From positions 111,192-175,191 of the forward strand of contig NZ_JACHJJ010000017.1 in NCBI RefSeq assembly GCF_014203605.1: a stretch of 64,000 nucleotides of DNA, read 5' to 3'. Shown one piece after another: positions 1-64,000 of the stretch. A program made the translations under genes and the position numbers. The notes under the pieces were generated by a model that was not told the origin of the DNA, searched no databases, and worked only from the letters and a program-made list of their open reading frames with translations. Numbering within the stretch: the stretch's first letter is position 1; each line of letters starts with the position of its first letter. This stretch comes from Planomonospora venezuelensis (GTDB taxonomy: Bacteria; Actinomycetota; Actinomycetes; Streptosporangiales; Streptosporangiaceae).

Positions 1-21
1 GCCAAGAAAGCCTGGAAGTAG
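1..21 (+). CDS. 3' end of an upstream CDS (..AKKAWK*), plausibly the solute-binding protein of the same ABC transporter; partial at the window edge
   Basis: Frame-1 translation AKKAWK ends with TAG at 19-21, immediately before the SD (AGGAGGG, 22-28) of the next gene. Confidence 0.2.
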   Translation, partial: AKKAWK

Positions 22-33
22 GAGGGAACGGCC

Positions 34-1593
34 GTGACCGACAGGTTGGACGGCCCGCAGGACCCGCGCGGCGACCTCGCCCGCGGGTCCTCCCCCGGAC
101 CGCACGACGCATCCCCCGCCTCCGGCGGTGCATCCCCCGCGCCCGGCGGTGCCTCCGGGGCGACCCGGCCGGCGGGCGACGACGGGGAGGTGCACCCCGC
201 GCTGTCCGACGTCCGCTCCGAGGACCCGCGGGCGCCCGCCGCCGCGCCGGAGGTCGCGACCGCCGGGCCCGCCGCCCCGGGGGCCGCTCCGGCGCCCGCC
301 AGGCGCTCCAGGCTGGGACCGCCGCCGACGATGGCGACCCTGTTCCTGCTCCCGAGCCTGGTCCTGCTCGGCGCGATGGTGCTCTATCCGATCGGCTACT
401 CCGTCTACCGGAGCCTCTACGGCGCGAACGAGAAGACCTTCGTCGGCCTGGACAACTACGCGGCGATCTTCACCGACTCCTCGACCCTGACCACCATCAG
501 GAACAACCTGATCTGGGTCGTGGTCGCCCCCCTGCTGGTCACCGTGATAGGCCTGATCTTCGCGGTGCTGACCGAGCGGATCCGCTGGGCGACCGCGTTC
601 AAGCTGATCGTGTTCATGCCCATGGCGGTCTCGCTGCTGGCCTCCGGCGTCATCTTCCGCCTGGTCTACGAGCAGGATCCGGACCGCGGCGTGGCCAACG
701 CCGTGATCTCCTCGGTCTCGGGCGTGTTCGGCGGCGGCCAGGGGTATCCGGACGCCCGGCCCAGGGGCGGCGACCAGTCCCCGGTCGCCGCGGAGGGCCG
801 CGCGGTGGTGAGCAGGCAGCCCGCCCGGCCGGGGCAGCCCGTGCTCCTTCCCCTGGTGGGCGTCAAGCCCGCCGACCTCGCCTCGGCCGCCCCGGCGAAG
901 GCCGCCCAGCCCGCGCCGGGCGAGCTGACCGGGACCGTGTGGGTGGACTTCACCCAGGGCGGCGGCGGCCGGACCAACCAGGTGGACGGCACCGAGAAGG
1001 GCCTGGCGGGAATGACCGTCGAGGCGGTCCAGGACGGCGCGGTCCGGGCGGAGGCCACCACCGAGGCCGACGGGACCTTCCGGTTCACCGGGCTGGCCCC
1101 GGGCGACTACGTCGTACGGCTCCCGCAGTCGAACTTCGAGGCGGCCTTCAACGGCCTGAGCTGGCTCGGCCCGACGCTCATCACCCCGGCGATCATCGGC
1201 GCGTTCATCTGGGTGTGGGCCGGGTTCGCCATGGTGCTGATCGCGGCAGGGCTCTCGGCCATCCCCCGCGACGCGCTGGAGGCCGCCCGCATCGACGGCG
1301 CCACCGAGTGGCAGGTGTTCCGCCTGATCACCGTCCCGCTGCTGTCCCCGGTGCTGCTCGTCGTGCTCGTCACAATGATCATCAACACGCTGAAGGTCTT
1401 CGACCTGGTCTTCGTCATCGCGCCGGGATCGGTGCAGCCGAACGCCAACGTGATCGCGCTGGAGATGTGGCGGGTCTCCTTCGGCGGCGGCGGGAACCAG
1501 GGGCTGGGCAGCGCGCTGGCCATCTTCCTGCTGATCCTCGTGCTGCCCTTCATGATCCTCAACATCCGGCGGTTCAGGAGGGACAACCAGTGA
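34..1593 (+). CDS. Carbohydrate ABC transporter permease (MalF/UgpA-like) with a Pro/Ala/Gly-rich N-terminal extension and an inserted beta-rich periplasmic domain
   Basis: GTG start 5 nt after AGGAGGG. TM-rich sequence LFLLPSLVLLGAMVLYPIGYSVYRSLYG..., and the EAA-loop region AIPRDALEAARIDGATEWQVFRLITVPLL typical of MalF-type permeases. The insert GTVWVDFTQGGGGRTNQVDG..GTFRFTGLAPGDYVV resembles an SdrD-B/Cna-B/carboxypeptidase-regulatory fold. Confidence 0.8.
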   Translation: MTDRLDGPQDPRGDLARGSSPGPHDASPASGGASPAPGGASGATRPAGDDGEVHPALSDVRSEDPRAPAAAPEVATAGPAAPGAAPAPARRSRLGPPPTMATLFLLPSLVLLGAMVLYPIGYSVYRSLYGANEKTFVGLDNYAAIFTDSSTLTTIRNNLIWVVVAPLLVTVIGLIFAVLTERIRWATAFKLIVFMPMAVSLLASGVIFRLVYEQDPDRGVANAVISSVSGVFGGGQGYPDARPRGGDQSPVAAEGRAVVSRQPARPGQPVLLPLVGVKPADLASAAPAKAAQPAPGELTGTVWVDFTQGGGGRTNQVDGTEKGLAGMTVEAVQDGAVRAEATTEADGTFRFTGLAPGDYVVRLPQSNFEAAFNGLSWLGPTLITPAIIGAFIWVWAGFAMVLIAAGLSAIPRDALEAARIDGATEWQVFRLITVPLLSPVLLVVLVTMIINTLKVFDLVFVIAPGSVQPNANVIALEMWRVSFGGGGNQGLGSALAIFLLILVLPFMILNIRRFRRDNQ

Positions 1594-2465
1594 CGGCCCC
1601 CACTCTCGGCGCGCCCCCGCGCAGCGCCCTCGGCCGGATCGTCGACCGGGTGGGCGGCGGCGTGCTCCAGGTGCTGCTCGTGCTGATCGGCGTCTTCTGG
1701 CTGATCCCCACCCTCGGCCTGTTCGTGGTCTCCATCCGCGAGGAGGCCGCCAACAACTCCAGCGGCTGGTGGACGGTGTTCACCAAGCCGGCCGAGCTGA
1801 CCCTGTCCAGCTACAGCAGCCTGCTGGCCAGCGGTTTCACCTCGTCGTTCTGGAACACCGTGCTCATCGCGCTGCCCTCGACGATCCTGGTGATCGGCAT
1901 CGCGGCCATGGCGGCCTACGCGTTCGCCTGGATGGAGTTCCCCGGCAGGGACGCGCTGTTCCTCGTGGTGGTCGCCCTGCTGGTGGTGCCGATCCAGATC
2001 GCGCTCATCCCGATCGCGAAGCTGTACGGCGCTCTCGGCATCTTCGGCTCCATCCCCGGCGTGGTGCTCTTCCACGTCGCCTTCGGACTCCCCTTCGCCA
2101 TCTTCCTGCTCCGCAACTTCTTCGCGGGCATCCCCGCCTCGCTGCTGGAGGCGGCCCGGATGGACGGCGCGGGAGAGTGGAAGATCTTCTCGACCGTGGT
2201 GTTCCCGCTGGCCAAGCCGGCGGTCGCCTCGCTGGGGATCTTCCAGTTCCTCTGGGTCTGGAACGACCTGCTCGTCGCCCTGGTCTTCGCCAACACCGAG
2301 AACCAGCCGATGACCAAGGCCCTCCAGTCCCAGATGCGGCAGTTCGGCACCAACGTCGACATCCTCGCGCCCGGCGCCTTCCTGTCGCTGATCATCCCGC
2401 TGATCCTGTTCTTCGCCTTCCAGCGCTACTTCGTGCAGGGAATGATGGCGGGCTCCGTGAAGTGA
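1590..2465 (+). CDS. Carbohydrate ABC transporter permease (MalG/UgpE-like)
   Basis: GTGA overlap with the upstream stop. Six-TM pattern, conserved permease loop AARMDGAGEWKIFSTVVFPLAKPAVASLGIFQF; 291 aa. Confidence 0.85.
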   Translation: MTAPTLGAPPRSALGRIVDRVGGGVLQVLLVLIGVFWLIPTLGLFVVSIREEAANNSSGWWTVFTKPAELTLSSYSSLLASGFTSSFWNTVLIALPSTILVIGIAAMAAYAFAWMEFPGRDALFLVVVALLVVPIQIALIPIAKLYGALGIFGSIPGVVLFHVAFGLPFAIFLLRNFFAGIPASLLEAARMDGAGEWKIFSTVVFPLAKPAVASLGIFQFLWVWNDLLVALVFANTENQPMTKALQSQMRQFGTNVDILAPGAFLSLIIPLILFFAFQRYFVQGMMAGSVK

Positions 2466-2732
2466 CCCGGTGGGCGAGGGAGGCGAGACGTGCCCGGCGG
2501 CGGGAACCGCACCCCCGCCGCCGGGCCTCCGCGGGGGCGGTTCCGGTACGGCGTGCCCGGCCCCGGCCGCGCACGCCGTACCGGAACCTCGGGTCTCCGC
2601 GCCCCGGGACGACCGGCCCGGCCGCCTGCCCGTTTCGGACGCGGACGCATCGGCGTCCGGTACATGATCCGGGGGGCGGACAGTCTGCGGAACCTTCGGT
2701 TAATGTCGGTAGATCCCGATAGGGTGCCGGGC

Positions 2733-3410
2733 ATGGCCGCACGACCGCTGAACGAACTCGTGGAATCCGGGTGGGCCGAGGCCCTGGAACCCGTCGCAGG
2801 CAAGATCGCCGAGCTGGGCGACTTCCTCCGGAAGGAGGTGGCCGAGGGCAGGCAGTACCTCCCCGCCGGGGACAACGTGCTGCGTGCCTTCAAGCAGCCC
2901 TTCGACCAGGTCAAGGTGCTGATCGTCGGCCAGGACCCCTATCCGACGCCGGGGCACCCGATCGGGCTGAGCTTCTCCGTCGCCGCCGACGTGCGGCCGA
3001 TCCCGGGCAGCCTGCGCAACATCTACAAGGAGCTCACCGAGGACCTCGGCCTGCCGATGCCGAGCAACGGCGACCTGACTCCGTGGGCCGAGCACGGCGT
3101 GCTGCTGCTCAACCGGGTGCTCACCGTCATGCCGGGCAAGCCCGCCTCGCACCGCGGCAAGGGCTGGGAGGTCGTCACCGAGCAGGCCATCAAGGCGCTG
3201 GTGGCCCGCGACAAGCCGCTGGTGGCGATCCTGTGGGGCAAGGACGCCCGTTCCCTCGTGCCGATGCTCGGCGACGTGCCGACCGTCGAGTCGGCCCACC
3301 CGAGCCCGCTCTCGGCGCGCAGCGGGTTCTTCGGCTCGCGCCCGTTCAGCCGCGCCAACCAGTTGCTGGAGAAGCAGGGCGCGACTCCGGTCGACTGGAA
3401 GCTGCCGTAG
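2733..3410 (+). CDS. ung: Uracil-DNA glycosylase (family 1)
   Basis: Motifs [22 protein letters not shown] (GQDPY) and [12 protein letters not shown] (HPSPLS); about 225 aa from the ATG at 2733. An alternative in-frame ATG lies at 2703. Confidence 0.85.
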
Positions 3411-3448
3411 TCTGATCGCACTCGCCCGTGGCACTAGGATCCTTGACC

Positions 3449-3802
3449 ATGAGCGATGAATTGGGCACCGAACGCTATCTCCGTCTCACGGTCGAGCTGA
3501 CCGTGGAGGTCCAGGACATCGGCGCCCTCCAGGCCGCCGCGCTGAAGGAGATCGAGCACCCCGACGCCGATCTGGACGACGACGAGCGCAGGGAGCAGGC
3601 GGAGATGGTCTCCGCCGACGAGACCGGCGCGACGGCGCTGCAGTGGCTGATCGAGCCGGACCACGTGCTGGGCCTGATCGAGCACGTGGACCAGGTGGAG
3701 CCCCGGGAGGCCGTGCTGGGCGTGGAGCCTTCCGACGGCCCCTCGGACGAGGACGACGAGCATGAGCACGACCACGGGCACGGCCACGGACACGACCACT
3801 GA
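3449..3802 (+). CDS. Hypothetical acidic protein with a His-rich C-terminus (..DEDDEHEHDHGHGHGHDH)
   Basis: Intact ORF with GC3-biased codons and an ATG at 3449 (MSDELGTERY..). The ORF track starts at an upstream in-frame GTG at 3428. No recognisable domain. Confidence 0.45.
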   Translation: MSDELGTERYLRLTVELTVEVQDIGALQAAALKEIEHPDADLDDDERREQAEMVSADETGATALQWLIEPDHVLGLIEHVDQVEPREAVLGVEPSDGPSDEDDEHEHDHGHGHGHDH

Positions 3803-3875
3803 CGCACCGCCGCTGGCACACAGCCACTGGCACACAGCGCTGACGCGCGTGCCCGGCCGCCGGCGTGGGCACGAA

Positions 3876-3907
3876 GGGCCGGAACCCGGACTCCCGGGTT
3901 CCGGCCC
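3876..3907. terminator. Perfect GC-rich hairpin (GGGCCGGAACCCGG-ACTC-CCGGGTTCCGGCCC) between convergent genes; likely a bidirectional intrinsic terminator
   Basis: 14-bp perfect inverted repeat with a 4-nt loop, placed between the ends of the 3449..3802(+) and 4041..4811(-) genes. Confidence 0.5.
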
Positions 3908-4040
3908 TCGCCGTTCCCGCGGCCGGGGAGCCGCGCATCGGTTCGCCCCGGCCGCCGCGCCTCGGGCCGGAGGCCGCGCCTCGGGCCCGAGGCCGGGGAC
4001 GCCGCCCCGTGCCGGGGCGTGAGGACGGCTCCCGGCACGC

Positions 4041-4811
4041 TCAGTGCTTGCGGCCGACCCCGCCCCAGCCGAGGATCGCCATGCGCTCCAGCGCGCTGGG
4101 GGAGATGAAGACGCCGTTGTCCAGGATCTCGAAGTCGCCGAAGAACATCTTGATCTCTTCCACCGTCCGCGGGACCACGCCGGAGCTCGCCCGGGAGTAG
4201 ACGCGCTTCACCGCGTCGGTGTCGCCGGCCCGCCGCTCGGCCATCGACAGGTGGGTGACCACCAGGAAACTGCCCGGCGCCAGCATCTCCCGGAGCTTGG
4301 CGACCTCGGCGTAGGGGTCGTCGAGGAAGTGCAGGAGCGCGACCATGAGCACGCCGACCGGTTCCTCGGGGTCGATCAGGCCGGTCCCCGTCACCCTGGC
4401 CCAGATCTCCTCCGGAGCGCGCAGGTCGCCCTCGACCATGGCGACCGTCGGGGCGCCGGCGAGCAGGGCCCTGCCGTGCACGCACACGATCGGGTCGTTG
4501 TCGACGTAGACCGTGCGGGCCTCCGGATCGACCTCGTGCGCGATCTGGTGCACGTTCTTCTGGGTGGGAAGACCCGCCCCGACGTCGACGAACTGGCGGA
4601 TCCCCGCCTCCGCCGCGAGGTACCGGACCGCGTTGCCGAGGAACTCGCGGTTGAGCCGCACACCCTCGCGCGACTCGGGGAACGCCTTGAGGATCTGCTC
4701 GGCGGCCTCGCGGTCGGCGGCGAAGTTGTCCTTCCCGCCGAGCATGTAGTCGTAGATGCGCGCGACGTTGGCCGTGCTCACGTCGAGGCCGTAGGGGTTC
4801 CGCTCGCTCAC
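4041..4811 (-). CDS. SAM-dependent methyltransferase (actinobacterial PF04672/SAM_MT family)
   Basis: ARIYDYMLGGKDNFAADREAAE..FVDVGAGLPT..VYVDNDPIV.. motifs. There is no in-frame ATG; the start is inferred at GTG (V107 of the ORF, top coordinate 4811) by alignment to the paralog at 10157. Confidence 0.75.
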   Translation of the reverse strand: MSERNPYGLDVSTANVARIYDYMLGGKDNFAADREAAEQILKAFPESREGVRLNREFLGNAVRYLAAEAGIRQFVDVGAGLPTQKNVHQIAHEVDPEARTVYVDNDPIVCVHGRALLAGAPTVAMVEGDLRAPEEIWARVTGTGLIDPEEPVGVLMVALLHFLDDPYAEVAKLREMLAPGSFLVVTHLSMAERRAGDTDAVKRVYSRASSGVVPRTVEEIKMFFGDFEILDNGVFISPSALERMAILGWGGVGRKH

Positions 4812-5071
4812 TGCCGCCACCTCACCCTGACACCGCCCGTTCCCGCAGACCGGCCCGGTAGATCGTCCGTGCCGTGATCGTAGCCGACGGAGCGTCTCTC
4901 CGAACCCCATTCGGACGCCCCGTCCCCGGCCGGCGGAGAACCGCCCGCGGCTTGCGTACGGCGGCCGCCTGCGGTTGCATCCGCCGGCGGGCCCGTTCCG
5001 AAAGAATGTCCGGGGGGCGCACGCCCGCCCCGGACAGGCCCCGGCACCCCCGGCGCGGAGGACGAGAGCGG

Positions 5072-6151
5072 ATGGACGAGCGACCGACCACGCAGGACGA
5101 ACCGGGCTACGGCATCGGCGCCGTCGCACGGCGGCTCGGCGTGCCCGCCCCGACCCTCCGCACCTGGAACCTCCGGTACGGCCTCGGCCCGAGCCGCCGC
5201 AGTCCCGGCGGGCACCGCCGCTACGACGCGGGTGACCTGCGGCGCCTGGAGGAGATGAACCGGCTGATCAGGAGCGGCGTTCCGGCCGCCGACGCCGCGA
5301 AACTGGTCCTGGGCCCCGGCTTCGCCCGGAATGCGGCCGCCGCGCCCGCCCGGGAGGAGCCCGCCCACGAGGCGCCCGCCGAGGACACACCGGCCGCAGG
5401 GACAGCAGGGGAGGACGGACCTGCCGCAGGAGCGCCCGCCGAGGACACACCGGCCGCAGGAGCGTCCGGCCGGGGGGCGGAGGAGCACGGCGCACTCTCC
5501 CGGCACGCGCCCGGCCGGTTCCCCGTACCGGAGCCGCGGCACGAGGTCCCGAGCGCGGCGATGCTGGCCCGGTCCGCGATCGCCCTGGACAGTCCCGCCC
5601 TGTCCGGCTGGATCGGCGCCGCGCTGGACAGGCACGGGGTCGTGTGGACCTGGGAGCGCCTGGTGCTGCCGGTGTTCGAGACGATCTGCAGGCGCCAGGC
5701 CGCGACCGGCGCCGCCGTCGAGGTCGAGCACGTGTTCTCCGACCGGGTGCTGGCGGCTCTCATCCAGTTGGCCAGGCCGCCCCGGGCACCGGTCAACGAC
5801 CGGCCGGTGCTGCTGGCCTGCGCCGAGGACGAACAGCACAGCCTGCCGATCTACGCGCTGGCCGCGGCGCTGACCGCCGACCACCGGATCGAGACCCGCG
5901 TCCTGGGCGCCCGGACGCCCTTCTCCGCACTGTCCGGGGCGATGCGCCGCCTCGGACCGGCGGTCGTGTTCGTCTGGTCCCAGCGGCCGGAGACCGGCGA
6001 TCCCGGACCGCTCACCCGGCTGCCCGTCTCGCGCCCGGCGAGCCGCGTCATGGCGGGCGGTCCCGGATGGCAGGACGGGCTGCCGCCGTCGGTGCCGCAC
6101 GTCACGTCGTTCCGCGACGCCCTCGACCTGATCTCCTCCGCCGTGCGCTGA
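5072..6151 (+). CDS. MerR-family transcriptional regulator with a C-terminal B12-binding-like domain (LitR/CarH-like)
   Basis: N-terminal MerR HTH (YGIGAVARRLGVPAPTLRTWNLRYGL..GHRRYDAGDLRRLEEMNRLIRSG). C-terminal Rossmann-like segment VLLACAEDEQHSLPIYALAAAL resembles the cobalamin-binding E-x-H-x-x-G motif. Confidence 0.7.
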   Translation: MDERPTTQDEPGYGIGAVARRLGVPAPTLRTWNLRYGLGPSRRSPGGHRRYDAGDLRRLEEMNRLIRSGVPAADAAKLVLGPGFARNAAAAPAREEPAHEAPAEDTPAAGTAGEDGPAAGAPAEDTPAAGASGRGAEEHGALSRHAPGRFPVPEPRHEVPSAAMLARSAIALDSPALSGWIGAALDRHGVVWTWERLVLPVFETICRRQAATGAAVEVEHVFSDRVLAALIQLARPPRAPVNDRPVLLACAEDEQHSLPIYALAAALTADHRIETRVLGARTPFSALSGAMRRLGPAVVFVWSQRPETGDPGPLTRLPVSRPASRVMAGGPGWQDGLPPSVPHVTSFRDALDLISSAVR

Positions 6152-6231
6152 GGGCCTCACCGGTCCCTTGTGATCATGAGCATGGACGGGTATGAATAAG
6201 TTTTGAATAGATTTCTGATCGAGGGGTCATC

Positions 6232-6756
6232 ATGGCCGGGGGAACCCTGAACGAGCGGCTCGCCGCCGGGGACGAGGCCGCGCTCGCGGAGTGCCTGCGC
6301 GCCCACTCGGCTCTCATCCGCTCCTACCTGCGCCGTTTCGTGCCCGCGCAGGAGGTCGAGGACGTACAGCAGGTGGTCTTCACCGAGGTCTGGCGCTCCC
6401 GGCACCGCTTCGACGCGGGCAGGAGCCTGCCCGCGTGGCTGCTCGGCATCGCGCACAACCGGGCGGTCGACCACCTGCGCGGGCGCACGCCGCCGACCGT
6501 GCCGCTGGACGCGGTGGCCGACCCGGCCGGCGCGGACGGCCGCGCCGACGGCGAGGGCATCGCGGACCGGGACCGGATCCGCCGGGCGCTGGCCGAACTG
6601 CCCGCGCCGCAGCGCCAGGCCATCGAGCTGGCCTACTACGGCGAGCTGACCCAGCGGGAGATCGCCGAGCGGTTGCGCGTCCCCCTCGGCACCGTCAAGG
6701 CCCGCACCGCCCGCGGCCTGCGCCGGCTGTCGGGCATCCTGGCCCCCGCCGCATGA
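6232..6756 (+). CDS. ECF (sigma-70 family, group 4) RNA polymerase sigma factor
   Basis: Region 2 VVFTEVWRSRHRFD..LPAWLLGIAHNRAVDHLR and region 4 LPAPQRQAIELAYYGELTQREIAERLRVPLGTVKARTARGLRRL. Confidence 0.85.
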   Translation: MAGGTLNERLAAGDEAALAECLRAHSALIRSYLRRFVPAQEVEDVQQVVFTEVWRSRHRFDAGRSLPAWLLGIAHNRAVDHLRGRTPPTVPLDAVADPAGADGRADGEGIADRDRIRRALAELPAPQRQAIELAYYGELTQREIAERLRVPLGTVKARTARGLRRLSGILAPAA

Positions 6757-7751
6757 AGGAGGACGTGAGCGGTATGGACAGTCATATGAAAGCTGATGCG
6801 AACGACGAGGTCAGGCCCTGTGTCGCGGTCTCCGGCTGCCTGATCGGCGAGCTGGTGCGCTTCAACGGCGGGCACAGCCGCGACCGCTTCGTCAGCGGGG
6901 AGCTGGACCCCTACGTCGACTGGGTTCCGGTCTGCCCTGAGGTGGAGATCGGTCTCGGCGCACCCCGCGAGAGCCTCCATCTGGAGCGCTCGTCCGACGG
7001 CCCCCACCTGATCGGCCGGAAGACGCGGGCGGACCACACCGCCAGGATGGCGGCCCTCGCCGCCGAGCGGGCGCGCGGCCTCGACGTGGACGGCTACGTC
7101 TTCAAGGCCAAGAGTCCCAGCTGCGGGATCCACGGCGTCCCGCTCTACGACGGGCAGGCCCTCGTCGACCGGAAGAACCGGGGCCTGTTCGCGGCCCAGA
7201 TCATGGACGCCCACCCGCTGCTGCCGGTGGAGGACGAGGGGCGGCTGAACGACCCGCTGCTGCGCGAGACCTTCGTCGAGCGGATCTTCGCCCACGCCCG
7301 GCTGCGCGCCTTCCTGGCGAGCGGCTGGAGCCCGCGGGACCTGGTCGCCTTCCACGCCCGCCACAAGATGCAGCTGCTCTCCCACGACCCCGTCGCCTAC
7401 GCCGAGGCGGGCCGCGTGGTGGCCCTGGCCGGCGTCCTCGACCGCCGGGAGCTGGCCGACCGGTACGGCCGCGCGTTCCGCACGGCCCTCAGCAGCAAAC
7501 CCAGCATCGGCCGCCACGTCAACGCGCTCCAGCACTGCGCCGGCATGATCGGCGACTCGCTGGACGCCGTCCGGCGGGCCGACCTGGCGGAGGCCATCGC
7601 CTCCTACCAGGCCGGCCTGGTGTCGCTCAGCGTGCCGGCCGCCCTGCTCCGCCATGACGCGCGGGGCGAGGGAGCGGACTGGGTGCGGGAGCAGACCTAC
7701 CTCGCTCCGTATCCCGAGGCTCTCCGTCTCCGCAACCACGTTCCCGCGTGA
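6753..7751 (+). CDS. DUF523/DUF1722 (YbbK/YbgA-like) protein
   Basis: ATGA overlap with the sigma-factor stop. N-terminal Cys-containing segment RPCVAVSGCLIGELVRFNGGHSRD typical of DUF523, followed by a DUF1722-like C-terminal domain. Alternative starts at 6774 and 6786. Confidence 0.6.
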   Translation: MKEDVSGMDSHMKADANDEVRPCVAVSGCLIGELVRFNGGHSRDRFVSGELDPYVDWVPVCPEVEIGLGAPRESLHLERSSDGPHLIGRKTRADHTARMAALAAERARGLDVDGYVFKAKSPSCGIHGVPLYDGQALVDRKNRGLFAAQIMDAHPLLPVEDEGRLNDPLLRETFVERIFAHARLRAFLASGWSPRDLVAFHARHKMQLLSHDPVAYAEAGRVVALAGVLDRRELADRYGRAFRTALSSKPSIGRHVNALQHCAGMIGDSLDAVRRADLAEAIASYQAGLVSLSVPAALLRHDARGEGADWVREQTYLAPYPEALRLRNHVPA

Positions 7752-9774
7752 GCCGCCGGTTCGGCCACCACATCCACCGCCCCGCGTCCAGAGTCAGGGC
7801 GGTGAGCAGGACCGAGCGGACCACGAAGGTGTCCAGCAGGACCCCGAAGGCGACGATGAACCCGAGCTCGGCCAGGACCACCAGGGGCAGCACCCCGAGG
7901 ACGGCGAAGGTCGCCGCGAGCACCACGCCCGCCGAGGTGATCACACCTCCGGTCGCGGAGAGCCCGATGACCGCGGCCCGGCGGGTGCCGTGGGTCACGG
8001 CCTCCTCCTGGATCCTGGTGATCAGGAAGATGTTGTAGTCGACACCGACCGCGACCAGGAAGACGAAGGCCAGCAGCGGTACCCCGGTGTCCACGGCGGC
8101 GAAGCCGAACACCTCCGTGAAGATCACACCGCTCACGCCCAGCGCCGCCGCGAAGGAGAGCACGACGGTGGCCATCAGCAGCAGCGGCGCGACCAGCGCG
8201 CGGAGCAGGATCACCAGGATCACGAAGACGACCGCCAGGATCAGCGGGACGACCACCCGCAGGTCGCGTTCGGAGGCCAGCTTCCCGTCCAGGTTGACCG
8301 CCGCGGCACCGCCGACCAGCGCGTCCGGGATCTCCCGCAGCCGCTCGACCGTCTCGTAGGCGGCGGGGCTGTCCGGCGCGTCCTTCAGCGCCCCGCGCAG
8401 CAGGACGCGGCCGTCCACGGTCTCCGGCTGCCCGCCGCCCGGCCGGCCGGCTCCCGCGCCCCGCTCCCCGATCCGGTCCACGCCCCGGTCGGCGGCCACC
8501 GCCGCGGCGACCCGGTCGGCCTGGCCTGCGGGGGCGAGCACCACCAGCGACCCCTCCTGCCCGGTGTCGAAGGCCCGGTCCAGGATCTCCGCGCCGCGCA
8601 CGGACTCCGGCGCGGTCCGGTAGGCGTCGGCGTCGGCCAGCGGGCCGACGGTCGTGAGCGGCAGCGTCAGCGCCATGGCGCCCAGGACCGCCGCCGTGCC
8701 GATCCAGACGATCCGGGGGCGGACGGCGACCGCCCGGCCGATCCGGTCCCACAGGCCGGAGCCGCTTCCCACCGCGCCGCCGTACACCGGGATCTTCGGC
8801 CAGAACACCCCGCGCGGGAAGACCACGAGCAGCGCGGGCAGCAGGGTCAGCATGGCGGCGAGCGCGCAGACGACGCCCACCGCGCAGACCGGGCCGAGAC
8901 CGCGGGTGGCGTTCTGGTCGGCCACCAGCAGGCAGCAGAGACCGGCCACCACGGTGGCGGCGCTCGCCGCGATCGCCGGGGTGGCCCGGCGCAGCGCGAC
9001 GGCCATCGCCTCGTGCCGGTCCTCGTGCACGGCCAGTTCCTCGCGGTAGCGGGCGACCAGCAGCAGCGCGTAGTCGGTGGCGATGCCGAACACCAGCACC
9101 AGCAGGATGCCGCCGCTCTGCCCGCTCACGGTCAGGCCGGCGTACTCGGCCAGCAGGTAGTTGCCCGCCCGCGAGCAGACCAGCGCCACACCCGCCGCGA
9201 AGAACGGGATCAGCCAGAGCAGCGGACTGCGGTAGGTGATGAGCAGCACCAGGACGACCACGGCGGAGGTCGCCGCCAGGAGGGTCGCGTCGATCGACCC
9301 GAAGACCTCGATCGCGTCGGCGCTCTGCCCCGCCGGGCCGGTCACCAGCGCCCGGTCCCCGGTGATCTCGCGGATCCGCTCGACCGCCGCGGTCAGCACG
9401 TCGTAGTCGCTCCCGTCGAGCGGCACGACCACCTGCACGGCCCCGCCGCCGGGGGCCGGGACCGGCGGCGGCACCTGGCCGGCGACGCCCTCCACCTCGG
9501 CGAACCGCTTCGCGTCGGCGGCCGCCTCCGCGACCGGCCGGCCCTCGTAGACCACGATCGCCGGGATCCGGTCACCGGCCGCGGAGCCGCGCTGCGCGTT
9601 CTGCACCACCGTGGACTCGGCCCCGGCGGGCAGGAACGACGACGGGTCGTTGCGCTGGACCTCCTCCAGTTTTCCGCCCAGCATCCCGGCCCCGGCGGCG
9701 ACCAGCAGCCAGACCGCCACCACCACCCAGGCGCCCACCCGCCCGCACACCGCGGCGCTCAACGATCGCCTCAT
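7627..9774 (-). CDS. MMPL-family (RND-superfamily) membrane transporter
   Basis: Two 6-TM bundles separated by large extracytoplasmic domains; about 715 aa from the ATG at 9774. The ORF extends to 9822. Confidence 0.8.
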   Translation of the reverse strand: MRRSLSAAVCGRVGAWVVVAVWLLVAAGAGMLGGKLEEVQRNDPSSFLPAGAESTVVQNAQRGSAAGDRIPAIVVYEGRPVAEAAADAKRFAEVEGVAGQVPPPVPAPGGGAVQVVVPLDGSDYDVLTAAVERIREITGDRALVTGPAGQSADAIEVFGSIDATLLAATSAVVVLVLLITYRSPLLWLIPFFAAGVALVCSRAGNYLLAEYAGLTVSGQSGGILLVLVFGIATDYALLLVARYREELAVHEDRHEAMAVALRRATPAIAASAATVVAGLCCLLVADQNATRGLGPVCAVGVVCALAAMLTLLPALLVVFPRGVFWPKIPVYGGAVGSGSGLWDRIGRAVAVRPRIVWIGTAAVLGAMALTLPLTTVGPLADADAYRTAPESVRGAEILDRAFDTGQEGSLVVLAPAGQADRVAAAVAADRGVDRIGERGAGAGRPGGGQPETVDGRVLLRGALKDAPDSPAAYETVERLREIPDALVGGAAAVNLDGKLASERDLRVVVPLILAVVFVILVILLRALVAPLLLMATVVLSFAAALGVSGVIFTEVFGFAAVDTGVPLLAFVFLVAVGVDYNIFLITRIQEEAVTHGTRRAAVIGLSATGGVITSAGVVLAATFAVLGVLPLVVLAELGFIVAFGVLLDTFVVRSVLLTALTLDAGRWMWWPNRRLTRERGCGDGEPRDTERGRSAPAPSPLPRPARHGGAGRPAR

Positions 9775-9822
9775 CGCCCGATTCCCCGCCTTCCCGGAGG
9801 CCTGCCTCTGCCTGTCGGGCAT

Positions 9823-10156
9823 TCCTTCGGGCCTTCCCCGCCCTCCGGTTGCACGTCCATCGGAGAGATCTTCCGGCAGGGACGGGAACGGTCCGTGCTC
9901 CGGTCACCCTCGTCGAGGGCCATCAGAACGGCTGCCGCACTCATCTCCAACCAGACGAGCAGAAAGCAGTACGAACTGCCCTAAATCCGGCCCATCCCGA
10001 GAATCGGAAGGGTTCCCCGTCTCCGCTCCGTAAACCACAGTTCCCCCGGGAAGCAGCCCCAGGTGTCCTGGAAATCCTTTATAAAGATCAAAAAATCCTC
10101 GTATGTCATCTAGCATCGCCAGCAGAGCGATCAAGCAGTGCCCGAGGGAGAGCGTC
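9823..10156. promoter_or_regulatory. GC-poor intergenic island (..CCTTTATAAAGATCAAAAAATCCTCGTATGTCATCTAGCATCGCC..); probably divergent promoters for the MMPL gene and the methyltransferase paralog
   Basis: Local AT enrichment in 72%-GC DNA between divergent genes. Confidence 0.35.
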
Positions 10157-10966
10157 ATGGATGACGAGCAGGCGCCCGCGGGAATCGATCCGTCGATCCC
10201 CAGCGTGGCCCGGATGTACGACTACTACCTGGGCGGCAAGGACAACTTCGCCTCCGACCGCGAAGCCGCCGAGAAGATCATCGAACTCGCCCCCTACACC
10301 CGGGCCCTGACCCGGGCCAACCGCGACTTCCTCTCCCGAGCGATCACCGAGCTCGCCGGCCGGGGCGTGCGGCAGTTCCTCGACATCGGCTCCGGCCTGC
10401 CCACCCGGGAGAACGTCCACCAGGTCGCCCACCGGACCATCCCCGACGCGCGGGTCGTCTACGTCGACAACGACCCGATCGTCCTGGCGCACGGACGGGC
10501 CCTGCTGGCGGACAACCCGCACACCACCGTCGTCCAGGCCGACATGCGCGAACCCAAGGCCCTGCTCGACCACCCCGAGATCCGTGCGAACATCGACTTC
10601 GACCGGCCCGTGGGAATCCTCCTGCTGGCGATGCTGCACTTCATCCCGGACGACACCGACGCCTCGGCCATCGTCGCGGCGGTCCGCGAGGTGATGGTCC
10701 CCGGCAGCTACCTGGTGATCTCGCACGGCCATGTCGGAACTCTCACGGCAGAGTCCTACGCCAAGGCGACGGATGTCTACCGTTCCACCTCCGCCGGATC
10801 CGCCGTGCCCCGCACCCCCGCCCACCTGGCCGCCTACACCGAGGGCCTGGAGGTGCTCGACCCGGGGATCGTCCCGGTCCAGGCGTGGCGCCCGGAGTTC
10901 GAGGAGGACGCCGCGTACGACCTCAGCAAGCCCGGCATGCTCGGCGTGGTGGCCAGGATGCCGTAA
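10157..10966 (+). CDS. SAM-dependent methyltransferase (PF04672/SAM_MT family), paralog of 4041..4811
   Basis: VARMYDYYLGGKDNFASDREAAEKI..FLDIGSGLPT..VYVDNDPIVLAHGRALL; about 50% identity to the other copy by eye. Confidence 0.8.
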   Translation: MDDEQAPAGIDPSIPSVARMYDYYLGGKDNFASDREAAEKIIELAPYTRALTRANRDFLSRAITELAGRGVRQFLDIGSGLPTRENVHQVAHRTIPDARVVYVDNDPIVLAHGRALLADNPHTTVVQADMREPKALLDHPEIRANIDFDRPVGILLLAMLHFIPDDTDASAIVAAVREVMVPGSYLVISHGHVGTLTAESYAKATDVYRSTSAGSAVPRTPAHLAAYTEGLEVLDPGIVPVQAWRPEFEEDAAYDLSKPGMLGVVARMP

Positions 10967-11117
10967 GACCCCCGACGCTCATGCCTTCCGGTTCTCCGAG
11001 CGAGCCCAGGCTCTTCGGTCGGGCGCAGAGTGCCCGACCGGCTCACCTGGGCCGTTGCCGGTCACAGCAGATGCCCTGCTTCAGCGGCTCGCCGGAGCCA
11101 TGCCCGCAATGTTCCGG

Positions 11118-11777
11118 TCAGCGATCCTGCTCGCCTGTCTCACCGAACAGATCATGCACGCTCTGGACGGTCGCCGCACGGGCCGCCCAGGACTCCAGCC
11201 GGGCCAGGTCGGTGCAGGCGGTGATCCGGTCACGGATCTCCTCCGGTACTTCCAGACCGCGGGCGGTCAGCACCAGCAGCACCATCCGGGCCGCTTCCTC
11301 GGCCTTGCCCTCAGCCTTGCCCTCTTCCAGGCCGCGGCCGAAGTGCTCGCGGGCGAAGGGGCTGTAGACGGGCCAGTCGGTGGACGTCATGATCTCCTCC
11401 AGGAGTCGCCGCACGTCGGGCGCGGACATGCTGTAGGCGTGTTCATAGTACTTCGGAGCGTGGTCGGCGGGCAGGTCCGCCAGCGCCGCGGCGAACGCCT
11501 CGACGACCTTGCGCTCACGGCCGTGGACCATGACCGCCAACGCCGCCAGCTCGGGCTGGGCGGCGGCCTGCCGGGGGTCGGTGATGGCCGGGATGTCGGC
11601 CGGTCCGAGCACGCACGCCTGCAGCCGGTAGCCGCTCAGGCCCGACTCGATCGGGCGGGCGTAGTGGGCGGCGGTGCGGGCGTCGGGGCAGACGACCAGG
11701 ACGGTCGCGTCGCAGCGCAGCTGCAGCCACAGGGCGGCGGCGTAGCGGGCGAGCGATGAACGGCGCGAGCGTTTCAT
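11118..11777 (-). pseudogene. N-terminally truncated Rpn/DUF4351-family (PD-(D/E)XK-like recombination-promoting nuclease) remnant
   Basis: The C-terminal two-thirds match the actinobacterial DUF4351 pattern (..LRCDATVLVVCPD..YYEHAYSM..TSTDWPVYSPFAREHFGRG..EGKAEGKAEE..LLVLTARGLEVPEEIRDRITACTDLARLESWAARAATVQSVHDLF). Only about 118 nt separate the ORF start from the next gene, so the N-terminal about 100 aa of full-length family members cannot be encoded. Confidence 0.4.
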
Positions 11778-11895
11778 CCACCTACTGCGGCTGAGCCGGG
11801 GCCTGCTGCCGGTGGACCTGCCGGCGACCGCGTGGGGCCACCGCGGGGGCGACGGAGCGGACGGGACCGGCCGGGAGGTGCCCGCACCATCACCG

Positions 11896-12471
11896 TCAGG
11901 AGTCGATGAGGAGCCGTCGCCCGATCTCCCGGGGCACCGGGTAGAGGCGTTCCGGGGGCAGCAACCGCTGGGTCTTCGCCGGCTGCCCCGCCCGCACCAG
12001 GTCGGCGATCTTCCGGACCTGCGGGGTGATGTCGGTCAGGCCGACGACCCACTCCTCGGCGAACGCGCGGATCAGCCCGCGGCCGATGCCGGCCTGGATG
12101 CTGTAGTGGTTGAGCGCCGCTCCGCGCAACGAGCGCTCGGGGTCCCACTGGACATGGACCGCGGCCCGGTCGACGGCCCGGGGGTCGGCGGTCGTCAGCA
12201 CCGCCCGGCAGAGGGCCTCGTGCCATCCTTCGCGGGTGACCCGTACCGCCAGGACGCGTTCCTGCCCGGACTTCTGCGCCCAGTTGCTGCGGTGCATGAG
12301 CCAGAGGAACGAGGGCTTGATCCAGGTCATCCGGTTGAAGGAGAAGGGCGGCACGAACCGTCCGGCGCGCAGCGCCGCCTCGGCCACAGCCACCGGGTAG
12401 GCCTGGTACATCACGATCGTCTCGGCGTCGTAGTCGGCACGCACCTGGTACTGGGATGGCACGCCGGACAC
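11896..12471 (-). CDS. DUF4291 domain-containing protein
   Basis: Conserved core [23 protein letters not shown]; 191-aa intact ORF. Confidence 0.65.
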
Positions 12472-12602
12472 CCTGACATCCCGCCGCTCTTCGACACAAA
12501 GCGTTTTCCCGCCCGGCTTCCCGGGTTCGTCTGAGCGATCCAGACGTCCCGGACGCCGTTCACGAGCGATCTCGTCGGTGGCGGCGCCTACACTCCCCGA
12601 TC

Positions 12603-13136
12603 ATGAGCACCGATGAGATCCGGACTGTACGCCTGACCGTCGAAGTGGAGGACTGCGGCGTCGCCGGGCTGGCAGATGAAGACCTCACCGGATCCGCCGG
12701 AACACCGGCCCAGTCCGCTGGGATCATCAAAGTCGAGGACGGCTTCGTCACCCTCGACATCACCCACCAGTGGGGACCGGCCGACTTCGCCGTGACGGTC
12801 GCCGACCGGGACCCGGGAGCGGATCTCGCTGCCTATGAGGACATCGTCGAGATCAGCTATGTGTCGACGTCAGGCCGCGTGGCGATCGCCGGGTTCAGCC
12901 ACTACGGGGATGGGCTGTGCCCCCTTCCTCCTCTCCCCGCTGGGGCCGGGACCTACCGCATCCGGTACCACGTCAAAGGCATGGATTCCGAGGGCACGCA
13001 GGATGCCGTCGCCGACCATTACCTTCAGATCTGGCCCGCACCTCTCGGAGACCCCGTCTTCGTCAAGACGACGACTGAATATTTCCGGTACTCGCTCGAC
13101 CCCAAGAACCACAAGTGGAGCCGCGGAGAACGGTGA
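12603..13136 (+). CDS. Hypothetical protein
   Basis: Intact 177-aa ORF with GC3 bias and no recognisable domain. The N-terminus (IRTVRLTVEVEDCG) weakly resembles the N-terminus of 3449..3802 (LRLTVELTVEVQDIG). Confidence 0.4.
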   Translation: MSTDEIRTVRLTVEVEDCGVAGLADEDLTGSAGTPAQSAGIIKVEDGFVTLDITHQWGPADFAVTVADRDPGADLAAYEDIVEISYVSTSGRVAIAGFSHYGDGLCPLPPLPAGAGTYRIRYHVKGMDSEGTQDAVADHYLQIWPAPLGDPVFVKTTTEYFRYSLDPKNHKWSRGER

Positions 13137-13160
13137 CCGCCGGTGACGGGGCCGATCCGG

Positions 13161-14879
13161 CTAACCGGCCAGTCTGAGCACGGCCAGGGAGCGGGCGGGC
13201 AGGGTGAGGTCGTCGCCGTCGAGGTGGGCGCCGGGGTCGGAGGCGAGGACGATCTCGGCGGGCTGGACCCGGAGCGCGACCGGCGAGCGGCCGAGGTTCG
13301 CGGCCACCCGGAAGGCGCCCCGGTGGACGACCAGCCACGCCCCCTCGTGCTCCACCCGGACCCGGTCGAGCCGGGGATCCGACAGGTCGGGGTTGTCGCG
13401 GCGCAGCGCGATCAGTGCCCGGTACCAGTCGAGGTGGGCGCGGTGGGCGTCGTCCTCCAGCTCGCTCCAGTCGAGCTTGGAGCGCAGGAACGTCATCTCC
13501 TCGCCCGGGTCGGGCGCCTTCTCCGCCCAGTCGTCGTAGCCGAAGCCGACGAACTCGCGCCGCCGCCGGTCGGCCTCGCCGTCGCGCAGCGCCGGTTCGA
13601 CGTGGTCGGTGAAGAACAGGAACGGCGTGCGCGCCCCCCACTCCTCTCCCATGAACAGCATGGGCGTGAACGGCGAGGTCAGCAGGAGTCCGGCGGCCAG
13701 CCGGAGCGCCTCGGGGTCCATCCGGTCGCCCTCGGCGCGGTTGCCGATCTGGTCGTGGTTCTGCGCGCAGACGACGAACCGGTGGCCGGGGACGTGCCGG
13801 GCCGGGCGGCCGTGGCCGCGGCGGCGGAAGGCCGAGTAGGTCCCGTCGTGGTAGTAGGCCGAGGTCAGCACCTTGGCCAGGGTCGCGGCCGGGTCTCCGG
13901 CGAAGTCGTCGTAGTAGCCGTGCCGCTCGCCGGTCACCGCCGTGTGCAGCGCGTGGTGCACGTCGTCGTCCCAGGCGGCGGCCAGGCCGTACCCGCCGGC
14001 CTCCCGCGGGGTCATCAGCCGGGGGTCGTTCAGGTCGGACTCGGCGATGAGCGCCAGCGGGCGGCCGACGGCGGCCGACAGCGCGTCCACCTCGGCGGCC
14101 AGCTCCTCCAGGAAGTGCACGGCGCGCTTGTCGTGCAGCGCGTGCACGGCGTCCAGCCGGAGGCCGTCGACGTGGTAGTCGCGCAGCCACTGCAGCGCGT
14201 TGCCGATGAAGTAGCGGCGCACCTCGTCGGAGCCGGGGCCGTCCAGGTTGACCGCCTGCCCCCAGAAGGACGAGGCGGAGGAGTGGAAGTAGGGGCCGAA
14301 GGGGGCCAGGAAGTTGCCCGAGGGGCCGAGGTGGTTGTAGACGACGTCGAGGATCACACCGAGCCCCTGGCGGTGGCAGGCGTCCACGAAGCGCTTGAGC
14401 CCGTCGGGGCCGCCGTAGTTGTCGGTGACCGCCCACAGGTCGACCCCGTCGTAGCCCCAGTTGCGCCCGCCGGGCACCGGCGGCACCGGCATGATCTCCA
14501 CGAAACCGACACCCAGCGCGACCAGGTGGTCCAGCTTCTCGACCGCCGCCTCGAAGGTCCCGGCCGGGGTGAAGGTGCCGATGTGCAGCTCGTAGACGAC
14601 CGAGCCGGGCAGGCTCCGGCCCGCCCAGAGCCCGTCGCTCCAGGCGAACCGGTCGTGCTCGTAGACCCGGCTGGGCCCGAAGATCCCCTCCGGCTGCCAC
14701 CGGGTCCGCGGGTCGGGCAGCGGCTCGCCGCCGTCCAGCCGGAACCGGTAGTCCGTGCCGTGCCCGGCCCCCGGCACCTCGGCCCGCCACCAGCCGCCCT
14801 TCCCGGCCCGCATCGGGTGCCGGGTCCCGCCGGCCTCCACCTCGACGGCCGCCGCCTCCGGCGCCCAGACCTCGAACAT
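13161..14879 (-). CDS. treZ: Malto-oligosyltrehalose trehalohydrolase (GH13)
   Basis: GH13 catalytic segments GLGVILDVVYNHLGPSGNFL, VDGLRLDAVHAL and FMGEEWG; N-terminal E-set domain MFEVWAPEAAAVEV..YRFRLDGGEPLPDP. Confidence 0.9.
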   Translation of the reverse strand: MFEVWAPEAAAVEVEAGGTRHPMRAGKGGWWRAEVPGAGHGTDYRFRLDGGEPLPDPRTRWQPEGIFGPSRVYEHDRFAWSDGLWAGRSLPGSVVYELHIGTFTPAGTFEAAVEKLDHLVALGVGFVEIMPVPPVPGGRNWGYDGVDLWAVTDNYGGPDGLKRFVDACHRQGLGVILDVVYNHLGPSGNFLAPFGPYFHSSASSFWGQAVNLDGPGSDEVRRYFIGNALQWLRDYHVDGLRLDAVHALHDKRAVHFLEELAAEVDALSAAVGRPLALIAESDLNDPRLMTPREAGGYGLAAAWDDDVHHALHTAVTGERHGYYDDFAGDPAATLAKVLTSAYYHDGTYSAFRRRGHGRPARHVPGHRFVVCAQNHDQIGNRAEGDRMDPEALRLAAGLLLTSPFTPMLFMGEEWGARTPFLFFTDHVEPALRDGEADRRRREFVGFGYDDWAEKAPDPGEEMTFLRSKLDWSELEDDAHRAHLDWYRALIALRRDNPDLSDPRLDRVRVEHEGAWLVVHRGAFRVAANLGRSPVALRVQPAEIVLASDPGAHLDGDDLTLPARSLAVLRLAG

Positions 14880-14882
14880 CGG

Positions 14883-17175
14883 CTATCCCCTCTCCAGAAG
14901 CGCGACCGGGTGGTGCGAGAGCAGGTGGGCCAGGGGGACGCGCCCGGTGTGCTCGGCGCCGGAGAGCAGGTCCCGCCAGCGCCCGTGCGGCAGGGTCAGC
15001 GTGCGGCTCCCCCAGCCGCCGCGCCGTTCGAGCCCGACCGGGAGCCGGGTCGCCACCGCCACCGCCCGCTCCCCGCGGGCGAAGGCGACCGCGTGCTCGT
15101 CGGCTTCCAGCGGGATGTACGGCGCCGCGGGGCCGAGCCGTCGCCGCAGGTTGAGCGCCTGCCTGGTGACGAGCAGCTTGGCCGCGTCCCAGGAGGAGCC
15201 CGCGCCGTTCCCAGGCCCGCCCGCCGTACCGGCCTGCCCGCCGGCGAGCAGGCGGCGGCGGAGCGCGAAGTCGACCGGGCGCCGGTTGTCCGGGTCCACC
15301 AGGGAGAAGTCGGTGATCTCGTTGCCCCAGTAGACGTCCGGCACGCCGGGGATCATGAGCTGGACGAGCTTCTGGCCCAGCGAGTTGGCCCGCGCGTAGG
15401 GCTCGATCGAGGCGGTGAACTCCGCGATCGACGGCCCGCACTCGCCGATCGCCCGGTTCACGAAGGACCTCAGCCCCTCCTCGTAGGCCGGGTCGGGGGT
15501 GGCCCAGGAGATGGAGGTCTTGGCCTCGCGGGCCGCCTTGAACAGGTAGTCGAAGAACCGGTCGGCCCCGATCGGCCAGGCTGCCATCAGGTTCTGCCAG
15601 GCCAGGTAGTCCAGGAGCGGGTCGAAGGAGACCTTGGCCGACCACTCCCCGACCGCCTGCGCCCACCGGCCGGGCAGTTCCGACAGCACGGCGAGCCGGG
15701 CCCGGACGTCCTCCGAGCGCTTGGTGTCGTGGGTGGAGAGCGTGGTCATCGTGCCCGGCGGCATCTCCCGGCAGAACGCGTGGAACTCCTCCACGCTCCC
15801 GCCGAACCGGTCCGGCTCGCCGCCCACCTCGTTCAGGCACGACAGCGGGTACCACCGGTAGAGCGCGGTGTCCTCCACCCCCTTGGCCATCACCGGGCCG
15901 CAGATCTGCTGGAAGCGCACGACGGCGTCGGCCGGGCCGCGCAGCACCGCCTCCACCGCCTCCGCGACCGGTGCGCCGTCCGGGAGCCGGACGGCCGCGA
16001 CCGCCGCCGCCTCCTCGACGATCGCGGACGAGGCCTCGGGCACGGGTTCTCCGGGCACCGCGTAGGCCCGGTAGACGGGCATGGCGGCCAGCAGCTCGGC
16101 CAGCACCTCCCGCCCCGCCCCGGCCACCGCGCTCAGCCGGTCGAGCTCGGCGCCGAAGAACAGGTCCATGACGTATCTCTTGGACGTGTAGACGACCTCG
16201 GCGTAGTCGCGCGGCGCGCCGGTCTCCCGGACGAACAGGTCGGTCAGCGGCCCGGCCGCGGACGGCTCCACGAACAGCCCGGTGATCCGGTTGAGCACGT
16301 CGTAGCCGGTGGTGCCGTCGCAGTCCCAGTCGGCCGGGAGCCGCTCCTCACCGACCAGGATCTTCTCCGCGACCGTCCACACCCCCGACGCGGCGCGCAG
16401 CCGGGACAGGTAGCCGCGCGGGTCGGCCAGCCCGTCGGGGTGGTCCACCCGGAGGCCCTGGACGAGGCCCTCCCCGACCAGCGAGAGGATCACGGCGTGG
16501 GTGGCGTCGAACACCTCCGGGTCCTCCACCCGCACCCCGATCAGCGAGGACACGTCGAAGAACCGGCGGTAGCCCGGCCCGTCGCGCCAGTCGACCAGCC
16601 GGTAGTGCGTGTCCGGGAGGGGGAAGGCGTGGTCGTGGTAGCGGAGCACGCCGCCGTCGGCGACGGGTTCGGTGTCGTCGCCGATCACCGGCATGTTCAC
16701 CTTCCCGTCCGACCAGTCGATGTCGAACCACCGCGCGTACGGCGAGGCCGGCCCTTCGGCGAGCACCGACCACAGCTGCGCGTTGCCCGACTCCGGGACC
16801 GGGACCGTCATGTGGTTGGGCACGATGTCCAGGACGATCCCCAGTCCGTGCCGGGCCAGCTCGGCGGCCATCGCCCGCAGTCCGTCGCCCCCGCCGAACT
16901 CCTCCCGGACCCGGGAGTGGTCGGTGACGTCGTAGCCGTGCCGGGACTCGGGCACGGCCTGCAGGACGGGCGAGAGGTAGACGTGGCTGACGCCGAGCTC
17001 CCGCAGGTAGGGGGCGAGCCCGGCGGCCTCGGCGAAGCCGAAGTCGGGGGTCAGCTGGAGGCGGTAGGTGGCCGTGGGCCGGCCCGCGGGCACCGGCGGG
17101 AGGTCGGGCGCGGGGTCCGGCGCGTGCCCCGTCGCCGGGTCCGCCGCGGTGCCGAAGGCGGTGCCGGGGACGGTG

Positions 17176-17183
<8 letters not shown>
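14883..17183 (-). CDS. treY: Malto-oligosyltrehalose synthase
   Basis: N-terminal ATYRLQLTPDFGFAEAAGLAPYLRELGVSHVYLSPVLQA..GYDVTDH, typical of TreY. Its stop is 3 nt before the treZ start. Confidence 0.9.
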
Positions 17184-19281
<2,098 letters not shown>

Positions 19282-19406
19282 TTCACCGCCCTTCAGCGGT
19301 GTGGAGATATGCCCACTGATCTCCGGGCCATGCCTGCTTTCGCGGCCCGGGCGCGCGGGACCCTCCCGGGATGTCCGCCGCCGTCGCCGGAACCCCGGGA
19401 CCGCGT

Positions 19407-19784
19407 TCAGGGAACCGGGGTGGAGACGTCCACGAGCAGGCCGTTCGGATCGAGGACCAGGCAGCTCCGCTGCCCGTAGAACCGGTCGCGGGGCGGGGAG
19501 ACGACCGTGGCGCCCATCGTCACGGCGCGCTCGTGGACGGCGTCCACGTCGTCCACGACGAAGGTCAGGATCGTGCCGCGGGGCGCCTCGCGGTAGGCCT
19601 CCGGGATCAACCCGTGGTCGCGGCGCCAGACGGCGACCTCGAGGGCGGGGTCGCCCGGCGCGGACAGGTGGACGTACCAGTCCTCCTCGAAGTCGGCCTG
19701 GAGGCCCAGGAGGCCGGTGAAGAAGTCCCTGGTCTCGGGGAGCCGGTCGGACAGGATGTTGGTGAGGATGCGGTTCACGGCCAT
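19407..19784 (-). CDS. VOC-family (glyoxalase/bleomycin-resistance fold) protein
   Basis: 125 aa; beta-alpha-beta-beta-beta VOC pattern (HLSAPGDPALEVAVWRR..ILTFVVDDVDAVHERAVTMGATVV). Confidence 0.6.
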   Translation of the reverse strand: MAVNRILTNILSDRLPETRDFFTGLLGLQADFEEDWYVHLSAPGDPALEVAVWRRDHGLIPEAYREAPRGTILTFVVDDVDAVHERAVTMGATVVSPPRDRFYGQRSCLVLDPNGLLVDVSTPVP

Positions 19785-19850
19785 GGCCTTCCCTTGACCG
19801 GACCGCCCCGCCCCAAACCCGCCCCCGCCGGCCCTGCCGCGGCCGGCGGA

Positions 19851-22800
19851 TCAGCCCGCGAGCTCCCGCTCCAGTTCGCCCAGGACCGGCTCGTGGACCC
19901 GCAGCCCGGCGCGGTGGACGAACGCCTCGGCCGCCCGCAGGTGCTCCCCGGCCCGCTCCCGGTCGCCGAGCAGCAGGGCCAGCCGCGCCAGGCACAGGTC
20001 GGCCGCGGACCAGCCCAGCAGGCGCCCGGCGTGCGGGACCAGACGGCGGTAGAGGACCCGGCCGGCGGCCTCGTCCCCGAGCCGGGCGCAGGCCTCGCTC
20101 AGGGCGTCGGCGACGAACCGGTAGCTCAGGTCGGGCAGGGCCGCCGCGAAGCCGTCGCGGGCGAACGCCGCGAACACGGACCGCGCCTCCTCGGACCGGC
20201 CGAGGTCGGTCAGCGCAAGGCAGCGCAGGATCCGCCAGGGCCGCTGGCCGGGGCGCAGGGCGAGGATCTCCTCGGCCAGGGCCAGCGCCTCGGCCGGGCG
20301 CCCCTCGGCCCGCAGCGCCAGGAAGCGGAACGTCTCGCGGCGCAGGTGCGCGTCGCCGCGGCCCAGCGCCCCCTCCGGGTAGACCGCGCCGGACTCCTCC
20401 GCCGCCGCGAGGGCGTCGTCGGACCGCCCGCCCAGGTAGGCGTGGACCGCGGTCTGCCAGGCGGCCAGGCTGATCATCGAGGGGAGCCTGAGCCGCTCCG
20501 CGGTCTGCCGCAGCCAGGCCAGCGTCCGCTCCGCCCCTCCGGTCACGCCCCGGGCGGTCAGCTCGACGTGCTCGGCCTCCCGCCCGACCCACTCGGTCAC
20601 CAGGTCTCCGGTGCGCGTCCCGATCTCGATGATCCCGGCGACGGCCTCCCGCCTGAGGTCGTGGTCGTGACCGGTGCGCAGCAGCAGCTCCTGCACGATC
20701 AGCGTCCGGGACAGGGCCGGGTCGTCCCCGGTGCGGCGGGCCAGCCGCACCGCCTCCGCCGCCAGTTCCCGGCTCCGCTCCACGGGCCGCCCGGTGGAGC
20801 CGATGAACGCCGAGGCGGCCATGAGCCGGGCCCGCCAGGGCGAGTCCTCCGCCAGGTCCGAGGCGAGCGCCCGGTCGATGCGCTCGGCGAGCCGCTCGAC
20901 CTCGGTCACCTCCTCGTACATGGCCAGGTAGATCTGGTCGGACAGGCCCAGCGCCGCCCGGGCCAGCCGGTTGTCGTCGCCGAGCCCCTCGGCGATCTCC
21001 GCGGCGCCCTCCAGCGAGGCGTGCGCGGCGCCGCTCATGCCCGCCGCCGCCTGCGCCTCGGCCAGGTCGAGCAGGAGGTCGCAGCGGAGCGCGTCGTCGG
21101 ACCTGGGCAGCCGGTCGATCAGCTCGATCGCCCGCTCCAGGTGCTCCACCGCGGCCTCGTGGGCGAACTGGGCCGTCGCCTGGGCCGCGGCGCGGCGGGT
21201 GTAGCCGATGGCCTTGCCCGTCATGGACGCGCTCAGGATGCCCTCACGGTAGTGGTGGGCGATCTCGGTGAGCCGGGTGCCGCTCCGCTCGGCGAGCACC
21301 TCGGCGATCCGGGCGTGCAGGCGCCGCCGGCGCAGCGGCGGCAGCGCCTCGCGCAGCGCGTCGCGGACGATGTCGTGGACGAACCGGCTGGACAGCCCGT
21401 CGCCCTCGGCCAGCAGCCGGGCCCGGACCGCGGCGTCGAGGACGTCGAGCACCTTCTCCTCGGGCGCCTCCACCACGCGGAGCAGGATGTCGGTCGGCGC
21501 GTCCCTGCCGAGCAGGGCCGCGACGGTCAGCACCTCCTCGGTCTCCGGCGGCAGGCCGGTCAGCCGGCCGCGCACGACGTCCGAGAGCGCCCCGGGGGTC
21601 TCGCCCAGTTGCAGGACCTCGCCGAGGAAGAACGGGTTGCCCGCGGTCAGCCTGGCCATCTCGGCCGCCCGGCCGGGGTCGCCCCCGGCCCGCCCGAGGT
21701 ACTCCCGGATCTCGCCCTCGCCCAGGCCGCGCAGGAGGAGACGGCGCACGTGCGGGAGCCGTACCAGCGCGCCGAGGGAGTGCTCCAGCGCGCCGCCGGG
21801 CCGTACGTCGGTGTCGCGGTAGGTGGCGACCACGGTCAGCCCGGGGCAGAGCCGGGTCGTGGCGAGGAACTCCAGCAGCCGCAGCGAGGAGGCGTCGGCC
21901 CACTGGAGGTCGTCGAGCACGACCAGGACCCGGCCGTGCTCGTTCAGCAGGGCGGCGAACGCCTCGTAGAGCTGGAACCGGCCGCTCCCGGCGAGCGCTC
22001 CCAGCCCGCCGCCGGTGCCCGCCAGGTCGGCCGCGGCCTGCGTCCACGGCCAGAACGGCGGCGCGCCCGTCCCGTCCCAGCACCGGCCCCAGACCACCCG
22101 GTGCCCCCGGGCCCCGGCGTACTCGGCCGCCTGCTCGGCCAGGCTCGTCTTGCCGATGCCGGGCTCCCCGGCCAGCAGCACCACCCGGTGGCCGTCCGCC
22201 GCGACCGCCTCGCGGAGCGCCTGCTCCTCGGCCTGCCTGCCGACCAGCCGGGAGTCCCGCTCCCCGGCCGGGGTCCGGGGCGTGAGGGCGGGGTCCTGTT
22301 CGAGGATGCGCCGTTCCATCTCCCGCGACCGGAGGTCGGGGTCGAGCCCGAGGTCCTCCACCAGCAGCCTGCGCCCCTCGGCGAGCACCCCCAGCGCGTC
22401 GGCCTGCCGTCCGGCCTGGTAGAGCGCGTGCGCGGCGAGCGCGCGGAGCCGTTCCCGGAACGGGTGGGCGGCGACCAGCCGGCCCAGCCTTCCGGTGAGC
22501 GCGGCGCCGCGCCCGAGCGCGAGGTCGGCCTCGGCGAGGTCCTCCTCCAGCGTGAGCCGGAGCTCGGCCAGGTGGGCGATCTCCTCCTCGGCCCAGGACG
22601 CGCCCGCGAAGTCGGCCAGCGGCTCCCCGCGCCACTCGCCGAGCGCGAGCCGGAACTCCTCCCCCGCTCCCTCGTGGTCCCCGGCGGCGGCCCTGCGCCT
22701 GCCCTCGGCCGCGTGCCCGCGCGCCCGGGCCAGGTCGAGCGCCGTCTCAGGGATGTCGAGGGCGTACCCGCCGGGCCTGCTGACCAGGATCGACGGGGGC

Positions 22801-23045
22801 GTGTTCCGGCTCCTGCCCGGTTCGAAGACCCGGCGGAGCTTGGAGATGTAGGCCTGGACGGTGTTGGACGCGCCGGGCGGAGGCGCGTCCTCCCAGAGCA
22901 CGTCGATCATCCGGTTCGGCGAGACGGGGCGGGGCGCGGCGAGCATGCACAGGGCCAGCACCGCCCGCTGCTGGTAGGGGCCGATGTCCAGCGGCGCCCC
23001 GTCGTCGGCAGCCACGCCCACCGGCCCCAGCACCCGAAAGTCCAT
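19851..23045 (-). CDS. AfsR/SARP-family transcriptional regulator (OmpR-type wHTH + BTAD + NB-ARC ATPase + TPR)
   Basis: N-terminal MDFRVLGPVGVAADDGAPLDIGPYQQRAVLALCML..NTVQAYISKLRRVF (SARP winged helix), P-loop VVLLAGEPGIGKTSLAEQAAEYA, long helical C-terminal repeats; 1064 aa. Confidence 0.8.
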   Translation of the reverse strand: MDFRVLGPVGVAADDGAPLDIGPYQQRAVLALCMLAAPRPVSPNRMIDVLWEDAPPPGASNTVQAYISKLRRVFEPGRSRNTPPSILVSRPGGYALDIPETALDLARARGHAAEGRRRAAAGDHEGAGEEFRLALGEWRGEPLADFAGASWAEEEIAHLAELRLTLEEDLAEADLALGRGAALTGRLGRLVAAHPFRERLRALAAHALYQAGRQADALGVLAEGRRLLVEDLGLDPDLRSREMERRILEQDPALTPRTPAGERDSRLVGRQAEEQALREAVAADGHRVVLLAGEPGIGKTSLAEQAAEYAGARGHRVVWGRCWDGTGAPPFWPWTQAAADLAGTGGGLGALAGSGRFQLYEAFAALLNEHGRVLVVLDDLQWADASSLRLLEFLATTRLCPGLTVVATYRDTDVRPGGALEHSLGALVRLPHVRRLLLRGLGEGEIREYLGRAGGDPGRAAEMARLTAGNPFFLGEVLQLGETPGALSDVVRGRLTGLPPETEEVLTVAALLGRDAPTDILLRVVEAPEEKVLDVLDAAVRARLLAEGDGLSSRFVHDIVRDALREALPPLRRRRLHARIAEVLAERSGTRLTEIAHHYREGILSASMTGKAIGYTRRAAAQATAQFAHEAAVEHLERAIELIDRLPRSDDALRCDLLLDLAEAQAAAGMSGAAHASLEGAAEIAEGLGDDNRLARAALGLSDQIYLAMYEEVTEVERLAERIDRALASDLAEDSPWRARLMAASAFIGSTGRPVERSRELAAEAVRLARRTGDDPALSRTLIVQELLLRTGHDHDLRREAVAGIIEIGTRTGDLVTEWVGREAEHVELTARGVTGGAERTLAWLRQTAERLRLPSMISLAAWQTAVHAYLGGRSDDALAAAEESGAVYPEGALGRGDAHLRRETFRFLALRAEGRPAEALALAEEILALRPGQRPWRILRCLALTDLGRSEEARSVFAAFARDGFAAALPDLSYRFVADALSEACARLGDEAAGRVLYRRLVPHAGRLLGWSAADLCLARLALLLGDRERAGEHLRAAEAFVHRAGLRVHEPVLGELERELAG

Positions 23046-23317
23046 CCCCGTCCCTCACTCCCGAACTGCGCCGATGGTAGCCGCCCACCCGCCTTGCCCG
23101 GTCCTGTCCCCGCCCTCTGCTCAGCGGCGGGGGTCGTTCGCCCACGCCTTCTCGTCGCGGATCACGTCGACGACCACGAGCGCGGGGTGGCTGGGGTGCA
23201 CCCTCATCCGCGCCGCTGACGCCGGAGCCCAGGCCGACCGCAACGGTTGACCCGGGCTCTTTCACCGCGGCTTCGCCGCGGCGGCGGACCGCACGACGGC
23301 GGGCGGCTCTCCGGGGC

Positions 23318-25105
23318 TCAGCTCCGGCCGGGCGGGTTCCAGTTTCCGCCCTGCGGCGGGACCGGGGCGTTGCCGTACGGCGTGCTCGGCGGCGGCACGG
23401 GCGTGCCGTACGGGTACGGGGCCGGCGGGACCTGGGAGGGGGCCGGGGGCGCCGGGGGGACGGGGCCGGCCTGGCCGGGCCCGGGCGGGGCCGCGGGGAA
23501 GGCGGGAGCCGGGGCGGCGAGGGCGCGGTTGATCCGGCGGCGGCGGGCCATGAGCAGGGCACCGGCCAGCAGTCCCGCGGCCAGGATGCCGGCGGAGGTG
23601 GCGGTGATCACCATCGGGTCGCGCAGCAGGCTCTCGGAGGCGACCGGCTCGGCGTCGAGGGAGGCGTCGGGCTGAGCCGAGGACCCGGCCGACGACCGGG
23701 GCGACGGCGACTGGGCGGCTCCGGCGGTCCCGGGGGCCGGGGTCGCGTTCGCCGGGGCCCCGGTCGCGGTCGCGTCCTGCTTCACCGAGGCGGGGGACCT
23801 GTCCCGGCCGGCGGCGATGGCCTCCTTGGCCTCGGCGATGTAGCCGGCGGCGTACGGGTGCAGCGGGTAGAGGTTGAGCGTCTCCTGGAAACCGACCAGC
23901 GCGGCGCTGTGCCGGTCGGCGAAGAAGTCGGCCAGCGCGGTGTTGTAGGCCCGGGTGGCCGGCGACTCCTGGGGGGTGACCCCCTTGGCCGCGAGGAACT
24001 CGCTGATCTGGCCGACCGGGAAGAACACGCTCTGGTTCTCCTGCCGGTCGGTCCCGCTCTCGTTGAGGTAGGTGGCGGAGACGAGCGCGATCACCTTGCC
24101 CTCGGCGTCGAACACCGGGCCGCCGGAGTTGCCGCCGTAGATGGGGGTCTGCGCCTGGATGTAGGGGACCTTCTCGGTGGTCTCGCGGCGGGCGCTGTAG
24201 ACGCCCTCGGTGATCGCGGGGTACAGCCGGGACTTCTCGGTGAGCCCCGTGTCGCGGTTGACCGTGCCGGGGAAGCCGACGGCGTAGAGCGTGTTGCCGA
24301 CCCGCACGTCGCCGTCGACGCCGAGCGGCACGGTGGGCAGGTTCCGGGCGCCTGCGAGCTTCAGCAGGGCGACGTCCTTGCCCGGGCCGCCCACGCCCTC
24401 CGCGCCGACGAGCTCGACCGGCAGGCGGGTGGAGGTGACGTTCATGCCGCCGCCGGGGAGCGGCAGGACCACCTGGTACTTCACCTGCACGTCCGCCACC
24501 TGGAAGTTGTCGGCGAGGAAGGTGGTGAAGACCTTGGTCACCAGCTCGGTGAGCTCCTTGTCGGGCTCGGTCGTGCCCATGAGGCCTTTCAGCTCGGCCT
24601 TGACGTCCTTCTCGACGGTCTCGGCCAGGCCGTACTCCGCGAAGCCCGCCTGGAGGTCGGCCTGGCCGCTCTGCACGCAGTGCCCGGCGGTGACCATGTA
24701 GCCGTCCGGGGTGATCCACCAGCCGGTGCACGTCCCGGAGAACGACACGTCGTCGGTGCGCTCCGGCTTGCCCGCGCCGATGTACTTGCCGGGGTCCGCG
24801 GCGAGCTTGCGGTACAGCCACTTGGCGATGCTCAGCTCGTCGGAGGGGATCCGCCCCTTGGCCGCCTGCTTCTTCCCCTCCTCGTACAGGTCCCGGAACA
24901 CCTTCTTCGGAACGGCGGTGGGCGCCGTGACCCGGCCCGAGTAGACCGTCTCGATCAGCTGCACGGCGGGGTTCGCCTGCGCCGCGATCAGGGTCGCCGT
25001 GGGCGCGGGATCGGTCTCGGCCGCCGCACCGCCGAGCGACGCCACCGTCCCCGCCACGGCCAGCGCCGCCACCGCGGCCACTCGCCGCACCAAATCTCCG
25101 CCCAC
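23318..25105 (-). CDS. Membrane-anchored trypsin-like (S1) serine protease with a proline-rich cytoplasmic tail
   Basis: Signal-like N-terminus (VRRVAAVAALAVAG) from the GTG at 25105, preceded by GAGGTGGGAGAA. His-loop TAGHC, Ser region GGNSGGPVF, C-terminal TM (ILAAGLLAGALLMARRRR) and a PPAPPAPSQVPPAPYPYGTPVPPPSTPYG tail. The upstream part of the ORF (to 25471) is probably not translated. Confidence 0.65.
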   Translation of the reverse strand: MGGDLVRRVAAVAALAVAGTVASLGGAAAETDPAPTATLIAAQANPAVQLIETVYSGRVTAPTAVPKKVFRDLYEEGKKQAAKGRIPSDELSIAKWLYRKLAADPGKYIGAGKPERTDDVSFSGTCTGWWITPDGYMVTAGHCVQSGQADLQAGFAEYGLAETVEKDVKAELKGLMGTTEPDKELTELVTKVFTTFLADNFQVADVQVKYQVVLPLPGGGMNVTSTRLPVELVGAEGVGGPGKDVALLKLAGARNLPTVPLGVDGDVRVGNTLYAVGFPGTVNRDTGLTEKSRLYPAITEGVYSARRETTEKVPYIQAQTPIYGGNSGGPVFDAEGKVIALVSATYLNESGTDRQENQSVFFPVGQISEFLAAKGVTPQESPATRAYNTALADFFADRHSAALVGFQETLNLYPLHPYAAGYIAEAKEAIAAGRDRSPASVKQDATATGAPANATPAPGTAGAAQSPSPRSSAGSSAQPDASLDAEPVASESLLRDPMVITATSAGILAAGLLAGALLMARRRRINRALAAPAPAFPAAPPGPGQAGPVPPAPPAPSQVPPAPYPYGTPVPPPSTPYGNAPVPPQGGNWNPPGRS

Positions 25106-25289
25106 TTCTCCCACCTCGTCCGTATCCCTCCAGCCTTGTCTGGAGCAGCCACGCCAGAGTGTGCGGCAACGGACTTGACCGCCACTTGGAGACCGGTGAA
25201 CCCGCAGCTCAGCGCGGTCCGCGAGGGGGAGGGTCCCGGCCGGCGCCGCCGCCGTACGCCCGGGCGGGACCCTGTAGGACGATGGAGCC

Positions 25290-25898
25290 GTGAGTTTCGA
25301 ACTGGCCGTATGGCACGAGCCCCAGCCGATCACCAAGGAGCGCGCGGAGGACGTCTTCCGGGCGCTCCGCCGAGGCGAGTCCGGAATCGTCGCGGCCCAT
25401 CCCGGGGTGGCCGCGTTCGCCGGGCGGCTGGCCGGGGCCGAGCGGCCCTCCCCGGAGTACGCCCTGGTCACCGTGGCCCTGGAGCGGTCGGACGAGGTGG
25501 CGGGCGAGGCCTTCGCGCTCGCCAGGGCCTGCGGGCTGGTCTGCTACGACCCGCAGCGCCGCCTCGTGCACAACCTCGCCCCGCTGGGGGTCTACCCCGG
25601 GATGCAGATGCACACGGGCGACGGGATGATCCTTGCCGACCCCGACCTCCGGCTCGTCCACGACGTCCTCGCCACGATGGCGCCGCAGAACCCCTTCACC
25701 GCGCTGGTCGTCTTCGGCGAGCACTTCGTGCAGTCGTCCCCGGAGATCACCGGTTACGAGCTGGAGTACAAGGACAGCGTCCGGAACCTGATGTTCCGCA
25801 CCCACGTCCCGGACCTGGAGGCGGTGCAGCGGGCCTTCGCCGAATACGCCACCGGCGCGCGCGACTTCCTCGACCGCCACGACTGGAAGCAGGTCTGA
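25290..25898 (+). CDS. Hypothetical protein
   Basis: Intact 202-aa ORF with good GC3 bias and a GGAG 3 nt upstream of the GTG; no recognised domain. Confidence 0.4.
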   Translation: MSFELAVWHEPQPITKERAEDVFRALRRGESGIVAAHPGVAAFAGRLAGAERPSPEYALVTVALERSDEVAGEAFALARACGLVCYDPQRRLVHNLAPLGVYPGMQMHTGDGMILADPDLRLVHDVLATMAPQNPFTALVVFGEHFVQSSPEITGYELEYKDSVRNLMFRTHVPDLEAVQRAFAEYATGARDFLDRHDWKQV

Positions 25899-26052
25899 CC
25901 CTCTCGCACCTCACGCGGGCGGATCCTGCCACCGCACGGGTCGTGATCGATGCCTGCGTCATGGCGGACGTCGAACGTGGAGTCCTCGGCCCTCCCCGCC
26001 TCGGCCCTCCCCGCCTCGGTCCTGCCGGAAGGCCCGGCCGCCGGGGCGGGGG

Positions 26053-27033
26053 TCATTCGCCGGGGAAGCGGACCCCGATCCGAGCGCGGACCTCGTCCAT
26101 GACGCCCATCACGTCCAGCGTGGCCTGCCAGGGCACGAGCGGGCTCTCCAGCAGTCCCTCGCGCAGGCAGCGCATGGCCTCGGCCGCCTCGTGGTTCATG
26201 CCGTTGCCCGTGTAGGGGACATGGAAGGTCTCCGGCTCGCCCTCCGTCCGGTACAGGGTGAAGGTCTCGGGGCGGAAGAACAGGTGCGGCAGCTCGATCC
26301 GGCCGAGCGGCCCGGAGACCGACGCCGTGACGGGGCTGTGCGTGGTGATCCCGCAGGAGAGCATCGCGACCGCGCCGCCGGGGTGGCCGAGCAGCATGCC
26401 GGTGTTCTCGTCCACGCCCTCGGGGGTGAGCCGCGCCCACGCCTGCACCTTCTCCGGCGCGCCGAGCACCATGTGGGCGAAGGAGAGCGGGTAGACACCG
26501 AGGTCGAGCAGGGCCCCGCCGCCCAGCTCCGGGTCGCGGAGCCGGTGCCCCGGTCCGACGGTGACGGAGATCCCGAAGTCGGCGTGGACGGTGTTCACCG
26601 GGCCGAGCGCGCCGCCTGCGACCAGCTCCACGATCTTCCGGATGGCCGGGTTGCACCGCATCCACATGGCCTCCATGAGGAACAGCCCGCGCTCCCTCGC
26701 CAGGTCCACCAGCTCGGCGGCCTGGGCCCGGTTGAGCGTGAAGGCCTTCTCGCACAGGACGGCCTTGCCCGCCTCCAGGCAGAGCCTGACCGCGTCGTAG
26801 TGGGCGTTCTGGGTGTTGGCGACGTAGACGATGTCCACGTCCGGGTCGGCGGCCAGCTCGGCCCAGCTCCCGTGTGCCCGGGGGATGCCGTACCGGCCGG
26901 CGAAGGCCTCGGCCGCCTCGGCCGACCGGGACCCGACCGCGGCCACCTCGGCGTCCGGAAGCAGTTTCAGGTCCTCGGTGAAGGTCGCGGCGATGCCGCC
27001 GGTCGCCAGGATGCCCCACTTAATCGTGCTCAT
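26053..27033 (-). CDS. Gfo/Idh/MocA-family NAD(P)-dependent oxidoreductase
   Basis: N-terminal Rossmann segment IKWGILATGGIAATFTEDL..AEVAAVGSRSAEAAEAFAGRYGIP and the conserved CEKAF segment; start taken at the internal ATG (MSTIKWG). Confidence 0.8.
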   Translation of the reverse strand: MSTIKWGILATGGIAATFTEDLKLLPDAEVAAVGSRSAEAAEAFAGRYGIPRAHGSWAELAADPDVDIVYVANTQNAHYDAVRLCLEAGKAVLCEKAFTLNRAQAAELVDLARERGLFLMEAMWMRCNPAIRKIVELVAGGALGPVNTVHADFGISVTVGPGHRLRDPELGGGALLDLGVYPLSFAHMVLGAPEKVQAWARLTPEGVDENTGMLLGHPGGAVAMLSCGITTHSPVTASVSGPLGRIELPHLFFRPETFTLYRTEGEPETFHVPYTGNGMNHEAAEAMRCLREGLLESPLVPWQATLDVMGVMDEVRARIGVRFPGE

Positions 27034-27149
27034 AGGGACATATCTCATCATGCTCGGCGACCTGGTGGGAACGCTCCCACGCCACGCGGCGGGCCGGCGC
27101 CGCGCCGTACGGTCCCTGCTTCCGTGGTTTGTACGGCGCGGCGGAGCGG

Positions 27150-28733
27150 TCAGCCGCGGGTGTCGGCGAGCAGCGCGTTCAGCACCAGGTCCGGGTGCTC
27201 GCGCAGCACCCCGCGCATCCGCCACTCGTCGGTGAACAGCGCCAGCAGCGCCCCGTCGAGCGTGCGGGTGAAGACCTCGACGCCGCGCTGGCGGGCCAGG
27301 ACCGGCGCCGACTCGGCGTCGGTGAGCCGGGCCAGGCTGAAGTCGAGGCGGTCCAGGACGATCTCGGTGTTGAACTCCCCGGCCAGCCGGTGCTTGACCA
27401 CGTCGAACTGCATCGGGCCGACCGCCGCCAGCACCGGCGACTGGTCTCCGCGGATGTCGGAGCGGAGCACCTGGACGACGCCCTCGCCCTCCATCTGCTC
27501 GATGCCCTTGCGGAACTGCTTGGTCCTGCTGGAGTCGCGGACCCGTGCGGTCCAGAAGTGCTCGGGCGCGAAGCTCGGGATCTTCGGGAACTCGACCGCG
27601 GGGCCGTCGTAGAGGGTGTCGCCCGGCCTCAGGGCCGTGGCGTTGACCAGGCCGATCACGTCACCGGGGAACGCCTCGTCGATCGTGGCGCGCTCCTGCC
27701 CGAAGACCGACTGGGCGTACTTCGTGGCGAAGGGCCGGCCGGTCGACGCGTGGGTCAGCACCATGCCGCGCTCGAAGCGGCCCGAGCAGACCCGCACGAA
27801 CGCGATCCGGTCGCGGTGCGAGGGGTCCATGTTGGCCTGGACCTTGAAGACCAGACCGGAGAAGGGCTCCTCCAGCGGGCGCGGGTCGTCGTTCACGTCG
27901 GGGCGGGGCGCGGGCGCGGGCGCGATGTCCACCATCGCGTCCAGCAGGCGGCCGACGCCGAAGTTGGACAGGGCCGCGCCGAACAGCACGGGGGTCGACT
28001 CGTGGGCCTCGAACGCCTTCTGGTCGTGGTCGGAGCCGATCGCCGAGAGCAGGTCGGCCTCGTCCCGGGACCGCTCCCAGTCCTCCCCGATCTCGGCGAG
28101 GGCCTGCTCGGGGGTGAGCTCGGTCTCCAGCGCCTTGGTGGCGCCGCCCGGGGTGCGGGTGTAGCGCACGGCCCGGTCGGCGAGGCGGTCGATCACCCCG
28201 TGGAAGAAGCCGCCGGTCCCGATCGGCCAGGTGATCGGGGTGGGCCGCAGGCCGGTCTTCTCCTGGATCTCGTCCAGCAGCTCCAGCGCCTCGCGGCCGG
28301 GCCGGTCCCACTTGTTGACGAACGTGATCACCGGGATGCGGCGGTGCCGGCAGACTTCGAACAGTTTCAGGGTCTGCGGCTCCATGCCCTTGGCCGCGTC
28401 CAGCAGCATGACCGCGCAGTCGACGGCGGCCAGCACCCGGTAGGTGTCCTCGGAGAAGTCGGCGTGACCCGGAGTGTCGACCAGGTTGAACATGTGGCCG
28501 CGGTACTCGAACCGCAGGGCCGCCGAGGTGATGGAGATGCCCCGGGCCTTCTCCATGTCCATCCAGTCGGAGGTCACCCCGCGCCGCCCCGCCTTGCCGT
28601 GCACCGCCCCGGCCTCGGTGATCGCCGAGGCGTGCAGCGCCAGCGCCTCGGTCATGGTGGACTTTCCGGCGTCGGGGTGGCTGATCACCGCGAACGTGCG
28701 GCGCCGTGCCGCCTCCTGCGCGATCGCGGTCAT
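27150..28733 (-). CDS. prfC: Peptide chain release factor 3 (translational GTPase)
   Basis: G1 AVISHPDAGKST, G3 DTPGH, G4 NKWD; 527 aa from the internal ATG (MTAIAQEAARRRTF..). Confidence 0.9.
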   Translation of the reverse strand: MTAIAQEAARRRTFAVISHPDAGKSTMTEALALHASAITEAGAVHGKAGRRGVTSDWMDMEKARGISITSAALRFEYRGHMFNLVDTPGHADFSEDTYRVLAAVDCAVMLLDAAKGMEPQTLKLFEVCRHRRIPVITFVNKWDRPGREALELLDEIQEKTGLRPTPITWPIGTGGFFHGVIDRLADRAVRYTRTPGGATKALETELTPEQALAEIGEDWERSRDEADLLSAIGSDHDQKAFEAHESTPVLFGAALSNFGVGRLLDAMVDIAPAPAPRPDVNDDPRPLEEPFSGLVFKVQANMDPSHRDRIAFVRVCSGRFERGMVLTHASTGRPFATKYAQSVFGQERATIDEAFPGDVIGLVNATALRPGDTLYDGPAVEFPKIPSFAPEHFWTARVRDSSRTKQFRKGIEQMEGEGVVQVLRSDIRGDQSPVLAAVGPMQFDVVKHRLAGEFNTEIVLDRLDFSLARLTDAESAPVLARQRGVEVFTRTLDGALLALFTDEWRMRGVLREHPDLVLNALLADTRG

Positions 28734-28974
28734 GCGGTCTCTCCTCGCCGTGCCATAGGGTGTGCCCGTGCGGTGTCCGGGATGCCGCAACAGCTTACGC
28801 GCCACAGAGCGGTCAATTGATGTGGCAACACTTTCTCAGGCCGCTTGCGCCACCACGGCGCACAGTGGATCGTTGGAAGATCTCGGTTCGACCGTGTCCG
28901 TATCGCCTGTCCGAAAGCGACTCGCTCGTGCAACTCGATGTTCCAGTGGTGTGCAGGACCCCGGTGGAGTGCGG

Positions 28975-29745
28975 ATGATCACGCTCCGCTACGCCGCCGG
29001 TTCCGATGTCGGCAAGGTCCGCCAGGGCAACGAGGACGCCGCGTACGCCGGCGCCCGGCTGCTCGCCATCGCCGACGGGATGGGCGGGCACGTGGGCGGG
29101 GAGGTCGCCAGCTCGGCCGCGGTCGCCGCCGTGGCCCCCCTGGACCACGAGTGCCCCGCCGACCTGGCCGCCGCCGCCGAGGGCGGGGTCCGCCGGGCCA
29201 ACCAGCGCCTGCGCGAGCTCGTCGAGCAGGATCCGAGCCTGACCGGGATGGGCACCACGCTGACCCTGATGCTCTGGGACGGCCCGCGCTTCGCGCTGGC
29301 CCACATCGGCGACTCGCGCGCCTACCTGCTCCGCAACGGCGACCTCTACCAGATCACCTACGACCACACGCTCGTCCAGACCCTGATGGACGACGGGCGG
29401 ATCACCGCCGAGGAGGCCGCCCGGCACCCGCACCGGTCGATCCTCCTGCAGGTCCTGGACGGCAGCGAGAACATCGAGATCGACCTGTCCCTGCGGGACG
29501 CCGAGGTGGGCGACCGCTACCTGCTCTGCTCCGACGGCCTGTCCGGCGTGGTCGAGGCCGCGCAGCTCCGCGACGTGCTGGCCACGGTCGACGACCTCGG
29601 CGCCGCTGCCGGCAGGCTGATCGAGCTCGCCTGCGAGGGCGGCGGCCCGGACAACATCACCTGCGTCGTGGCCGACGTGGTCGACGAGCCCGGCGCGGTC
29701 CAGGACACCCCCGTGGTCGTCGGCTCGGCCGACCCCTCCTCCTGA
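28975..29745 (+). CDS. PP2C-family Ser/Thr protein phosphatase (Stp-like), paralog 1
   Basis: PP2C motifs LLAIADGMGGHVGGEVAS, GMGTTLT, AHIGDSRAY, CSDGL and GGPDNITCVV. Confidence 0.85.
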   Translation: MITLRYAAGSDVGKVRQGNEDAAYAGARLLAIADGMGGHVGGEVASSAAVAAVAPLDHECPADLAAAAEGGVRRANQRLRELVEQDPSLTGMGTTLTLMLWDGPRFALAHIGDSRAYLLRNGDLYQITYDHTLVQTLMDDGRITAEEAARHPHRSILLQVLDGSENIEIDLSLRDAEVGDRYLLCSDGLSGVVEAAQLRDVLATVDDLGAAAGRLIELACEGGGPDNITCVVADVVDEPGAVQDTPVVVGSADPSS

Positions 29746-29751
29746 CGCGCT

Positions 29752-29771
29752 CCCCGGCCCGAGGGCCGGGG
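29752..29771 (+). terminator. GC hairpin CCCCGGCCC-GA-GGGCCGGGG immediately after the PP2C stop
   Basis: 9-bp perfect stem 7 nt after the stop; no T-tract, as is usual in high-GC actinomycetes. Confidence 0.35.
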
Positions 29772-29901
29772 CGCTGCAGGCGATCTCGGGGGCCGCTCTC
29801 CCCTGGGGGCGCGCGATCGCCCGAATCCTGGCCGCGGCGGGGTCACGCCGCTATCGTCGGTGGTCCGTGCTCCTCGTCGATCCCCGCTCCGGAGGGACGC
29901 C

Positions 29902-29991
29902 GTGTACAAGGAATTCGCCATCGAAGTGGTCGTGTGGCTCATTCCCGTCGCCATCCTCATCGGCCTCGCCTACATGATCACTGCCACGTAG
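29902..29991 (+). CDS. Candidate 29-aa single-TM small protein (VYKEFAIEVVVWLIPVAILIGLAYMITAT)
   Basis: GTG start 4 nt after GGAGGGA, strong GC3 bias (25 of 29 codons end in G or C) and a hydrophobic helix. Too short for the ORF track. Confidence 0.35.
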   Translation: MYKEFAIEVVVWLIPVAILIGLAYMITAT

Positions 29992-30120
29992 GGTCCGCGA
30001 CGCCGCGGACGGCCGGGGAGGCGGGCCTCCCCGGCCTCTTCATCCCCCCGGTCCGTCCGGCCCCGCCCCCCGGCCGGTACGGCTCCGCGCTCCCGGCCTG
30101 CGCGGCCTGCGCCCCCGGCC

Positions 30121-30269
30121 TGCGCCGATCCCGGTAGAAGCACCCCCGAAAGAACGTTTCTTTAGATATCGGGAACTATCTTCTTTACTCGCGCTTTATC
30201 TATACAAAGCCAGGTACATGCGCTCGGGGGAGCGCGCTTCACCACGCCACAGGGGGATTCCACACGCCG
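30121..30269 (+). promoter_or_regulatory. AT-rich island with the near-palindrome GAAAGAACGTTTCTTTAG upstream of the nfeD-flotillin operon; candidate promoter and operator
   Basis: ..CCGAAAGAACGTTTCTTTAGATATCGGGAACTATCTTCTTTACTCGCGCTTTATCTATAC.. is strongly GC-depleted relative to its surroundings. Confidence 0.35.
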
Positions 30270-30884
30270 ATGGGCCGGTTCGTCGACGTCGCCTCAGCCT
30301 TTCCCACCGTCCTGTTCAGCTTTCCGCTCGTCGTGGTCGCCGCCTACTGGATCCTCGCCCTCTCCGGCGTGATCGGGCTCGACGGCGACGAGGCCGCCGG
30401 CGGCGCGGAGGCGACCGGCCTGGCCGGCCTCCTGGCGGGTCTCGGGCTCGGCGGCGTACCCGTCACCGTGACCGTCTCGCTGCTGGTCGTCATCGCGTGG
30501 TTCACCAGCCTCGCGGGCTCCACCCTGGTCACCGGGACCCCCGCCCTGACCGCCGTGCTCGTCGCCGCGCTCGCCTGCGCCTGGCTCGGTACCCGCCTGC
30601 TGACGCTGCCGCTGCGCCGCGCCGTACCGAAGGAGCGCGTCCCCTCCCGCGCCGACTTCGTGGGCCGCACGTGCGTCATCCGCACCGGCCGGGTGTCCGG
30701 GACCTTCGGCCAGGCCGAGGCCACCTCCGCCGACGGCTCCTCCGCCCTCATCCAAGTCCGGCAGACCGGTGACGAGACCTTCCTCGCCGGCGGCACCGCC
30801 CTGATCTTCGCCTACGACGACGACGGCGAATTCTTCTGGGTGACGCCCTACGACGCGGAACTCGACCCCGACCGTCCTCTCTAG
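30270..30884 (+). CDS. NfeD-like (YqiJ/YuaF-type) membrane protein with a C-terminal OB-fold
   Basis: Two or three N-terminal TM helices (VLFSFPLVVVAAYWILALSGVIGL; VTVSLLVVIAWFTSLAG; LTAVLVAALACAWLG), then a beta-rich soluble domain (FVGRTCVIRTGRVSGTFGQAEATSADGSSALIQVRQTG), directly upstream of a flotillin gene. Confidence 0.7.
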   Translation: MGRFVDVASAFPTVLFSFPLVVVAAYWILALSGVIGLDGDEAAGGAEATGLAGLLAGLGLGGVPVTVTVSLLVVIAWFTSLAGSTLVTGTPALTAVLVAALACAWLGTRLLTLPLRRAVPKERVPSRADFVGRTCVIRTGRVSGTFGQAEATSADGSSALIQVRQTGDETFLAGGTALIFAYDDDGEFFWVTPYDAELDPDRPL

Positions 30885-30895
30885 CGAAGGACCAC

Positions 30896-33106
30896 ATGGA
30901 CGTCATCTCCACCGGTTTCGGCATCCTGCTCGCGCTCGCCCTGCTCATCGCCGTCGCACTCGCGATCATGGTCAGCCGCCTGTTCAACAAGGTCGAACAG
31001 GGCAAGGCGCTCATCGTCTCCAAGATCAACAAGGTCGACGTCACCTTCACCGGAGCGATCGTGCTGCCCGTGCTGCACAAGGCGGAGGTCATGGACATCT
31101 CGGTGAAGACCATCGAGATCGAGCGGACCGGCCGCGAGGGGCTGATCTGCCGGGACAACATCCGCGCCGACATCCGGATCACCTTCTTCGTCCGGGTCAA
31201 CAAGACCGCCGAGGACGTCGTCAAGGTCGCCCAGGCCATCGGCACCGCCCGGGCCAGCGACTCCGAGACGCTGCAGGAGCTGTTCAACGCCAAGTTCTCC
31301 GAGGCGCTGAAGACCGTCGGCAAGCAGCTCGACTTCGTCGACCTCTACACCCAGCGCGACCGGTTCCGCGACCAGATCATCCAGGTCATCGGCACCGACC
31401 TGAACGGCTACAGCCTGGAGGACGCGGCGATCGACTACCTGGAGCAGACCTCGCTGCTCTCCCTTGACAAGAACAACATCCTCGACGCCCAGGGCATCCG
31501 GAAGATCACCGAGCTGACCGCGATCGAGCACGTGCGGACCAACGACTTCCAGCGGCGCGAGGAGAAGGAGATCACCCGCCAGAACGTGGACGCCCGCGAG
31601 GCGATCCTCGAACTGCAGCGACGCCAGGTCGACGCGGAGATCAAGCAGAAGCGCGAGATCGAGACCCTGCGGGCCCGCGAGGAGGCGGAGATCGCCCGGG
31701 TCCAGGCCGAGGAGCGGCTCAAGGCGCAGGCCGCCGACCTGCGCACCCAGGAGCAGCTCGGCATCCAGCAGGAGAATCAGGCCCGCGAGATCGCCGTGGC
31801 GGCCAAGAACCGCGAGCGGGTCATCGCCATCGAGAGCGAGCGCATCGAGAAGGACCGCATGCTGGAGGTCATCTCCCGCGAGCGCGAGACCGAGCTGTCG
31901 CGCATCTCCAAGGACAAGGAGGTCGAGGGCGAGAAGCGCTCGATCGCCGAAGTGGTCCGCGAGCGGATCGCGGTCGAGAAGACCGTCGCCGAGCAGGAGG
32001 AGAACATCAAGCGCCTGCGGGTGGTCGAGGAGGCCGAGCGGACCCGCCAAGCCGTGATCATCCAGGCCGAGGCCGAGGCCCAGGAGAACCTGGTCAAGGA
32101 CATCAAGGCCGCCGAGGCCGCCGAGGCGGCCTCCAAGCACAGGGCGCGCGAGGCGCTGGTGCTCGCCGAGTCGCGCCAGCAGGCCGCCGAGCTCGACGCC
32201 CGCGCCAAGATCCGGCTGGCCGAGGGCATCCAGGCCGAGGCCGCCGCGACCGGCCTGGCCGAGGTGCAGGTGGCCGAGCGCAACGCCGCCGCCATCGAGA
32301 AGGTCGGCCGGGCCGAGGCCGCGGTCGAGCGGGAGAAGGCACTGGCCGCCGCCGAGGGCGAGCAGGCCAGGGCGCACGCCGCCGCCACCGCGATCCGGGA
32401 GAGGCTCAAGGCCGAGGCCGAGGGCGAGCGGGAGAAGGCACTGGCCGAGGCCGCGCTGATCGGAGAGAGGCTGAAGGCCGAGGCCGAGGGCCTCACCGAG
32501 AAGGCCGCGGCGATGGCCGCGCTGGACGACGCGAGCCGCGGTCACGAGGAGTACCGCCTGCGGCTGGACGCCGAGAAGGAGATCCGCCTGGCCGGCGTCA
32601 CCTCCCAGGTCAAGCTCGCCGAGGCGCAGGCCGCGGTGCTCGCCGCCGGCCTGGAGAAGGCCAACATCGACATCGTCGGCGGCGACAGCGTGTTCTTCGA
32701 CCGGCTGGTCGGCGCGGTCACGATGGGCAAGGCCGTGGACGGCTTCGTGGAGGGCTCCGGGGTGGTCCGCACGCTCGCCGGGCCGTACCTGGACGGGTCG
32801 CAGAGCCTGCCCGCCGACCTCTCCCGGGCCCTCGGCTCGCTGGGCAGCGGCGACGTGCGGGACCTGTCGCTCTCGGCGCTGCTGGTCAGGCTGATGGGCG
32901 AGGGCGGCCCCGAGGGCGCCCGGCTGCGCGAGCTGCTCGGCACCGCGACGTCCGCGGGGACCTCCCCGGCGGCGTCCACGGCGGCGTCCACGGTGACCGC
33001 GACGGCCGTGGCCCCCGCCACAGTGACCCCCGCCGCCGCGGTCGTGACGGTCCCGGGCAACGCCGCCAACGGCCCCGCCCCGGTCCTCGACGCGGGCCGG
33101 GAGTGA
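30896..33106 (+). CDS. Flotillin-family SPFH/band-7 protein (FloT/YqiK-like)
   Basis: N-terminal TM, then SPFH domain (LIVSKINKVDVTFTGAIVLPV..DISVKTIEIERTGREGLICRDNIRADIRITFFVRVN), about 350 aa of E/A/R/K-rich coiled-coil and an Ala/Thr/Pro-rich tail; 736 aa. Confidence 0.85.
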   Translation: MDVISTGFGILLALALLIAVALAIMVSRLFNKVEQGKALIVSKINKVDVTFTGAIVLPVLHKAEVMDISVKTIEIERTGREGLICRDNIRADIRITFFVRVNKTAEDVVKVAQAIGTARASDSETLQELFNAKFSEALKTVGKQLDFVDLYTQRDRFRDQIIQVIGTDLNGYSLEDAAIDYLEQTSLLSLDKNNILDAQGIRKITELTAIEHVRTNDFQRREEKEITRQNVDAREAILELQRRQVDAEIKQKREIETLRAREEAEIARVQAEERLKAQAADLRTQEQLGIQQENQAREIAVAAKNRERVIAIESERIEKDRMLEVISRERETELSRISKDKEVEGEKRSIAEVVRERIAVEKTVAEQEENIKRLRVVEEAERTRQAVIIQAEAEAQENLVKDIKAAEAAEAASKHRAREALVLAESRQQAAELDARAKIRLAEGIQAEAAATGLAEVQVAERNAAAIEKVGRAEAAVEREKALAAAEGEQARAHAAATAIRERLKAEAEGEREKALAEAALIGERLKAEAEGLTEKAAAMAALDDASRGHEEYRLRLDAEKEIRLAGVTSQVKLAEAQAAVLAAGLEKANIDIVGGDSVFFDRLVGAVTMGKAVDGFVEGSGVVRTLAGPYLDGSQSLPADLSRALGSLGSGDVRDLSLSALLVRLMGEGGPEGARLRELLGTATSAGTSPAASTAASTVTATAVAPATVTPAAAVVTVPGNAANGPAPVLDAGRE

Positions 33107-36100
33107 CACCCGCGGTGACCCTCACCGAGACCACGAGCACGACGGAGCAGCCGCTGGACGCGGGCACCTACGAGGTGCTCCGCGCCCGGCTCGCCGAACA
33201 GGCCGCGGAGCTGGCCCGGCGGGCCGAGGCGCTCAACGCCCGGCGCCTGGACGTCTTCGGCGGGACCGAGCTCCGCCTGATCGGCACCGAGCGGATCCGC
33301 ACCGAGAACAACTGCGTGCCCCGCGACATCGTCTCCATCGGCGACCTGATGCTCTTCGGCTACAACGTGTTCATCGGGCTGAAGCCGGAGACCGCCGTCG
33401 ACGACGTCTTCTCCGTGCACCGGTTCAGCCGGGACGGCGACGCCGTCCGCTTCGACACCGATCCCGGCGCCGAGCGGCTCCTGCGCCATCCGCAGTTCGA
33501 GCGGGACTTCGCCGAGCTCTACCGGTACTACCGGCAGACCCGGCTGCTCCAGCTCCGCCGGGTCGAGGGCAGGCTGCTGGCCGTCTTCCGGACCGGCCCG
33601 CAGGACATCCGGGTCCTGCGCTGGCAGATCGGGGCGGACGGCTCGCTCGCCTACCTCGACGATCGCGGCGAGCGCGACCACGTCTTCCCCGCCTCGCACG
33701 ACTTCGAGTGGACCCGGACCACCCGCGACGACCACGTGCCCGGCCGCCACCCGCACATCTCGATCCAGGGCGAGGTGTTCGTCGAGACCGTCGGCGGCGA
33801 CCTCACCATCAAGGTCGAGAACAACACGGAGACCGGCGAGGGCGTCTACCGGGAGCCGGTCGACGAGCCGCTGCAGAGCCTCGCCGACGCCGAGGTGCTG
33901 CACGCCAGGGTCGGCCCGCTGATCCTGCTGCGCATCCGGCCCTACAACGAGACCGGATGGCGGCACCTGGTCTTCAACACCCGGACCAGGGACGTCGTAC
34001 GGCTGGACGGCATCGGCCAGGCCTGCCGCCGGCTCCCCGAGGACCAGGGGATCATCTTCCCCGGCGGCTACCACCTGTCCACCGGGGTGAGCAAGACCTT
34101 CGACACCGACGTCACCGGCCTGGAGTTCGAGCGGGTCGTCCGCTCGGCCAACGGCGAGGACGTGCTCTACGTGTTCCACGCGCGGGCCGACGGCCGGTCG
34201 CTGCTGCTGCCGTACAACGTGATCCGCAAGCAGGTCGCGACGCCGATCCCCTGCCACGGCTACTCGCTGTTCGACGACGGCACGCTGGTGGTGTTCCGGG
34301 CCACCTCGGAGGAGCCGGCCCGGGTGCACCCGATGCAGGTGTGGCAGACGCCGTACACCTCCGACGTCTACGCCGCCGCCCGGCCGGCGGGGACCGGGCC
34401 GCTGGAGCGGATCGGCAACGCGGAGCTGGTGCGCGGCATCTCCGACTGCCTCTCGGTGGCCCGCATGGTCGAGGAGACGGCGCCGTCGGCCTCCGTCTTC
34501 GAGGCTCTCATCGCGGCCTGCACCCGCGTGTTCGACCACTACCACTGGCTGGGCGACCACGACCTGCGCGGGCCGGTGACCGAGGTCAGGGCGACCGCCG
34601 AGCAGGTGCTCGACGAGTTCGAGAAGGTCCGCTCGCTCACCGGCCAGGCCGCGGAGGCGCTGGAGGCCGCCGCCGGGGAGATCGCCTCCCTCATCCGACG
34701 GTCGCACGGCGAGCCGGCCCGCTCCGCCGCCGAGTGGGTCACCCGGATCTCCGAGCTCCGCCGGGCCCAGGGGCACCTGGCGGGCCTCCGCGAGCTGCGC
34801 TACGCCGACACCGGCCGGATCGACCGGCTGGACGCCGAACTGACGGCGGAGCTCGGCACCGCGGCACGGCGTGCGACCGGCTTCCTGCAGGGCGCGGACG
34901 CCTTCACCGGCTACCGCTCCGAGGTCGAGACGCTGGCCGCGGAGGCCGGGACCGCCGCCACCACGGCCGAGGCGGCGGGAGTCGCCGAGCGCCTGGCCGT
35001 GCAGGCCCGGGGCCTGGAGGTCGTGATCGAGGTGGTCGGCACACTCGACATCGCCGACGCGGGAGCGCGCACCGCGGTCCTGGAGCGGATCGGCGAGGTC
35101 CTCGGCGGGGTCAACCGGGCCCGGGCCGCCCTGGACGCGCGCCGGCGCGAGCTGCTGGCGACCGAGGGACGCGCCGCCTTCGCCGCCGAGTTCGCCCTGC
35201 TGGGGCAGGCGATCACCGGCGCCCTGGCCATGGCCGACACCCCCGACCGGTGCGACGAGCAGCTCGGCCGGCTGATGCTGCAGCTGGAGAACCTGGAGTC
35301 GCGCTTCGCCGAGTTCGACGACTTCCTCACCCAGCTGGGCACCAGGCGCGAGGACGTCTACGAGGCGTTCTCCTCCCGGCGGCAGGCGCTGCTGGACGAG
35401 CGTGCCCGCCGGGCCGACCGGCTGGCCGGCTCGGCGGACCGGATCCTCCTCGGCGTGCGGCGCCGGGCGGCCTCGTTCGGCTCGGCGGACGAGGTCAACA
35501 CCTACTTCGCCTCCGACCCGATGGTGGCCAAGCTGCACGCGGTCGCCGGGGAACTGCGCGAGCTGGGCGAAGCGGTCCGCGCCGAGGAGCTGGAGGGGTG
35601 GATCAAGTCCGCCCGCCAGGAGGCCGGGCGCGCCCTGCGCGACCGCCTCGACCTCTACGGCGACGGCGGCGGGACCATCCGGCTGGGCCGGCACCGGTTC
35701 GCGGTCAACACCCAGGCCGCCGACCTGACGCTGGTCCCGCACGAGGACCGGATGGTGTTCGCCGTCACCGGGACCGACTACCGCTCCCCCGTCGGCGATC
35801 CCGCGTTCGAGGCGAGCCGGCCGTTCTGGTCCCAGCTGCTGGTCTCGGAGTCGCCGGAGGTCTACCGGGGCGAGTACCTGGCCGCCTCCATCCTGGCCTC
35901 GGCCGAGGCGGGGGCTCCGGCCGCGGACGGCTCCCCCCTCTCGCTCGACGCGCTGCACGAGGCGGCGGTGGCGGAGGGCGGACTGCTCGCGATCGTCCGC
36001 CGGGTCGCGGAGAGCCGCTACGACGAGGGCTACGAGCGGGGCGTGCACGACCACGACGCCGCCGCGATCCTGGAGGTCCTGCTCCGCCTGCACTCCGGCG

Positions 36101-38103
36101 CCGGGCTGCTCCGCTATCCGCCGGACGCCCGGGCGGCGGCCCAGCTCTTCTGGGCCTTCGGGACCGGCGAGGCCGAGCGGGCGTCCTGGACCACCAGGGC
36201 GGTCTCGCTCGCGCGGGCCCGCTCCCGGTTCGGCCGCGTGGCCGCGGTGGACGAGATCCGCCGCGACCTCGGCTCCGCCGTCGCGGCGTTCCTGTCCACC
36301 CTGTCGGCACCGTCCCTACCGTCCGCGCCGTCCGTACCCTCTGCGCCGTCCGTACCCTCTGCGCCGTCCGCGCCGGATGGCGCGGACGTCTCCGGGATCG
36401 CCGGGGAGTACCTGTTCGAGGAGCTCGCGGGGGCTCCTGCCGGATTCGTGACGAGCTCCGGCGCCCGGGGGCTGCTGGAGCGCTTCGGCCGGGCGCTGGG
36501 CGCCGCGCGCGCGGAGTTCGAGGACGACCTGCGCGCCCTGGCCGGCGACCTGCCGGCCCGCAGGCGGCTGGCCGAGGCGTGGCTGGGGGCGTTCGAACGC
36601 GCACCCGAGCTGCCGGAGGCGGTGGCCGTGCTCCTGTGCGAGCTGCCCCGCTACGACTCCTCTGCGGCGCTGGGCGCGACCGCCGAGGGCCTGCTCGGCG
36701 CGCATCCGCGCGTCACCGGCCGGAGCCTGGCGGTGCGGCTGGACGAGTTCCTCGCCAGGACCCGGCGGTTCGGGACCGAGCGCGTGCCCGCCTACCGGGA
36801 CTACCTGCGGCGGCGCAACGAGCTGGTCGCCGCGGAGCGCGAGCGGCTGCGGCTGGAGGAGTACCGGCCGAAGGTGATGAGCGCCTTCGTCCGCAACCAG
36901 CTGCTCGACGAGGTCTACCTGCCGCTCATCGGCGACAACCTGGCCAAGCAGCTGGGCGCGAGCGGCGACGCCAGGCGGACCGACCAGATGGGCCTGCTGC
37001 TGCTCGTCTCCCCGCCCGGCTACGGCAAGACGACCCTGATGGAGTACGTCGCGAGCCGTCTCGGCCTGGTCTTCGTGAAGGTCGACGGTCCGGCCCTCGG
37101 CCGCCTCGTCACCTCGCTGGACCCGGCCGAGGCCCCCGACGCGACCTCGCGCCAGGAGGTCGAGAAGATCAACTTCGCCCTGGAGATGGGCAACAACGTC
37201 CTGCTCTACCTCGACGACATCCAGCACACCTCCCCCGAGCTGCTGCAGAAGTTCATCTCGCTCTGCGACGCCCAGCGCCGGATGGAGGGGGTCAGGGACG
37301 GCCGGAGCCGCACCTACGACCTGCGCGGCAAGCGCTTCGCGGTCTGCATGGCGGGCAACCCGTACACGGAGTCGGGCGGCCGGTTCCGCATCCCCGACAT
37401 GCTCGCCAACCGGGCCGACGTCTGGAACCTCGGCGACGTACTCTCAGGCAGGGAGGAGGTGTTCGCACTGAGTTACGTCGACAACGCGCTCACCGCCAAC
37501 CCCGTCCTCGCCCCGCTCTCCACCCGGGACCGCGACGACGTCCGCCTGCTCGTACGGCTGGCGCAGGGCGACCCCGCCGTCCGCGCCGACCGGCTCTCCC
37601 ACCCCTACTCGCCGGTCGAGCTGGAGCAGGTCCTCGCGGTCCTGCGCAAGCTGCTCCGCGTCCAGCGGGTGGTGCTGGCCGTCAACCAGGCCTACATCGC
37701 CTCGGCCGCCCGGTCCGACGGCTCCCGGACGGAACCGCCGTTCCAGCTCCAGGGGTCCTACCGGAACATGGCCAAGCTCGCCGCGCGGATCGTCCCCGTG
37801 ATGAACGACGCCGAACTGGAGGCGGTCATCGACGACCACTATCTCGCCGAAGCCCAGACCCTCGCCTCCGGCGCCGAGGCCAGCCTCCTGAAGCTGGCCG
37901 AGCTGCGGGGGACGCTCACCGCCGCGCAGGCCGCGCGGTGGGCCGAGGTCAAGGCCGCCTACGTGCGCTCGGCGGCGCTCGGCGGCACGGAGGACGACCC
38001 GGTGACCCGGGCCGTCGGCGCCGTCGGGCTGCTCGCCGACCGGGTCAGCACCGCCATCGGGCAGGCCGCCGACCGGCTCGCGCCGGAAGGGCCGCGCCGG
38101 TGA
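33103..38103 (+). CDS. Giant (1,666-aa) cytoplasmic protein with a C-terminal AAA+/P-loop ATPase module
   Basis: GTGA overlap with the flotillin stop. N-terminal about 450 aa beta-rich, central about 800 aa helical. C-terminal Walker A LLLVSPPGYGKTTLMEY (about 37021-37038), Walker B NNVLLYLDDIQH, sensor-like FAVCMAGNPYTESGG; no TM segments. Confidence 0.75.
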   Translation: MTPAVTLTETTSTTEQPLDAGTYEVLRARLAEQAAELARRAEALNARRLDVFGGTELRLIGTERIRTENNCVPRDIVSIGDLMLFGYNVFIGLKPETAVDDVFSVHRFSRDGDAVRFDTDPGAERLLRHPQFERDFAELYRYYRQTRLLQLRRVEGRLLAVFRTGPQDIRVLRWQIGADGSLAYLDDRGERDHVFPASHDFEWTRTTRDDHVPGRHPHISIQGEVFVETVGGDLTIKVENNTETGEGVYREPVDEPLQSLADAEVLHARVGPLILLRIRPYNETGWRHLVFNTRTRDVVRLDGIGQACRRLPEDQGIIFPGGYHLSTGVSKTFDTDVTGLEFERVVRSANGEDVLYVFHARADGRSLLLPYNVIRKQVATPIPCHGYSLFDDGTLVVFRATSEEPARVHPMQVWQTPYTSDVYAAARPAGTGPLERIGNAELVRGISDCLSVARMVEETAPSASVFEALIAACTRVFDHYHWLGDHDLRGPVTEVRATAEQVLDEFEKVRSLTGQAAEALEAAAGEIASLIRRSHGEPARSAAEWVTRISELRRAQGHLAGLRELRYADTGRIDRLDAELTAELGTAARRATGFLQGADAFTGYRSEVETLAAEAGTAATTAEAAGVAERLAVQARGLEVVIEVVGTLDIADAGARTAVLERIGEVLGGVNRARAALDARRRELLATEGRAAFAAEFALLGQAITGALAMADTPDRCDEQLGRLMLQLENLESRFAEFDDFLTQLGTRREDVYEAFSSRRQALLDERARRADRLAGSADRILLGVRRRAASFGSADEVNTYFASDPMVAKLHAVAGELRELGEAVRAEELEGWIKSARQEAGRALRDRLDLYGDGGGTIRLGRHRFAVNTQAADLTLVPHEDRMVFAVTGTDYRSPVGDPAFEASRPFWSQLLVSESPEVYRGEYLAASILASAEAGAPAADGSPLSLDALHEAAVAEGGLLAIVRRVAESRYDEGYERGVHDHDAAAILEVLLRLHSGAGLLRYPPDARAAAQLFWAFGTGEAERASWTTRAVSLARARSRFGRVAAVDEIRRDLGSAVAAFLSTLSAPSLPSAPSVPSAPSVPSAPSAPDGADVSGIAGEYLFEELAGAPAGFVTSSGARGLLERFGRALGAARAEFEDDLRALAGDLPARRRLAEAWLGAFERAPELPEAVAVLLCELPRYDSSAALGATAEGLLGAHPRVTGRSLAVRLDEFLARTRRFGTERVPAYRDYLRRRNELVAAERERLRLEEYRPKVMSAFVRNQLLDEVYLPLIGDNLAKQLGASGDARRTDQMGLLLLVSPPGYGKTTLMEYVASRLGLVFVKVDGPALGRLVTSLDPAEAPDATSRQEVEKINFALEMGNNVLLYLDDIQHTSPELLQKFISLCDAQRRMEGVRDGRSRTYDLRGKRFAVCMAGNPYTESGGRFRIPDMLANRADVWNLGDVLSGREEVFALSYVDNALTANPVLAPLSTRDRDDVRLLVRLAQGDPAVRADRLSHPYSPVELEQVLAVLRKLLRVQRVVLAVNQAYIASAARSDGSRTEPPFQLQGSYRNMAKLAARIVPVMNDAELEAVIDDHYLAEAQTLASGAEASLLKLAELRGTLTAAQAARWAEVKAAYVRSAALGGTEDDPVTRAVGAVGLLADRVSTAIGQAADRLAPEGPRR

Positions 38104-38915
38104 CGGCCGGACGGGTCGGCGGCGCGGTCCTGTCCGCGATCCTCGCCGGGGCCGTCCTCTCGGGCGCCCCCGGCACCGCCGGGACCGCCCGCGCCGCGGC
38201 GGGCTACCCGGTCGGGAACGCTCCCGTGCTCACCCACAACCCGCTCTACGGCAGGAGCGTCTTCACGCAGGTCGCGTGCGAGGAGCCGGCGGCCGGGAAG
38301 GGCGGCGCGGCCTCCGCCAGGCGCTACACGCTCGCGGTCGTGAAGTGCCTCGACCGGGTCTGGTCCACCGAGCTGCGCAGGCGGAACCTGCCGTTCCGCA
38401 GGCCGGTGGTCAGGTTCGTCTCCACGAGGAGCCGCGTGTGCGGGGAGAAGTGGCCGAAGGAGACGATCGCGCTCTACTGCAGGGCCGAGCGGAGCCTGAA
38501 CTTCCCCGTCGGCTCCGGCCTGCTCGACAACGATTCGGACCTGTTCCTGCTGATCGTGGCCGCCCACGAGTACGCCCACCACGTGCAGAACCTCTCCGGG
38601 ATCATGAAGGGCAACGACGGGCTGGCCTACCGGAACAAGAAGGAGCTGAACGAGCAGGCCCGCAGGCAGGAACTGCAGGCCGAGTGTCTGGCCGGGGCCT
38701 TCGCCGGCTCCGTCTGGACGTCGCTGGCGCGCACCGCGGCCGACTGGCGGCTGCTCCTGAGGAGCCAGAAGGCGACGGGCGACGACTCCGGCGGGCGCGG
38801 CGTCCGCGACCACGGGAAGGGATCGAGCATCGTCTACTGGACGAACCGCGGATTCAGGGCGGCCTCGTCGTCGGCGTGCAACACCTGGACCGCCGCGTCC
38901 GCCCGGGTGTCCTGA
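38100..38915 (+). CDS. YpfJ-type putative neutral zinc metallopeptidase, secreted or membrane-anchored
   Basis: GTGA overlap with the upstream stop. N-terminal signal/anchor (AVLSAILAGAVLSGAPGTAGTARA) and the HExxH-type motif LLIVAAHEYAHHVQN characteristic of the YpfJ family. Confidence 0.7.
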   Translation: MTAGRVGGAVLSAILAGAVLSGAPGTAGTARAAAGYPVGNAPVLTHNPLYGRSVFTQVACEEPAAGKGGAASARRYTLAVVKCLDRVWSTELRRRNLPFRRPVVRFVSTRSRVCGEKWPKETIALYCRAERSLNFPVGSGLLDNDSDLFLLIVAAHEYAHHVQNLSGIMKGNDGLAYRNKKELNEQARRQELQAECLAGAFAGSVWTSLARTAADWRLLLRSQKATGDDSGGRGVRDHGKGSSIVYWTNRGFRAASSSACNTWTAASARVS

Positions 38916-38949
38916 CCGGAGGTCCTCCCGGGCGGCGGCCCGGCCGGGC

Positions 38950-39747
38950 TCAGGGTGTCAGCCGCCGCTCGGTCGCGGCCCCCACGACGAACCTCTCGGC
39001 GCCGGCCGGGTAGGGCCCGAAGTCGGCCACGACGCAGGTGATGTTGTCCGGGCCGCCGCCGCGGTTGGCCAGGTCGATGAGCCGGTGGGCGGTCTCGCCA
39101 GGGTCGTCGACCTCGGTGAGGATGGTGAAGAGGGTCTCCGGGCCGACCACGGCGGTCAGGCCGTCGGAGCAGACGAGGTAGCGGTCGCCCGGCTGGGCCT
39201 CGCGAAGCGTCAGGTCGAGCTCGCCGTCGCCGGTGCCCTCCAGCACCCGCAGGACCATCGAGCGGCGCGGGTGCTCGGCCGCCTGCTCGGGGGTGATCCG
39301 CCCGTCGTCGACCAGCGACTGGACCAGGGTGTGGTCGTGGGTGATCTGGTAGAGGGCGCCGTCGCGCAGCATGTAGGCGCGGGAGTCGCCGACGTGGGCC
39401 AGGGCGAACATGTCGCCGTCCCAGAGCAGGGCGGTGAGGGTGGTGCCCATCCCGCGCAGCGCGGGCTCCTGCTCGCTCATCTCGCGGATCATGCGGTTGA
39501 CGTCTCTGGCCACGGTTTTCAGCGCCGCCTTGAGATCGGCGCCGGTCTCCGGAAGGCTTTCGTCCAGCGCCGCCACGGCGGTGACCGCGAGCGAGCTGGC
39601 GATCTCCCCGCCGGCGTGGCCGCCCATGCCGTCGGCGATGGCGAGCAGGCGCGCGCTCGCGTAGCCGGAGTCCTCGTTGGACTCGCGACGGACTCCGACG
39701 TCGGAGCGGGCGGCGTAGCGCAGGGCCGGTCCTTCGTTTTGTGCCAT
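38950..39747 (-). CDS. PP2C-family Ser/Thr protein phosphatase, paralog 2
   Basis: LLAIADGMGGHAGGEIASS, GMGTTLTALLWDG, AHVGDSRAY, CSDGL, GGPDNITCVV; about 60% identical to 28975..29745. Start at the internal ATG (MAQNEGPALRY). Confidence 0.85.
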   Translation of the reverse strand: MAQNEGPALRYAARSDVGVRRESNEDSGYASARLLAIADGMGGHAGGEIASSLAVTAVAALDESLPETGADLKAALKTVARDVNRMIREMSEQEPALRGMGTTLTALLWDGDMFALAHVGDSRAYMLRDGALYQITHDHTLVQSLVDDGRITPEQAAEHPRRSMVLRVLEGTGDGELDLTLREAQPGDRYLVCSDGLTAVVGPETLFTILTEVDDPGETAHRLIDLANRGGGPDNITCVVADFGPYPAGAERFVVGAATERRLTP

Positions 39748-39831
39748 GAAGGCAGTAAAGCACTGGTTGAAGCACTTCACAAGCAAATCTCTTGTAGACC
39801 ATTTCAGCACAGTCAACTACTGTGGGCCGGT
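39748..39831. promoter_or_regulatory. GC-poor divergent promoter region between the PP2C paralog 2 gene and the HTH-methyltransferase-like gene
   Basis: ..GGCAGTAAAGCACTGGTTGAAGCACTTCACAAGCAAATCTCTTGTAGACCATTTCAGCACAGTCAACTACTG.. Confidence 0.35.
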
Positions 39832-41772
39832 ATGGAGGAGAGCCAGGAGATCACCGTGAACGCGGGCGACATCGCCCGGTTCGCCGATGTGGGCCGGGCG
39901 GCGGTGAGCAACTGGCGCCGCCGCCACGAGGACTTCCCCCAGCCCGTCGGCGGAACCGCCTCCAGCCCGCTCTTCTCCCTGTCCGAGGTCACCGCCTGGC
40001 TGCGGGGCAACGGCAAGTCCTTCGAGGTCTCCCTGGGCGACCTGGTCTGGCAGCGGATGCGGACCACCGTCGACGACCTGCGCCTGGGCGAGCTGGTCGG
40101 CCGGGTCGGCGCCTTCCTGCTGTTCCTGCACCGCGACCCCGGAGGCTGGCGCGAGCACGGCACGCGGTCGTTGTCCGGCGATCCCGGCGCGCGCCCCCTC
40201 GCCGAGCTGGTGGCCGACGCCACGCCCGACCTGCCGGGTCCGCCCGGGTTCCGGCTGGAGGACCGCACGCTGATCCGGCTGGTCGCCCGGCTCGCCGCCG
40301 AGAACGGCCCGCTGGCCGCGTTCGAGTTCCTCTGCGCACGCTACGTGGAGGCCCACTCCCGGCAGCTCTCGGTCACCAGGGACGACGTGGCCGCGCTCAT
40401 GGCCCGGCTGACCGGCGGACACCTCCGGGACGGCGGGGGCCCCGTGCTCGACCCGGCCTGCGGGGTCGGCACCCTGCTCCTGCACGCCGCCGCCCCGCTC
40501 GGCCAGGAGCTCAGCGAGACGAACGCCCTGCTCACCGCGGTACGGCTGCTGCTGCGCGGGACGCGCGCCCGGATCGTGGCCGGCGACTCGCTCCGCGAGG
40601 ACGGCCTGGCCGGCGAGCTCGCCGCCGCGGTGGTCTGCGACCCGCCGTTCAACGAGCGGGCCTGGGGCTACGAGGACCTGGCCGGAGACCCCCGCTGGGA
40701 GTACGGCCTGCCGCCGCGCGGCGAGCCGGAGCTCGCCTGGGTGCAGCACTGCCTGGCCCACGTGCGGCCGGGCGGCCTGGTGGCGATCCTGATGCCCGCC
40801 GCGGCGGCCAGCCGGCGCCCCGGCAAGCGGATCCGGGGCAACCTGCTGCGGGCCGGGGCGCTGCGGGCCGTGATCGCCCTGGCCCCCGGCGGGCCGGACC
40901 TGTGGCTGCTGCGCCGCCCGGACGGCGGTCGGCCCCCGTCGCAGCTGCTGATGGTGGACGCGAGCGAGGACCTGTCGATCGTGGAGTCGGCCTGGCGCGC
41001 CTACACGGCCGACCCCGAGGCCGAACCGCCGGGCGAGAGCCGTACGGTGCGGATCATCGACCTGCTCGACGACGAGGTCGACCTCGCGCCGGGGCGGCAC
41101 CGCCCGCAGCAGGGCGGGATGGACTTCGCCCGCGACCTCACCGGCGCGCTGGACCGCTTCAGGGAGGTCTCGGCCGCGCTGCCGGACGCGCCTCCCGCGC
41201 TGGAGACGCTCGCCGAGCGGCAGGAGCTGCCCACCACGACCGTCGGCGAGCTGGTCAGGGCGGGCCTGGTCACGATCCTGCAGGCCCCGCCCAAGATGAC
41301 CGCCGGCTCAGGACCCGTCCCGGTCCTGACCGCCGAGGACGCCGCCGCGGGCGCCGAGCCCTCGGGAGGGACGGTCTTCGACCCGGCGCTGGTCATGGTC
41401 AGGCCGGACGACGTCGTGGCCACCGCGCTGGGCGCGGTCCGGGTCGTCGAGCACTCCGGCGCGGCGCTCGGGCCGCAGCTCACGCTCTACCGCGTCGACC
41501 CCGAACGGCTCGACCCCCACTTCCTGGCCGGGTTCCTCCGCTCCGCCGAGGCCTCCCGCGTCCATCCCAGCTCCAGCCGGCTCGACGTGCGGCGGGCCCG
41601 CGTGCCGGTGCTGCCCGTGGCCGAGCAGCGGCGGTACGGCGCCGCCTTCCGCGAGCTGACCGCGCTGGAGGACAGATTGCGTGAGACGGCGGCACTGGGA
41701 GAGACCTTGATCCGGCTAGGCTTTGACGGACTGGTCGACGGTCATCTGAGACCGTGCGACCAACGGGTGTAG
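39832..41772 (+). CDS. HTH-domain protein fused to an N6-adenine (gamma-class, HsdM-like) methyltransferase-like domain; orphan, no restriction partner in the window
   Basis: N-terminal HTH (ITVNAGDIARFADVGRAAVSNWRRRH), SAM motif I VLDPACGVGTLLLHAA and motif IV VVCDPPFNERAWGY (DPPF). 646 aa with a long C-terminal domain of unknown function. Confidence 0.65.
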   Translation: MEESQEITVNAGDIARFADVGRAAVSNWRRRHEDFPQPVGGTASSPLFSLSEVTAWLRGNGKSFEVSLGDLVWQRMRTTVDDLRLGELVGRVGAFLLFLHRDPGGWREHGTRSLSGDPGARPLAELVADATPDLPGPPGFRLEDRTLIRLVARLAAENGPLAAFEFLCARYVEAHSRQLSVTRDDVAALMARLTGGHLRDGGGPVLDPACGVGTLLLHAAAPLGQELSETNALLTAVRLLLRGTRARIVAGDSLREDGLAGELAAAVVCDPPFNERAWGYEDLAGDPRWEYGLPPRGEPELAWVQHCLAHVRPGGLVAILMPAAAASRRPGKRIRGNLLRAGALRAVIALAPGGPDLWLLRRPDGGRPPSQLLMVDASEDLSIVESAWRAYTADPEAEPPGESRTVRIIDLLDDEVDLAPGRHRPQQGGMDFARDLTGALDRFREVSAALPDAPPALETLAERQELPTTTVGELVRAGLVTILQAPPKMTAGSGPVPVLTAEDAAAGAEPSGGTVFDPALVMVRPDDVVATALGAVRVVEHSGAALGPQLTLYRVDPERLDPHFLAGFLRSAEASRVHPSSSRLDVRRARVPVLPVAEQRRYGAAFRELTALEDRLRETAALGETLIRLGFDGLVDGHLRPCDQRV

Positions 41773-41797
41773 CGCCCGCGGGTCCGCAGGGAGGGTC

Positions 41798-42691
41798 ATG
41801 GTCATCGGCGACCGCTACGTGCTCGACGACCTTCCCCTGGGGCAGGGCGGGATGGGGGCGGTCTACGCCGGTCACGACAGGCACCTCGACCGCAGGGTGG
41901 CGGTCAAGTTCCTGCGCCTGCTCACCGGGCCCGACGAGGAGCTGAAGCGGCGTTTCCTGCGCGAGGCCCGCATCCTGGCCAAGCTGGAGCACCCCGGCGC
42001 CCCGGTCCTGTACGACTTCGGCACCTTCGAGCAGCGGCTGTTCCAGGTGATGCAGTTCATCGAGGGCGTCACCGTGGCCGACCTGGTCAGCGAGCACGGC
42101 CCGCTCCCGGTCCCGTGGGCCGCCGCGATCGCCGCCCAGGCCTGCGCGGTGCTCTCGGCCGCGCACACGCTCTCCATCTACCACCGCGACCTCAAGCCGA
42201 CCAACCTGATGCTCTGCCCGGACGGCAGCGTCAAGGTCCTGGACTTCGGCCTGGCAATGCTCCGCGAGGCCGACTCCACCCAGTTCACCCGGATCGGCCA
42301 GATCCTCGGCACCCCGTCCTACATGGCCCCCGAGCAGATCCAGCGCGGCCTGGCCGGTCCGCGCAGCGACCTGTACGCGCTGGGCTGCGTGATCCACGAG
42401 ATGCTGACGGGCGAGCAGCTGTTCACCGGCCCCACCGAGTACGTCGTGTTCGAGCGCCAGGTCAAGGAGCTCCCGCCCCCGGTCCCCGGCATCCCCGACG
42501 GCTTGAACCGCCTCCTCGCCGAGCTGCTGGAGAAGGACCCCGACCGGCGCCCGGCCGGCGCCGACGCCCTCTACGAGCGGCTGCAGCCCTTCGCCGTGGA
42601 CCTGCCCATGCTCCCCGGTTTCCTCACCCCGCCCTCGGTCCCCAGTCCCGGCCGGATGTACGCCCGCGTCCTCGGCCGCATCCTGGCCTGA
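41798..42691 (+). CDS. Hanks-type Ser/Thr protein kinase, kinase domain only, cytoplasmic
   Basis: LGQGGMGAVYAG..VAVKFL (G-loop and VAIK-like), catalytic loop HRDLKPTNLM, DFG, APE (SYMAPEQ); 297 aa, no TM or sensor domain; 25 nt after the upstream gene. Confidence 0.85.
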   Translation: MVIGDRYVLDDLPLGQGGMGAVYAGHDRHLDRRVAVKFLRLLTGPDEELKRRFLREARILAKLEHPGAPVLYDFGTFEQRLFQVMQFIEGVTVADLVSEHGPLPVPWAAAIAAQACAVLSAAHTLSIYHRDLKPTNLMLCPDGSVKVLDFGLAMLREADSTQFTRIGQILGTPSYMAPEQIQRGLAGPRSDLYALGCVIHEMLTGEQLFTGPTEYVVFERQVKELPPPVPGIPDGLNRLLAELLEKDPDRRPAGADALYERLQPFAVDLPMLPGFLTPPSVPSPGRMYARVLGRILA

Positions 42692-42732
42692 TCCCCGCCG
42701 GCCGGTTCCCGCGGCGCCGGCGTCGGGCGCGG

Positions 42733-44505
42733 TCAGACCGCTCCGGTGAGTCCGCGCAGGGCGAGGCCCAGTCCGAGCAGGACGACGACCGCGGCGGTGC
42801 CGACCGGGGCGAGGGCCGACGCGCGGGCCGCGAAGCCCCGGCCCGCCGCCGCGAACCGGCCGGCCCTCCCGGCGAGCCTGACCAGGAGCAGCCCGGCGGC
42901 GGTGAGGGTGGCGGCCATGCCCAGGCCGTACGCCAGGACGAGGGCGACCCCGAACCAGGTGCGGCCGAGCGCGATCGAGCCGAGCAGGACGACCAGCGCG
43001 GAAGGGCTGGGCACCAGCCCTCCGGCGATCCCCATCCCCACCAGCCCGCGCCGCGAGGCCGCGGGCCGGGTCTCCGCCCCGCGGTTCCCGGCGGCCGACG
43101 CGCCGGGAGGTCCGGCGTCCGGTTCCAGCAGCGCCACGCCGCCCTCCGGGCGGGCCGCGTGCCCATGGCCGAGGTGACCGGAACCGGAATGACCGTGGCC
43201 GTGACCGTGGCCGTGCCCGTGGCCGTGCCCATGCCCGTGGCCGTGGCCGTGCCCGTGGCCGTGCCCGGGCGCCTCTCCGGTGCGGTGGGCGCGCCAGGCC
43301 GTCCGGAGGAGGCCCGCGCCGACGGCGGTGATCAGCAGGCCGCTGACCAGGCCGAGCCAGGCCAGTACGGCCTCCCCGGTGAGGAAGGAGAAGACGCTCA
43401 GCAGCAGCCCCACCACCAGGACGCCCAGGGTGTGGGTGACGGTCACGGTGGCGCCGACGACCAGCGCGTCCCGGGGGCGGCCCCGCCGCCCGGCCAGGTA
43501 GGCGGCCATGATGGTCTTGCCGTGGCCGGGGACGAGCGCGTGCCCGGCGCCGAGGAGCACGGCGATGCCCACCGCGAGCAGGCCGAGCGGGACCGTCGGC
43601 GAGCCGGTGCCGATCAGCCCGGTGAAGGCCCGGTCCAGCGCGGCCAGCGCGTCCCCGGCCGGCCCCGGCAGGCTCGGCCGGGGCACGGCCGGAGACGGTC
43701 CGGTGCCGGGGCCGGTTCCCGTTCCGGCCCCGGCCGCGGAGCCGCTCCCGTCCCCCGGCCCGTCCCCCGGCCCGGTCCCGGGCCGGACGACCAGCCGCGC
43801 CGTCCGCTGGTCGAGCGGAGCGGCCAGCAGGTCGTCCGGGTAGCTCCGCAGCCGCCCGCTTGTGCTCGTCTCCGGCGCCGACGACTCCGCCAGCCGTACC
43901 CCGCCGCCCGCGACCGCGGTGATCTCCCGCCAGCCGAGCCGGTCGGCGAGGAAGCCGTCCTCGAACCCGACCGTCTCCGGCCCGGTCACGGGCGCGGCGA
44001 GGGAGCAGGTCAGGCGGCTGGTCTCCAGGCCGCCCTGGCCGGGCTCGTAGCCGAACTCCGAGGAGGCGACCCGCCAGGCGACCGCCGTCCCGTTCACGGT
44101 CAGCCGCTGCGCGGCGGCCAGCTCCGCGCAGCGGGCGGCGCCGTACGCCGACCGCTCAGGCGGCGAGACCGTCCCCGACCGGTCGCCGTCCACCGCGGGA
44201 CGGGTCTGCAGGGTGGGCAGTTCGGCGCTGTCGACGACGGCGAGGTTCTCCACCCGGTCCGGGGCGACCGTCAGGCCGTTGTAGTGGTTGACGGTGAAGT
44301 TGCCCAGCGGGTGCGCGGCGACGGGCGGGAGCACGGCGCTGACGTGCGAGGACACAGCGGCGAGCGGGAGCACAGCGGCGGGCCGGAGCACAGCGGCGGC
44401 GCGGGGAGGCCCGGCGGCGGCCTGCGACGCCGGGGCCGCGAGCGCCGTGCACAGCGCCGCGAGGCCGGAGGCCGCGACGAGGCGGAGGACCGTTCTGCGG
44501 ATCAT
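42733..44505 (-). CDS. Fusion of a secreted N-terminal domain (DUF1007-like?) to a NicO/RcnA-family nickel/cobalt transporter with a (His-Gly)n loop
   Basis: Signal peptide MIRRTVLRLVAASGLAALCTALAAPASQA. C-terminal 6-TM domain with the NicO signature GHALVPGHGKT and the loop HGHGHGHGHGHGHGHGHGHGHGHSGSGHLGHGH. ATGA overlap with the upstream TPR gene. Confidence 0.7.
   Translation of the reverse strand: MIRRTVLRLVAASGLAALCTALAAPASQAAAGPPRAAAVLRPAAVLPLAAVSSHVSAVLPPVAAHPLGNFTVNHYNGLTVAPDRVENLAVVDSAELPTLQTRPAVDGDRSGTVSPPERSAYGAARCAELAAAQRLTVNGTAVAWRVASSEFGYEPGQGGLETSRLTCSLAAPVTGPETVGFEDGFLADRLGWREITAVAGGGVRLAESSAPETSTSGRLRSYPDDLLAAPLDQRTARLVVRPGTGPGDGPGDGSGSAAGAGTGTGPGTGPSPAVPRPSLPGPAGDALAALDRAFTGLIGTGSPTVPLGLLAVGIAVLLGAGHALVPGHGKTIMAAYLAGRRGRPRDALVVGATVTVTHTLGVLVVGLLLSVFSFLTGEAVLAWLGLVSGLLITAVGAGLLRTAWRAHRTGEAPGHGHGHGHGHGHGHGHGHGHGHGHGHSGSGHLGHGHAARPEGGVALLEPDAGPPGASAAGNRGAETRPAASRRGLVGMGIAGGLVPSPSALVVLLGSIALGRTWFGVALVLAYGLGMAATLTAAGLLLVRLAGRAGRFAAAGRGFAARASALAPVGTAAVVVLLGLGLALRGLTGAV
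43141..43270 (-). repeat. (GTGGCC/GTGCCC)n coding microsatellite that encodes the (His-Gly)n tract of the transporter
   Basis: About 20 near-identical hexamers in tandem; a candidate for slipped-strand length variation. Confidence 0.6.
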
Positions 44506-45836
44506 GAGAACCTCGCGAGGGCGGGCAGGCGGGGGGAGAAGGCCGGGTCCGCGGCGCGGGCCGCGGCGGCGGAGCGCTCGGCCCGCCGGGTGAGGCCCAG
44601 GGCGCGCTCGATCTCGGCGCGGTGGTGCAGGAGCAGCGCGTGGCGCCAGCCGGTCGCGGTGGCCTCGCGCGCGTACGGCAGCGCCTCCCGGCTCCGGCCG
44701 TCCCGGTGCAGGGCCCAGGCCAGCGCGTCGGCGGCGACCGCGCCCGGCGCGCGGGCGTACTCGGCCCTGGCGTGCTCGACGGCCCGGGCGGGAGAGCCGT
44801 GGTCGGCCTCGTACTCGGCCCAGGTCAGGTCGTCGCGCACCCCCGCGCCCGCCATCAGGTCCCGCTGCGCCCGCAGCAGCGCCCACTGCCCGGACGGGTC
44901 CCCGCCCGAGGCCATGATCACCTCGGCGTACTCGACCGTGTACTGGGGCAGCGGGAGCCGCTCGACCACGGTCGCGTACAGGTCGAGCGCCTCGGCCGTC
45001 CTGCCGCCGAGCGCGGCGGCCCTGGCGGTCCCGGCCAGTGCGGGGGTGAACTCCGGCGCCGCCCGCAGCGCCAGGCGGTACTGCTCGGCGGCGCCGGCCA
45101 GGTCGCCGGAGTGCAGGGCGAGCTCGCCCAGGTGGTAGTGGCAGTAGGCGACGTCGGCGGGGGCGAAGGCGTCGTCGAGGGCGTGGACCAGCAGGCGGCG
45201 GGCCCCGTCCCGGTCGCCGCGGAGCTCGGCCGCGTAGGAGGCCCTCGTGAAGGCCGCGACGCCCGGCCGCAGCTCCGTCATCCGCTTGATCGCCCGCTCC
45301 GCCTCGCCGTACCGGCCGAGCTGGATGTAGGCGTCGGCCAGCACCGCCTGGGCGCCCGCGCCGTAGGGGTTCGCCCCGGCCGACAGCCGCGCCAGCCGTA
45401 CCGCCCCGGTGAAGTCGTGCCGGGCGGCGGCGAGCGCGGCCTGGCCGGTCAGCGCGGCGGAGTTGCCGGGGTTCAGCGCGGCGGAGCGGGCCAGCGCCTG
45501 CTCGGCCTTCGGGTAGAGGGACGGGTCGGCGGTCAGGCGGGCCTGCTGGACGTAGGCGGCGCCGAGACTCGCCCAGGCCTGGTCGTCGCCGGGCAGGCGG
45601 CGGAGCCTGGCGGTCAGCGCGGCGATCGCGTCCCGCAGCGAGACGGCCGAGACGGGCGTCTCCACGGGCTCGCGGACGGCCGCTCCCCTGGCGGGCGCGG
45701 TGGCGGGAGGCGGCACCGGCTCGCCGGGGACCAGCGCGGCCCCTGCGGTCAGCGCCCCGGCCAGCGCCAGGGCGGCGATCCCCGCCCTGGCGGAGGGCCT
45801 CGTGGAAAACCTCATGGAAGTCCTCGTGGAAGTCAT
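44502..45836 (-). CDS. Secreted tetratricopeptide-repeat (TPR) protein
   Basis: Signal peptide (MRFSTRPSARAGIAALALAGALTAGAA), then TPR-like helical repeats (..AWASLGAAYVQQARLTADPSLYPKAEQALARSAALNP..). Start at the internal ATG at 45836 (MTSTRTSMRF). Confidence 0.65.
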   Translation of the reverse strand: MTSTRTSMRFSTRPSARAGIAALALAGALTAGAALVPGEPVPPPATAPARGAAVREPVETPVSAVSLRDAIAALTARLRRLPGDDQAWASLGAAYVQQARLTADPSLYPKAEQALARSAALNPGNSAALTGQAALAAARHDFTGAVRLARLSAGANPYGAGAQAVLADAYIQLGRYGEAERAIKRMTELRPGVAAFTRASYAAELRGDRDGARRLLVHALDDAFAPADVAYCHYHLGELALHSGDLAGAAEQYRLALRAAPEFTPALAGTARAAALGGRTAEALDLYATVVERLPLPQYTVEYAEVIMASGGDPSGQWALLRAQRDLMAGAGVRDDLTWAEYEADHGSPARAVEHARAEYARAPGAVAADALAWALHRDGRSREALPYAREATATGWRHALLLHHRAEIERALGLTRRAERSAAAARAADPAFSPRLPALARFS

Positions 45837-45895
45837 CGCAGTGATCTCCACCGGCTCCGGGGGCGGGACCGGGCGGGCCCGCCCCCGGAGGCGGA

Positions 45896-47278
45896 TCAGT
45901 TCTGGTTGACCGAGGTGGTGCCGGGCAGCGGGATGTACGGGAACGTCGCCCCGGACGGCTTGTCGTTGGCGTCCACCTTGTCCCCGGCGGCCAGCGCGTC
46001 GACGAGCCTGCCGGTCAGCGCGGCGCCCGCCACCGCCTGCAGGGAGATGTCGACCACGTCGTCGCCGAGGCGGCGGCCGTTCGGGTAGCCCTGCGGGTCG
46101 CCGCCGATCACGCCGAGGCGGCTGGGGTCCTTGCTGAGCGGGACGGACATGTTCAGCCGCAGCATCTCGGAGGGGCGCAGCCTGCCCGCGTCCTTGTTGA
46201 GGGTCTGCGAGTTGAGGTCCGCCTTGATCGGGCCGTTGGCCTTGGCGATGCCGGTCAGGAAGATCTCGACCAGGTCGTCGCGCGGGGTCGCGGGCGCCTT
46301 GATGCCGTAGACGGACTCCAGGAGCCTGGCCACCTCGGGGTCGGTGACCCGCTTGACGACGGCGGGGATGCCGGCGTCCTTGTCGGGGCCGATCGCGTTG
46401 AAGGCGTCCTTCAGCCCGGCCGGGACCACGAGCTCGTTGACCAGCGGCTGCCCCAGGCGGGAGACCTGGACGAAGCCCTTCGGGCTCCACTTGTCCACGG
46501 TGGACCAGACGCCGATGACCGGGTTGCGCTTCGCGTCGCCCTTGAGGGCGAGCTCGTCCTTGGGCAGCTGGAGGCCGAGGGTGTGGACGTTGTAGCCCTT
46601 GAGGGTGTCCTGGCCGACCTCGGACAGGTCGCCGCCGTAGAGCAGGTCGAAGACCCGCAGGTCGAGGAAGAACGCCTCGTCCGACTGGCCGGCGAAGGTC
46701 CTGCCGCCGCCCTTGAGCCCGACGACGGCCTGGGCCCGCAGGGTGGCGTAGTCGGGCATCGAGGCGGGGCCGACGTTGCTCGGGGCCACGGTCCCGTTGG
46801 AGACGAGCGTCTCCGTGCCCCTGGAGGTGGTCCTCGTGAGCGTGTAGCGCTGCCTGAACAGCAGGTTCTCGTCGTTCAGCGAGGTGACGGGGCCGTTGTT
46901 GTACAGGAAGGTGGTGTTCCCCCGCCGGTCCTGGTCGCGGAACCTCCACTGGTAGGTGATGTCGGGTTTCGCGTCGCCGTCGCTGTCGATCTTGATGTTG
47001 TACCGGGAGTTGCTGTCGAACTGGTAGAAGTTCGGCCCGCCGTTCGGTTCCTCGAAGGGGATGAAGTTCGCCAGCAGCGTCACGGTGTCGGGCTTGTCGG
47101 GGCTGACGAAGGCGTAGACGTCGGTGTTGTCGTTGCGGGGGTCTCCCGCGGTCATCGGGGCCTCGCGGTGCGAGGACGCCGTGCCGGTGCCGGCTTTCAG
47201 CAGGGTGAACGAGGAAGCGACCAGCGCTCCCGCCACACCCAGGCCGACCAGGGCGCGCCGGGTGGTCCGGAGCTCCAT
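45896..47278 (-). CDS. DUF4331 domain-containing secreted protein
   Basis: Tat-like signal MELRTTRRALVGLGVAGALVASS, then HREAPMTAGDPRNDNTDVYAFVSPDKPDTVTLLANFIPFEEPNGGPNFYQFD, as in DUF4331; 460 aa from the internal ATG. Confidence 0.65.
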   Translation of the reverse strand: MELRTTRRALVGLGVAGALVASSFTLLKAGTGTASSHREAPMTAGDPRNDNTDVYAFVSPDKPDTVTLLANFIPFEEPNGGPNFYQFDSNSRYNIKIDSDGDAKPDITYQWRFRDQDRRGNTTFLYNNGPVTSLNDENLLFRQRYTLTRTTSRGTETLVSNGTVAPSNVGPASMPDYATLRAQAVVGLKGGGRTFAGQSDEAFFLDLRVFDLLYGGDLSEVGQDTLKGYNVHTLGLQLPKDELALKGDAKRNPVIGVWSTVDKWSPKGFVQVSRLGQPLVNELVVPAGLKDAFNAIGPDKDAGIPAVVKRVTDPEVARLLESVYGIKAPATPRDDLVEIFLTGIAKANGPIKADLNSQTLNKDAGRLRPSEMLRLNMSVPLSKDPSRLGVIGGDPQGYPNGRRLGDDVVDISLQAVAGAALTGRLVDALAAGDKVDANDKPSGATFPYIPLPGTTSVNQN

Positions 47279-47505
47279 GTCAGGGGTCCTTTCGGCCGCC
47301 GGCCACGGGCGTGACCGGCCTCGGGATGGGAGAGGAAGGATCCGGCCGGGGTTCCTCGACGTGTTGTTCGTCGCCGGAGCGCCACCGGATTGCCCCGACT
47401 TTCCGCGGGCGCGGTCATCGGCGGCCGGGCCGGGTCCGGCCTCGCGCGGATCCCTCCGGCGCTCTAGGTTCGAGGTGTCACCCAGTGGAATGTCCGGGAG
47501 GGCCA

Positions 47506-48822
47506 ATGACCCCCGCTTACCTGCAAGGGCACTACGCACCGGTCGCCGACGAGATCAGCGCCGTCGGCCTGCCGGTCACCGGCGAGCTCCCCGCGGAGCT
47601 GTCCGGGCGCTACTTCCGCAACGGCCCCAACCCGCTGCCCGGCCAGGACCCCGGCCACTGGTTCCTCGGGCACGGCATGCTCCACGGGATCCGGCTGCGC
47701 GACGGCCGCGCCGAGTGGTACCGGAACCGGTGGACGAGGACCACCCTGTTCACCGACGGCGCCCCGTTCATCGGCGACGCCGGCGTCGACCTGGCCGCCG
47801 TCAGCGCCAACACCAGCGTCGTCCGGCACGGCGGCCGCATCCTCGCCCTGGTCGAGAACGGCCTGCCGTACGAGGTCGGCCCCGGCCTGGAGACCGTCGG
47901 CCCCTGCGACTTCGGCGGGAGGCTGGCGACCGCCATGACCGCGCATCCGAAGCAGGACCCGGTGACCGGGGAGCTGCTCTTCTTCGGGTACGGCTTCGCC
48001 CCGCCGTACCTCACCTACCACCGGCTGTCCGCCGCCGGCGAGCTGGTCGAGAGCCGGGAGATCGAGGTCCCCGGGCCGACCATGATGCACGACTTCGCGA
48101 TCACCGAGAACCACGTCGTCTGGCTGGACCTGCCGGTGGTCTTCGACCTGGAGGGGGCCCTGCGCGGCATCCCGTACCGGTGGGACGACGCCTACGGCGC
48201 GCGGCTCGGCGTCATGCGCAGGGACGGCGGGGACGGCGAGCGGGTGCGCTGGCACGAGATCGACCCGTGCTACGTCTTCCACGTCGGCAACGCCCACGAG
48301 GACGCGGAGGGCCAGGTCGTGCTGGACGCGGTCCGCTACTCCCCCGGTTCCTTCGCGCAGGCGTGGGAGGCCATCGGCGGCGCGGCGGACCCGGCCGTCG
48401 CCGCGGCCTCCGCCGCGGCGATCGGCGGGGCGACCCTGCACCGGTGGACCCTCGGCGCGACCGCGAAGCAGGAGCAGCTCGACGACCTCGGGATCGAGTT
48501 CCCCAGCCTCAACGGGGAGCGCACCGGCCTGGCCAACCGCTACCTCTACGCGGTGACCGGCGACGCGGTCGTCAAGTACGACACGGTCACGGGCGCGAGC
48601 CTGGTCCGGGCGGCCGGCGGCCCGGCCGGGGAGGCCGTGTTCGTGCCCGCGGAGGGCGCGCGGAGCGAGGACGACGGCTGGCTCATGTCGATCGTCGGCG
48701 CCGGGGACGGCTCGGAGCTGCGGGTGCTGGAGGCCGGTTCCCTGGAGCAGGTGGCGGCGGTACGGCTGCCGCGCCGGGTCCCGGCCGGCTTCCACGGCGG
48801 CTGGTTCGCCGACGACCGGTGA
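47506..48822 (+). CDS. Carotenoid cleavage oxygenase (RPE65/CCD family)
   Basis: MTPAYLQGHYAPVADE..GELPAELSGRYFRNGPNP..HWFLGHGMLHG..MMHDFAITENHVVW; 438 aa from the internal ATG. Confidence 0.85.
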   Translation: MTPAYLQGHYAPVADEISAVGLPVTGELPAELSGRYFRNGPNPLPGQDPGHWFLGHGMLHGIRLRDGRAEWYRNRWTRTTLFTDGAPFIGDAGVDLAAVSANTSVVRHGGRILALVENGLPYEVGPGLETVGPCDFGGRLATAMTAHPKQDPVTGELLFFGYGFAPPYLTYHRLSAAGELVESREIEVPGPTMMHDFAITENHVVWLDLPVVFDLEGALRGIPYRWDDAYGARLGVMRRDGGDGERVRWHEIDPCYVFHVGNAHEDAEGQVVLDAVRYSPGSFAQAWEAIGGAADPAVAAASAAAIGGATLHRWTLGATAKQEQLDDLGIEFPSLNGERTGLANRYLYAVTGDAVVKYDTVTGASLVRAAGGPAGEAVFVPAEGARSEDDGWLMSIVGAGDGSELRVLEAGSLEQVAAVRLPRRVPAGFHGGWFADDR

Positions 48823-48903
48823 GGGGAGGCCGCGTGCGCCGCACCCGCGCACGCGGCCGTCCCCCCGGGACGGCTCCGGCCGCCTCGGGAGGACAGGGGC
48901 CTT

Positions 48904-49959
48904 TCAGGGACGCACTTCGTAGACCATGTTGAACGGGTTCTCCGCCACCTTCCGGAAGCGGGTGAACCCGGCCTCGGTGGCGAGCCGCCGGATCGGGGCC
49001 TCGCCTGCCTGCGCGCCGAGAGAGTACCCGCCGGCCTGCGACAGCGCGTTGGGCACGCACAGGAACGTCGAGAACGAGTAGTAGGCCCGCCCGACCGGGT
49101 TGAGGTTGGCGGCGGGGCTGTCGCCGGCGGCGGGCTCGACCACCATCCAGGTGCCGTCGGGGGCCAGCGACTCCCGGACGCGCCGGGCCGCGCTGATCGG
49201 GTCGCCCATGTCGTGCAGGCAGTCGAAGGAGGTGACCAGGTCGTACGGCCCGCCGCCGAACGTCTGCGCGGAGGCGGTCTCGAACCTGACCCGGTCGCCC
49301 AGGCCCGCGTCGGCCACCCGGGTCTCCGCCTGCCTGACCGAGTCGGCGTGGTAGTCGGAGCCGACGAACGTGGAGTTCGGGTAGGCCTGCGCCATCAGCA
49401 CCGTGGACGCGCCGTGCCCGCATCCGACGTCGGCCACGCGGGCCCCGGAGCGGAGCTTGTCCTGGACGCCGTCCAGCGCGGGGATCCAGTTCCCCACCAG
49501 GTTGGCGGCGTACCCCGGGCGGAAGAACCGCTCGCAGCCGGTGAACACCTCGGGGTGGTGCTCGTGCCAGCCGACCCCGCCGCCGGTGCGGAACGCCTCG
49601 GTGATCCGGTCCAGGCCGTGCAGCGCGCCGACGACGAGCTGGAAGGCGCCCGGGGCGAACACCGCGCCGTCGGGATCGGTCAGCGCGAACGCCTGCTCCT
49701 CGGTGAGCCAGTAGGTCCCGCTCGCGGCGTCGTACTCCACGTAGCCGCCGGCGGCCTGGCCGCGCAGCCACTCCTCCACGTACCTCGGGTGGGTGCCGGT
49801 CTGCTCGGCGAGCGTCTCCGGCGGCATGGGCTTGCCCGCCAGCGCCCGGTAGAGCCCCAGCCGGTCGCCCACGAGCACGTTGCCCGCGGCCATCGCGGCG
49901 CCCACGTCGCCGACGAACTTGTTCAGGAATTCCATGAGTCTGTCCTGGTCGATCGCCAT
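48904..49959 (-). CDS. Class I SAM-dependent methyltransferase with an N-terminal winged-helix dimerisation domain
   Basis: Motif I VADVGCGHGASTVLMAQA, post-I DYHADSV, motif II TSFDCLHDMGDP; 351 aa. Confidence 0.75.
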   Translation of the reverse strand: MAIDQDRLMEFLNKFVGDVGAAMAAGNVLVGDRLGLYRALAGKPMPPETLAEQTGTHPRYVEEWLRGQAAGGYVEYDAASGTYWLTEEQAFALTDPDGAVFAPGAFQLVVGALHGLDRITEAFRTGGGVGWHEHHPEVFTGCERFFRPGYAANLVGNWIPALDGVQDKLRSGARVADVGCGHGASTVLMAQAYPNSTFVGSDYHADSVRQAETRVADAGLGDRVRFETASAQTFGGGPYDLVTSFDCLHDMGDPISAARRVRESLAPDGTWMVVEPAAGDSPAANLNPVGRAYYSFSTFLCVPNALSQAGGYSLGAQAGEAPIRRLATEAGFTRFRKVAENPFNMVYEVRP

Positions 49960-50172
49960 GATCGGTCTCCTGTCCGCTTGGATCTCCGTGGATCGCCGTG
50001 GGTCTCCCCGGATCTGCTGGGATCACCACGGGTCACCCCAAGGTTTCTCAGAGCGGTTGCCGGAATGTTGCCGGTCGGAGCGGACCGCGGGGGGGCGACG
50101 GGCCGTCTTAAGATGATTCTCACGCTCCCCTCGTAGCTTTCCGGCAGAGCAACGGAATCCGAAGGGGACGGC

Positions 50173-51078
50173 ATGGGACACGACCACGAGGGGCAGCGGG
50201 TCAGCCGCCGCACGGCGCTGGCCGGGATCGGCACGATCGGGCTGGGGGCGATCCTCGCGGCCTGCGGCGGGGAGGCCGGGACGCCGTCGACGGTCACCAC
50301 CTCCACGGGGTCGACCGCCTCGATCACCCCGACGACCGGCGCCGCCTCCGGGCTGGCGGACCTGTTCGCCGGCGCCAACACGTGCGTGCTGACCGAGTCG
50401 ACGACGCAGGGGCCGTACTACTTCGACGCGGACAAGATCCGCAGTGACATCCGCGAGGACCGGGAGGGCGTCCCCCTCCGGGTCGCGATCAAGGTGCAGG
50501 ACAGCGAGACCTGCAGACCCCTGTCCGACGCGGTGGTCGAGATCTGGCACTGCGACGCCGGGGGCGTCTACTCCGGCGCCGAGGCGCTGTCGTCCGGGCA
50601 GGGCGGCCCGGGAGAGGGAGGTCCCGGCCAGGGCACCCCTCCCTCCGGCGGCCCGTCCGGCGGCCCCGGCCGGGGCACTCCCCCTCCCGGCGGCCCCGGC
50701 GAGGGCGGGGGCGACATGGGCGATCTCACCCCGGTCGACGACAAGCGCTACCTGCGCGGTGCGCAGGTCACCGGCACCGATGGGATCGTGCAGTTCGTCA
50801 CGGTCTGGCCGGGCTGGTACCGGGGCCGGACGGTGCACATCCACGCCATGGTGCACGTCGGTGAGGCCCGGGTGCTGACCACGCAGGTCATGTTCGACGA
50901 GGCCCTCAACGGCAAGGTGTTCGAGGCCCAGCCGTACGCCCGGCGCACCGGGCGGGACACCTTCAACGACGGCGACACCATCTACGAGCCGAGCATGCTG
51001 ATGAAGGTCTCCGAGGAGGGCGAGGGCTACGTGGGCGCCATCGTCTTCTCCGCCGACTCCGACCAGGACAAGGCGTGA
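50173..51078 (+). CDS. Intradiol ring-cleavage dioxygenase-family lipoprotein (Tat signal, Gly/Pro-rich linker)
   Basis: MGHDHEGQRVSRRTALAGIGTIGLGAILAACGG (Tat and lipobox), core ..CVLTESTTQGPYYFD..VEIWHCDAGGVYSG..WPGWYRGRTVHIHAMVH.., inserted (GGPG/PPSG)n low-complexity stretch. Confidence 0.7.
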   Translation: MGHDHEGQRVSRRTALAGIGTIGLGAILAACGGEAGTPSTVTTSTGSTASITPTTGAASGLADLFAGANTCVLTESTTQGPYYFDADKIRSDIREDREGVPLRVAIKVQDSETCRPLSDAVVEIWHCDAGGVYSGAEALSSGQGGPGEGGPGQGTPPSGGPSGGPGRGTPPPGGPGEGGGDMGDLTPVDDKRYLRGAQVTGTDGIVQFVTVWPGWYRGRTVHIHAMVHVGEARVLTTQVMFDEALNGKVFEAQPYARRTGRDTFNDGDTIYEPSMLMKVSEEGEGYVGAIVFSADSDQDKA

Positions 51079-51094
51079 CCTCGCGGCGCCCGCC

Positions 51095-52327
51095 TCAGGT
51101 GCCGGTCCGCCGCGGCTCCGGCTCTGCCGGGACCGCTCCGATGTCGCGCACGTCGCGCACGAGCAGCAGGGCGAGGGAGGGCAGCAGCTGGCAGAGGAAG
51201 GCGACCCACAGCGCGTTGTGCAGGCCGAGTCCCGTGTGCAGCGCGGGGACGAGGAGCAGCCCCAGCGGGTAGCCCGCGTAGGAGCCGAGCCACTCGTAGG
51301 AGCTGACCCTGGAGAGCCGGTCCTCCGGGATGTGCCGCTGGAGCGTGGTCTCCCACAGGGTGTTGGAGACCATCAGGGAGACGCCGCCCAGGAAGGCGAC
51401 CGCGGCGACCCCGGCCGCCGGTGCGCCCAGCGCGAGCAGGAGGAGCTGGAGCGGGAAGACCAGGTCCCAGCAGACGGCGGTGCGCAGCGGATGGACCGGC
51501 TTGACGGCCAGGGCGAGCGCGCCGCCGGCGATGGACCCCGCCCCGAAGCAGGCGAGGATCAGCCCCCAGGCGCCCGCGCCGCCGAGGGCCGCGGTGGCGG
51601 CCACGGGGCCGAGCACGTGCAGCGCGGCCTGCCACATGTTGACCAGGGAGGCCGCCCCGATGAAGCTCCAGACCCAGCGGCGCGCCCGGAACTCCCGCCA
51701 CCCCTCGGCCAGGTCGCGCAGCATCCGGGTGGCGGGCAGCGGCTTGGCCGGGAGCCGGAGCAGGCCGAGGAAGGCCGCGCTGGCGGCGAAGGTCGCGGCG
51801 TCCACCGCGATGGCCCAGCCCGCTCCGGCGGTGGCGACGAGCAGGCCGGCCAGGGCCGGTCCCGCGACGTAGGCCGCCGACTGCGCGAACCCGCGCAGCG
51901 CGTTGGCGTCCTGCAGGCTCTCGGTGCCGACCGTCTCCCGTATCAGCCCGCTGACCGCGGGGGTGAACAGCGCGGAGGCGCCGCCGTGGACGAACTGCAG
52001 GGCCGCGAGCATCCACACCTGGGCATGGCCGGTGAGCAGGAGCGCCGCCATGACGCCCTGGCAGGCGAGACGCGCGAGGTCCGCGCCGATCATGACGGCG
52101 GTGCGGGGCAGCCGGTCGGCGAGCACCCCGCCGAGGAGCATGAACGCGATCAGCGGGACCGTGCGCGCGATCAGGACCAGGCCGAGGTCCGCGGCCGAGC
52201 CCGTCAGGCCGAGCACGGCGAACGCGAGCGCCACCGGGGCCATCATGTCGCCGAGCTGGGAGGCGGACTGCCCCAGCAGGAACCAGCGGAAGTTGCGCTC
52301 GCCCAGGACCCGGAGTCTCTGCTTCAT
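51095..52327 (-). CDS. MFS transporter
   Basis: 12-TM pattern and an MFS motif-A-like GGVLADRLPRT; ATGA overlap with the upstream PLP-enzyme stop. Confidence 0.8.
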   Translation of the reverse strand: MKQRLRVLGERNFRWFLLGQSASQLGDMMAPVALAFAVLGLTGSAADLGLVLIARTVPLIAFMLLGGVLADRLPRTAVMIGADLARLACQGVMAALLLTGHAQVWMLAALQFVHGGASALFTPAVSGLIRETVGTESLQDANALRGFAQSAAYVAGPALAGLLVATAGAGWAIAVDAATFAASAAFLGLLRLPAKPLPATRMLRDLAEGWREFRARRWVWSFIGAASLVNMWQAALHVLGPVAATAALGGAGAWGLILACFGAGSIAGGALALAVKPVHPLRTAVCWDLVFPLQLLLLALGAPAAGVAAVAFLGGVSLMVSNTLWETTLQRHIPEDRLSRVSSYEWLGSYAGYPLGLLLVPALHTGLGLHNALWVAFLCQLLPSLALLLVRDVRDIGAVPAEPEPRRTGT

Positions 52328-53292
52328 GCTTCCCCGCGTACGGTCGGCCAGCGTTCCCCGTCGGAGGTGTGCAGTTCCTCAAGGCGCAGCACGAGCGGGC
52401 ACACGTGGGCCGGGAGCAGCCGCAGCAGGCCGCCCGGGTGCGGTGAGGCGGCCGAGGGCGCCTCACCGGGGAACGCCCGCCCGTCGGGGAACGTCGCGGT
52501 CTCCGGGCTCCAGGGCTGGTGCAGCCCCTCGGTCAGCTCCGCCGCCGCGGCGGCGGGGACGTCGATCCCGACGGCGACGTCCTCGAAGCGGCAGACGCCC
52601 AGGCGGGCCAGGCCGGCGTCGCACAGCGCGTAGGCTCCCGCGCCGATCTCGGTGACGCCCGCGACCGTCATGACCGCGCGGGCGGCCGGTGTCCCGCCGA
52701 CGGCCACGACCGGGCACTCCAGGCCCTCGGCCCTGAGCGCCTCGGCCGCCGAGACGGTGCGGGCCGCCGCCGTACGGCCGATCCGGTCGCGGTCCCGGGC
52801 CTCCTCGGGACCGGTGAGGTCCGCGTACCCGCTGACTCCGCCGAGCCGCAGCCCCGCGGTGCAGGCCGCCCGCCGGGCGATGCCCGCGGTGTCGACGCCC
52901 GGTTCCACGACGGCGCGGACGCCGATGACGGCGCCGTGCGCGCGGGCGGCGCGGCCGAGCTCCGCCACGGTGTCCACGTCGTCGACGTGCAGGGAGAGCC
53001 TGCAGGAGCCTGCCACGCGGGCCAGCGCCGTCAGCCGCTCCCGGTCCCGCCAGGGCCAGGCCACCACGATGTCCTCGAACCCGGCCCCGGCGTAGTGCCG
53101 GGCCTCGCCCACCCTGGTGACGGCGATGCCGCCGGCGCCCGCCCGGACCTGGCGTCCGGCGATGCGCGGAGTGCGGTGCCCCTTGACGTGGGCGCGCACC
53201 GCCACGCCCGCGGCGGCGGCCGCGTCGTGCAGCCGCCGGATGTTGGCGTCGAGGCGGGCGACGTCCACATGGGCCGAGATCACCGGGCTCAC
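52324..53292 (-). CDS. PLP-dependent alanine-racemase-fold (DSD1/YBL036c/D-threonine-aldolase-like) enzyme
   Basis: N-terminal TIM-barrel with the PLP-lysine context AVRAHVKGHRT. GTG start overlapping (GTGA) the stop of the SagB-like gene; 322 aa. Confidence 0.6.
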   Translation of the reverse strand: MSPVISAHVDVARLDANIRRLHDAAAAAGVAVRAHVKGHRTPRIAGRQVRAGAGGIAVTRVGEARHYAGAGFEDIVVAWPWRDRERLTALARVAGSCRLSLHVDDVDTVAELGRAARAHGAVIGVRAVVEPGVDTAGIARRAACTAGLRLGGVSGYADLTGPEEARDRDRIGRTAAARTVSAAEALRAEGLECPVVAVGGTPAARAVMTVAGVTEIGAGAYALCDAGLARLGVCRFEDVAVGIDVPAAAAAELTEGLHQPWSPETATFPDGRAFPGEAPSAASPHPGGLLRLLPAHVCPLVLRLEELHTSDGERWPTVRGEA

Positions 53293-54428
53293 CCGAGCCC
53301 GTCCCAGGCGTCCGCGGGCGAGGAGAAGGCCGCCGGACCGCCGTCGGCCATCGCGCGCTGCCGCCGTGCCTCCTCGTCCGTCAGGACCCCCACCCCGGTG
53401 AGACCGAGGAAGACCTCCTCGGTCCAGGAGACGCCCAGCGCCTCCTCGACGAGGGCGTCCCGGGTGGCGGCCGTGAAGAACACGCCGAGGCCCAGGGCCG
53501 TACCGACGAGGTAGGCGTTCTGGCTGACGTGCCCGAGGTCGAGGTGGAGGCTGCCGTAGCTGCGTCCCGTCGGGTACTTCCAGGCCGTGCGCTCCAGGAC
53601 CGCCGTGTACAGCAGCAGTACTCCGGCGTTCGCGACGAAGGTCTGGTCCCCGCACCAGCGCAGCAGCTCGTCTCCGGCGGGCGGCGCCGCGGGGAGCGCT
53701 TCGAGGGCGTGCTCCCCGGGCGCGTAGCGGTAGATTCCCGGCTCGATCCCGGCCACGTTCACGACCAGGGGATAGACCTCGATCGGATGGCACGAGCCGG
53801 CGGAGGGCACGGCCTTCAGGACGGCCGTGCCGAAGTCCCCCAGCCCGACCCGGTGGAGCGGGCGGGCGGTCCAGTGCAGCAGGGCGGCGAGCGCGGCGAG
53901 GGGAACCGGCCGTCCCGGATCCAGGCGGCGTCCGGTACGGCGCCGCCGCAGCGCCTCGGCCAGGTCCATCACCGGCGGGGGCGGCTCGGGCAGCGGGAGG
54001 AGCGTGCCGGTGGCCGGTCTGCAGGGCGGGGGGCGGACCGCCGCGTGGTCGCGGAGCCGGAGCGTGTCCTCCGCGGCCGACAGGTACCTCGTCGTCTCGT
54101 CGGTCCGGGCCGCGAGGTGGTAGTGGGTGGCGGCCGCGCCCCAGCGGCGCCACACGTTCCGCTCCTCCTCCACGCGGTGCTCGGCGGAGCCTTCCACGAC
54201 CAGGATGCGCCTGCCGAGGAGCTGCTCGGCCAGGGTCCGCCGCGGATCGTCGAGGGTGCCGGGGTCGACCCAGTCGCGGAGCCGCTGGAGGAGCTCCCAC
54301 GCCGGCTCCCGCAGCGCCACCTGGCGGCCGTGCAGCGGGATGTCGCAGATGAGCTGGCCGTCCCGCCACTGGAAGAAGACGTACCGGGAAACGCGTAGGC
54401 GCACCTTTTCCGAGGCCCTCCTCTTCAC
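53289..54428 (-). CDS. SagB-type dehydrogenase / nitroreductase-superfamily protein
   Basis: C-terminal nitroreductase-fold signature VLKAVPSAGSCHPIEVYPLVVNVAGIEPGIYRYAP, then ..NAGVLLLYTAVLERTAWKYPTGRSYGSLHLDLGHVSQN..; 379 aa. GTG start as in the ORF track. Confidence 0.65.
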   Translation of the reverse strand: MKRRASEKVRLRVSRYVFFQWRDGQLICDIPLHGRQVALREPAWELLQRLRDWVDPGTLDDPRRTLAEQLLGRRILVVEGSAEHRVEEERNVWRRWGAAATHYHLAARTDETTRYLSAAEDTLRLRDHAAVRPPPCRPATGTLLPLPEPPPPVMDLAEALRRRRTGRRLDPGRPVPLAALAALLHWTARPLHRVGLGDFGTAVLKAVPSAGSCHPIEVYPLVVNVAGIEPGIYRYAPGEHALEALPAAPPAGDELLRWCGDQTFVANAGVLLLYTAVLERTAWKYPTGRSYGSLHLDLGHVSQNAYLVGTALGLGVFFTAATRDALVEEALGVSWTEEVFLGLTGVGVLTDEEARRQRAMADGGPAAFSSPADAWDGLG

Positions 54429-54590
54429 CCGGCCACCGTCCGGACCGGGTGCTCCCCGACGGGGCGAACGGCGGAACCGGGTGGAGAGCGCCGACGGCCT
54501 CCGCCCGGAGTCAGCACCGTCCTGCCCCGACCGGTGAAGAGGGTCCCGGAAGGGATCGGCGGCGGAAACGCCCTCCGGCTGCCGCCGGAC

Positions 54591-54698
54591 CTACGACGGG
54601 GCGACGATCAGAGCGATCTTGCAGCTCTCGGGCATCGCGTAGTCGTCCTCGTACGGAGCCTCGAAAGCCGGGACGTCGTTGTGCTCTGCCACAGGCAC
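54591..54698 (-). CDS. Candidate precursor-peptide sORF (35 aa: VPVAEHNDVPAFEAPYEDDYAMPESCKIALIVAPS)
   Basis: GTG start 6 nt after a perfect AGGAGG, strong GC3 bias, acidic leader-like N-half and hydrophobic Cys-containing C-half; 162 nt upstream of the SagB-type gene on the same strand. An in-frame ATG 18 nt upstream is an alternative start. Confidence 0.4.
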   Translation of the reverse strand: MPVAEHNDVPAFEAPYEDDYAMPESCKIALIVAPS

Positions 54699-54906
54699 GG
54701 TGTGCCTCCTTCGCATCGAGCGCGCAATACTCCCTGAATAATGCCACCCACCCGAACAGAGTCAACGGTAACTATTAGCGGCCAATAACAACACAGCGCA
54801 ACAAGCGCATTTTCCAATAGTCATAGCGGCCATTTCGGTACGCCCGGATCCCGTCCCGCCGCGCACGGCCCGGCGGGGGCCCGCCCGTCCGAGGACCGGG
54901 GCGGGC
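54699..54906 (-). promoter_or_regulatory. GC-depleted island (..GAATAATGCCACCCACCCGAACAGAGTCAACGGTAACTATTAGCGGCCAATAACAACACAGCGCAACAAGCGCATTTTCCAATAGTCATAGCGG..); candidate promoter for the sORF-dehydrogenase-PLP-MFS unit
   Basis: The longest AT-rich stretch in the window, immediately upstream of the sORF. Confidence 0.4.
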
Positions 54907-55677
54907 TCAGGCCTCGCGCACCGGCAGGAGCGCCGGCCGTTTGGCCACGCGGCCGTCGCCCGACGAGCGTCCCCGCAGCCGCCGCACCAGCCACGGTGTC
55001 AGGAACGTCCCGGCCCAGGACAGCTCCGTCCACGCACGCCGCCACGGCGGTGGCGGCGGCAGCGGCGGCAGCGCGTCGCTCCAGGAGGCGTCGCTGCCGG
55101 GCAGTTCCAGAGCATGGGCGACGGCCGCCGCGATCCGGGCGTGGCCCAGCGGCGTGGCGTGGATGCGGTCGGTGCTCCACAACCGGGCGTCCGCGGTGAC
55201 CTCGTAGGCGAAAGCGTCCACGACCAGGACGCCGTGCCGGGCCGCCGCGCCCCTGATCCGCTCGTTGAAGTCCAGCAGGCGCGGCCGCAGGTGCCGGACG
55301 AGCGGCGCGATCCGCGCGATGTCGGGGAAGGTGAAGGCGACCACCCTGGCGCCGGAAGCGGTGAACGCCTCGAACATCGCCTCCAGGTCCGCCGTCACCG
55401 CCTCGACGTCGAACCCGGGCCGGACGAGGTCGTTCATCCCGGCCATGACCGTCACCAGATCCGGCTCCAGGGCGAGCGCCGCCGGCAGCTGACCGGCCCG
55501 GATCTGCCCGGCGCGCTGGCCGCGCACGGCGAGGTTGGCGTAGAGGAGACCGGGATTCCGCACGGCCAGCGACTCGGCCAGCCGGTCCGCCCAGCCCCGG
55601 TAACCCGCCCGGTCGTCACCGTCGTTCAGGCCCTCGGTCTGACTGTCCCCGACCGCCACGTATCTCAGGAACCCCAT
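54907..55677 (-). CDS. SGNH/GDSL-family hydrolase
   Basis: Block I YVAVGDSQTEG and block V DRIHATPLGHARIA; start at the internal ATG (MGFLRY). Confidence 0.75.
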   Translation of the reverse strand: MGFLRYVAVGDSQTEGLNDGDDRAGYRGWADRLAESLAVRNPGLLYANLAVRGQRAGQIRAGQLPAALALEPDLVTVMAGMNDLVRPGFDVEAVTADLEAMFEAFTASGARVVAFTFPDIARIAPLVRHLRPRLLDFNERIRGAAARHGVLVVDAFAYEVTADARLWSTDRIHATPLGHARIAAAVAHALELPGSDASWSDALPPLPPPPPWRRAWTELSWAGTFLTPWLVRRLRGRSSGDGRVAKRPALLPVREA

Positions 55678-55783
55678 CGGCCGCCTCCACCCATCCATAG
55701 TCAATTATATGAATATTACCTGGTATGACTAACGAACGTCCTCCATGACCGCGTCGATCCTGCGAGTGCCCGTCCACGTTCGA

Positions 55784-55805
55784 GATACCATAGGGGGGTA
55801 CCGTG
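55784..55805 (+). promoter_or_regulatory. Candidate CsoR-type operator (GATACCATAGGGGGGTACCGTG; ATACC-N8-GGTAC imperfect inverted repeat) upstream of csoR. A second TACCTGGTA palindrome lies at about 55718-55728
   Basis: Resembles the TACC..GGTA-type palindromes bound by actinobacterial CsoR; located about 40 nt before the csoR start. Confidence 0.3.
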
Positions 55806-55840
55806 TTATGATGGGAGAGGCCGAGCCGAGGGGGAGAGAC

Positions 55841-56116
55841 ATGGCGGGATACACCCACAACAGGCAGGACCACCTGCGGCGGCTGCGCCGCATCGAGGGC
55901 CAGGTGCGCGGCCTGCAGCGGATGGTCGACGAGGACAAGTACTGCATCGACATCCTCACCCAGGTCTCGGCGGCCAACCGGGCCCTGCAGTCCTTCGCCC
56001 TGGCCCTGCTGGAGGAGCACATGGCGCACTGCGTGGCCGACGCCACCGCCAAGGGCGGCGCCGAGGCCAAGGTCAGGGAGGCCGCCGACGCCATCGCCCG
56101 CCTCGTCCGCTCCTGA
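55841..56116 (+). CDS. csoR: CsoR/RcnR-family metal-sensing transcriptional repressor
   Basis: RLRRIEGQVRGLQRMVDEDKYCIDILTQVSAANRALQSFALALLEEHMAHCV: conserved Cys...His...Cys metal ligands in a DUF156 helix bundle; 91 aa. Confidence 0.85.
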   Translation: MAGYTHNRQDHLRRLRRIEGQVRGLQRMVDEDKYCIDILTQVSAANRALQSFALALLEEHMAHCVADATAKGGAEAKVREAADAIARLVRS

Positions 56117-56295
56117 GACGACACCGGGACGCTCCGCGTCCCGGGTTCACCGGCCGGACCGCGGGAGGACCGTACGATGGGGCCGGTAACGGGGCCGGCA
56201 GGCGTGATCGGCCCCGGGGCGCCGGGGGCGGCGGCGCACGCGCCGGGGCGGCTGGACCGCGGGCGGGGACACGGACGAACCGGAGAGAGACCACG

Positions 56296-56898
56296 ATGTT
56301 CACCGATCGATCCACCGTGCGCAGGATCGCGCTGACCGCCGCGGCGGGGGCCGGCGCCCTGACGCTGCTCGCCGCCTGCGGCGGCGGTGATCGGCCGGCG
56401 GCCGACGGCGGTCCCACCGCGAGCGTGCAGCCGTCGGCCTCGTTCAACGACACCGACGTCGCCTTCGCCCAGATGATGATCCCGCACCACCGGCAGGCCG
56501 TGGAGATGGCCGAGCTGGCCGGCACCCGGGCGGCCGACGCGGAGGTCAAGGCGCTGGCGGCGAAGATCAAGGCCGCCCAGGACCCGGAGATCGCCACCAT
56601 GACCGGCTGGCTGGCGGCGTGGGGCAGGCCCGTCGAGCCCGGTGAGGGGCACGGCGGCCACGGCGTGGCGGGCATGACGTCCGAGGACGACATGGCCGCG
56701 CTGGAGCAGGCCAGGGGCGCGGCCTTCGACCGCATGTTCACCGAGCTGATGACCGCCCACCACCAGGGCGCGATCGAGATGGCCAGGACCGAGCAGGCCC
56801 GGGGCGCCAGCCCCGAGGCCAGACAGCTCGCCAAGACCATCGAACTCGCCCAGCAGGCCGAGGTCGATCAGATGAGCCAGCTCATCGACCGCCTCTGA
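56296..56898 (+). CDS. DUF305-family lipoprotein, usually copper-associated
   Basis: Lipobox LTLLAACGG and duplicated DUF305 helices (DVAFAQMMIPHHRQAVEMAE.. and FDRMFTELMTAHHQGAIEMAR..). Confidence 0.75.
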   Translation: MFTDRSTVRRIALTAAAGAGALTLLAACGGGDRPAADGGPTASVQPSASFNDTDVAFAQMMIPHHRQAVEMAELAGTRAADAEVKALAAKIKAAQDPEIATMTGWLAAWGRPVEPGEGHGGHGVAGMTSEDDMAALEQARGAAFDRMFTELMTAHHQGAIEMARTEQARGASPEARQLAKTIELAQQAEVDQMSQLIDRL

Positions 56899-57162
56899 AC
56901 GCTCCCACCGGCCGGGGCGCGCATACGGACGGCACGGCGTCCTCGCACTCCCCACCCGGACGGGACCGACGGAGACGGTCCCGACACCCCCGGACCCGGA
57001 GGCGCCATGCTCGTGGCTGGTCGCCCCGTATCCGACGACCGGCGGTGAGGCTTCCCCGGGGCGCCGCCCCCACCTGGCCGTCTCCGAGACCGGCCGTGGA
57101 TCCCGGCCCGCTCCCGGCTTTCAAGATCTTGATTTTTACCCAGGAGCACTATACTTCGCGAT

Positions 57163-57777
57163 ATGTCGGGTGATCTGGTGCCGGAGCGCCGCGACCTACG
57201 CGTCTCGCACGAAGAGCGCGATCAGGTCGCGGAGCAGCTCAGAATGGCCGCGGGCGACGGCCGTCTCACGATGGAGGAGCTCGACCAGCGGCTCGAGGTG
57301 GCGCTGGGAGCACGCACGTACGGCGAGCTCGAAGCCGTCCTGCGAGACCTGCCGCCCGCCGCCGGCGCGGCCCGGGTGCCCGCCCCGGCGCCCAAGGAGC
57401 TCATCCGGCTGAAGGCCACCAGCGGCCAGATCCGGCGGGACGGGGCGTGGGCGGTGCCGAGCCGCCTGGAGGTGGAGATCGCCAGCGGGTCCGCGGTCCT
57501 CGACTTCACCCAGGCCCTCATCACGCAGCCGGCCTTGGACCTCTCGGTGGCGGTCGGCAGCGGCCAGTTGTCGCTGATCGTGCCGCCCGACGTGGCGGTG
57601 GACGTCGGCAGCGTCACGGTTCGCAGCGGCAGCGTCCGGCAGCGCGTGCGGCTCGACCCCGGCACGCCGGTCAGACTGATGGTCACCGTTTCGGGCTCGG
57701 TGAAGAGCGGGAGCGTCGTCGTCCGGCGACCGCGCCGCAGCTTCTGGGACTGGCTGCGCCGCCGCCCGCTCCCCTGA
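57163..57777 (+). CDS. DUF1707 domain protein with a LiaF-C-like beta-rich tail
   Basis: N-terminal SHEERDQVAEQLRMAAGDGRLTMEELDQRLEVAL (DUF1707), then a repetitive beta-strand region. Confidence 0.6.
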   Translation: MSGDLVPERRDLRVSHEERDQVAEQLRMAAGDGRLTMEELDQRLEVALGARTYGELEAVLRDLPPAAGAARVPAPAPKELIRLKATSGQIRRDGAWAVPSRLEVEIASGSAVLDFTQALITQPALDLSVAVGSGQLSLIVPPDVAVDVGSVTVRSGSVRQRVRLDPGTPVRLMVTVSGSVKSGSVVVRRPRRSFWDWLRRRPLP

Positions 57778-57917
57778 GGGTCCGCACCGGCCTGCGAGCG
57801 GGATTCCGCGGAGCGCCGCACGGGAGAGGGACTCCGCCCGAGGATTGACGGCGCCCAGGGATTGACGGCGGCCGAGGATTGACGGCGGCCCGAACACATC
57901 TGGCATGCTGGGGAGGC

Positions 57918-58295
57918 ATGACCATGGATGTCAGGTACAACCCCGTTGTCGGCTGGCTGTTCATCGTCCTGGGCGGTGTGGGTGCGGTTCTCCAGGTCTG
58001 GCTGCTCCTCCTCGGAAGCTTCTCCGTCTTCATCATCTTCTCGGTGTTCTTCCTGATCGCCGGCGCCGTCTCACTCCGCAGGACGTACTTCTCCGTCTAT
58101 CCCGGCGGAGCCACGACGTACGCCATGATCGGCCCGGCCAAGCGCGACTTCTCCGTCGGCGACCGGCAGCCGCTGACCCTGGAGGGCGGCCGCCTGGTCG
58201 TCCGGCTGGAGAACGGCAAACGCAGGACGGTCGGCTCCCGCGCCATGTCCCACCCCGCCGACTGGAAGAGGCTGGCCGCCGCCATGAACGGGTGA
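57918..58295 (+). CDS. Small membrane protein (2 TM + PH-like soluble tail), hypothetical
   Basis: MDVRYNPVVGWLFIVLGGVGAVLQVWLLLLGSFSVFIIFSVFFLIAGAVSL.. The ORF begins at 57879; ATG at 57918 or 57924. Confidence 0.45.
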   Translation: MTMDVRYNPVVGWLFIVLGGVGAVLQVWLLLLGSFSVFIIFSVFFLIAGAVSLRRTYFSVYPGGATTYAMIGPAKRDFSVGDRQPLTLEGGRLVVRLENGKRRTVGSRAMSHPADWKRLAAAMNG

Positions 58296-58296
58296 A

Positions 58297-58803
58297 TCAG
58301 GCCAGGGCGTACATCCGGATGGCGACGACGTCGCTCGCCGCCTCGCGGGCGAGACCGACGAAGACGGTCTCGGCGAGCCACCGGTGCGCCGGCGCGTCGG
58401 TGCGGAAGGCCGGCGACGTGCGGTAGTACACGCCGGCGCGGGACACCTGGAGGTCACCGTCGTACTGGTCGGGACACTGCGTGCCTTCGTGGTAGTACCC
58501 GCGGTTGACGATGTCGATGACCGCGCCGTCCTCCGCCTGGAGGAGGTAGCGGGCGTCCAGCTCGCAGACGCGACCGCGCATGTTCGACCAGTCGCCGCCG
58601 CCGGGCAGGACGGTCCCGCGCAGCAGCGGGCCCTCGACGGTGCCGCCGACGATCGGGGTGAACTCGGTCCTCTCGCCGTCTCCGTGCCCGACGTGCAGGG
58701 TGGGGGCGAGATGGGCGCGGATCTCGAACGCGAAGGTCAGCGCGGGGGCGAACGGGGCGCGGCCCTCAGGCGCGTTCGGCTCCGTGGAAATGGCGTCGGA
58801 CAT
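58297..58803 (-). CDS. DUF3237 (UPF0311) domain protein
   Basis: C-terminal 168 aa of the long ORF: ..LTFAFEIRAHLAPTLHVGHGDGERTEFTPIVGGTVEGPLLRGTVLPGGGDW.., a typical DUF3237 beta-barrel. Confidence 0.6.
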   Translation of the reverse strand: MSDAISTEPNAPEGRAPFAPALTFAFEIRAHLAPTLHVGHGDGERTEFTPIVGGTVEGPLLRGTVLPGGGDWSNMRGRVCELDARYLLQAEDGAVIDIVNRGYYHEGTQCPDQYDGDLQVSRAGVYYRTSPAFRTDAPAHRWLAETVFVGLAREAASDVVAIRMYALA

Positions 58804-58865
58804 GTTCGGCTCCATGGGTGTGTGCGGATTCGAGGAGTTCCCCGGGACGGACGACGGCGGCCGCG

Positions 58866-60566
58866 TCAGGGATTGCCGCTGCGGCGCTCGCGCGCCTGGC
58901 GGAGCTGGTCGGGCTGCCACCTGCCGATGCGCAGGCAGGAGGGCCGGGAACCGCCCAGGATGATCTCCCTGGTGACCGGCTCGCCGGGCAGGCTGCTCCA
59001 CGGATCGGCTCCGGCGGGGCACTCGGCGACGTACTCGGGGAAGTCGCTGCTCATGACGTCGAGCGCGAGGCGGTGCCCGGCACGCAGCCGGTAGGCGATG
59101 CTCTGCAGGTCCACGACGGCGTCCTCGCCGTCCAGCGGCACGTCGAGCCGGATCTGTCCCTTGGCGACGAGGAACGCGCCGCCGCCGGGCGCCACGTCCA
59201 GCAGGCGCGCGTGGACGTGCGCGCCCGCGGGGGCCCTGAGCCGCAGCAGCAGGGTCACCGCGCCGACCAGGTCGGCGTCCTCGCCGGTGGCGGGCCCGGT
59301 GAAGCGGAGCACGTCCCCGCGCCGCCCGACGGCGCTCAGGTCGGAGCGGTCGAACAGGGCCGCGAAGGGGTTGGCACCGACCGAGGGGACCAGGTCGGAC
59401 GGGTCGTGGGTCCACCGCAGCGAACCCGCCTCCGGGGCCGCCTCGGTGGCCAGGACGGGCACGGGGTCCGAGGACAGGTGGTACTCCAGGTCGGACGCCT
59501 GCCGGGGCGGCCAGACGTCGCTCTCGCCCCACCCGCCGTGGCAGACCTCGTAGCGCACCCGGGGCAGCGCCGCCAGGTCGCCGGAGCGGCCGAGGACGGC
59601 GTCGAAGAACTCGACCGCGGGGTCCAGGTACCGGGGCAGCATCCGGTCGAGGGCGGCGGGGTCGGCACCGTGGTCGGAGCCCGGGGTGACCGGGGCGTCG
59701 CCCAGCCGGTAGTTCTCGTGGTCGATGGCCTCCAGGCGGAGGTAGAGGCGCTCGGCCCACTCCGGCTCCCGCGACAGGGCGCGGACGTCGTGCCAGGACC
59801 AGATCGCGCAGTTGTCGAACCAGCCGATCGTGTACAGGGCCGGGACGGGAGGGCTCTCCAGCAGCGCCTTCAGCGGGGGCGGGACGAACCGGGACCCGCC
59901 GGTGAACTCGGCGTCGAAGTTGGGTGAGCGCTTCCCGAGCAGCTCGAAGAACTCCTCGAACGTCGCCCGCAGCGGGCGGCGGCCCCAGTCGGGCGCCCAC
60001 TCGTAGCGGTCGGCGTCCACGTAGTGGGAGGCGAAGTAGAACTTGCGGGCCGTCTGCTCGACGTCCCGTGTGCCGTCGCCGTACTCCAGCACCATCGAGA
60101 GCTGGGACCCCGTGACGCGCGGCGCGATGGCCTTCAGCGCGGGGTGGCCGCCGATGGCCGCGGCGATGGTGGTGTAGCCGTAGTAGGAGTCCCCCCACAT
60201 GACGACGTCCCCGTCGCACCACGGCTGCTCCGTGATCCACTGGATCGTGTCGCGGCCGTCGTCGGCCTCGTGGAGGCCGAACTCGGCCGCCCCCTCCGAC
60301 CGGTACTTGCCCCGGACGTCCTGGACCACGACGTGGTAGCCCCTGGCCAGGAAGTAGCGGCTGACGACGGGCATGAAGCAGTAGACGCCGTTCTTGTCGT
60401 ACGGCAGGCGGACCAGCACGACGGCGTTCGGGCGCGCCCCGGCCGGATCCGCCGCGCCGGCGAGATAGACGTCGGCGGCCAGCCGGACCCCGTCCCGCAT
60501 GGGGATCATGACCTGCTCGGCGTCCTGGGGCACGGCGGCCGGGCCTGTCTTCTTTATGGTCAGCAC
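58866..60566 (-). CDS. CocE/NonD-family (S15 X-Pro dipeptidyl-peptidase-like) alpha/beta hydrolase
   Basis: ..VRLPYDKNGVYC..GYHVVVQDVRGKYRSEG..WCDGDVVMWGDSYYGYT.. nucleophile elbow GDSYYG; 566 aa. Confidence 0.8.
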   Translation of the reverse strand: MLTIKKTGPAAVPQDAEQVMIPMRDGVRLAADVYLAGAADPAGARPNAVVLVRLPYDKNGVYCFMPVVSRYFLARGYHVVVQDVRGKYRSEGAAEFGLHEADDGRDTIQWITEQPWCDGDVVMWGDSYYGYTTIAAAIGGHPALKAIAPRVTGSQLSMVLEYGDGTRDVEQTARKFYFASHYVDADRYEWAPDWGRRPLRATFEEFFELLGKRSPNFDAEFTGGSRFVPPPLKALLESPPVPALYTIGWFDNCAIWSWHDVRALSREPEWAERLYLRLEAIDHENYRLGDAPVTPGSDHGADPAALDRMLPRYLDPAVEFFDAVLGRSGDLAALPRVRYEVCHGGWGESDVWPPRQASDLEYHLSSDPVPVLATEAAPEAGSLRWTHDPSDLVPSVGANPFAALFDRSDLSAVGRRGDVLRFTGPATGEDADLVGAVTLLLRLRAPAGAHVHARLLDVAPGGGAFLVAKGQIRLDVPLDGEDAVVDLQSIAYRLRAGHRLALDVMSSDFPEYVAECPAGADPWSSLPGEPVTREIILGGSRPSCLRIGRWQPDQLRQARERRSGNP

Positions 60567-60606
60567 GTGGTGTCTCCGTGGTTGTAGAGAGAAGCGGTGG
60601 AGCGGC

Positions 60607-61467
60607 TCAGAGCAGGTCGAGCGCGCGGCGGTCCCGGGCCACCCGGTCGAGGTCCCAGCCCGGTGAGGGGATCGAGTCGAGCAGCAGCCGGGTGTAGGGG
60701 TGCCGGGGACTGCGCAGGATCTGCTCGGTCTCGCCGCGCTCGACGATGCGGCCGTGCCGCATCACGATGGCGGTGTCGGTGATGTAGCGGACGACCGCCA
60801 GGTCGTGGCTGACGAAGACGTACGAGATGCCGGTGTCCCTGCGCAGGTCGTCGAGCAGGGTGAGGATCTGCGCCTGGATGGAGACGTCGAGCGCGGCCAC
60901 CGCCTCGTCCAGCACCAGGACGCGCGGCGCGACGCCGAGCGCGCGGGCGATCGCGGCCCGCTGCCGCTGCCCGCCCGACAGGTCGCGCGGGAGCGACTGC
61001 CCCGCCCGGCTGCTGAGCCCGACCTGGTCCAGGAGCTCGTCGACGCGGGCCCGGTGCTCCTTCCTGGAGCCCGGCGCGTGCAGCCGCATGGGTTCGGCGA
61101 TGGACTGGGCGATGGTCTGGCGCGGGTCGAAGGAGCCGTAGGGGTCCTGGAAGATCATCTGAAGCCGGCGCGCCTGCCGGAGGCGTGCGCGGCGCGAATG
61201 CCCCTCGACGGCCCTGCCGTCGAGGGTGACGGTCCCGGAGGTCGGCTGCTCCAGCCCGGCGAGGATGCGGGCCGTGGTCGTCTTGCCCGACCCCGACTCG
61301 CCGACGATCCCGAGCGAGGCGCCGGGCATCAGCTCGAAGCTCACGTCGTCGACCGCGGTGACGTGGCCGAACCTCTTCACCAGGGACGTCGCACTCAGCA
61401 CGGGTGCTTTCACGGCGTCACCCGTGCTCATGGCGTCACCCGTGCTCATGGCGTCACCCGTGCTCAT
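60607..61467 (-). CDS. Oligopeptide/dipeptide ABC transporter ATP-binding protein (DppF/OppF-like)
   Basis: Walker A GIVGESGSGKTT, signature LSGGQRQR, Walker B VLVLDEAV; N-terminal (MSTGDA)n repeat. Start chosen at the ATG that overlaps (ATGA) the dppD stop; the ORF extends to 61545. Confidence 0.85.
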   Translation of the reverse strand: MSTGDAMSTGDAMSTGDAVKAPVLSATSLVKRFGHVTAVDDVSFELMPGASLGIVGESGSGKTTTARILAGLEQPTSGTVTLDGRAVEGHSRRARLRQARRLQMIFQDPYGSFDPRQTIAQSIAEPMRLHAPGSRKEHRARVDELLDQVGLSSRAGQSLPRDLSGGQRQRAAIARALGVAPRVLVLDEAVAALDVSIQAQILTLLDDLRRDTGISYVFVSHDLAVVRYITDTAIVMRHGRIVERGETEQILRSPRHPYTRLLLDSIPSPGWDLDRVARDRRALDLL

Positions 61468-61482
61468 GGCGTCACCTGTTCC
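61411..61482 (-). repeat. 18-bp tandem repeat (CATGGCGTCACCCGTGCT, about 3.7 copies) encoding (MSTGDA)n at the dppD/dppF junction
   Basis: Three perfect copies plus one diverged copy; each copy carries an in-frame ATG. Confidence 0.8.
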
Positions 61483-62492
61483 GGACGGAGGCACGCGACG
61501 AGCGACGTCCCGTGCGGGCGGTGGGCGGGCACGGTCTCGGCGCACTCGTCGCCGGCGAGCGGGCAGCGGTCGCGGAACGCGCAGCCCGACGGCGCTTCGG
61601 CGAGTGCCCGCGGGCGTCCCCTGATCGCCTTGATCTCCGCTCTGCCGCCGTGCACGGACGGGCTCGCCTCCAGCAGCGCCCTGGTGTACGGATGGGCGGG
61701 TGCGCCGAAGAGCGAGGCGCCTGCGGACTCCTCCACGATGCGGCCGGCGTACATGACGTAGACGCGGTCGCAGATGGCGGCGGCGAGGTCGAGGTCGTGC
61801 GTGACGAAGAGCATGCCGGTGCCGTGGGCCCGCTGCATCTCCTTCAGCAGTCCGATCACCTCGGCCTGGGTGGTGACGTCGAGGGCGGTGGTGGGCTCGT
61901 CGGCCAGGAGCAGCTCCGGTTCCGTCGACAGCGCTCCGGCGATCACGACCCGCTGGAGCATGCCTCCGGAGAACTCGTGCGGGAAGCGCCCCATCGCGCC
62001 CTTCGGATCGCGGATGCCGACCTGGCCGAGCAGGTCCAGCGCCTGCTCGGCGGCCCCGCGCGCGGGCACGCCGCGCGCCCGCAGCCCCTCGGTGAGGTAG
62101 TCGCCGATGCGGCGTACCGGGTTGATCGAGGCCCGCGGGTCCTGGAAGATCATCGAGACCCGGGTGCGCCGCAGGTCGCGCAGTTCCCTGTACCCGGCGG
62201 CGAGCACGTCGACGCCGGAGACCGTGACGCCGCCGGTGGCGCGCGCACCGCGGGGCAGCATGCCCAGGGCGCTCCGGGCGGTCAGCGACTTGCCCGAGCC
62301 GGACTCTCCGACCAGGCCGACGGTCTCCCCCCGCCCCACCCTGACGGTGACGTCGGCGAGCAGGGGGATCTCACTCTCTCCGGTGCCGACGGCGAGGCTC
62401 AGCCGGGAGATGCCGAGGGCGTCCCGCCGGGTCCCGGCTCCCCCGTCCGGGGCCTCCTCGCGCGCCGGCGTCTTCTTCGCGAGCACCTTCAC
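61464..62492 (-). CDS. Oligopeptide/dipeptide ABC transporter ATP-binding protein (DppD/OppD-like)
   Basis: Walker A GLVGESGSGKS, LSGGMLQR, LLLADEPTTALD; C-terminal oligopeptide-transporter extension. Confidence 0.85.
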   Translation of the reverse strand: MKVLAKKTPAREEAPDGGAGTRRDALGISRLSLAVGTGESEIPLLADVTVRVGRGETVGLVGESGSGKSLTARSALGMLPRGARATGGVTVSGVDVLAAGYRELRDLRRTRVSMIFQDPRASINPVRRIGDYLTEGLRARGVPARGAAEQALDLLGQVGIRDPKGAMGRFPHEFSGGMLQRVVIAGALSTEPELLLADEPTTALDVTTQAEVIGLLKEMQRAHGTGMLFVTHDLDLAAAICDRVYVMYAGRIVEESAGASLFGAPAHPYTRALLEASPSVHGGRAEIKAIRGRPRALAEAPSGCAFRDRCPLAGDECAETVPAHRPHGTSLVACLRPEQVTP

Positions 62493-63358
62493 GCTCCCTC
62501 ACTCTGCTTGCGGCCGATGGACCCGCCGAGGTGCTCGCCCAGCACGTTGACGCTCACGACGGTCAGCAGGACCGCGAGACCGGGCAGCAGCCCGCTCCAC
62601 GGCTCGCCCTGCAGGATGGCGCTGCGCGCCTGGCTGATCATCGAGCCCCAGTCCGCGTCCGGCGGCCGGACGCCGAGCCCCAGGTAGGACAGGGCCGCCA
62701 GGTCCACCAGCGCGTATCCGAAGGCCAGGGTGCTCTGCGCGATGAGAACCGGCATCACGTTGGGCAGCAGGTGGCGGAGCGTCACCCACAGCTCGCCGAA
62801 GCCCATGACGCGGTAGCTCTCCATGTACGGCCGCGCCCCCTCCTGGATCGCCACGCTGCGCACGACGCGGCCCACGAAGGGCGTGTAGCTGACGGCCAGG
62901 GCGCAGATGGGGGCGGTGAGCCCCGGCCCGGACACCGCCACGACGAGCATCGCCAGCAGCAGGCTGGGGAAGGCGAAGACGATGTCCATGCCGCGCGAGA
63001 CCACCGCGTCGGCCCAGCCTCCCGCACGGGCGGCGAGCAGGCCGAGCGCGATCCCGAGCACCCCCGACAGCAGCACCACGCCCAGGGGCGCGAGCAGGGA
63101 GAGCCGGGCGCCGTACATGACCCTGGACAGCACGTCCCGGCCGGTGGAGTCGGTGCCCAGCCAGTGCCCCTCGGTGCCCGGGGGCAGCAGGGAGTCCAGC
63201 AGGCTCGTGGCGTCCGGGGAATGCGGCGCGAGCACGGGGGCCAGCAGCCCCGCGACGGCGACGAGGAGCAGGAACCCGGCCGCGAACGGGACGATGAGCG
63301 GCCGGCGCCGTCCTCTTCTGGCGCTCCGTGCCCGGAGCGCGGGAATCGTCAGGGTCAT
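62489..63358 (-). CDS. Peptide ABC transporter permease (DppC/OppC-like)
   Basis: 6-TM permease with an EAA-like loop (..ESYRVMGFGELWVTLRHLLPN..); internal ATG (MTLTIPAL) at 63358, ATGA overlap with dppD. Confidence 0.8.
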   Translation of the reverse strand: MTLTIPALRARSARRGRRRPLIVPFAAGFLLLVAVAGLLAPVLAPHSPDATSLLDSLLPPGTEGHWLGTDSTGRDVLSRVMYGARLSLLAPLGVVLLSGVLGIALGLLAARAGGWADAVVSRGMDIVFAFPSLLLAMLVVAVSGPGLTAPICALAVSYTPFVGRVVRSVAIQEGARPYMESYRVMGFGELWVTLRHLLPNVMPVLIAQSTLAFGYALVDLAALSYLGLGVRPPDADWGSMISQARSAILQGEPWSGLLPGLAVLLTVVSVNVLGEHLGGSIGRKQSEGA

Positions 63359-64000
63359 CGGCCGGCTCCTCCCAGCGCCACGCGCGGATCGATGAACGGC
63401 ATCGCCAGGTCCACCAGCGTGTTGACGACCACGAACAGCAGGACCGCGATGAGGGCGATGCCCTGCACGACGGGGAAGTCCCGCCGTGACACGGAGCTGA
63501 CCAGCAGGGAGCCGACGCCGTCCAGGCCGAACGCGGTCTCGACGACGGCGGTGCCGACGAACAGGCTCGCGAACAGCAGGCCGACGATCGTGAGCATGGG
63601 CGCGAGCGCGTTGCGCACCACGTGCCTGCGGATCACGGCGGCGGCGCCCACCCCGCGGCTGCGCGCCACCTCCACGTGCTCGCGGCGCAGCTCCTCGGCG
63701 AACGCCGCGTTGCCGACCCGGGCCAGGACGCCGAAGGCGACGATCGCCATGGCGACCGCGGGCAGGGTCAGGTGCCACAGCCGGTCGGCCAGGCCGGTTC
63801 CCGCGCCGGTGGCGGGGAACCAGCCGAGGCCGACCGAGAAGAGCGCCAGGAGCCCGATGGCCGACACGAACGTCGGCGTGGCGGTGGTGACCGCCGCCGC
63901 CATGCCCGCCGCCCGGTTGACCAGGCCGCCCTTGACCGCGGACACCAGCGCCACCGCGAGGCCGGACACGACCGCCAGGACCGCCGAGTACAGGATCAGC
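63355..64000 (-). CDS. Peptide ABC transporter permease (DppB/OppB-like); the 5' end runs off the window
   Basis: C-terminal part with the EAA loop (EELRREHVEVARSRGVGAAAVIRRHVVRNALAP) and TM helices; the reading frame continues to the window edge. Confidence 0.7.
   Translation of the reverse strand, partial: LILYSAVLAVVSGLAVALVSAVKGGLVNRAAGMAAAVTTATPTFVSAIGLLALFSVGLGWFPATGAGTGLADRLWHLTLPAVAMAIVAFGVLARVGNAAFAEELRREHVEVARSRGVGAAAVIRRHVVRNALAPMLTIVGLLFASLFVGTAVVETAFGLDGVGSLLVSSVSRRDFPVVQGIALIAVLLFVVVNTLVDLAMPFIDPRVALGGAGR

Follow-up and report, generated by a model that had tools for sequence, protein, structure and literature searches.

The locus described here occupies positions 30270-38915 of the window (the whole analysed stretch of 64,000 nucleotides from Planomonospora venezuelensis) and belongs to a module that is widespread and vertically stable and has as its invariant core a flotillin gene followed by the gene of a giant ATPase of the DUF3686 family. 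Usually this pair is preceded by a gene for a protein with three transmembrane (TM) segments and a small soluble C-terminal domain, and the fourth gene of the locus, coding for a peptidase, is, as judged by sequence alignment, a recent P. venezuelensis-specific insertion outside the conserved module.

Organization and conservation of the locus

The genes of the locus and the inserted segment are as follows:

30270-30884, + strand: gene of an NfeD/YqiJ-like (by position and topology) membrane protein, 204 aa
30896-33106, + strand: YqiK-like flotillin gene, 736 aa
33103-38103, + strand: gene of the giant DUF3686-family AAA+ ATPase, 1666 aa, soluble
38100-38915, + strand: YpfJ-like neutral Zn metallopeptidase gene, 271 aa
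38088-38943, no strand: insertion of ~856 bp, absent from P. parontospora and Planobispora takensis (blastn)

An earlier sequence-only reading of this DNA had reported the four open reading frames, a gap of 11 nt, two GTGA overlaps and the motifs GYGKTT, LLYLDD, FAVCMAGNPYTESGG and HEYAHH, and all of these proved to be real. The first gene ends with TAG at 30882-30884, 11 nt before the flotillin ATG at 30896, while GTGA joins flotillin to the ATPase at 33103-33106 and the ATPase to the peptidase at 38100-38103. One public annotation places the ATPase start at an in-frame GTG at 33115, which is still only 9 nt past the flotillin stop. GC3 values of 0.94-0.98 across all four frames fit the expectation for real genes in a genome with 70% GC. 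Three hydrophobic segments were found in the first protein, one N-terminal TM segment in the flotillin, none in the ATPase and one, N-terminal, in the peptidase.

In all 80 homologous loci with enough upstream DNA (from Myxococcus, three MAGs and about 25 genera of actinomycetes), the gene immediately 5' of the giant ATPase gene codes, in the same orientation, for a YqiK-like flotillin; the two genes are thus a tightly linked, co-oriented unit. The same order was found in Pseudoalteromonas, Methylomarinum, P. parontospora and Planobispora. ATPase homologues encoded away from flotillin, which the sequence-only reading had named as evidence against its operon, were seen in none of the 80 loci with an upstream flank. 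From locus to locus, the identity of the flotillin to its window copy rises and falls with that of the ATPase (r=0.79), and together with the invariable linkage this makes an ATPase acting with the flotillin scaffold a reasonable reading. As to the 4-nt overlaps, they are real here, and the flotillin-ATPase one is common in non-Streptomyces actinomycetes, but it is not general: Streptomyces and non-actinobacteria have a gap instead, mostly of about 20-260 nt and up to about 420 nt. Recurrent neighbours of the pair are solely lineage-specific, as exemplified by a PucR-type regulator in Streptomyces.

In front of the first gene, a conserved block emerged when the sequence was aligned with four genomes of Streptosporangiaceae:

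30171-30269, + strand: conserved upstream block, probably promoter and leader
30171-30176: GGGAAC
30184-30189: TTTACT
30194-30199: CTTTAT
30201-30208: TATACA/TATATAG-like element
30250-30258: Shine-Dalgarno-like CAGGGGGAT

This block lies directly downstream of a near-palindrome (30148-30165), which is not kept across four related genomes. It contains no match to the sigma-70 consensus and belongs to no Rfam family; its probable role as a promoter is suggested by conservation, and loci of Nonomuraea and Streptosporangium show the same series of motifs 5' of their first gene.

The flotillin and its membrane partner

The flotillin has the same sequence (100% identity) as the 'flotillin family protein' of P. 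venezuelensis. An N-terminal TM segment (residues 8-26) is followed in it by an SPFH/Band_7 domain (32-175) and an E/A/R-rich coiled coil (about 215-590); after a C-terminal segment peculiar to the family comes a tail of low complexity (A/T/P/S). The full-length protein gave no match in the Pfam search, but its first 250 aa alone match Band_7 (E=7.7e-11, 42.8 bits against a cut-off of 23.6), which bears out the SPFH domain assigned to it from the sequence. With YqiK of E. coli it shares 28% identity along 463 aa (E=1e-36), the alignment taking in TM, SPFH and coiled coil, and the family profile matches YqiK with 99.8% probability (residues 5-444). YqiK carries a Flot domain (E=6e-41), whereas none (PF15975) was detected in the window flotillin, which may therefore not assemble in the manner of canonical flotillins.

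The 204-aa protein has TM segments at about residues 13-31, 58-76 and 86-111 and a ~90-aa soluble C-terminal domain with a conserved FGQAE motif. The label NfeD-like, given to it previously, holds for position and topology and for a weak resemblance to E. coli YqiJ (hhalign, E~0.003), but not at the level of Pfam, since neither NfeD nor YqiJ models, including YqiJ_N and YqiJ_OB, matched it even at E<=10. Its family is encoded upstream of flotillin in 68-70 of the 80 loci and is missing from 12 Streptomyces loci, so that this partner is not essential to the flotillin-ATPase pair.

Architecture of the giant ATPase

The giant protein, to which PGAP gives the name 'DNA repair ATPase', combines Pfam families DUF3686 and DUF7902 and has at least 6,783 homologous clusters at 90% identity; 1,385 representatives (50% identity) match its N-terminal 1,200 aa. 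Over about 1,650 aa identity amounts to 60-88% within actinomycetes and 45-55% across phyla. The following parts were distinguished:

33208-34545, + strand: DUF3686 region, residues 36-481 (Pfam PF12458, E=4e-225)
34399-36852, + strand: middle region (about residues 433-1250), helical, with long helices and spectrin-like three-helix bundles
34897-35151, + strand: DUF7902 (Pfam), residues 599-683, within the helical middle region
36886-37782, + strand: AAA+ module, about residues 1262-1560 (Pfam AAA_5, AAA_22, AAA)
37018-37035, + strand: Walker A GYGKTT, residues 1306-1311
37213-37218, + strand: Walker B, D1371-D1372

The C-terminal AAA+ module is thus not the sole recognisable one, as had been supposed: DUF3686 and DUF7902 precede it. 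Of the AAA families in Pfam for which the sequence-only reading had proposed a search, AAA_5 and AAA_22 were matched and AAA_3 was not. According to the AF2 model, the DUF3686 region begins with a helix (22-52) followed by about 30 strands at 71-398, that is, by an all-beta, propeller-like domain, for which Foldseek returned beta-propeller proteins; a small beta element (875-896) interrupts the helical region. Structural matches of the propeller and the helical region hold at the level of architecture, whole-model TM-scores being below 0.1. In the modelled structure the propeller and long helical bundles are typical docking or scaffold elements. The AAA+ module (pLDDT 83.6) has its best Foldseek matches in NorQ and CbbQ of the MoxR type, RuvB and MCM (E~1e-6, TM up to 0.56). 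Sensor-1 is N1419, a beta-hairpin precedes the sensor-1 strand, and the ATPase motifs are invariant across an alignment of 18 sequences down to 30% identity. By analogy, invariant R1437 and R1554 are candidates for arginine finger and sensor 2. Neither TM segments nor a signal peptide were predicted for this protein.

Relation to described systems

The arrangement had been taken for an undescribed system, but it is already present in a comparative genomic study (Ravi et al. 2024, PMC11237479), where one paragraph is devoted to operons of YqiJ/YuaF, band-7/flotillin and a "novel AAA+ ATPase with coiled-coil and beta-propeller". The three genes, their order and the propeller, coiled-coil and AAA+ architecture of the ATPase are the same as here. 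In some lineages PspA joins these operons, and abbreviated forms without it were also described; in Dokdonia both PspA and a CesT/Tir-like protein are linked, and a role in sub-membrane dynamics was proposed (PMC11237479). What ties this description to the DUF3686 family of the window is the gene order in Methylomarinum (L089): DUF2170 (CesT/Tir-like)-PspA, then a 202-aa protein, Band_7 and DUF3686. The P. venezuelensis locus differs in that neither PspA nor CesT/Tir occurs within 64 kb, which makes it an abbreviated form, and in the added species-specific peptidase gene. PspA is also absent from all 84 loci, which renders the link to envelope stress indirect for actinomycetes. Our literature search found no experimental work on the flotillin-DUF3686 operon and no mention of 'DUF3686' or 'PF12458'.

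A small multi-TM gene with a flotillin gene close behind it is likewise found in E. coli yqiJ-yqiK and B. subtilis yuaF-floT, but no ATPase gene follows yqiK in E. coli, and the first protein of the window matches neither YqiJ_N nor YqiJ_OB. SPFH scaffolds repeatedly partner AAA+ machines, as in HflK/C-FtsH, prohibitin with m-AAA protease and erlin with p97. The analogy is functional (an SPFH scaffold and AAA+ at the membrane): homology to FtsH is limited to the AAA+ fold, and the window ATPase has neither protease domain nor TM segment but possesses a propeller and helical bundles of about 800 aa. MoxR-family ATPases (NorQ, CbbQ, RavA) match its AAA+ module best in structure, and some database entries label members of its family 'MoxR-like ATPase'; MoxR proteins, however, have about 300-500 aa, while here a ~1,250-aa N-terminal extension is present, and neither a VWA-domain partner gene nor AAA_3 was found. 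Vps4 with ESCRT-III and PspF/PspA are similar in possible polymer remodelling at the membrane and in the linkage of the ATPase, in some lineages, with PspA of the ESCRT-III superfamily; they differ in that no MIT domain was found in the window ATPase and that in actinomycetes PspA is unlinked, the constant partner being flotillin.

Possible mode of action

The best explanation, in which we place moderate confidence, is that on the cytoplasmic side of the membrane the ATPase remodels the flotillin scaffold at the expense of ATP. Anchored by its TM segment and oligomerised through the SPFH domain and long coiled coil, flotillin would form there a large assembly stabilised by the NfeD/YqiJ-like partner. 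The cytoplasmic ATPase, hexamerised by means of its MoxR/RuvB-like AAA+ module, may dock onto this assembly with the propeller and spectrin-like arm, and ATP would be spent either on assembly, disassembly or reshaping of the scaffold or on the extraction of client proteins from it. Such remodelling could be part of membrane maintenance or envelope-stress repair, and the PspA-linked versions in other phyla fit it.

Rather unlikely, in our opinion, is that flotillin, together with the 3-TM protein, is only a membrane tether concentrating the ATPase at certain membrane domains, where its target would be something else. Misfolded membrane proteins, polymers of the PspA/ESCRT-III type with genes elsewhere, or a complex for secretion or the cell wall would be examples. 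AAA+ proteins of the MoxR type (NorQ, CbbQ) act as remodellers of specific client complexes, and the resemblance of the AAA+ fold to them, as well as the linkage of the triad with PspA and the CesT/Tir-like protein in Methylomarinum and Dokdonia, speaks for a separate client. However, across 84 loci no client gene is conserved beside the pair, a VWA partner such as MoxR systems typically have was not seen, and strict 1:1 linkage with co-variation suits flotillin as the direct partner or substrate.

A function in anti-phage defence, where a membrane-associated sensor/effector pair with a large NTPase would cause abortive infection via membrane disruption, appears improbable. Large multi-domain ATPases with membrane-protein partners are common in defence systems, weak matches to IetA and mad8 in PADLOC (E about 0.003-0.07) and to IteA in NCBIfam (E=0.083) were obtained, and 1.7 kb further downstream the window contains a gene for an N6-methyltransferase. 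Yet the PADLOC matches span just 30-70 P-loop residues, far under family level, the locus is syntenic across a bacterial family and free of flanking mobile-element genes, the Pseudoalteromonas copy resides among housekeeping genes near oriC, and conservation of the ATPase is very high, a pattern unusual for defence genes.

Very improbable is a RuvB/MCM-like motor on DNA, perhaps membrane-tethered, as PGAP and Pfam names, RuvB and MCM among the Foldseek matches and weak RuvB_N and RuvB sequence matches at the P-loop might suggest. The latter cover about 45 residues round Walker A and reach 20 bits where the cut-offs are 280-300. Pfam, the AF2 model and Foldseek revealed no DNA-binding domain, no DNA-repair gene occurs among conserved neighbours, literature support for the name was not found, and the ATPase is obligately paired with a membrane scaffold. 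Gene context lends no support to the 'DNA repair' name, an annotation that was inherited.

The peptidase gene

Assignment of the fourth protein to YpfJ-type Zn-peptidases was confirmed by Pfam Zn_peptidase PF04228 (E=6e-16, 59 bits) and by HEYAHH at residues 156-161 (HEYAH at 156-160; nt 38565-38582), while its score with the NCBIfam YpfJ equivalog is below the cut-off (68 against 250); residues 6-24 form an N-terminal signal or anchor segment. Co-occurrence with homologues of the giant ATPase, suggested previously as a check, failed: such a peptidase is encoded in 0 of about 88 other loci (84 and L088-L091), including those of P. parontospora and Planobispora takensis with identical flanking synteny. 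The flanks align with these two genomes at 80-90% identity, and the ~856-bp interval, bordered by the ATPase gene at its 3' end and by a convergent PP2C gene, has no counterpart there. As a general system, a four-gene coupled machine, in which the flotillin-bound ATPase delivers proteolytic output outside the membrane through this peptidase, is refuted by that absence and by the insertion, and even with the GTGA overlap in its favour it is scarcely credible. Since the peptidase gene sits in the insertion, this overlap is a by-product of the recent event, which also extended the ATPase C-terminus by a few codons. No terminator-like site separates the two genes, and together with the overlap this makes their co-transcription likely in P. 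venezuelensis.

Conservation of the flotillin–ATPase gene pair

The flotillin gene and the gene of the giant ATPase that follows it form a genuine, strongly conserved module of two or three genes, not of four. In the window they are arranged together with their neighbours as listed here.

Features of the locus and its flanks
28975–29745, forward strand: PP2C phosphatase gene, flanking the operon
30270–30884, forward strand: gene of the 3-TM protein, 204 aa
30896–33106, forward strand: flotillin gene, 736 aa
33103–38103, forward strand: giant ATPase gene, 1666 aa
38100–38915, forward strand: Zn peptidase gene, 271 aa
38950–39780, reverse strand: PP2C phosphatase gene, flanking the operon
39832–41772, forward strand: N6-methyltransferase-domain gene, following
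41798–42691, forward strand: Ser/Thr kinase gene, following

Four reading frames, from 30270 to 38915, lie exactly where the sequence-only reading had placed them, and since third-position GC amounts to 0.94–0.98 in each of them, like in the neighbouring PP2C gene, all four are regarded as real genes. The spacing reported for them was also confirmed by the junction sequences: the first gene ends with TAG, which is separated by an 11-nt gap from the ATG at position 30896, and GTGA overlaps join flotillin with the ATPase (33103–33106) and the ATPase with the peptidase (38100–38103). In one public annotation the giant protein starts from an alternative in-frame GTG at 33115, 9 nt past the flotillin stop.

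All four proteins were compared with 84 loci containing a homologue of the giant ATPase, and in 80 of these the sequence extends over 3 kb upstream. The suggested tie between flotillin and ATPase withstood this neighbourhood comparison, as in 80 of 80 loci the flotillin gene was found directly upstream of the giant gene and on the same strand (79 under strict criteria, the remaining locus, L032, failing only by alignment overshoot). The same arrangement was registered in four further loci, belonging to Pseudoalteromonas, Methylomarinum, P. parontospora and Planobispora takensis, and from locus to locus the identity of the flotillin to its window copy varies together with that of the ATPase (r = 0.79). 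The 4-nt overlap of the two genes is present in many non-Streptomyces actinomycetes; most Streptomyces and non-actinobacterial loci have a gap of about 20–260 nt, which reaches about 420 nt in one case. No other gene conserved beside the pair across lineages was revealed by ORF clustering of the loci with a GC3 filter. The only interruption of the pair was seen in Methylomarinum vadi (locus L089, 8243–8791), where the flotillin and ATPase genes are separated by the gene of a 182-aa protein that has two zinc ribbons of the TFIIB type.

The family of giant ATPases comprises at least 6,783 clusters at 90% identity, and a search with the N-terminal 1,200 aa matched 1,385 representatives of clusters formed at 50%. 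Full-length relatives of 1,600–1,900 aa reach down to 27% identity, with hosts in many actinomycete genera, Alteromonadaceae, Pseudoalteromonas, Reinekea, Methylomarinum and Myxococcota. Over a length of about 1,650 residues, identity is 60–88% within actinomycetes and 45–55% between phyla. When one genome was scanned for each species, more than 579 loci were confirmed, which is a lower bound.

Proteins of the module

The window flotillin shows 100% identity to the protein annotated as “flotillin family protein” in Planomonospora venezuelensis, a species of which two assemblies match the window. Because of composition bias its full-length sequence gave no match in Pfam, NCBIfam or PDB sequence searches, and it was the scan of the N-terminal 250 aa alone that resolved a Band_7/SPFH domain at residues 32–175 (E = 7.7e-11, 42.8 bits versus a cut-off of 23.6). 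One N-terminal hydrophobic segment (residues 8–26) serves as a membrane anchor. Homology to E. coli YqiK was detected both by BLASTP (E = 1e-36, 28% identity over 463 aa) and by hhalign with the family profile (99.8% probability, residues 5–444 against 10–420), and it extends through the coiled coil. The alignment ends ahead of the Flot domain of YqiK. This domain (PF15975) was not found in the window flotillin at E ≤ 1, either over its full length or in segments, was matched by YqiK as a control at E = 6e-41, and appeared in the Pseudoalteromonas ortholog with E = 0.003 at best.

In the giant protein a C-terminal ATPase had been taken for the sole recognisable module, which is not the case: DUF3686 (PF12458) occupies residues 36–481 (E = 4e-225) and DUF7902 (PF25472) residues 599–683 (E = 4e-28), and weak Pfam matches to AAA_5, AAA_22 and AAA fall at 1295–1425. 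The ATPase itself was corroborated. Walker A (GYGKTT), Walker B (DD), N1419, R1437 and R1554 are invariant in an 18-sequence alignment of the family going down to 30% identity, and the enzyme is therefore, as judged from these residues, very probably active. For modelling with AlphaFold2 an alignment of 43 sequences from actinobacteria, gammaproteobacteria and myxobacteria was used. Residues 1150–1666 (pLDDT 83.6) clearly adopted the fold of an AAA+ module, in which a hairpin precedes the sensor-1 strand, and for which Foldseek found as the best matches MoxR-type NorQ and CbbQ, followed by RuvB and MCM (E about 1e-6, TM up to 0.56). Likeness to MoxR proteins is nevertheless limited to the fold level, as there is no AAA_3-type signature among the Pfam matches, and a gene with the VWA domain of MoxR partners was not found among the neighbours of inspected loci. 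The family profile gave only P-loop matches against PDB sequences, and thus the family is without a solved structure.

The model of residues 1–1200 (pLDDT 77.9) consists of a helix (22–52), an all-beta domain (71–398), long helices (433–852), a small beta element and then helical bundles up to about 1180. Its Foldseek matches in the PDB are proteins with a beta-propeller, to which helical domains may or may not be added, namely IFT-A subunits, Elp1, clathrin heavy chain, and propellers of tricorn and prolyl oligopeptidase (E from 8e-6 to 1e-2, whole-model TM-scores below 0.1). The model is read as a predicted propeller followed by spectrin-like bundles, which is a description of architecture only and not a claim of homology. 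A “protocoatomer-like” relationship, which the matches to IFT-A, Elp1 and clathrin bring to mind, was rejected because of these TM-scores and because the helices are long and coiled-coil or spectrin-like rather than arranged in a solenoid.

The 3-TM protein was assigned to the NfeD type by the sequence-only reading, and here position and topology argue for the assignment, but Pfam models do not. Its gene is located immediately 5′ of the SPFH gene in the window and occupies the same place in 68–70 of the 80 loci. Three hydrophobic segments followed by a soluble C-terminal region of about 90 aa make a pattern conserved across the family, as is the C-terminal domain with FGQAE. Searches with all Pfam models, NfeD, YqiJ_N and YqiJ_OB included, gave no match at E ≤ 10, with E. 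coli YqiJ as a control matching both YqiJ models; BLAST against YqiJ found no similarity, and there was no match in the PDB. Profile comparison with YqiJ by hhalign gave a weak alignment (E about 0.003, probability 10–12%), colinear from TM2 to the C-terminal domain and with the FGQ motif common to both. Taken together, position, size and topology fit a protein that may be called NfeD/YqiJ-like, with weak evidence from sequence.

One metagenomic protein (P0321, 1345 aa), in which an NfeD1b_N domain, secreted and ClpP-like, precedes DUF3686, was considered as a Rosetta-stone fusion and set aside. The 240 joining residues look like out-of-frame translation, and an error of gene calling is the probable source of the fusion. 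A real fusion would mean a long-form NfeD gene directly 5′ of the ATPase gene, with no space for a flotillin gene.

The 3-TM gene is absent from 12 Streptomyces loci (L046, L054, L055, L059, L061, L062, L071, L075, L076, L081, L083 and L087). In 8 of the 11 inspected of these, the flotillin gene is adjoined by a divergent gene of a PucR-type regulator (GGDEF_2 + HTH_30, about 355 aa), which is located about 1–1.7 kb upstream. This regulator family, found in about 26 loci overall, is a candidate for a local regulator.

The peptidase gene and its insertion

The fourth protein belongs to the PF04228 family (59.1 bits versus a cut-off of 23.2) and has HEYAH at residues 156–160 (HEYAHH, 156–161) and a hydrophobic N-terminal segment. 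These features agree with the secreted HExxH peptidase of YpfJ type proposed earlier; the score with the NCBIfam YpfJ equivalog, 68.3 bits, is far under the cut-off of 250. The protein belongs to the family and is not a YpfJ equivalog.

The peptidase gene is absent from all 84 loci with a giant homologue and also from Streptosporangium sp. ‘caverna’, P. parontospora and Planobispora takensis. In the last two the gene order is that of the window: PP2C, the triad of 3-TM, flotillin and ATPase genes, convergent PP2C, N6-methyltransferase and Ser/Thr kinase. DNA alignment with relatives, whose identity is 80–90% in the flanks, revealed in P. venezuelensis an insertion of about 856 bp (38088–38943), by which the ATPase gene was altered in its last few codons. 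Since this insertion carries the peptidase gene, the GTGA shared by ATPase and peptidase genes arose as a by-product of a recent event, and so did the four-gene look of the locus. In P. venezuelensis the peptidase may well be co-transcribed with the triad, yet it is incidental and cannot be a component of a conserved machine. The sequence-only reading made a real observation and interpreted it half right: of its energy-dependent machine on a flotillin scaffold, possibly with external proteolysis, the pairing of flotillin with ATPase stands and the peptidase falls away.

Earlier description of the arrangement and its relation to PspA

The arrangement had been thought undescribed, but it is already present in the literature on comparative genomics. 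Ravi et al. (mSystems 2024; bioRxiv 2020; PMC11237479) describe an operon of CesT/Tir-PspA with three further genes, one of them encoding a 3TM protein whose prototypes are YqiJ and YuaF, and mention that abbreviated operons, in which PspA is missing, are widespread. Their supplementary table gives for Dokdonia the order CesT_Tir, YqiJ-YuaF, Band-7 + coiled-coil + flotillin, and beta-propeller + coiled-coil + AAA-ATPase. The window has the same triad in the same order (YqiJ-like protein, flotillin, propeller-AAA+) without the adjacent CesT/Tir-PspA dyad, which corresponds to the abbreviated form. Neither the 64-kb window nor the 84 loci contained a homologue of PspA or DUF2170, and in four non-actinobacterial loci searched neither PspA nor CesT/Tir was found beside the triad. 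In Methylomarinum vadi the order is DUF2170, PspA_IM30, a 125-aa protein, a 202-aa protein, Band_7, a Zn-ribbon protein and DUF3686, and on this ground the propeller-AAA+ ATPase of the paper is identified with the DUF3686 family. Searches of the literature for “DUF3686”, “PF12458” or “DNA repair ATPase” with flotillin found nothing, and the giant ATPase is unmentioned in the Streptomyces StlP paper and in the 2009 paper on SPFH evolution.

Possible function

The function of bacterial flotillins is debated, and their deletions often give weak phenotypes. Here a large subfamily of flotillins has, without exception, a very large and strongly conserved ATPase encoded alongside it, and this enzyme, whose catalytic residues are clear targets for mutation, offers an experimental handle on flotillins. 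SPFH scaffolds are known to pair repeatedly with AAA+ machines, such as HflK/C with FtsH, prohibitin with the m-AAA protease and erlin with p97. Gene linkage, membrane topology, fold classes and intact ATPase motifs are established by the data; beyond them, the likely picture is that flotillin would build an oligomeric assembly on the cytoplasmic face of the membrane, that the soluble giant ATPase would hexamerise and dock there via its propeller and helical arm, and that it would spend ATP on reshaping the flotillin scaffold, or clients of the scaffold, in membrane maintenance or stress. We put forward, tentatively and with less than even confidence, that the DUF3686 protein may serve a distinct subfamily of flotillins as its dedicated, ATP-driven remodeller and represent a new class of SPFH–AAA+ machines, in which the propeller and spectrin-like arm would grip the flotillin coat and the MoxR/RuvB-like ring would assemble it, disassemble it or extract clients. 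If this is true, a large group of bacterial flotillins are regulated, energy-consuming membrane coats, not passive scaffolds.

The main rival to such remodelling is that flotillin only recruits the giant ATPase, which acts on other substrates, for instance on PspA polymers. A role in defence is unlikely, given stable synteny, housekeeping neighbours and high conservation, and PADLOC gave no match for the four proteins apart from P-loop-level similarity (E ≥ 0.0027). Participation in DNA repair, to which database names allude, is likewise unlikely, as similarity to RuvB is at the P-loop level only, with no DNA-binding domain and no repair neighbours.

Members of the giant family go in databases under “DNA repair ATPase” or “MoxR-like ATPase”. 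Thousands of them carry the former name from PGAP and “ATPase involved in DNA repair” as their Pfam description, and neither label found support in domains, gene context or searched literature; the PGAP name is not to be trusted and is misleading in thousands of genome annotations.

Upstream DNA and neighbouring genes

The 100 nt ahead of the first start codon are conserved in four related genomes and contain GGGAAC, TTTACT, CTTTAT, a TATATAG-like element and the ribosome-binding site CAGGGGGAT. The same series is also present upstream in Nonomuraea, and other families carry different motifs. The near-palindrome at 30148–30165, which had been noticed before the operon and was considered as a candidate operator, was dropped, since it is not conserved in the four related genomes. 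Rfam revealed nothing credible in the upstream region, and the scan for sigma-70 promoters and terminators was uninformative.

Past the upstream PP2C gene and ahead of the operon an unannotated ORF of 29 aa (29902–29991, forward strand; VYKEFAIEVVVWLIPVAILIGLAYMITAT) was found, and near-identical peptides (MYKEFAIEAIVWLIPVVIL.GLAYMIT..) are encoded in the corresponding position in P. parontospora, Planobispora takensis and two Streptosporangium genomes. Differences in its DNA are mostly synonymous or conservative, and it probably encodes a real micro-protein with a single transmembrane segment. A perfect 11-bp GC-rich hairpin (30011–30036; GGCCGGGGAGG-CGGG-CCTCCCCGGCC) without a T-run is located 20 nt past its stop and may end the upstream transcription unit, making the flotillin operon separate.

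The order of PP2C, N6-methyltransferase and kinase genes is conserved in Planomonospora, Planobispora and Streptosporangium and not outside the family, so it reflects family-level synteny or possibly local phospho-regulation. In eight Micromonosporaceae loci (L002, L016, L020, L025, L030, L036, L038 and L043) the element TTGAC-N7-8-GTGTCA(C/T)GATCA was registered 60–100 nt upstream of the first gene. It combines a −35-like hexamer with an inverted repeat (TGACA...TGTCA), is unlike the motif of Streptosporangiaceae and may be an operator overlapping a promoter.

Follow-up and report, generated by a model that had tools for sequence, protein, structure and literature searches.

A compact four-gene operon of Planomonospora, with genes for an acidic peptide, a flavin dehydrogenase, a PLP enzyme and an exporter, all on the minus strand, appears reasonably likely to direct the biosynthesis of a RiPP from an uncharacterised family. 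The cassette with its peptide recurs in approximately 35 actinomycete genomes, and the operon therefore probably makes a modified peptide, with a chemistry that is probably of a kind only now being described. A sequence-only reading of the window (the whole 64-kb stretch of Planomonospora venezuelensis DNA analysed herein) had proposed a non-canonical RiPP-like cluster; this proposal is supported by the conservation of the small open reading frame (sORF) encoding the peptide, the RRE (RiPP recognition element) fold of the dehydrogenase, and the RiPP maturases that accompany the nearest relatives of this enzyme.

Organization of the locus

The features of the operon are collected in Table 1. 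An AT-rich, promoter-like island upstream of the sORF is confirmed, as the GC content is 63.5% at 54699-54906 and 52% at 54720-54850, compared with 73% for the window, and the island ranks among the lowest-GC stretches of the 64 kb. The predicted promoter inside this island is the only sigma-70-like site within 50900-55100, with 0 expected from shuffles. The 35-codon sORF extends from a GTG start at 54698-54696 to a stop at 54593-54591, and reading the sequence bears out the claim of a perfect Shine-Dalgarno site before this GTG; a second in-frame start (ATG at 54716) would give 41 aa. Purine-rich, GGAG-type sites resembling Shine-Dalgarno sequences were also observed 5' of the orthologous peptide genes.

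Table 1. Features of the operon and their positions in the window
Feature	Position	Strand	Basis or remark
Predicted sigma-70-like promoter, TTGACT-16-CATTAT, TG-extended	54738..54765	-	inside AT-rich island 54699-54906
Shine-Dalgarno AGGAGG	54705..54710	-	read from sequence; 6 nt 5' of sORF GTG
Precursor-like peptide gene, 35 aa, VPVAEHNDVPAFEAPYEDDYAMPESCKIALIVAPS	54591..54698	-	family HMM match
GC-rich hairpin-capable segment	~54557..54589	-	directly 3' of sORF stop
RRE-fused SagB/ThcOx-type FMN dehydrogenase, 379 aa	53289..54428	-	PF00881, TIGR03605
RRE domain, N-terminal, residues ~10-100	54129..54401	-	RRE fold
Nitroreductase/SagB catalytic domain, residues ~160-347	53388..53951	-	alignment of orthologues
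Fold-type III PLP enzyme, 322 aa	52324..53292	-	PF01168; GTGA overlap with dehydrogenase gene
MFS_3 (EntS/Tet(V)-like) exporter, 410 aa	51095..52327	-	PF05977, PF07690; ATGA overlap with PLP gene

A GC-rich hairpin had been placed about 160 nt downstream of the sORF; the hairpin is present, but it lies immediately 3' of the sORF stop. This segment might serve in processing or attenuation, with weak significance. Relative to shuffles, the fold of the spacer (54425-54600) has only a marginal advantage (z = -1.95), no T-tract or terminator-like site was found in the spacer 3' of the sORF, and the length of the peptide-to-dehydrogenase spacer varies from 3 to 113 nt among orthologous loci. Pfam scans of 38 window proteins, which passed over a few gaps between called genes, revealed no YcaO, ThiF/E1-like or LanB/C/M family, in line with the absence of such enzymes noted earlier, and the cassette contains no protease gene.

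Conservation of the cassette and its peptide

Synteny of the SagB-like dehydrogenase, the PLP enzyme and the MFS pump was observed in approximately 28 GTDB species genomes plus 5 further assemblies (loci L001-L026, L030, L034, L035 and L036-L041). Whether the sORF is conserved beside orthologous dehydrogenase genes was the main question left by the sequence-only reading, and a homologous peptide gene was detected with a peptide HMM directly 5' of the dehydrogenase gene in 31 of the 33 informative loci. The four genes, the invariant Tyr and Cys of the peptide and its F-8-Y-6-C spacing are kept across at least five actinomycete genera. No peptide gene was found within 13 kb in L022, which carries an extra aminotransferase and an FMN alpha-hydroxy-acid oxidase, and L040 retains just a degenerate 20-aa peptide remnant in which the Cys is replaced by Arg.

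The HMM was trained on 16 peptides from other loci, with the window peptide left out, and the sORF, annotated in the database just as a hypothetical protein of Planomonospora venezuelensis, was its single match in the window (E = 1.4e-4; 10,394 six-frame segments searched). Within the family, the window peptide diverges most (20.7 bits) and lacks a near-invariant Pro. In the family alignment, the core of which is gap-free, F12 and D18-D19 are conserved and Y20 and C26 are invariant. In the peptide C-terminus, which had been suggested as a plausible core with its Cys and terminal Ser, the Ser and the tail show no conservation. Among the 11 Micromonospora loci compared, variation inside the core of the peptide gene is almost entirely synonymous.

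The enzymes and the export pump

The assignment of the 379-aa protein to the SagB-type/nitroreductase family agrees with the HMMs, as the PF00881 match is 5e-18 and the TIGR03605 (SagB family) score, 114 bits, exceeds the cut-off of 78; the TIGR04511 score of 172 bits is under the cut-off of 240. The start of this protein may be the second GTG (54404, 'VRLRVS'), which would give 371 aa and agrees with the MRLRVS of the orthologues. R163-R164-x-x-R167 and W283-K284-Y285 are invariant in the orthologue alignment, and the latter aligns with the WKY of ThcOx; judged by these alignments, the dehydrogenase keeps the FMN-binding arginines and the predicted catalytic Lys-Tyr pair. The Lys-Tyr pair of McbC is catalytic (PMC6395948), and the role of this pair has also been documented elsewhere (PMC10557607). 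The best PDB match of the full-length AF2 model (pLDDT 84.7) is ThcOx, including the RRE-like N-terminus; BmdC is among the fold matches, and AlbAB is a weak one. RRE-like domains fused to such oxidases can be vestigial, as reported for BmdC and the cyanobactin oxidases (PMC8795117, PMC7470986).

For the 322-aa protein, previously described as a PLP enzyme of the alanine-racemase fold, the PF01168 domain and the overlapping start were confirmed, but the protein is not a racemase proper. Its sequence matches place it in the metal-dependent D-Ser dehydratase / D-Thr aldolase / D-threo-3-hydroxyaspartate dehydratase family: the best ones are D-threo-3-hydroxyaspartate dehydratase, D-serine dehydratase and D-threonine aldolase (99-65 bits), and the PDB relatives are 3WQC, 4V15, 6QKB and 3ANU. 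The motifs R-x-H-V/I-K-x-HR (with the Lys), GGT and H-[VIL]-C show no variation among 17 orthologues. The window protein shares the PLP lysine motif and the C-terminal H-x-C with the family, but it is approximately 60 aa shorter and its gene sits in a putative peptide-modifying operon. The PF14031 C-terminal domain was not detected in it by the Pfam scan, and the BhcC profile gave 93 bits against a cut-off of 690. To our knowledge, no member of this family takes part in RiPP maturation, and the family is known solely from free D-beta-hydroxy amino acids, with a free alpha-amine required; action on a peptide would therefore be without precedent.

The last gene of the operon, for which an MFS transporter with an overlapping start had been predicted, was recovered as such (PF05977 1.4e-28; TIGR00900 202 bits), and the MFS_3 pump is kept 3' in the orthologous loci and in two metagenomic sister-clade loci examined. 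Through the start overlaps listed in Table 1, the PLP-enzyme gene and the pump gene are each translationally coupled to their predecessor.

Comparison with known systems

Some relatives of the dehydrogenase are fused to MNIO domains, and the window dehydrogenase is, along its full length with RRE and catalytic domain, 35% identical to the MNIO-nitroreductase fusion P0099 (BLASTP E = 1e-49). The fusions P0099, P0178 and P0140, which align to the window protein in both of these regions, are homologues of PflD/PosD and are approximately 47-54% identical to PosD over the best-aligned nitroreductase segment. In PflD, a Pseudomonas MNIO fusion, the nitroreductase domain converts the Phe of an A-I-F-D motif to Z-dehydroPhe, with no YcaO involved (PMC12636437, a 2025 preprint). 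PflD/PosD carry a SagB-type nitroreductase domain of the type found in the window protein, working on a ribosomal peptide in the absence of a YcaO, and the aromatic residue beside an acidic residue in the PflD substrate resembles the A-F-E/D and D/E-Y of the window family. However, the window protein has no MNIO domain, its cassette has no HEXXH or GNAT partners and has a fold-type III PLP enzyme as partner instead, and its precursor is short and acidic, whereas those of the PflD/PosD clusters are 85-100 aa and NHLP-like; moreover, the hosts are actinomycetes rather than Pseudomonas.

Other relatives are accompanied by an ATP-grasp ribosomal-peptide maturase, and such ATP-grasp + SagB-like loci form 'branch 6' of the graspetide ATP-grasps, which is prediction only (PMC8939145). 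In L042, the ATP-grasp locus checked in detail, the RRE-SagB-like dehydrogenase is like that of the window, with WKY kept and TIGR04511 under the cut-off. The MFS_3 pump lies directly 3' in the metagenomic loci L042 and L043, as in the window, and L027, L028, L031 and L042 encode short acidic peptides in which a comparable motif, A[LF]x..[ED]Y, occurs. Unlike the window peptide, these peptides lack the invariant Cys and have Lys/Asp-rich tails; Cys26 is specific to the PLP-containing branch, and the window has the PLP enzyme in place of the ATP-grasp maturase.

The azoline dehydrogenases SagB, McbC and ThcOx (TOMM, cyanobactin) have the TIGR03605 domain, the FMN-binding arginines and the Lys-Tyr motif in common with the window protein, but a YcaO or E1-like partner is missing from the window cassette, only one Cys is present in its peptide, which has no core rich in Cys/Ser/Thr, and the window protein is just 21-22% identical to ThcOx, with far lower family profile scores for ThcOx and McbC (95 and 47 bits) than for the MNIO fusion (271 bits). 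In BmdC, a dimer with a wrapping linker, RRE-like and FMN oxidase domains are combined as in the window protein (PMC8795117). BmdC is the trans-acting NRPS oxidase of bacillamide synthesis, acting on a PCP-bound thiazoline with its RRE as a relic (PMC8795117), whereas a conserved peptide gene lies beside the window enzyme and most loci have no NRPS. The cyclodipeptide oxidase AlbAB, a nitroreductase-fold flavoenzyme, introduces C-alpha/C-beta double bonds at the side chains of Phe, Tyr and Leu (PMC10557607), but differs from the window enzyme in its diketopiperazine substrates, need for the AlbB subunit, filaments and lack of an RRE.

Alternative explanations

It is rather unlikely that the cassette makes an exported, amino-acid-derived metabolite, with the peptide as a carrier or scaffold (pearlin-like), regulator or chaperone rather than the final product, and with the PLP enzyme, joined in some genomes by a second, Cys/Met-type PLP enzyme, acting on free amino acids. 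Such a pathway would fit the solved PLP relatives, all of which use free D-Ser, D-Thr or D-3-hydroxyaspartate, the PF01053 Cys/Met-metabolism PLP enzyme and double-OsmC protein encoded 3' of the pump in ten loci, the missing peptide and extra enzymes of L022, the decayed peptide gene of L040, the EntS/Tet(V)-like pump, a type typical for small molecules, and the lack of a protease. However, the near-constant presence of the peptide, with its invariant residues and fixed spacing, the well-folded RRE domain kept in the dehydrogenase and the dedicated ribosomal-peptide maturases in sister clades argue against it, and literature searches gave no known small-molecule pathway with these genes; the existence of such a pathway is what the sequence-only reading had considered fatal to its proposal. 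The sORF can hardly have arisen by chance or serve as an upstream regulatory ORF without a substrate role; it is short, spurious ORFs are abundant in high-GC genomes and its annotation is uninformative, but the profile match is specific, substitutions are chiefly synonymous, a Shine-Dalgarno site and a predicted promoter precede it, its position and spacing are kept across genera, and it has no regulatory-codon runs.

An azole product of the TOMM/LAP type, for which the invariant Cys would become a thiazoline through a YcaO encoded elsewhere in the genome and then a thiazole through oxidation by the SagB-type enzyme, is improbable. The TIGR03605 score above the cut-off, the Lys-Tyr azoline-oxidase motif and the invariant Cys are consistent with this chemistry, and YcaO is the usual partner of flavin nitroreductases in RiPP clusters (PMC12636437). 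Nevertheless, the annotated orthologous loci (8-10 kb flanks for YcaO and E1-like) yielded no YcaO, E1-like or Lan enzyme any more than the window did, ORF clustering of all fetched loci revealed no additional gene family common across genera, the enzyme is far closer to the YcaO-independent MNIO fusions than to ThcOx or McbC, and the ATP-grasp sister-branch peptides examined (L027, L028, L031, L042) have no Cys. Also improbable is a role as a BmdC-like trans oxidase for a carrier-bound NRPS intermediate, with the PLP enzyme supplying a building block and the RRE and sORF as relics. NRPS genes (C, A, PCP, TE, MbtH) occur within 6 kb in approximately 13 loci, with at least six arrangements among them, and BmdC offers both the architecture, with a non-functional RRE (PMC8795117), and a fold match; but no NRPS gene was found in the window or in the loci of Micromonospora (11), Sphaerimonospora, S. 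camelliae or Streptomyces sp. R35, the invariant residues under purifying selection would not be expected of a relic peptide gene, and BmdC scores just 47-48 bits by the family profile.

Proposed pathway

By analogy with PflD (PMC12636437), a dehydro-amino acid is a likelier product of the flavoenzyme of the proposed RiPP operon than an azole, and the residue dehydrogenated is most likely aromatic, namely the invariant Tyr20, a choice over Phe or Cys that rests on invariance and analogy. The A-F-E/D stretch of the peptide, hydrophobic and acidic, would be bound by the RRE as an extra beta-strand, and the fixed spacing would place the downstream residue before the FMN. The C-alpha proton might then be removed via Tyr285/Lys284 and the C-beta hydride transferred to FMN, a reaction that PflD carries out on Phe with its YcaO-independent nitroreductase domain. 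The resulting alpha,beta-dehydro-aromatic residue would most likely be dehydro-Tyr, formed from Tyr20, and otherwise come from Phe12. Cys26 might close a thioether ring by adding to this residue, or might be the partner of the PLP enzyme, which would then turn a beta-hydroxy amino acid into an electrophile of the aminoacrylate or aldol type. The product would be exported by the MFS pump. Both the dehydrogenation and the Cys/PLP steps are drawn from analogy, the PLP step being the least certain, and the operon is a good experimental lead.

Results

Organization of the operon

The coordinates and gene overlaps that the sequence-only reading had assigned to this operon are right when set against the window sequence, which has a GC content of 73%. 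The signals and genes are collected in the table, together with features of the loci from other genomes that were used for comparison (L numbers). A small hairpin lies behind the stop codon of the small open reading frame (sORF), and its weak folding signal (z = -1.95) led to the rejection of a terminator or attenuator at this site. A riboswitch in the leader or spacer was likewise rejected, as the Rfam scan gave just a sub-threshold match to sul1 (18.9 bits against 36.2). The immediate upstream neighbours encode a 123-aa protein that, judged by its translation, is a copper-sensing repressor similar to CsoR, together with a DUF305 protein and a GDSL lipase. The gene families common to the other loci include none of these neighbours, which are therefore probably unrelated to the operon, and a copper link via the CsoR and DUF305 genes was discarded on the same ground. 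Elsewhere in the window, a run of large genes resembles a methylation-associated (MADS/BREX-like) phage-defence island.

Positions of features in the window and in comparison loci
Feature	Sequence	Position	Strand	Remarks
AT-rich island	window		minus	before the sORF; 52-63% GC, among the lowest-GC stretches of the 64 kb
Sigma-70-like site TTGACT-16-CATTAT	window	54765-54738	minus	sole such site in the surrounding 4-kb region
Ribosome-binding site AGGAGG	window		minus	6 nt ahead of the GTG
sORF	window	54698-54591	minus	35 codons
Spacer, sORF to dehydrogenase	window		minus	160-190 nt, GC-rich
Three overlapping genes	window		minus	379-aa nitroreductase/SagB-family protein, 322-aa Ala_racemase_N protein, 410-aa MFS_3 transporter
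Dehydrogenase region with inconsistent public annotation	window	53289-54428		
Conserved C-terminal tail of the dehydrogenase	window	53289-53400		low model confidence
Immediate upstream neighbours of the operon	window	55745-56898; 54907-55704	plus; minus	CsoR-like ORF, DUF305 protein, GDSL lipase
Run of genes resembling a defence island	window	30270-42691	plus	
204-aa and 736-aa proteins	window	within 30270-42691	plus	no Pfam match
1666-aa ATPase	window	within 30270-42691	plus	DUF3686/DUF7902/AAA_5
895-aa N6 DNA methylase	window	within 30270-42691	plus	PADLOC MTase_I 294 bits, mad2 55 bits
297-aa Ser/Thr kinase	window	within 30270-42691	plus	PADLOC PD-T4-6 312 bits, mad6 216 bits
Relocated PLP gene and inserted ORFs	L022	2757-5952		
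Peptide remnant	L040	7888-7950		20 aa
Extra paralogous sORFs (Streptacidiphilus)	L006; L016	5625-5759; 5344-5677		
Non-coding motif (Micromonospora)	L011	5815-5865		
Third SagB-like branch (Kutzneria)	L029; L032, L033	5834-6001; ~5940-6030		

Conservation of the peptide gene

A scan of genome contigs with the window dehydrogenase sequence alone returned no matches; an alignment query succeeded and, with one genome per GTDB species, gave 35 loci from Streptomyces, Micromonospora, Streptacidiphilus, Sphaerimonospora, Phytohabitans and other Streptosporangiaceae. In 28 of these, orthologues of the PLP and MFS genes come after the dehydrogenase gene, the gene order is rearranged in two, and the dehydrogenase-PLP-MFS arrangement was also observed in five further assemblies. 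With the window peptide as query, tblastn gave a single weak match (L002, E = 9e-4), a result that alone would have wrongly pointed to non-conservation, since the peptide family emerged only when the upstream ORFs were read and a profile HMM was used. A small gene is present 3-113 nt ahead of the dehydrogenase in nearly all loci, with purine-rich Shine-Dalgarno-like sites before the peptide genes. A profile HMM built from 16 peptides, with the window left out, was run against 10,394 six-frame segments from all loci and the window; 31 upstream peptides matched (E = 1e-10 to 1e-18), and the one segment matched in the window was the sORF (E = 1.4e-4). The peptide of L041 was added by a separate search. 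A match was found in 31 of the 33 informative loci in addition to the window, invariably on the same strand and directly upstream of the dehydrogenase, and the sORF, whose conservation and synteny had been named as the point on which the earlier reading would stand or fall, is conserved and syntenic beside orthologous dehydrogenase genes.

The peptides are 26-45 aa long with a net charge of -3 to -10, and their alignment is gap-free from A-F-E/D through C-x-x-P. Tyr20 and Cys26 are invariant; Phe12, an acidic pair ahead of the Tyr, and Pro29 are nearly so, the window peptide having Ala for Pro. Although five of the 15 aligned peptides have a second, non-conserved Cys in the tail, there is a single conserved Cys position and no invariant Ser or Thr, and the core is not rich in Cys, Ser and Thr. 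In Micromonospora (11 loci; example MTEQVEAFEPVASDDYDQELTCLEPPVEA), six of the seven variable codons across residues 6-27 differ synonymously only, and this near-exclusively synonymous variation indicates that the peptide sequence is under selection. The product of the sORF, in 41-aa and 35-aa forms, is recorded in databases as P. venezuelensis hypothetical proteins.

Two side observations concern the DNA around the peptide genes. A conserved non-coding motif, TGTTCAC-A/T-GTGGAC...CTGATACGGT, is common to the 11 Micromonospora loci, 40-90 nt 5' of the peptide start, and may be a promoter or operator; it is not recognisable in the window. In Streptacidiphilus, extra paralogous sORFs, e.g. MSEIRNRRELELGIEIGIDGIEETRIERIEGDLGIDGIESRIIRSI, lie upstream of the true precursor gene, one of them in two identical copies in L016, and have in common a repetitive 'IEIGID' N-terminal region without the Y...C core.

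Exceptions and variants of the cassette

Several loci depart from this arrangement. L008 is truncated. In L022 (Streptomyces sp. NPDC057697), 13 kb of sequence contain no peptide gene, the PLP gene is relocated upstream, and two ORFs, identified from their translations alone as class I/II aminotransferase-like and FMN-dependent alpha-hydroxy-acid oxidase-like, are inserted ahead of the dehydrogenase; enzymes of these kinds act on aromatic alpha-keto and alpha-hydroxy acids. The six-gene cassette of L040 (Streptomyces camelliae) is intact except at its upstream end, where only the remnant MTSYDGVEQTRLVPTTIWRD lies; the leader is absent from this remnant, its Cys is replaced by Arg, and it may, to judge from its sequence, be a decaying precursor gene. 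The six-gene form is found in ten loci (L003, L004, L005, L008, L022, L025, L034, L039, L040 and L041), where a PF01053 Cys/Met-metabolism PLP enzyme (1e-119) and a double-OsmC protein of ~390 aa follow the MFS gene on the same strand; both additions are absent from the window. The Micromonospora loci carry an appended methyltransferase, which was rejected as a cassette member because it is confined to that lineage. The flanking genes vary by genus, so the conserved unit consists of the peptide, the dehydrogenase, the PLP enzyme and the MFS pump.

In ~13 loci, NRPS genes are found no more than 6 kb from the cassette, in at least six arrangements: upstream of the cassette in L003, L005, L007, L009, L010, L025 and L036, and otherwise placed nearby in L006, L016, L019, L022, L035 and L041. 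These regions contain C-A-PCP modules, TE, MbtH and SbnA/SbnB-like genes, and in seven Streptomyces loci the peptide gene lies 200-400 nt past an NRPS gene with a terminal PCP domain.

The dehydrogenase and its relatives

The identification of the 379-aa protein as a SagB-type dehydrogenase was confirmed: its catalytic half scores above the cut-off of TIGR03605 (SagB family; 114 bits against 78.4), and its W283-K284-Y285 motif aligns with the WKY of the azoline dehydrogenase ThcOx. The Lys-Tyr pair forms the catalytic base system in McbC and other TOMM dehydrogenases (PMC6395948, PMC10557607). TIGR04511 ('putative peptide maturation dehydrogenase', SagB_rel_DH_2) covers nearly the full length at 172 bits, below its cut-off of 240, as it also does for the sister-clade locus L042 (185) and the relative P0099 (172). 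Both the R163-R164-x-x-R167 motif and the WKY motif are kept in 22 orthologues, which are 46-61% identical to the window protein. In the AlphaFold model (pLDDT 84.7), ThcOx and the trans-acting NRPS oxidase BmdC are nearest across the whole length, and the N-terminus has the beta3-alpha3 winged-helix fold of an RRE, which was seen by fold comparison only, a profile of this domain giving no match among PDB sequences. The protein thus consists of an RRE joined to an FMN dehydrogenase. Domains of this RRE-like kind have been regarded as vestigial in BmdC, and perhaps also in the cyanobactin, LAP and thiopeptide dehydrogenases (PMC8795117, PMC7470986), and the fold alone is therefore not proof of peptide binding. 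The C-terminal tail carries a conserved E-x-x-R-Q-x-x-M-x-x-G-x-x-x-F-S-F-x-x-D-x-W-D-G motif, which could be a docking site for the PLP enzyme, whose gene is translationally coupled. Public databases annotate the dehydrogenase gene inconsistently: one nr entry comprises just the C-terminal 226 aa (100% identical) and omits the RRE domain, and several orthologues are annotated from an internal Met (for example P0035 from 'MCDDP' and P0041 from 'MVCDDP').

A profile search over 1.84 billion representative proteins gave 1,371 proteins at E <= 1e-30, most of them 350-400 aa with a full-length match. The tier just below the orthologues belongs to another operon type, in which a small peptide is followed by an ATP-grasp, the RRE-dehydrogenase and MFS_3. 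The sister-clade ATP-grasp is of the ribosomal-peptide-maturase type (TIGR04187, 179 bits, below cut-off), and the peptides, e.g. MEEIAKLVLAGSAEGGALGEYAREYAGVSPNHDKKDN and ...SAFDAYVSDYQARELVVDKIN, have the motif A-[LF]-x...[ED]-Y in common and lack Cys. Such ATP-grasp/SagB-like loci were noticed as 'branch 6' of a graspetide survey and never characterised (PMC8939145). Further relatives of ~650 aa are fusions of an MNIO and a nitroreductase, and one of them, P0099, is 35% identical to the window dehydrogenase over the RRE and catalytic domain (E = 1e-49). P0099, P0178 and P0140 are ~47-54% identical to PosD, a Pseudomonas fusion, in the best-aligned nitroreductase segment, a figure that is approximate since the PosD DNA was OCR-damaged. 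On the family profile, the MNIO fusion scores 271 bits, ThcOx 95, and McbC and BmdC ~47. The comparison shows that the RRE-nitroreductase and MFS_3 pair behaves as a mobile module, which is recombined with an ATP-grasp, an MNIO or a PLP enzyme.

Kutzneria (L029, L032, L033) has a third branch of SagB-like proteins, which is more remote at 33-38% identity. Its upstream peptides differ and start MDEFVDT..., e.g. MDEFVDTAAVLRPVAGCYDDPVDPWGAPVEFDAA; neither a PLP nor an ATP-grasp gene was seen nearby, and the upstream regions of L032 and L033 include two long ORFs that resemble ABC-type transporters.

The PLP enzyme

The second enzyme matches the PF01168 barrel (Ala_racemase_N, 3e-10), and its PLP-lysine motif 'RAHVKGHR' aligns with 'RPHVKTSK' of 3WQG. 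Three motifs do not vary across 17 orthologues: R-x-H-V/I-K-x-H-R, GGT and, near the C-terminus, H-[VIL]-C. The solved relatives are D-threo-3-hydroxyaspartate dehydratase (99 bits), D-threonine aldolases, D-3-hydroxyaspartate aldolase and D-serine dehydratase. The PF14031 C-terminal domain gave no Pfam match in the window enzyme, which is ~60 aa shorter than these relatives. We take H-x-C to be the Zn/metal site of D-serine dehydratase and D-threo-3-hydroxyaspartate dehydratase, the aldolases having H-x-D.

Discussion

Comparison of the loci in the present study shows a conserved operon of a small peptide under selection, a predicted RRE-fused FMN dehydrogenase, a putative PLP/metal enzyme and a pump, with the catalytic motifs intact. 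The cassette is best filed as a RiPP-type cluster around a YcaO-independent RRE-nitroreductase, and the proposal of a non-canonical RiPP-like cluster, made from the sequence alone, is thus supported by the conservation and synteny of the sORF. No description of the cassette or of the peptide family was found in the literature searched, in Pfam or in NCBIfam, and the latter two have no model for these peptides.

The main rival is a small-molecule or scaffold pathway. To our knowledge, all characterised members of the PLP family use free D-beta-hydroxy amino acids, and we know of no link between this fold-type III family and peptide maturation; this substrate range, the additional genes for a PLP enzyme and an OsmC protein, and the two peptide-lacking loci (L022, and L040 with its remnant) speak for such a pathway, which we nevertheless consider unlikely. 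An SagB-type FMN dehydrogenase would also suit an azole pathway with a YcaO encoded in trans. However, none of the 38 window proteins scanned with Pfam is a YcaO, E1-like or lanthipeptide enzyme, as had been stated before any database search, and the called genes of L036, L038, L039, L040 and L041 include no YcaO, E1-like or Ocin-ThiF partner and no lanthipeptide enzyme; with a peptide core of the composition described, azole formation is very unlikely. The proximity of NRPS genes to other loci might suggest a BmdC-like accessory role, but the window holds no NRPS gene or partner module, and we judge this role highly improbable. That the sORF is spurious or purely regulatory is scarcely credible.

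On the RiPP-type reading, the dehydrogenase probably generates a dehydro-amino acid and not an azole, by analogy with PflD, a Pseudomonas MNIO-nitroreductase fusion whose nitroreductase domain converts the Phe of A-I-F-D to Z-dehydrophenylalanine without a YcaO (PMC12636437, 2025 preprint). In that report, YcaO-less RiPP flavin nitroreductases are described as 'rare and functionally uncharacterized', with one worked example, and it is suggested that others may yield other dehydro-amino acids. The window dehydrogenase differs from the PflD type in that it has no PF05114 (MNIO) match, and no HEXXH or GNAT neighbours are present in the window.

Herein, we propose that the RRE would bind the A-F-E/D stretch of the peptide and that, through the fixed spacing, the invariant Tyr (or, as the alternative, the Phe) would reach the FMN, where a two-electron C-alpha/C-beta dehydrogenation would give a dehydro-aromatic residue. 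NisB-type RREs bind a similar hydrophobic-acidic motif, FNLD. The Tyr is favoured because no other residue is invariant both in the PLP branch and among the four peptides examined from the ATP-grasp branch, two branches that likewise share the dehydrogenase, and because the Phe position accepts Leu or Ile, as a recognition anchor would. The Cys is invariant in the PLP branch only, which probably links it to the function of the PLP enzyme. By addition to the dehydro residue, the Cys thiol might close a thioether ring of seven residues, or it might trap a PLP-bound aminoacrylate derived from a beta-hydroxy amino acid; alternatively, the Cys might be oxidised and enter into aldol chemistry. The operon has no protease gene, and the leader might, speculatively, be released by hydrolysis at the dehydro residue itself.

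It is possible, if doubtful, that the cassette represents a new RiPP class in which a stand-alone RRE-nitroreductase makes dehydro-Tyr without a YcaO or MNIO and the fold-type III PLP enzyme then acts on the peptide, where it could, for instance, join the Cys either to the dehydro residue or to an aminoacrylate or aldol partner bound to PLP. If true, peptide maturation would be a first for this PLP fold, and a new cross-link or appendage would result.

The novelty lies in the joining of an RRE-nitroreductase with a minimal Tyr/Cys precursor and a PLP enzyme of fold type III. The cassette is a second YcaO-less nitroreductase architecture beside PflD, simpler and widespread, conserved with its PLP partner in Streptomyces, Micromonospora, Streptacidiphilus, Sphaerimonospora, Phytohabitans and Planomonospora, and its size of four genes makes it directly testable by co-expression. 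The RRE-nitroreductase and MFS_3 module provides a handle for genome mining. If the modification is confirmed, the cassette could reveal new dehydro-amino-acid, C-S or C-C chemistry, a new motif recognised by an RRE and a new family of natural products.

Follow-up and report, generated by a model that had tools for sequence, protein, structure and literature searches.

SagB-type dehydrogenases are the textbook partners of YcaO cyclodehydratases, and nitroreductase-fold cyclodipeptide oxidases perform C-alpha/C-beta dehydrogenation. The usual substrates of fold-type III D-amino-acid PLP enzymes are free amino acids, and to our knowledge the D-serine-dehydratase-type PLP fold has not appeared in any RiPP pathway. 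Among the dehydrogenases, a catalytic role has been described for Lys201-Tyr202 of McbC (PMC6395948). The locus reported here encodes a dehydrogenase that shares the FMN nitroreductase fold and the Lys-Tyr motif with SagB, McbC, BcerB, ThcOx/CyaGox and the NRPS oxidase BmdC, and, as in the azoline dehydrogenases, its gene adjoins a gene for a small peptide. Unlike the azoline dehydrogenase systems, the cassette has neither a YcaO nor an E1-like cyclodehydratase that is conserved with it or called within 6 kb, and its constant partner is a PLP enzyme. The peptide also differs from TOMM/LAP precursors in having one invariant Cys and no Cys/Ser/Thr-rich core. We therefore rejected membership in the TOMM/LAP group, which fails both on YcaO, absent from the gene calls within 6 kb of the locus, and on the heterocyclizable core. 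Our search of the full-text literature, in which papers from subscription journals are mostly outside coverage, returned no published account of the cassette. The peptide has no curated family.

The window, which is the whole 64,000-nt stretch of Planomonospora venezuelensis DNA that was analysed, carries the small open reading frame (sORF) and its neighbours on the minus strand, as follows.

54738..54765, minus strand: promoter-like site, TTGACT-16 nt-CATTAT with TG upstream, a consensus match only, inside a local GC dip
54716, minus strand: alternative in-frame ATG of the sORF, which would yield MRRRHT-VPV...
54710..54705, minus strand: Shine-Dalgarno sequence (SD) AGGAGG, followed by the 6-nt spacer CACACC and then GTG
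54698..54696, minus strand: GTG start codon of the sORF, in the reading order AGGAGG-N6-GTG
54591..54698, minus strand: sORF, 35 sense codons plus TAG, with the product (M)PVAEHNDVPAFEAPYEDDYAMPESCKIALIVAPS
54593..54591, minus strand: TAG stop codon of the sORF
54405..54590, minus strand: spacer between the sORF and the dehydrogenase gene, 186 nt, GC-rich and structured
53289..54404, minus strand: predicted SagB-family FMN dehydrogenase, 371 aa from the GTG at 54404 (the longest ORF starts at the GTG at 54428)
52324..53292, minus strand: predicted fold-type III PLP enzyme, 322 aa, with a GTG start that overlaps the dehydrogenase stop (GTGA)
51095..52327, minus strand: predicted MFS_3 (EntS/Tet(V)-like) efflux transporter, 410 aa, with a start that overlaps the stop of the PLP gene (ATGA)

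The sORF, which encodes VPVAEHNDVPAFEAPYEDDYAMPESCKIALIVAPS, has the composition of a coding sequence. An earlier note on this DNA had described an SD, a GTG start, 35 sense codons and a TAG stop without stating the strand, and all of these elements are present, as is the upstream in-frame ATG that it mentioned. Its remark on GC-rich third codon positions is likewise borne out, with GC contents by codon position of 0.69/0.37/0.83, a coding-type periodicity that resembles that of the neighbouring dehydrogenase gene (0.78/0.53/0.94), whereas the 186-nt spacer lacks periodicity (0.76/0.69/0.77). The description of the sORF as unlisted is not strictly right, because public annotation already holds the identical 35-aa product with the GTG start as 'hypothetical protein FHS22_004839 [Planomonospora venezuelensis]' (P0066). 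GC content falls to 0.56 at 54680-54799, compared with about 0.74 typically, and this dip surrounds the promoter-like site, which is a sigma-70-like match found once against 0.1 expected in shuffles. The earlier claim that this AT-rich, promoter-like stretch is the only one nearby does not hold, because a second dip (GC 0.53) lies at 55640-55759. No second copy of the precursor gene was detected in the window.

One explanation for such an sORF is a chance frame in GC-rich DNA with a fortuitous SD. High-GC DNA is rich in spurious frames, and with 74% GC and 72 ORFs of at least 30 aa overlapping the 10 kb at 50-60 kb of the window, the sORF taken alone lies within chance, so its reality rests on conservation. 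Using tblastn, as the earlier note had advised, together with motif scans, we compared 29 related loci, drawn from six or more actinomycete genera, and in 27 of them found a same-strand sORF of 26-45 aa directly upstream of the orthologous enzyme gene, with representatives in Streptomyces, Micromonospora, Sphaerimonospora, Phytohabitans, Streptacidiphilus and the Streptosporangiaceae. The earlier note had named stops, frameshifts or a missing SD and start codon at orthologous loci as grounds for refutation, and its claim survives this test, in that all 27 sORFs belong to the same family and have intact frames. Of the other two loci, one is on a contig that ends short of the site and one is rearranged; in cassette L022, the peptide gene was not detectable within 6 kb. 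Nearly all of the orthologous sORFs have an SD (GGAG, GAGG or AGGAG) 5-11 nt before the start, with the exception of the one in locus L019, and almost all start with ATG.

Profile searches and substitution patterns point in the same direction. A profile built from 25 peptides, all from other genomes, recovered the sORF as its sole match when run on the window in six frames (972 segments; E = 3.7e-5, with E = 11 for the runner-up). When loci L001-L042 were searched in six frames, each gave a single match, at the upstream site, and no off-target match at E < 1. The codon-substitution analysis proposed in the earlier note was informative in part: within Micromonospora, pN/pS is 0.15, which indicates purifying selection and is the only usable value, whereas the ratios between genera (0.86 for the whole peptide and 0.68 for its core) carry no information, given saturated synonymous sites and a fast-evolving peptide. 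A figure from the unaligned 'Strep31' comparison was discarded because an indel makes it meaningless. The family is also rare, with about 23 clusters among 1.84 billion representative proteins; the peptide profile search used the 41-aa ATG form as its first row. Taken together, the shared position, the intact signals, the independent profile match, the purifying selection and the GC3 periodicity leave a chance ORF with a negligible probability, and we conclude that the sORF is a genuine, conserved small gene, the first of four in an actinomycete operon.

The family is defined by the motif AFE-x4-[DE][DE]Y-x5-C-x-x-P. The Tyr and the Cys, which are Tyr20 and Cys26 in the window peptide, are invariant, and the Pro at C+3 is nearly so. 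T, S, H, F or Y precedes the invariant Cys, one or two additional Cys residues are present in the tail of a few members, and Pro-Pro occurs in many. The window peptide is the outlier of this family: Pro is missing at C+3, the hydrophobic tail is longer, and 186 nt separate its gene from the enzyme gene. The earlier picture of an acidic leader followed by a hydrophobic half with a single Cys is only partly right, because the hydrophobic tail KIALIVAPS is found in this genome alone; in other members, C-x-x-P is followed by a short variable tail.

Across genera, the sole conserved unit consists of the sORF and the genes for the SagB-family FMN dehydrogenase, the PLP enzyme and the MFS_3 pump, in which the PLP gene shares 4-nt start/stop overlaps with the dehydrogenase gene before it and with the pump gene after it. 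All-against-all clustering of ORFs revealed no protease, regulator or YcaO conserved with the cassette, nor was a second peptide-binding protein conserved with it, and the rest is genus-specific synteny. Copper-related genes (CsoR-like, DUF305) adjoin the cassette in this genome and are not conserved with it. The distance from the sORF to the dehydrogenase gene ranges from 2 to 186 nt (median 21), with the window at the upper extreme, and is 2-9 nt in 13 of 28 loci; neither the length nor the sequence of the spacer is conserved. The window spacer folds with a minimum free energy of -121.6 kcal/mol (z = -2.5) and contains no peptide-like sequence. An Rfam scan of 54200-55000 yielded no family, with a sul1 match at E = 0.64 being at chance level, and no intrinsic terminator was found around the sORF and spacer.

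The earlier note had placed the sORF directly upstream of a modifying enzyme, as in RiPP loci, and the identity of the downstream gene supports this placement. Its product matches PF00881 (nitroreductase domain) and passes the SagB domain model TIGR03605 with 114.1 bits against a curated cut-off of 78.4, which places it among the SagB-family peptide dehydrogenases. The best-scoring named full-length family is TIGR04511, 'putative peptide maturation dehydrogenase' (SagB_rel_DH_2), which is itself uncharacterised and of which the enzyme is not a member, with 172.2 bits over residues 38-350 against a cut-off of 240. In Foldseek searches with the predicted structure (pLDDT 84.7), the top matches were ThcOx and BmdC, with ThcOx the best over 373 columns that include the N-terminal domain. 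This domain, of roughly 90 aa, is predicted to be an RRE-like winged helix of the ThcOx type, and its Pfam PF22767 matches are below threshold (E 0.007-0.09). W-K284-Y285 (379-aa numbering) is invariant in 22 homologues and aligns with WKY of ThcOx/CyaGox and PKY of BmdC. The cassette dehydrogenases form a separate clade in which identities are 46-62%, against at most 38% to the next relatives.

The PLP enzyme belongs to the family of D-threo-3-hydroxyaspartate dehydratase, D-serine dehydratase and D-threonine aldolase. Its predicted structure (pLDDT 95.3) aligns with 3wqc and 4pb5 at a TM of 0.8, and its RAHVK (PLP lysine) and PAHVCP (H-x-C metal motif) align with K43 and H351/C353 of 3wqc; among the 28 complete cassette homologues that can be read at these columns, neither the lysine nor the H-x-C varies. 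Like D-threo-3-hydroxyaspartate dehydratase, DSD1-type D-serine dehydratase and D-threonine aldolase, it thus has the same fold (TM about 0.8) with the PLP lysine in R-x-H-x-K. Its metal motif is the H-x-C of the dehydratases, whereas the aldolase has H-x-D, and it differs from all three in a C-terminal domain that is about 60 residues shorter and gives no PF14031 match. A score of 93 bits against a cut-off of 690 indicates that it is not an equivalog of the NCBIfam family BhcC. The cassette PLP enzymes form a separate clade, at whose edge E-values fall from 1e-44 to 1e-19, and this clade is always located in a peptide cassette.

Related SagB-like enzymes occur beside other peptides. Sister cassettes L027, L028 and L031 combine an ATP-grasp ligase, a SagB-like enzyme, a JmjC oxygenase and an MFS_3 pump, for which the ATP-grasp loci of 'branch 6' that include a SagB-like nitroreductase (PMC8939145) offer a comparison. 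Their SagB-like enzyme is 33-38% identical to that of the cassette and has the same N-terminal domain, and the pump is present as well, but the ligase and the oxygenase take the place of the PLP enzyme. The peptides of these cassettes are also encoded upstream and bear an acid-Tyr motif, GEYAxEYA, but have no Cys and end in KKD[DN]. The peptides of Kutzneria loci read MDEFVDT..., and a SagB-like gene beside a C39 ABC transporter is accompanied by an 80-aa peptide ending in GYWYAGDTCCV. A metagenome scan for further sister cassettes returned one distant locus and nothing informative, and the gene neighbourhoods of P0048 and P0049 added nothing either.

Based on these comparisons, we consider it probable that the 35-aa acidic peptide is the ribosomal precursor, and thus the substrate, of the four-gene operon, in a RiPP-type pathway of an uncharacterised family. 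RiPP precursors are generally recognised as small ORFs beside a putative modifying enzyme in a conserved arrangement, which is what the 27 of 29 loci display. The peptide is translated from its own SD and GTG, as sequence and conservation both show. In the 13 of 28 loci with the shortest gaps, the dehydrogenase gene apparently has no SD of its own in the 15 nt read upstream of it, so its translation there would depend on translation of the sORF. The basic winged-helix domain of the dehydrogenase would then bind the acidic AFE-x4-[DE][DE]Y segment, in the way that RiPP recognition elements bind leaders, which we infer from the fold, the weak ThcOx-domain matches and the complementarity of charge. 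The FMN domain, which keeps the Lys-Tyr pair responsible for C-alpha deprotonation in azoline oxidases, would act without a cyclodehydratase and catalyse a two-electron C-alpha/C-beta dehydrogenation of, or directly beside, the invariant Tyr or Cys. The acid-acid-aromatic motif is the sole feature common to the peptides of the cassette and those of the sister cassettes, which share only the SagB-like enzyme and the pump, and the Tyr is therefore at least as likely as the Cys to be the target or recognition residue. Speculatively, the PLP/metal enzyme may perform a second step tied to the Cys-x-x-Pro part, and the MFS_3 pump would presumably export a short peptide or a peptide-derived small molecule. 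Several features sit less comfortably with a precursor. PLP enzymes of this kind usually take free amino acids, which makes a peptide substrate an awkward fit and counts against this reading. The azoline that is the canonical substrate of SagB enzymes has no obvious source, since the cassette lacks a conserved cyclodehydratase, protease or second peptide-binding protein. Also on this side are the outlying character of the window peptide, the lack of a detectable peptide gene in cassette L022, the uninformative pN/pS between genera and the sub-threshold match of the N-terminal domain to the ThcOx Pfam model.

The sORF could instead encode a regulatory leader or arrest peptide, or act as a coupling uORF, that controls the enzymes and the pump and is not their substrate, with stalling perhaps at C-x-x-P or PP on a small molecule, as in TnaC and the Erm/Cat leaders. 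A short sORF does head an operon whose last gene encodes a drug-efflux-like MFS pump; the fixed spacing of Y-x5-C-x-x-P and the Pro-Pro of many members form a pattern typical of arrest peptides; and the strongly structured spacer in the window, along with the tight spacing in many loci, which implies translational coupling, would suit such control. However, the 2-9 nt gaps of 13 of the 28 loci are too small to accommodate alternative RNA structures, the spacer is not conserved, and neither an Rfam element nor a terminator accompanies it. Furthermore, the adjoining enzyme is of a peptide-acting family and has a ThcOx-like domain, so that it needs a peptide, for which the sORF is the sole conserved candidate, and a distinct small peptide accompanies each of the related SagB-like cassettes. 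We accordingly regard regulation by the sORF as unlikely. An equally unlikely alternative is that the peptide functions unmodified, as an acidic Cys/Tyr metal-binding peptide or as a partner of the dehydrogenase or PLP enzyme (subunit, chaperone or inhibitor), while the enzymes make a small molecule from free amino acids. This would agree with the free D-amino acid substrates of the PLP family, with the export of small molecules by EntS-type MFS_3 pumps, with the lack of a conserved protease in the cassette, with a very acidic peptide that has one Cys and a conserved Tyr, and with the adjoining copper-related genes, but these genes are not conserved with the cassette. Lys-Tyr enzymes of the SagB family are known only on peptide-bound or carrier-bound substrates (PMC6395948), and a C-terminal tail that varies while Tyr and Cys stay invariant looks like that of a substrate and not of a folded partner.

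The earlier note had also drawn a faint likeness to PqqA through an E-x-x-x-Y pattern, under which a quinone-type cofactor would arise from a Glu and a Tyr after their cross-linking and excision. PqqA is likewise a small acidic peptide with a conserved Tyr; an acidic residue lies beside the invariant Tyr of the family, and the modification region is conserved and not hypervariable, as is typical of cofactor-type RiPPs. The specific pattern fails, because Y-4 is occupied by V, L, I, A, S or Y across the family and not by a conserved Glu, and the family pattern is [DE][DE]Y-x5-C. No Pfam or NCBIfam match of the peptide to PqqA was obtained even at E <= 10. Radical-SAM PqqE, PqqB, PqqC and a separate PqqD are all missing from the gene calls within 6 kb and from the genes conserved across loci, as the earlier note had observed for PqqB-E, and the efflux pump suggests a secreted product. 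We rejected a PqqA-like identity on the grounds of the missing motif and enzymes, and a cofactor precursor is accordingly very improbable here.

Returning to the peptide as a precursor, we tentatively suggest a more specific scheme, which we regard as a serious possibility although we would not call it probable, in which the cassette represents a new RiPP class. A SagB-type enzyme would dehydrogenate Tyr or Cys directly without a cyclodehydratase, on the analogy of the cyclodipeptide oxidases, and the PLP/metal enzyme would act second at Cys-x-x-Pro. The outcome might be a Tyr-Cys-derived crosslink, or self-cleavage in place of a leader protease, and the EntS-like pump would export the product. 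The clade always occurs with the Tyr/Cys peptide, the D-amino-acid-type PLP enzyme and the pump and never with a cyclodehydratase or protease, which points to chemistry undescribed for either enzyme family. At four genes in about 3.7 kb, the cassette is minimal, and it is present in culturable Streptomyces and Micromonospora strains, so these ideas are directly testable by heterologous expression. Under standard annotation, its peptide is labelled 'hypothetical' and its PLP enzyme 'alanine racemase'.

The earlier note had described an unlisted sORF with a textbook ribosome-binding site, and our reading of positions 54920-54350 confirmed AGGAGG-CACACC-GTG, 35 codons and TAG on the minus strand. 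Public annotation of this DNA likewise has a 35-aa product with a GTG start. The local features are as follows.

54698..54591, minus strand: sORF, GTG at 54698, 35 sense codons encoding VPVAEHNDVPAFEAPYEDDYAMPESCKIALIVAPS, TAG at 54593..54591
54710..54705, minus strand: Shine-Dalgarno (SD) sequence AGGAGG, followed by CACACC and the sORF GTG
54716, minus strand: alternative in-frame ATG of the sORF, overlapping the SD region; a start there would extend the product by MRRRHT
54765..54738, minus strand: promoter-like TTGACT-16-CATTAT, a consensus match with 0.1 expected by chance
54404, minus strand: dehydrogenase GTG start (VRLRVSRY...) from the public gene call and homologues; the mechanical ORF list has GTG 54428 (MKRRASEK...)

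The promoter-like site lies in a dip in GC content (0.56 vs ~0.74 around), and a second dip occurs 1 kb off (55640-55759). GC content by codon position within the sORF (0.69/0.37/0.83) follows the periodicity of the genes around it (0.78/0.53/0.94 in the adjacent one), which is absent from the 186-nt spacer 3' of the sORF (0.76/0.69/0.77). Homologues that begin MRLRVS confirm the dehydrogenase start at 54404, and the spacer is therefore the longest in the family. With 72 ORFs of at least 30 aa overlapping 50-60 kb of the window, ORFs of this size mean little in such DNA, so whether the sORF is real becomes a question of conservation.

Approximately 45 homologues of the dehydrogenase, with 46-62% identity, were found, all in actinomycetes. 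A scan with one genome per species yielded 35 loci, comprising 29 of a close clade and six distant relatives (33-38% identity). A tblastn search with the peptide, followed by a motif scan, showed that 27 of the 29 close-clade loci have an sORF immediately 5' of the dehydrogenase gene and on its strand. Of the two exceptions, L008 lies on a contig with just 67 nt of sequence 5' of the dehydrogenase gene, and L022 is rearranged. L022 (3824-7164) is the only complete cassette with no detectable peptide gene; its PLP gene has moved upstream, and an ORF resembling FMN-dependent alpha-hydroxy-acid dehydrogenases ends just 5' of the SagB gene.

The family peptides are 26-45 aa long and align as AFE-x4-[DE][DE]Y-x5-C-x-x-P followed by 2-8 variable residues, with invariant Tyr and Cys and, in all members but the window's, Pro at C+3. 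Almost all family sORFs carry GGAG, GAGG or AGGAG 5-11 nt upstream of an ATG. The window copy is a family outlier, with its tail KIALIVAPS in addition to the missing Pro and long spacer. A profile of 25 peptides from other genomes matched only the sORF in the window (E = 3.7e-5 among 972 six-frame segments; next-best E = 11), and across all fetched loci it gave one match per locus at the sORF position and none other at E < 1. Among 11 Micromonospora sequences, pN/pS for the sORF was 0.15, and between genera the ratio was saturated and uninformative. The earlier note had set beforehand frameshifts or stops in orthologues, or loss of SD and start codon, as evidence against the sORF; the proposal survived, with an intact sORF in those 27 loci. 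Based on the conservation of position, motif, SD and start, together with the profile and pN/pS, we conclude that the sORF is a real gene, and conservation of the family excludes a chance ORF.

The distance from sORF stop to dehydrogenase start ranges from 2 to 186 nt (median 21) and falls within 2-9 nt for 13 of 28 loci. No separate SD was seen by eye within 15 nt 5' of the dehydrogenase start in these 13 tight loci, which suggests that the two genes are translationally coupled there. In two Streptacidiphilus loci (L006:5620-5760 and L016:5530-5700), a second, tandem sORF (MSDIRTRREIEIGIDREVEEIGIDRIEGEIPGIDIEDARIRRTI and MSEIRNRRELELGIEIGIDGIEETRIERIEGDLGIDGIESRIIRSI) lies just 5' of the family sORF, sharing the N-terminal half of the family peptide but not its Tyr...Cys motif; this sORF may be a duplicate in decay or encode a second peptide.

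Three same-strand genes follow the sORF, encoding a SagB-family dehydrogenase (371 aa in the public gene call), an Ala_racemase_N PLP enzyme (322 aa) and an MFS_3 (EntS/Tet(V)-like) transporter (410 aa), with 4-nt overlaps (GTGA and ATGA) between the last three genes. Only these three travel with the sORF when window proteins are compared with the loci by tblastn; the GDSL lipase, dioxygenase, methyltransferase and DUF305 neighbours are not conserved with it. ORF clustering of the loci revealed no further gene conserved across genera, including no YcaO cyclodehydratase and no protease.

The dehydrogenase matches Pfam Nitroreductase and NCBIfam TIGR03605 (114 bits vs cut-off 78), and its nearest full-length model is TIGR04511, 'putative peptide maturation dehydrogenase' (172 bits, below the cut-off of 240). 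Its AlphaFold model (pLDDT 84.7) best matched, in Foldseek, the cyanobactin oxidase ThcOx (373 aligned columns, including the N-terminal domain) and the NRPS thiazoline oxidase BmdC, with the AlbAB filament at rank 31. In HMMER alignments, its invariant W-K284-Y285 (379-aa numbering) occupies the position of WKY in ThcOx/CyaGox and of PKY in BmdC. The counterpart pair in McbC, Lys201-Tyr202, serves in abstraction of the azoline C-alpha proton, with hydride transfer to FMN (PMC6395948). The first ~90 residues are predicted to form four short strands and then helices (including H41-49, H61-72 and H82-88), contain many invariant residues, several of them basic, and match the Pfam ThcOx domain weakly (E 0.007-0.09).

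The closest solved relatives of the PLP enzyme are D-threo-3-hydroxyaspartate dehydratase, D-threonine aldolase and D-serine dehydratase (TM ~0.8; model pLDDT 95.3). All 28 complete cassette homologues readable at these columns keep its PLP lysine (RAHVK) and H-x-C metal motif (PAHVCP), the latter in the form typical of the dehydratases; D-threonine aldolase carries H-x-D instead. Compared with its relatives, the clade is ~60 residues shorter; it also lacks a PF14031 match and stands sharply apart from generic family members (E-values drop from 1e-44 to 1e-19). Public records call its members (window 52324-53292, minus strand) 'alanine racemase', which is probably wrong because the closest solved relatives and H-x-C point to D-Ser and D-threo-3-hydroxyaspartate dehydratases. 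As read from the sequences, the cassette is headed by a conserved small gene bearing translation signals; its genes are tightly coupled in one operon, and its enzymes keep their catalytic residues intact.

Peptides also accompany distant SagB-like genes. Three loci carry ATP-grasp + SagB-like + JmjC + MFS_3 cassettes, an arrangement of which the ATP-grasp and SagB-like pair is 'branch 6' of a graspetide survey (PMC8939145). These have their own upstream peptides (e.g., MEEIAKLVLAGSAEGGALGEYAREYAGVSPNHDKKDN; conserved …ALGEYAREYAGVSPNHDKKDN and …ALAEYAAEYATAGKVFRSKKDD; L027:4750-4870, L028:4720-4830, L031:4800-4920), with no Cys and a doubled Glu-Tyr motif. In Kutzneria (L029:5870-5990; L032 and L033, ~5900-5990), very short MDEFVDT... 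sORFs abut a distant SagB-like gene (33-37% identity), and ORFs downstream, tested in L029 alone, had no Pfam match. A metagenomic locus (L038:3657-3899) encodes an 80-aa peptide ending GYWYAGDTCCV (…MAGYWYAGDTCCV) directly 5' of a 307-aa SagB-like protein, which is 38% identical to the window's dehydrogenase and adjoins a C39-peptidase ABC exporter; here, too, the SagB-like clade is paired with a peptide that has Tyr and Cys at its C-terminus. All these peptides share just one feature, one or two acidic residues with Tyr or Phe directly after them. The proteins common to the cassettes are limited to the SagB-like enzyme, plus the pump in one case. We infer that the SagB-like enzyme either recognises this motif or acts on it; Cys-x-x-Pro would then pair with the PLP enzyme.

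The conserved sORF-SagB arrangement supports the earlier proposal that the sORF, directly 5' of a modifying enzyme, encodes a RiPP-type precursor of the cassette enzymes. The likeness to PqqA drawn at the same time was rejected, as the family lacks E-x-x-x-Y, no PqqB-E gene is called within 6 kb or conserved across loci, and no family match was obtained. A regulatory arrest or leader peptide is conceivable, since many members have Pro-Pro, conserved residues keep a fixed spacing and the operon ends in a pump gene. It is disfavoured by the short (2-9 nt) spacers, by the lack of spacer conservation and by the peptide-enzyme context. Less probably than as a precursor, the product may act unmodified, as a small partner or by binding metal, given that free amino acids are the usual substrates of the PLP family. 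For a precursor, the basic winged-helix domain would bind the acidic AFE...[DE][DE]Y segment, and the FMN domain would dehydrogenate C-alpha/C-beta of Tyr or Cys with no heterocycle formed beforehand. Such C-alpha/C-beta dehydrogenation of aromatic residues is catalysed by cyclodipeptide oxidases of the nitroreductase fold (AlbA/AlbB). The PLP/metal enzyme may perform a beta-elimination-type step tied to Cys, and the pump would export the product. More speculatively, and proposed because they fit the absence of a protease, the resulting enamide might be hydrolysed to cleave the backbone, or the Cys thiol might add to dehydro-Tyr to form a 7-residue thioether ring.

Pfam and NCBIfam models gave no match to ten family peptides even at E <= 10, and every copy in the databases bears the name 'hypothetical protein'. 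When 1.84 billion representative proteins were searched exhaustively with a profile, 24 matched at E <= 0.001, of which ~23 are family members, all short, actinomycete-type and with the same motif. No description of the cassette or peptide motifs was found in the literature searched, whose coverage leaves out most subscription journals; within it, this RiPP-like cassette, built around a SagB-family enzyme, has a partner set and peptide family not previously described.

Just beyond the upstream GDSL lipase gene, the window has a gene for a CsoR-type metal-sensing repressor (PF02583) and a DUF305/DUF4142 gene (55808-56898, plus strand), copper-associated families that do not accompany the cassette in other genera. 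In the ORF listing, a long membrane-protein ORF (42733-44886, minus strand) contains a (His-Gly) repeat run, GHGHGHGHGHGHGHGHGHGHGHGHGHS, which looks like a metal-transporter loop.
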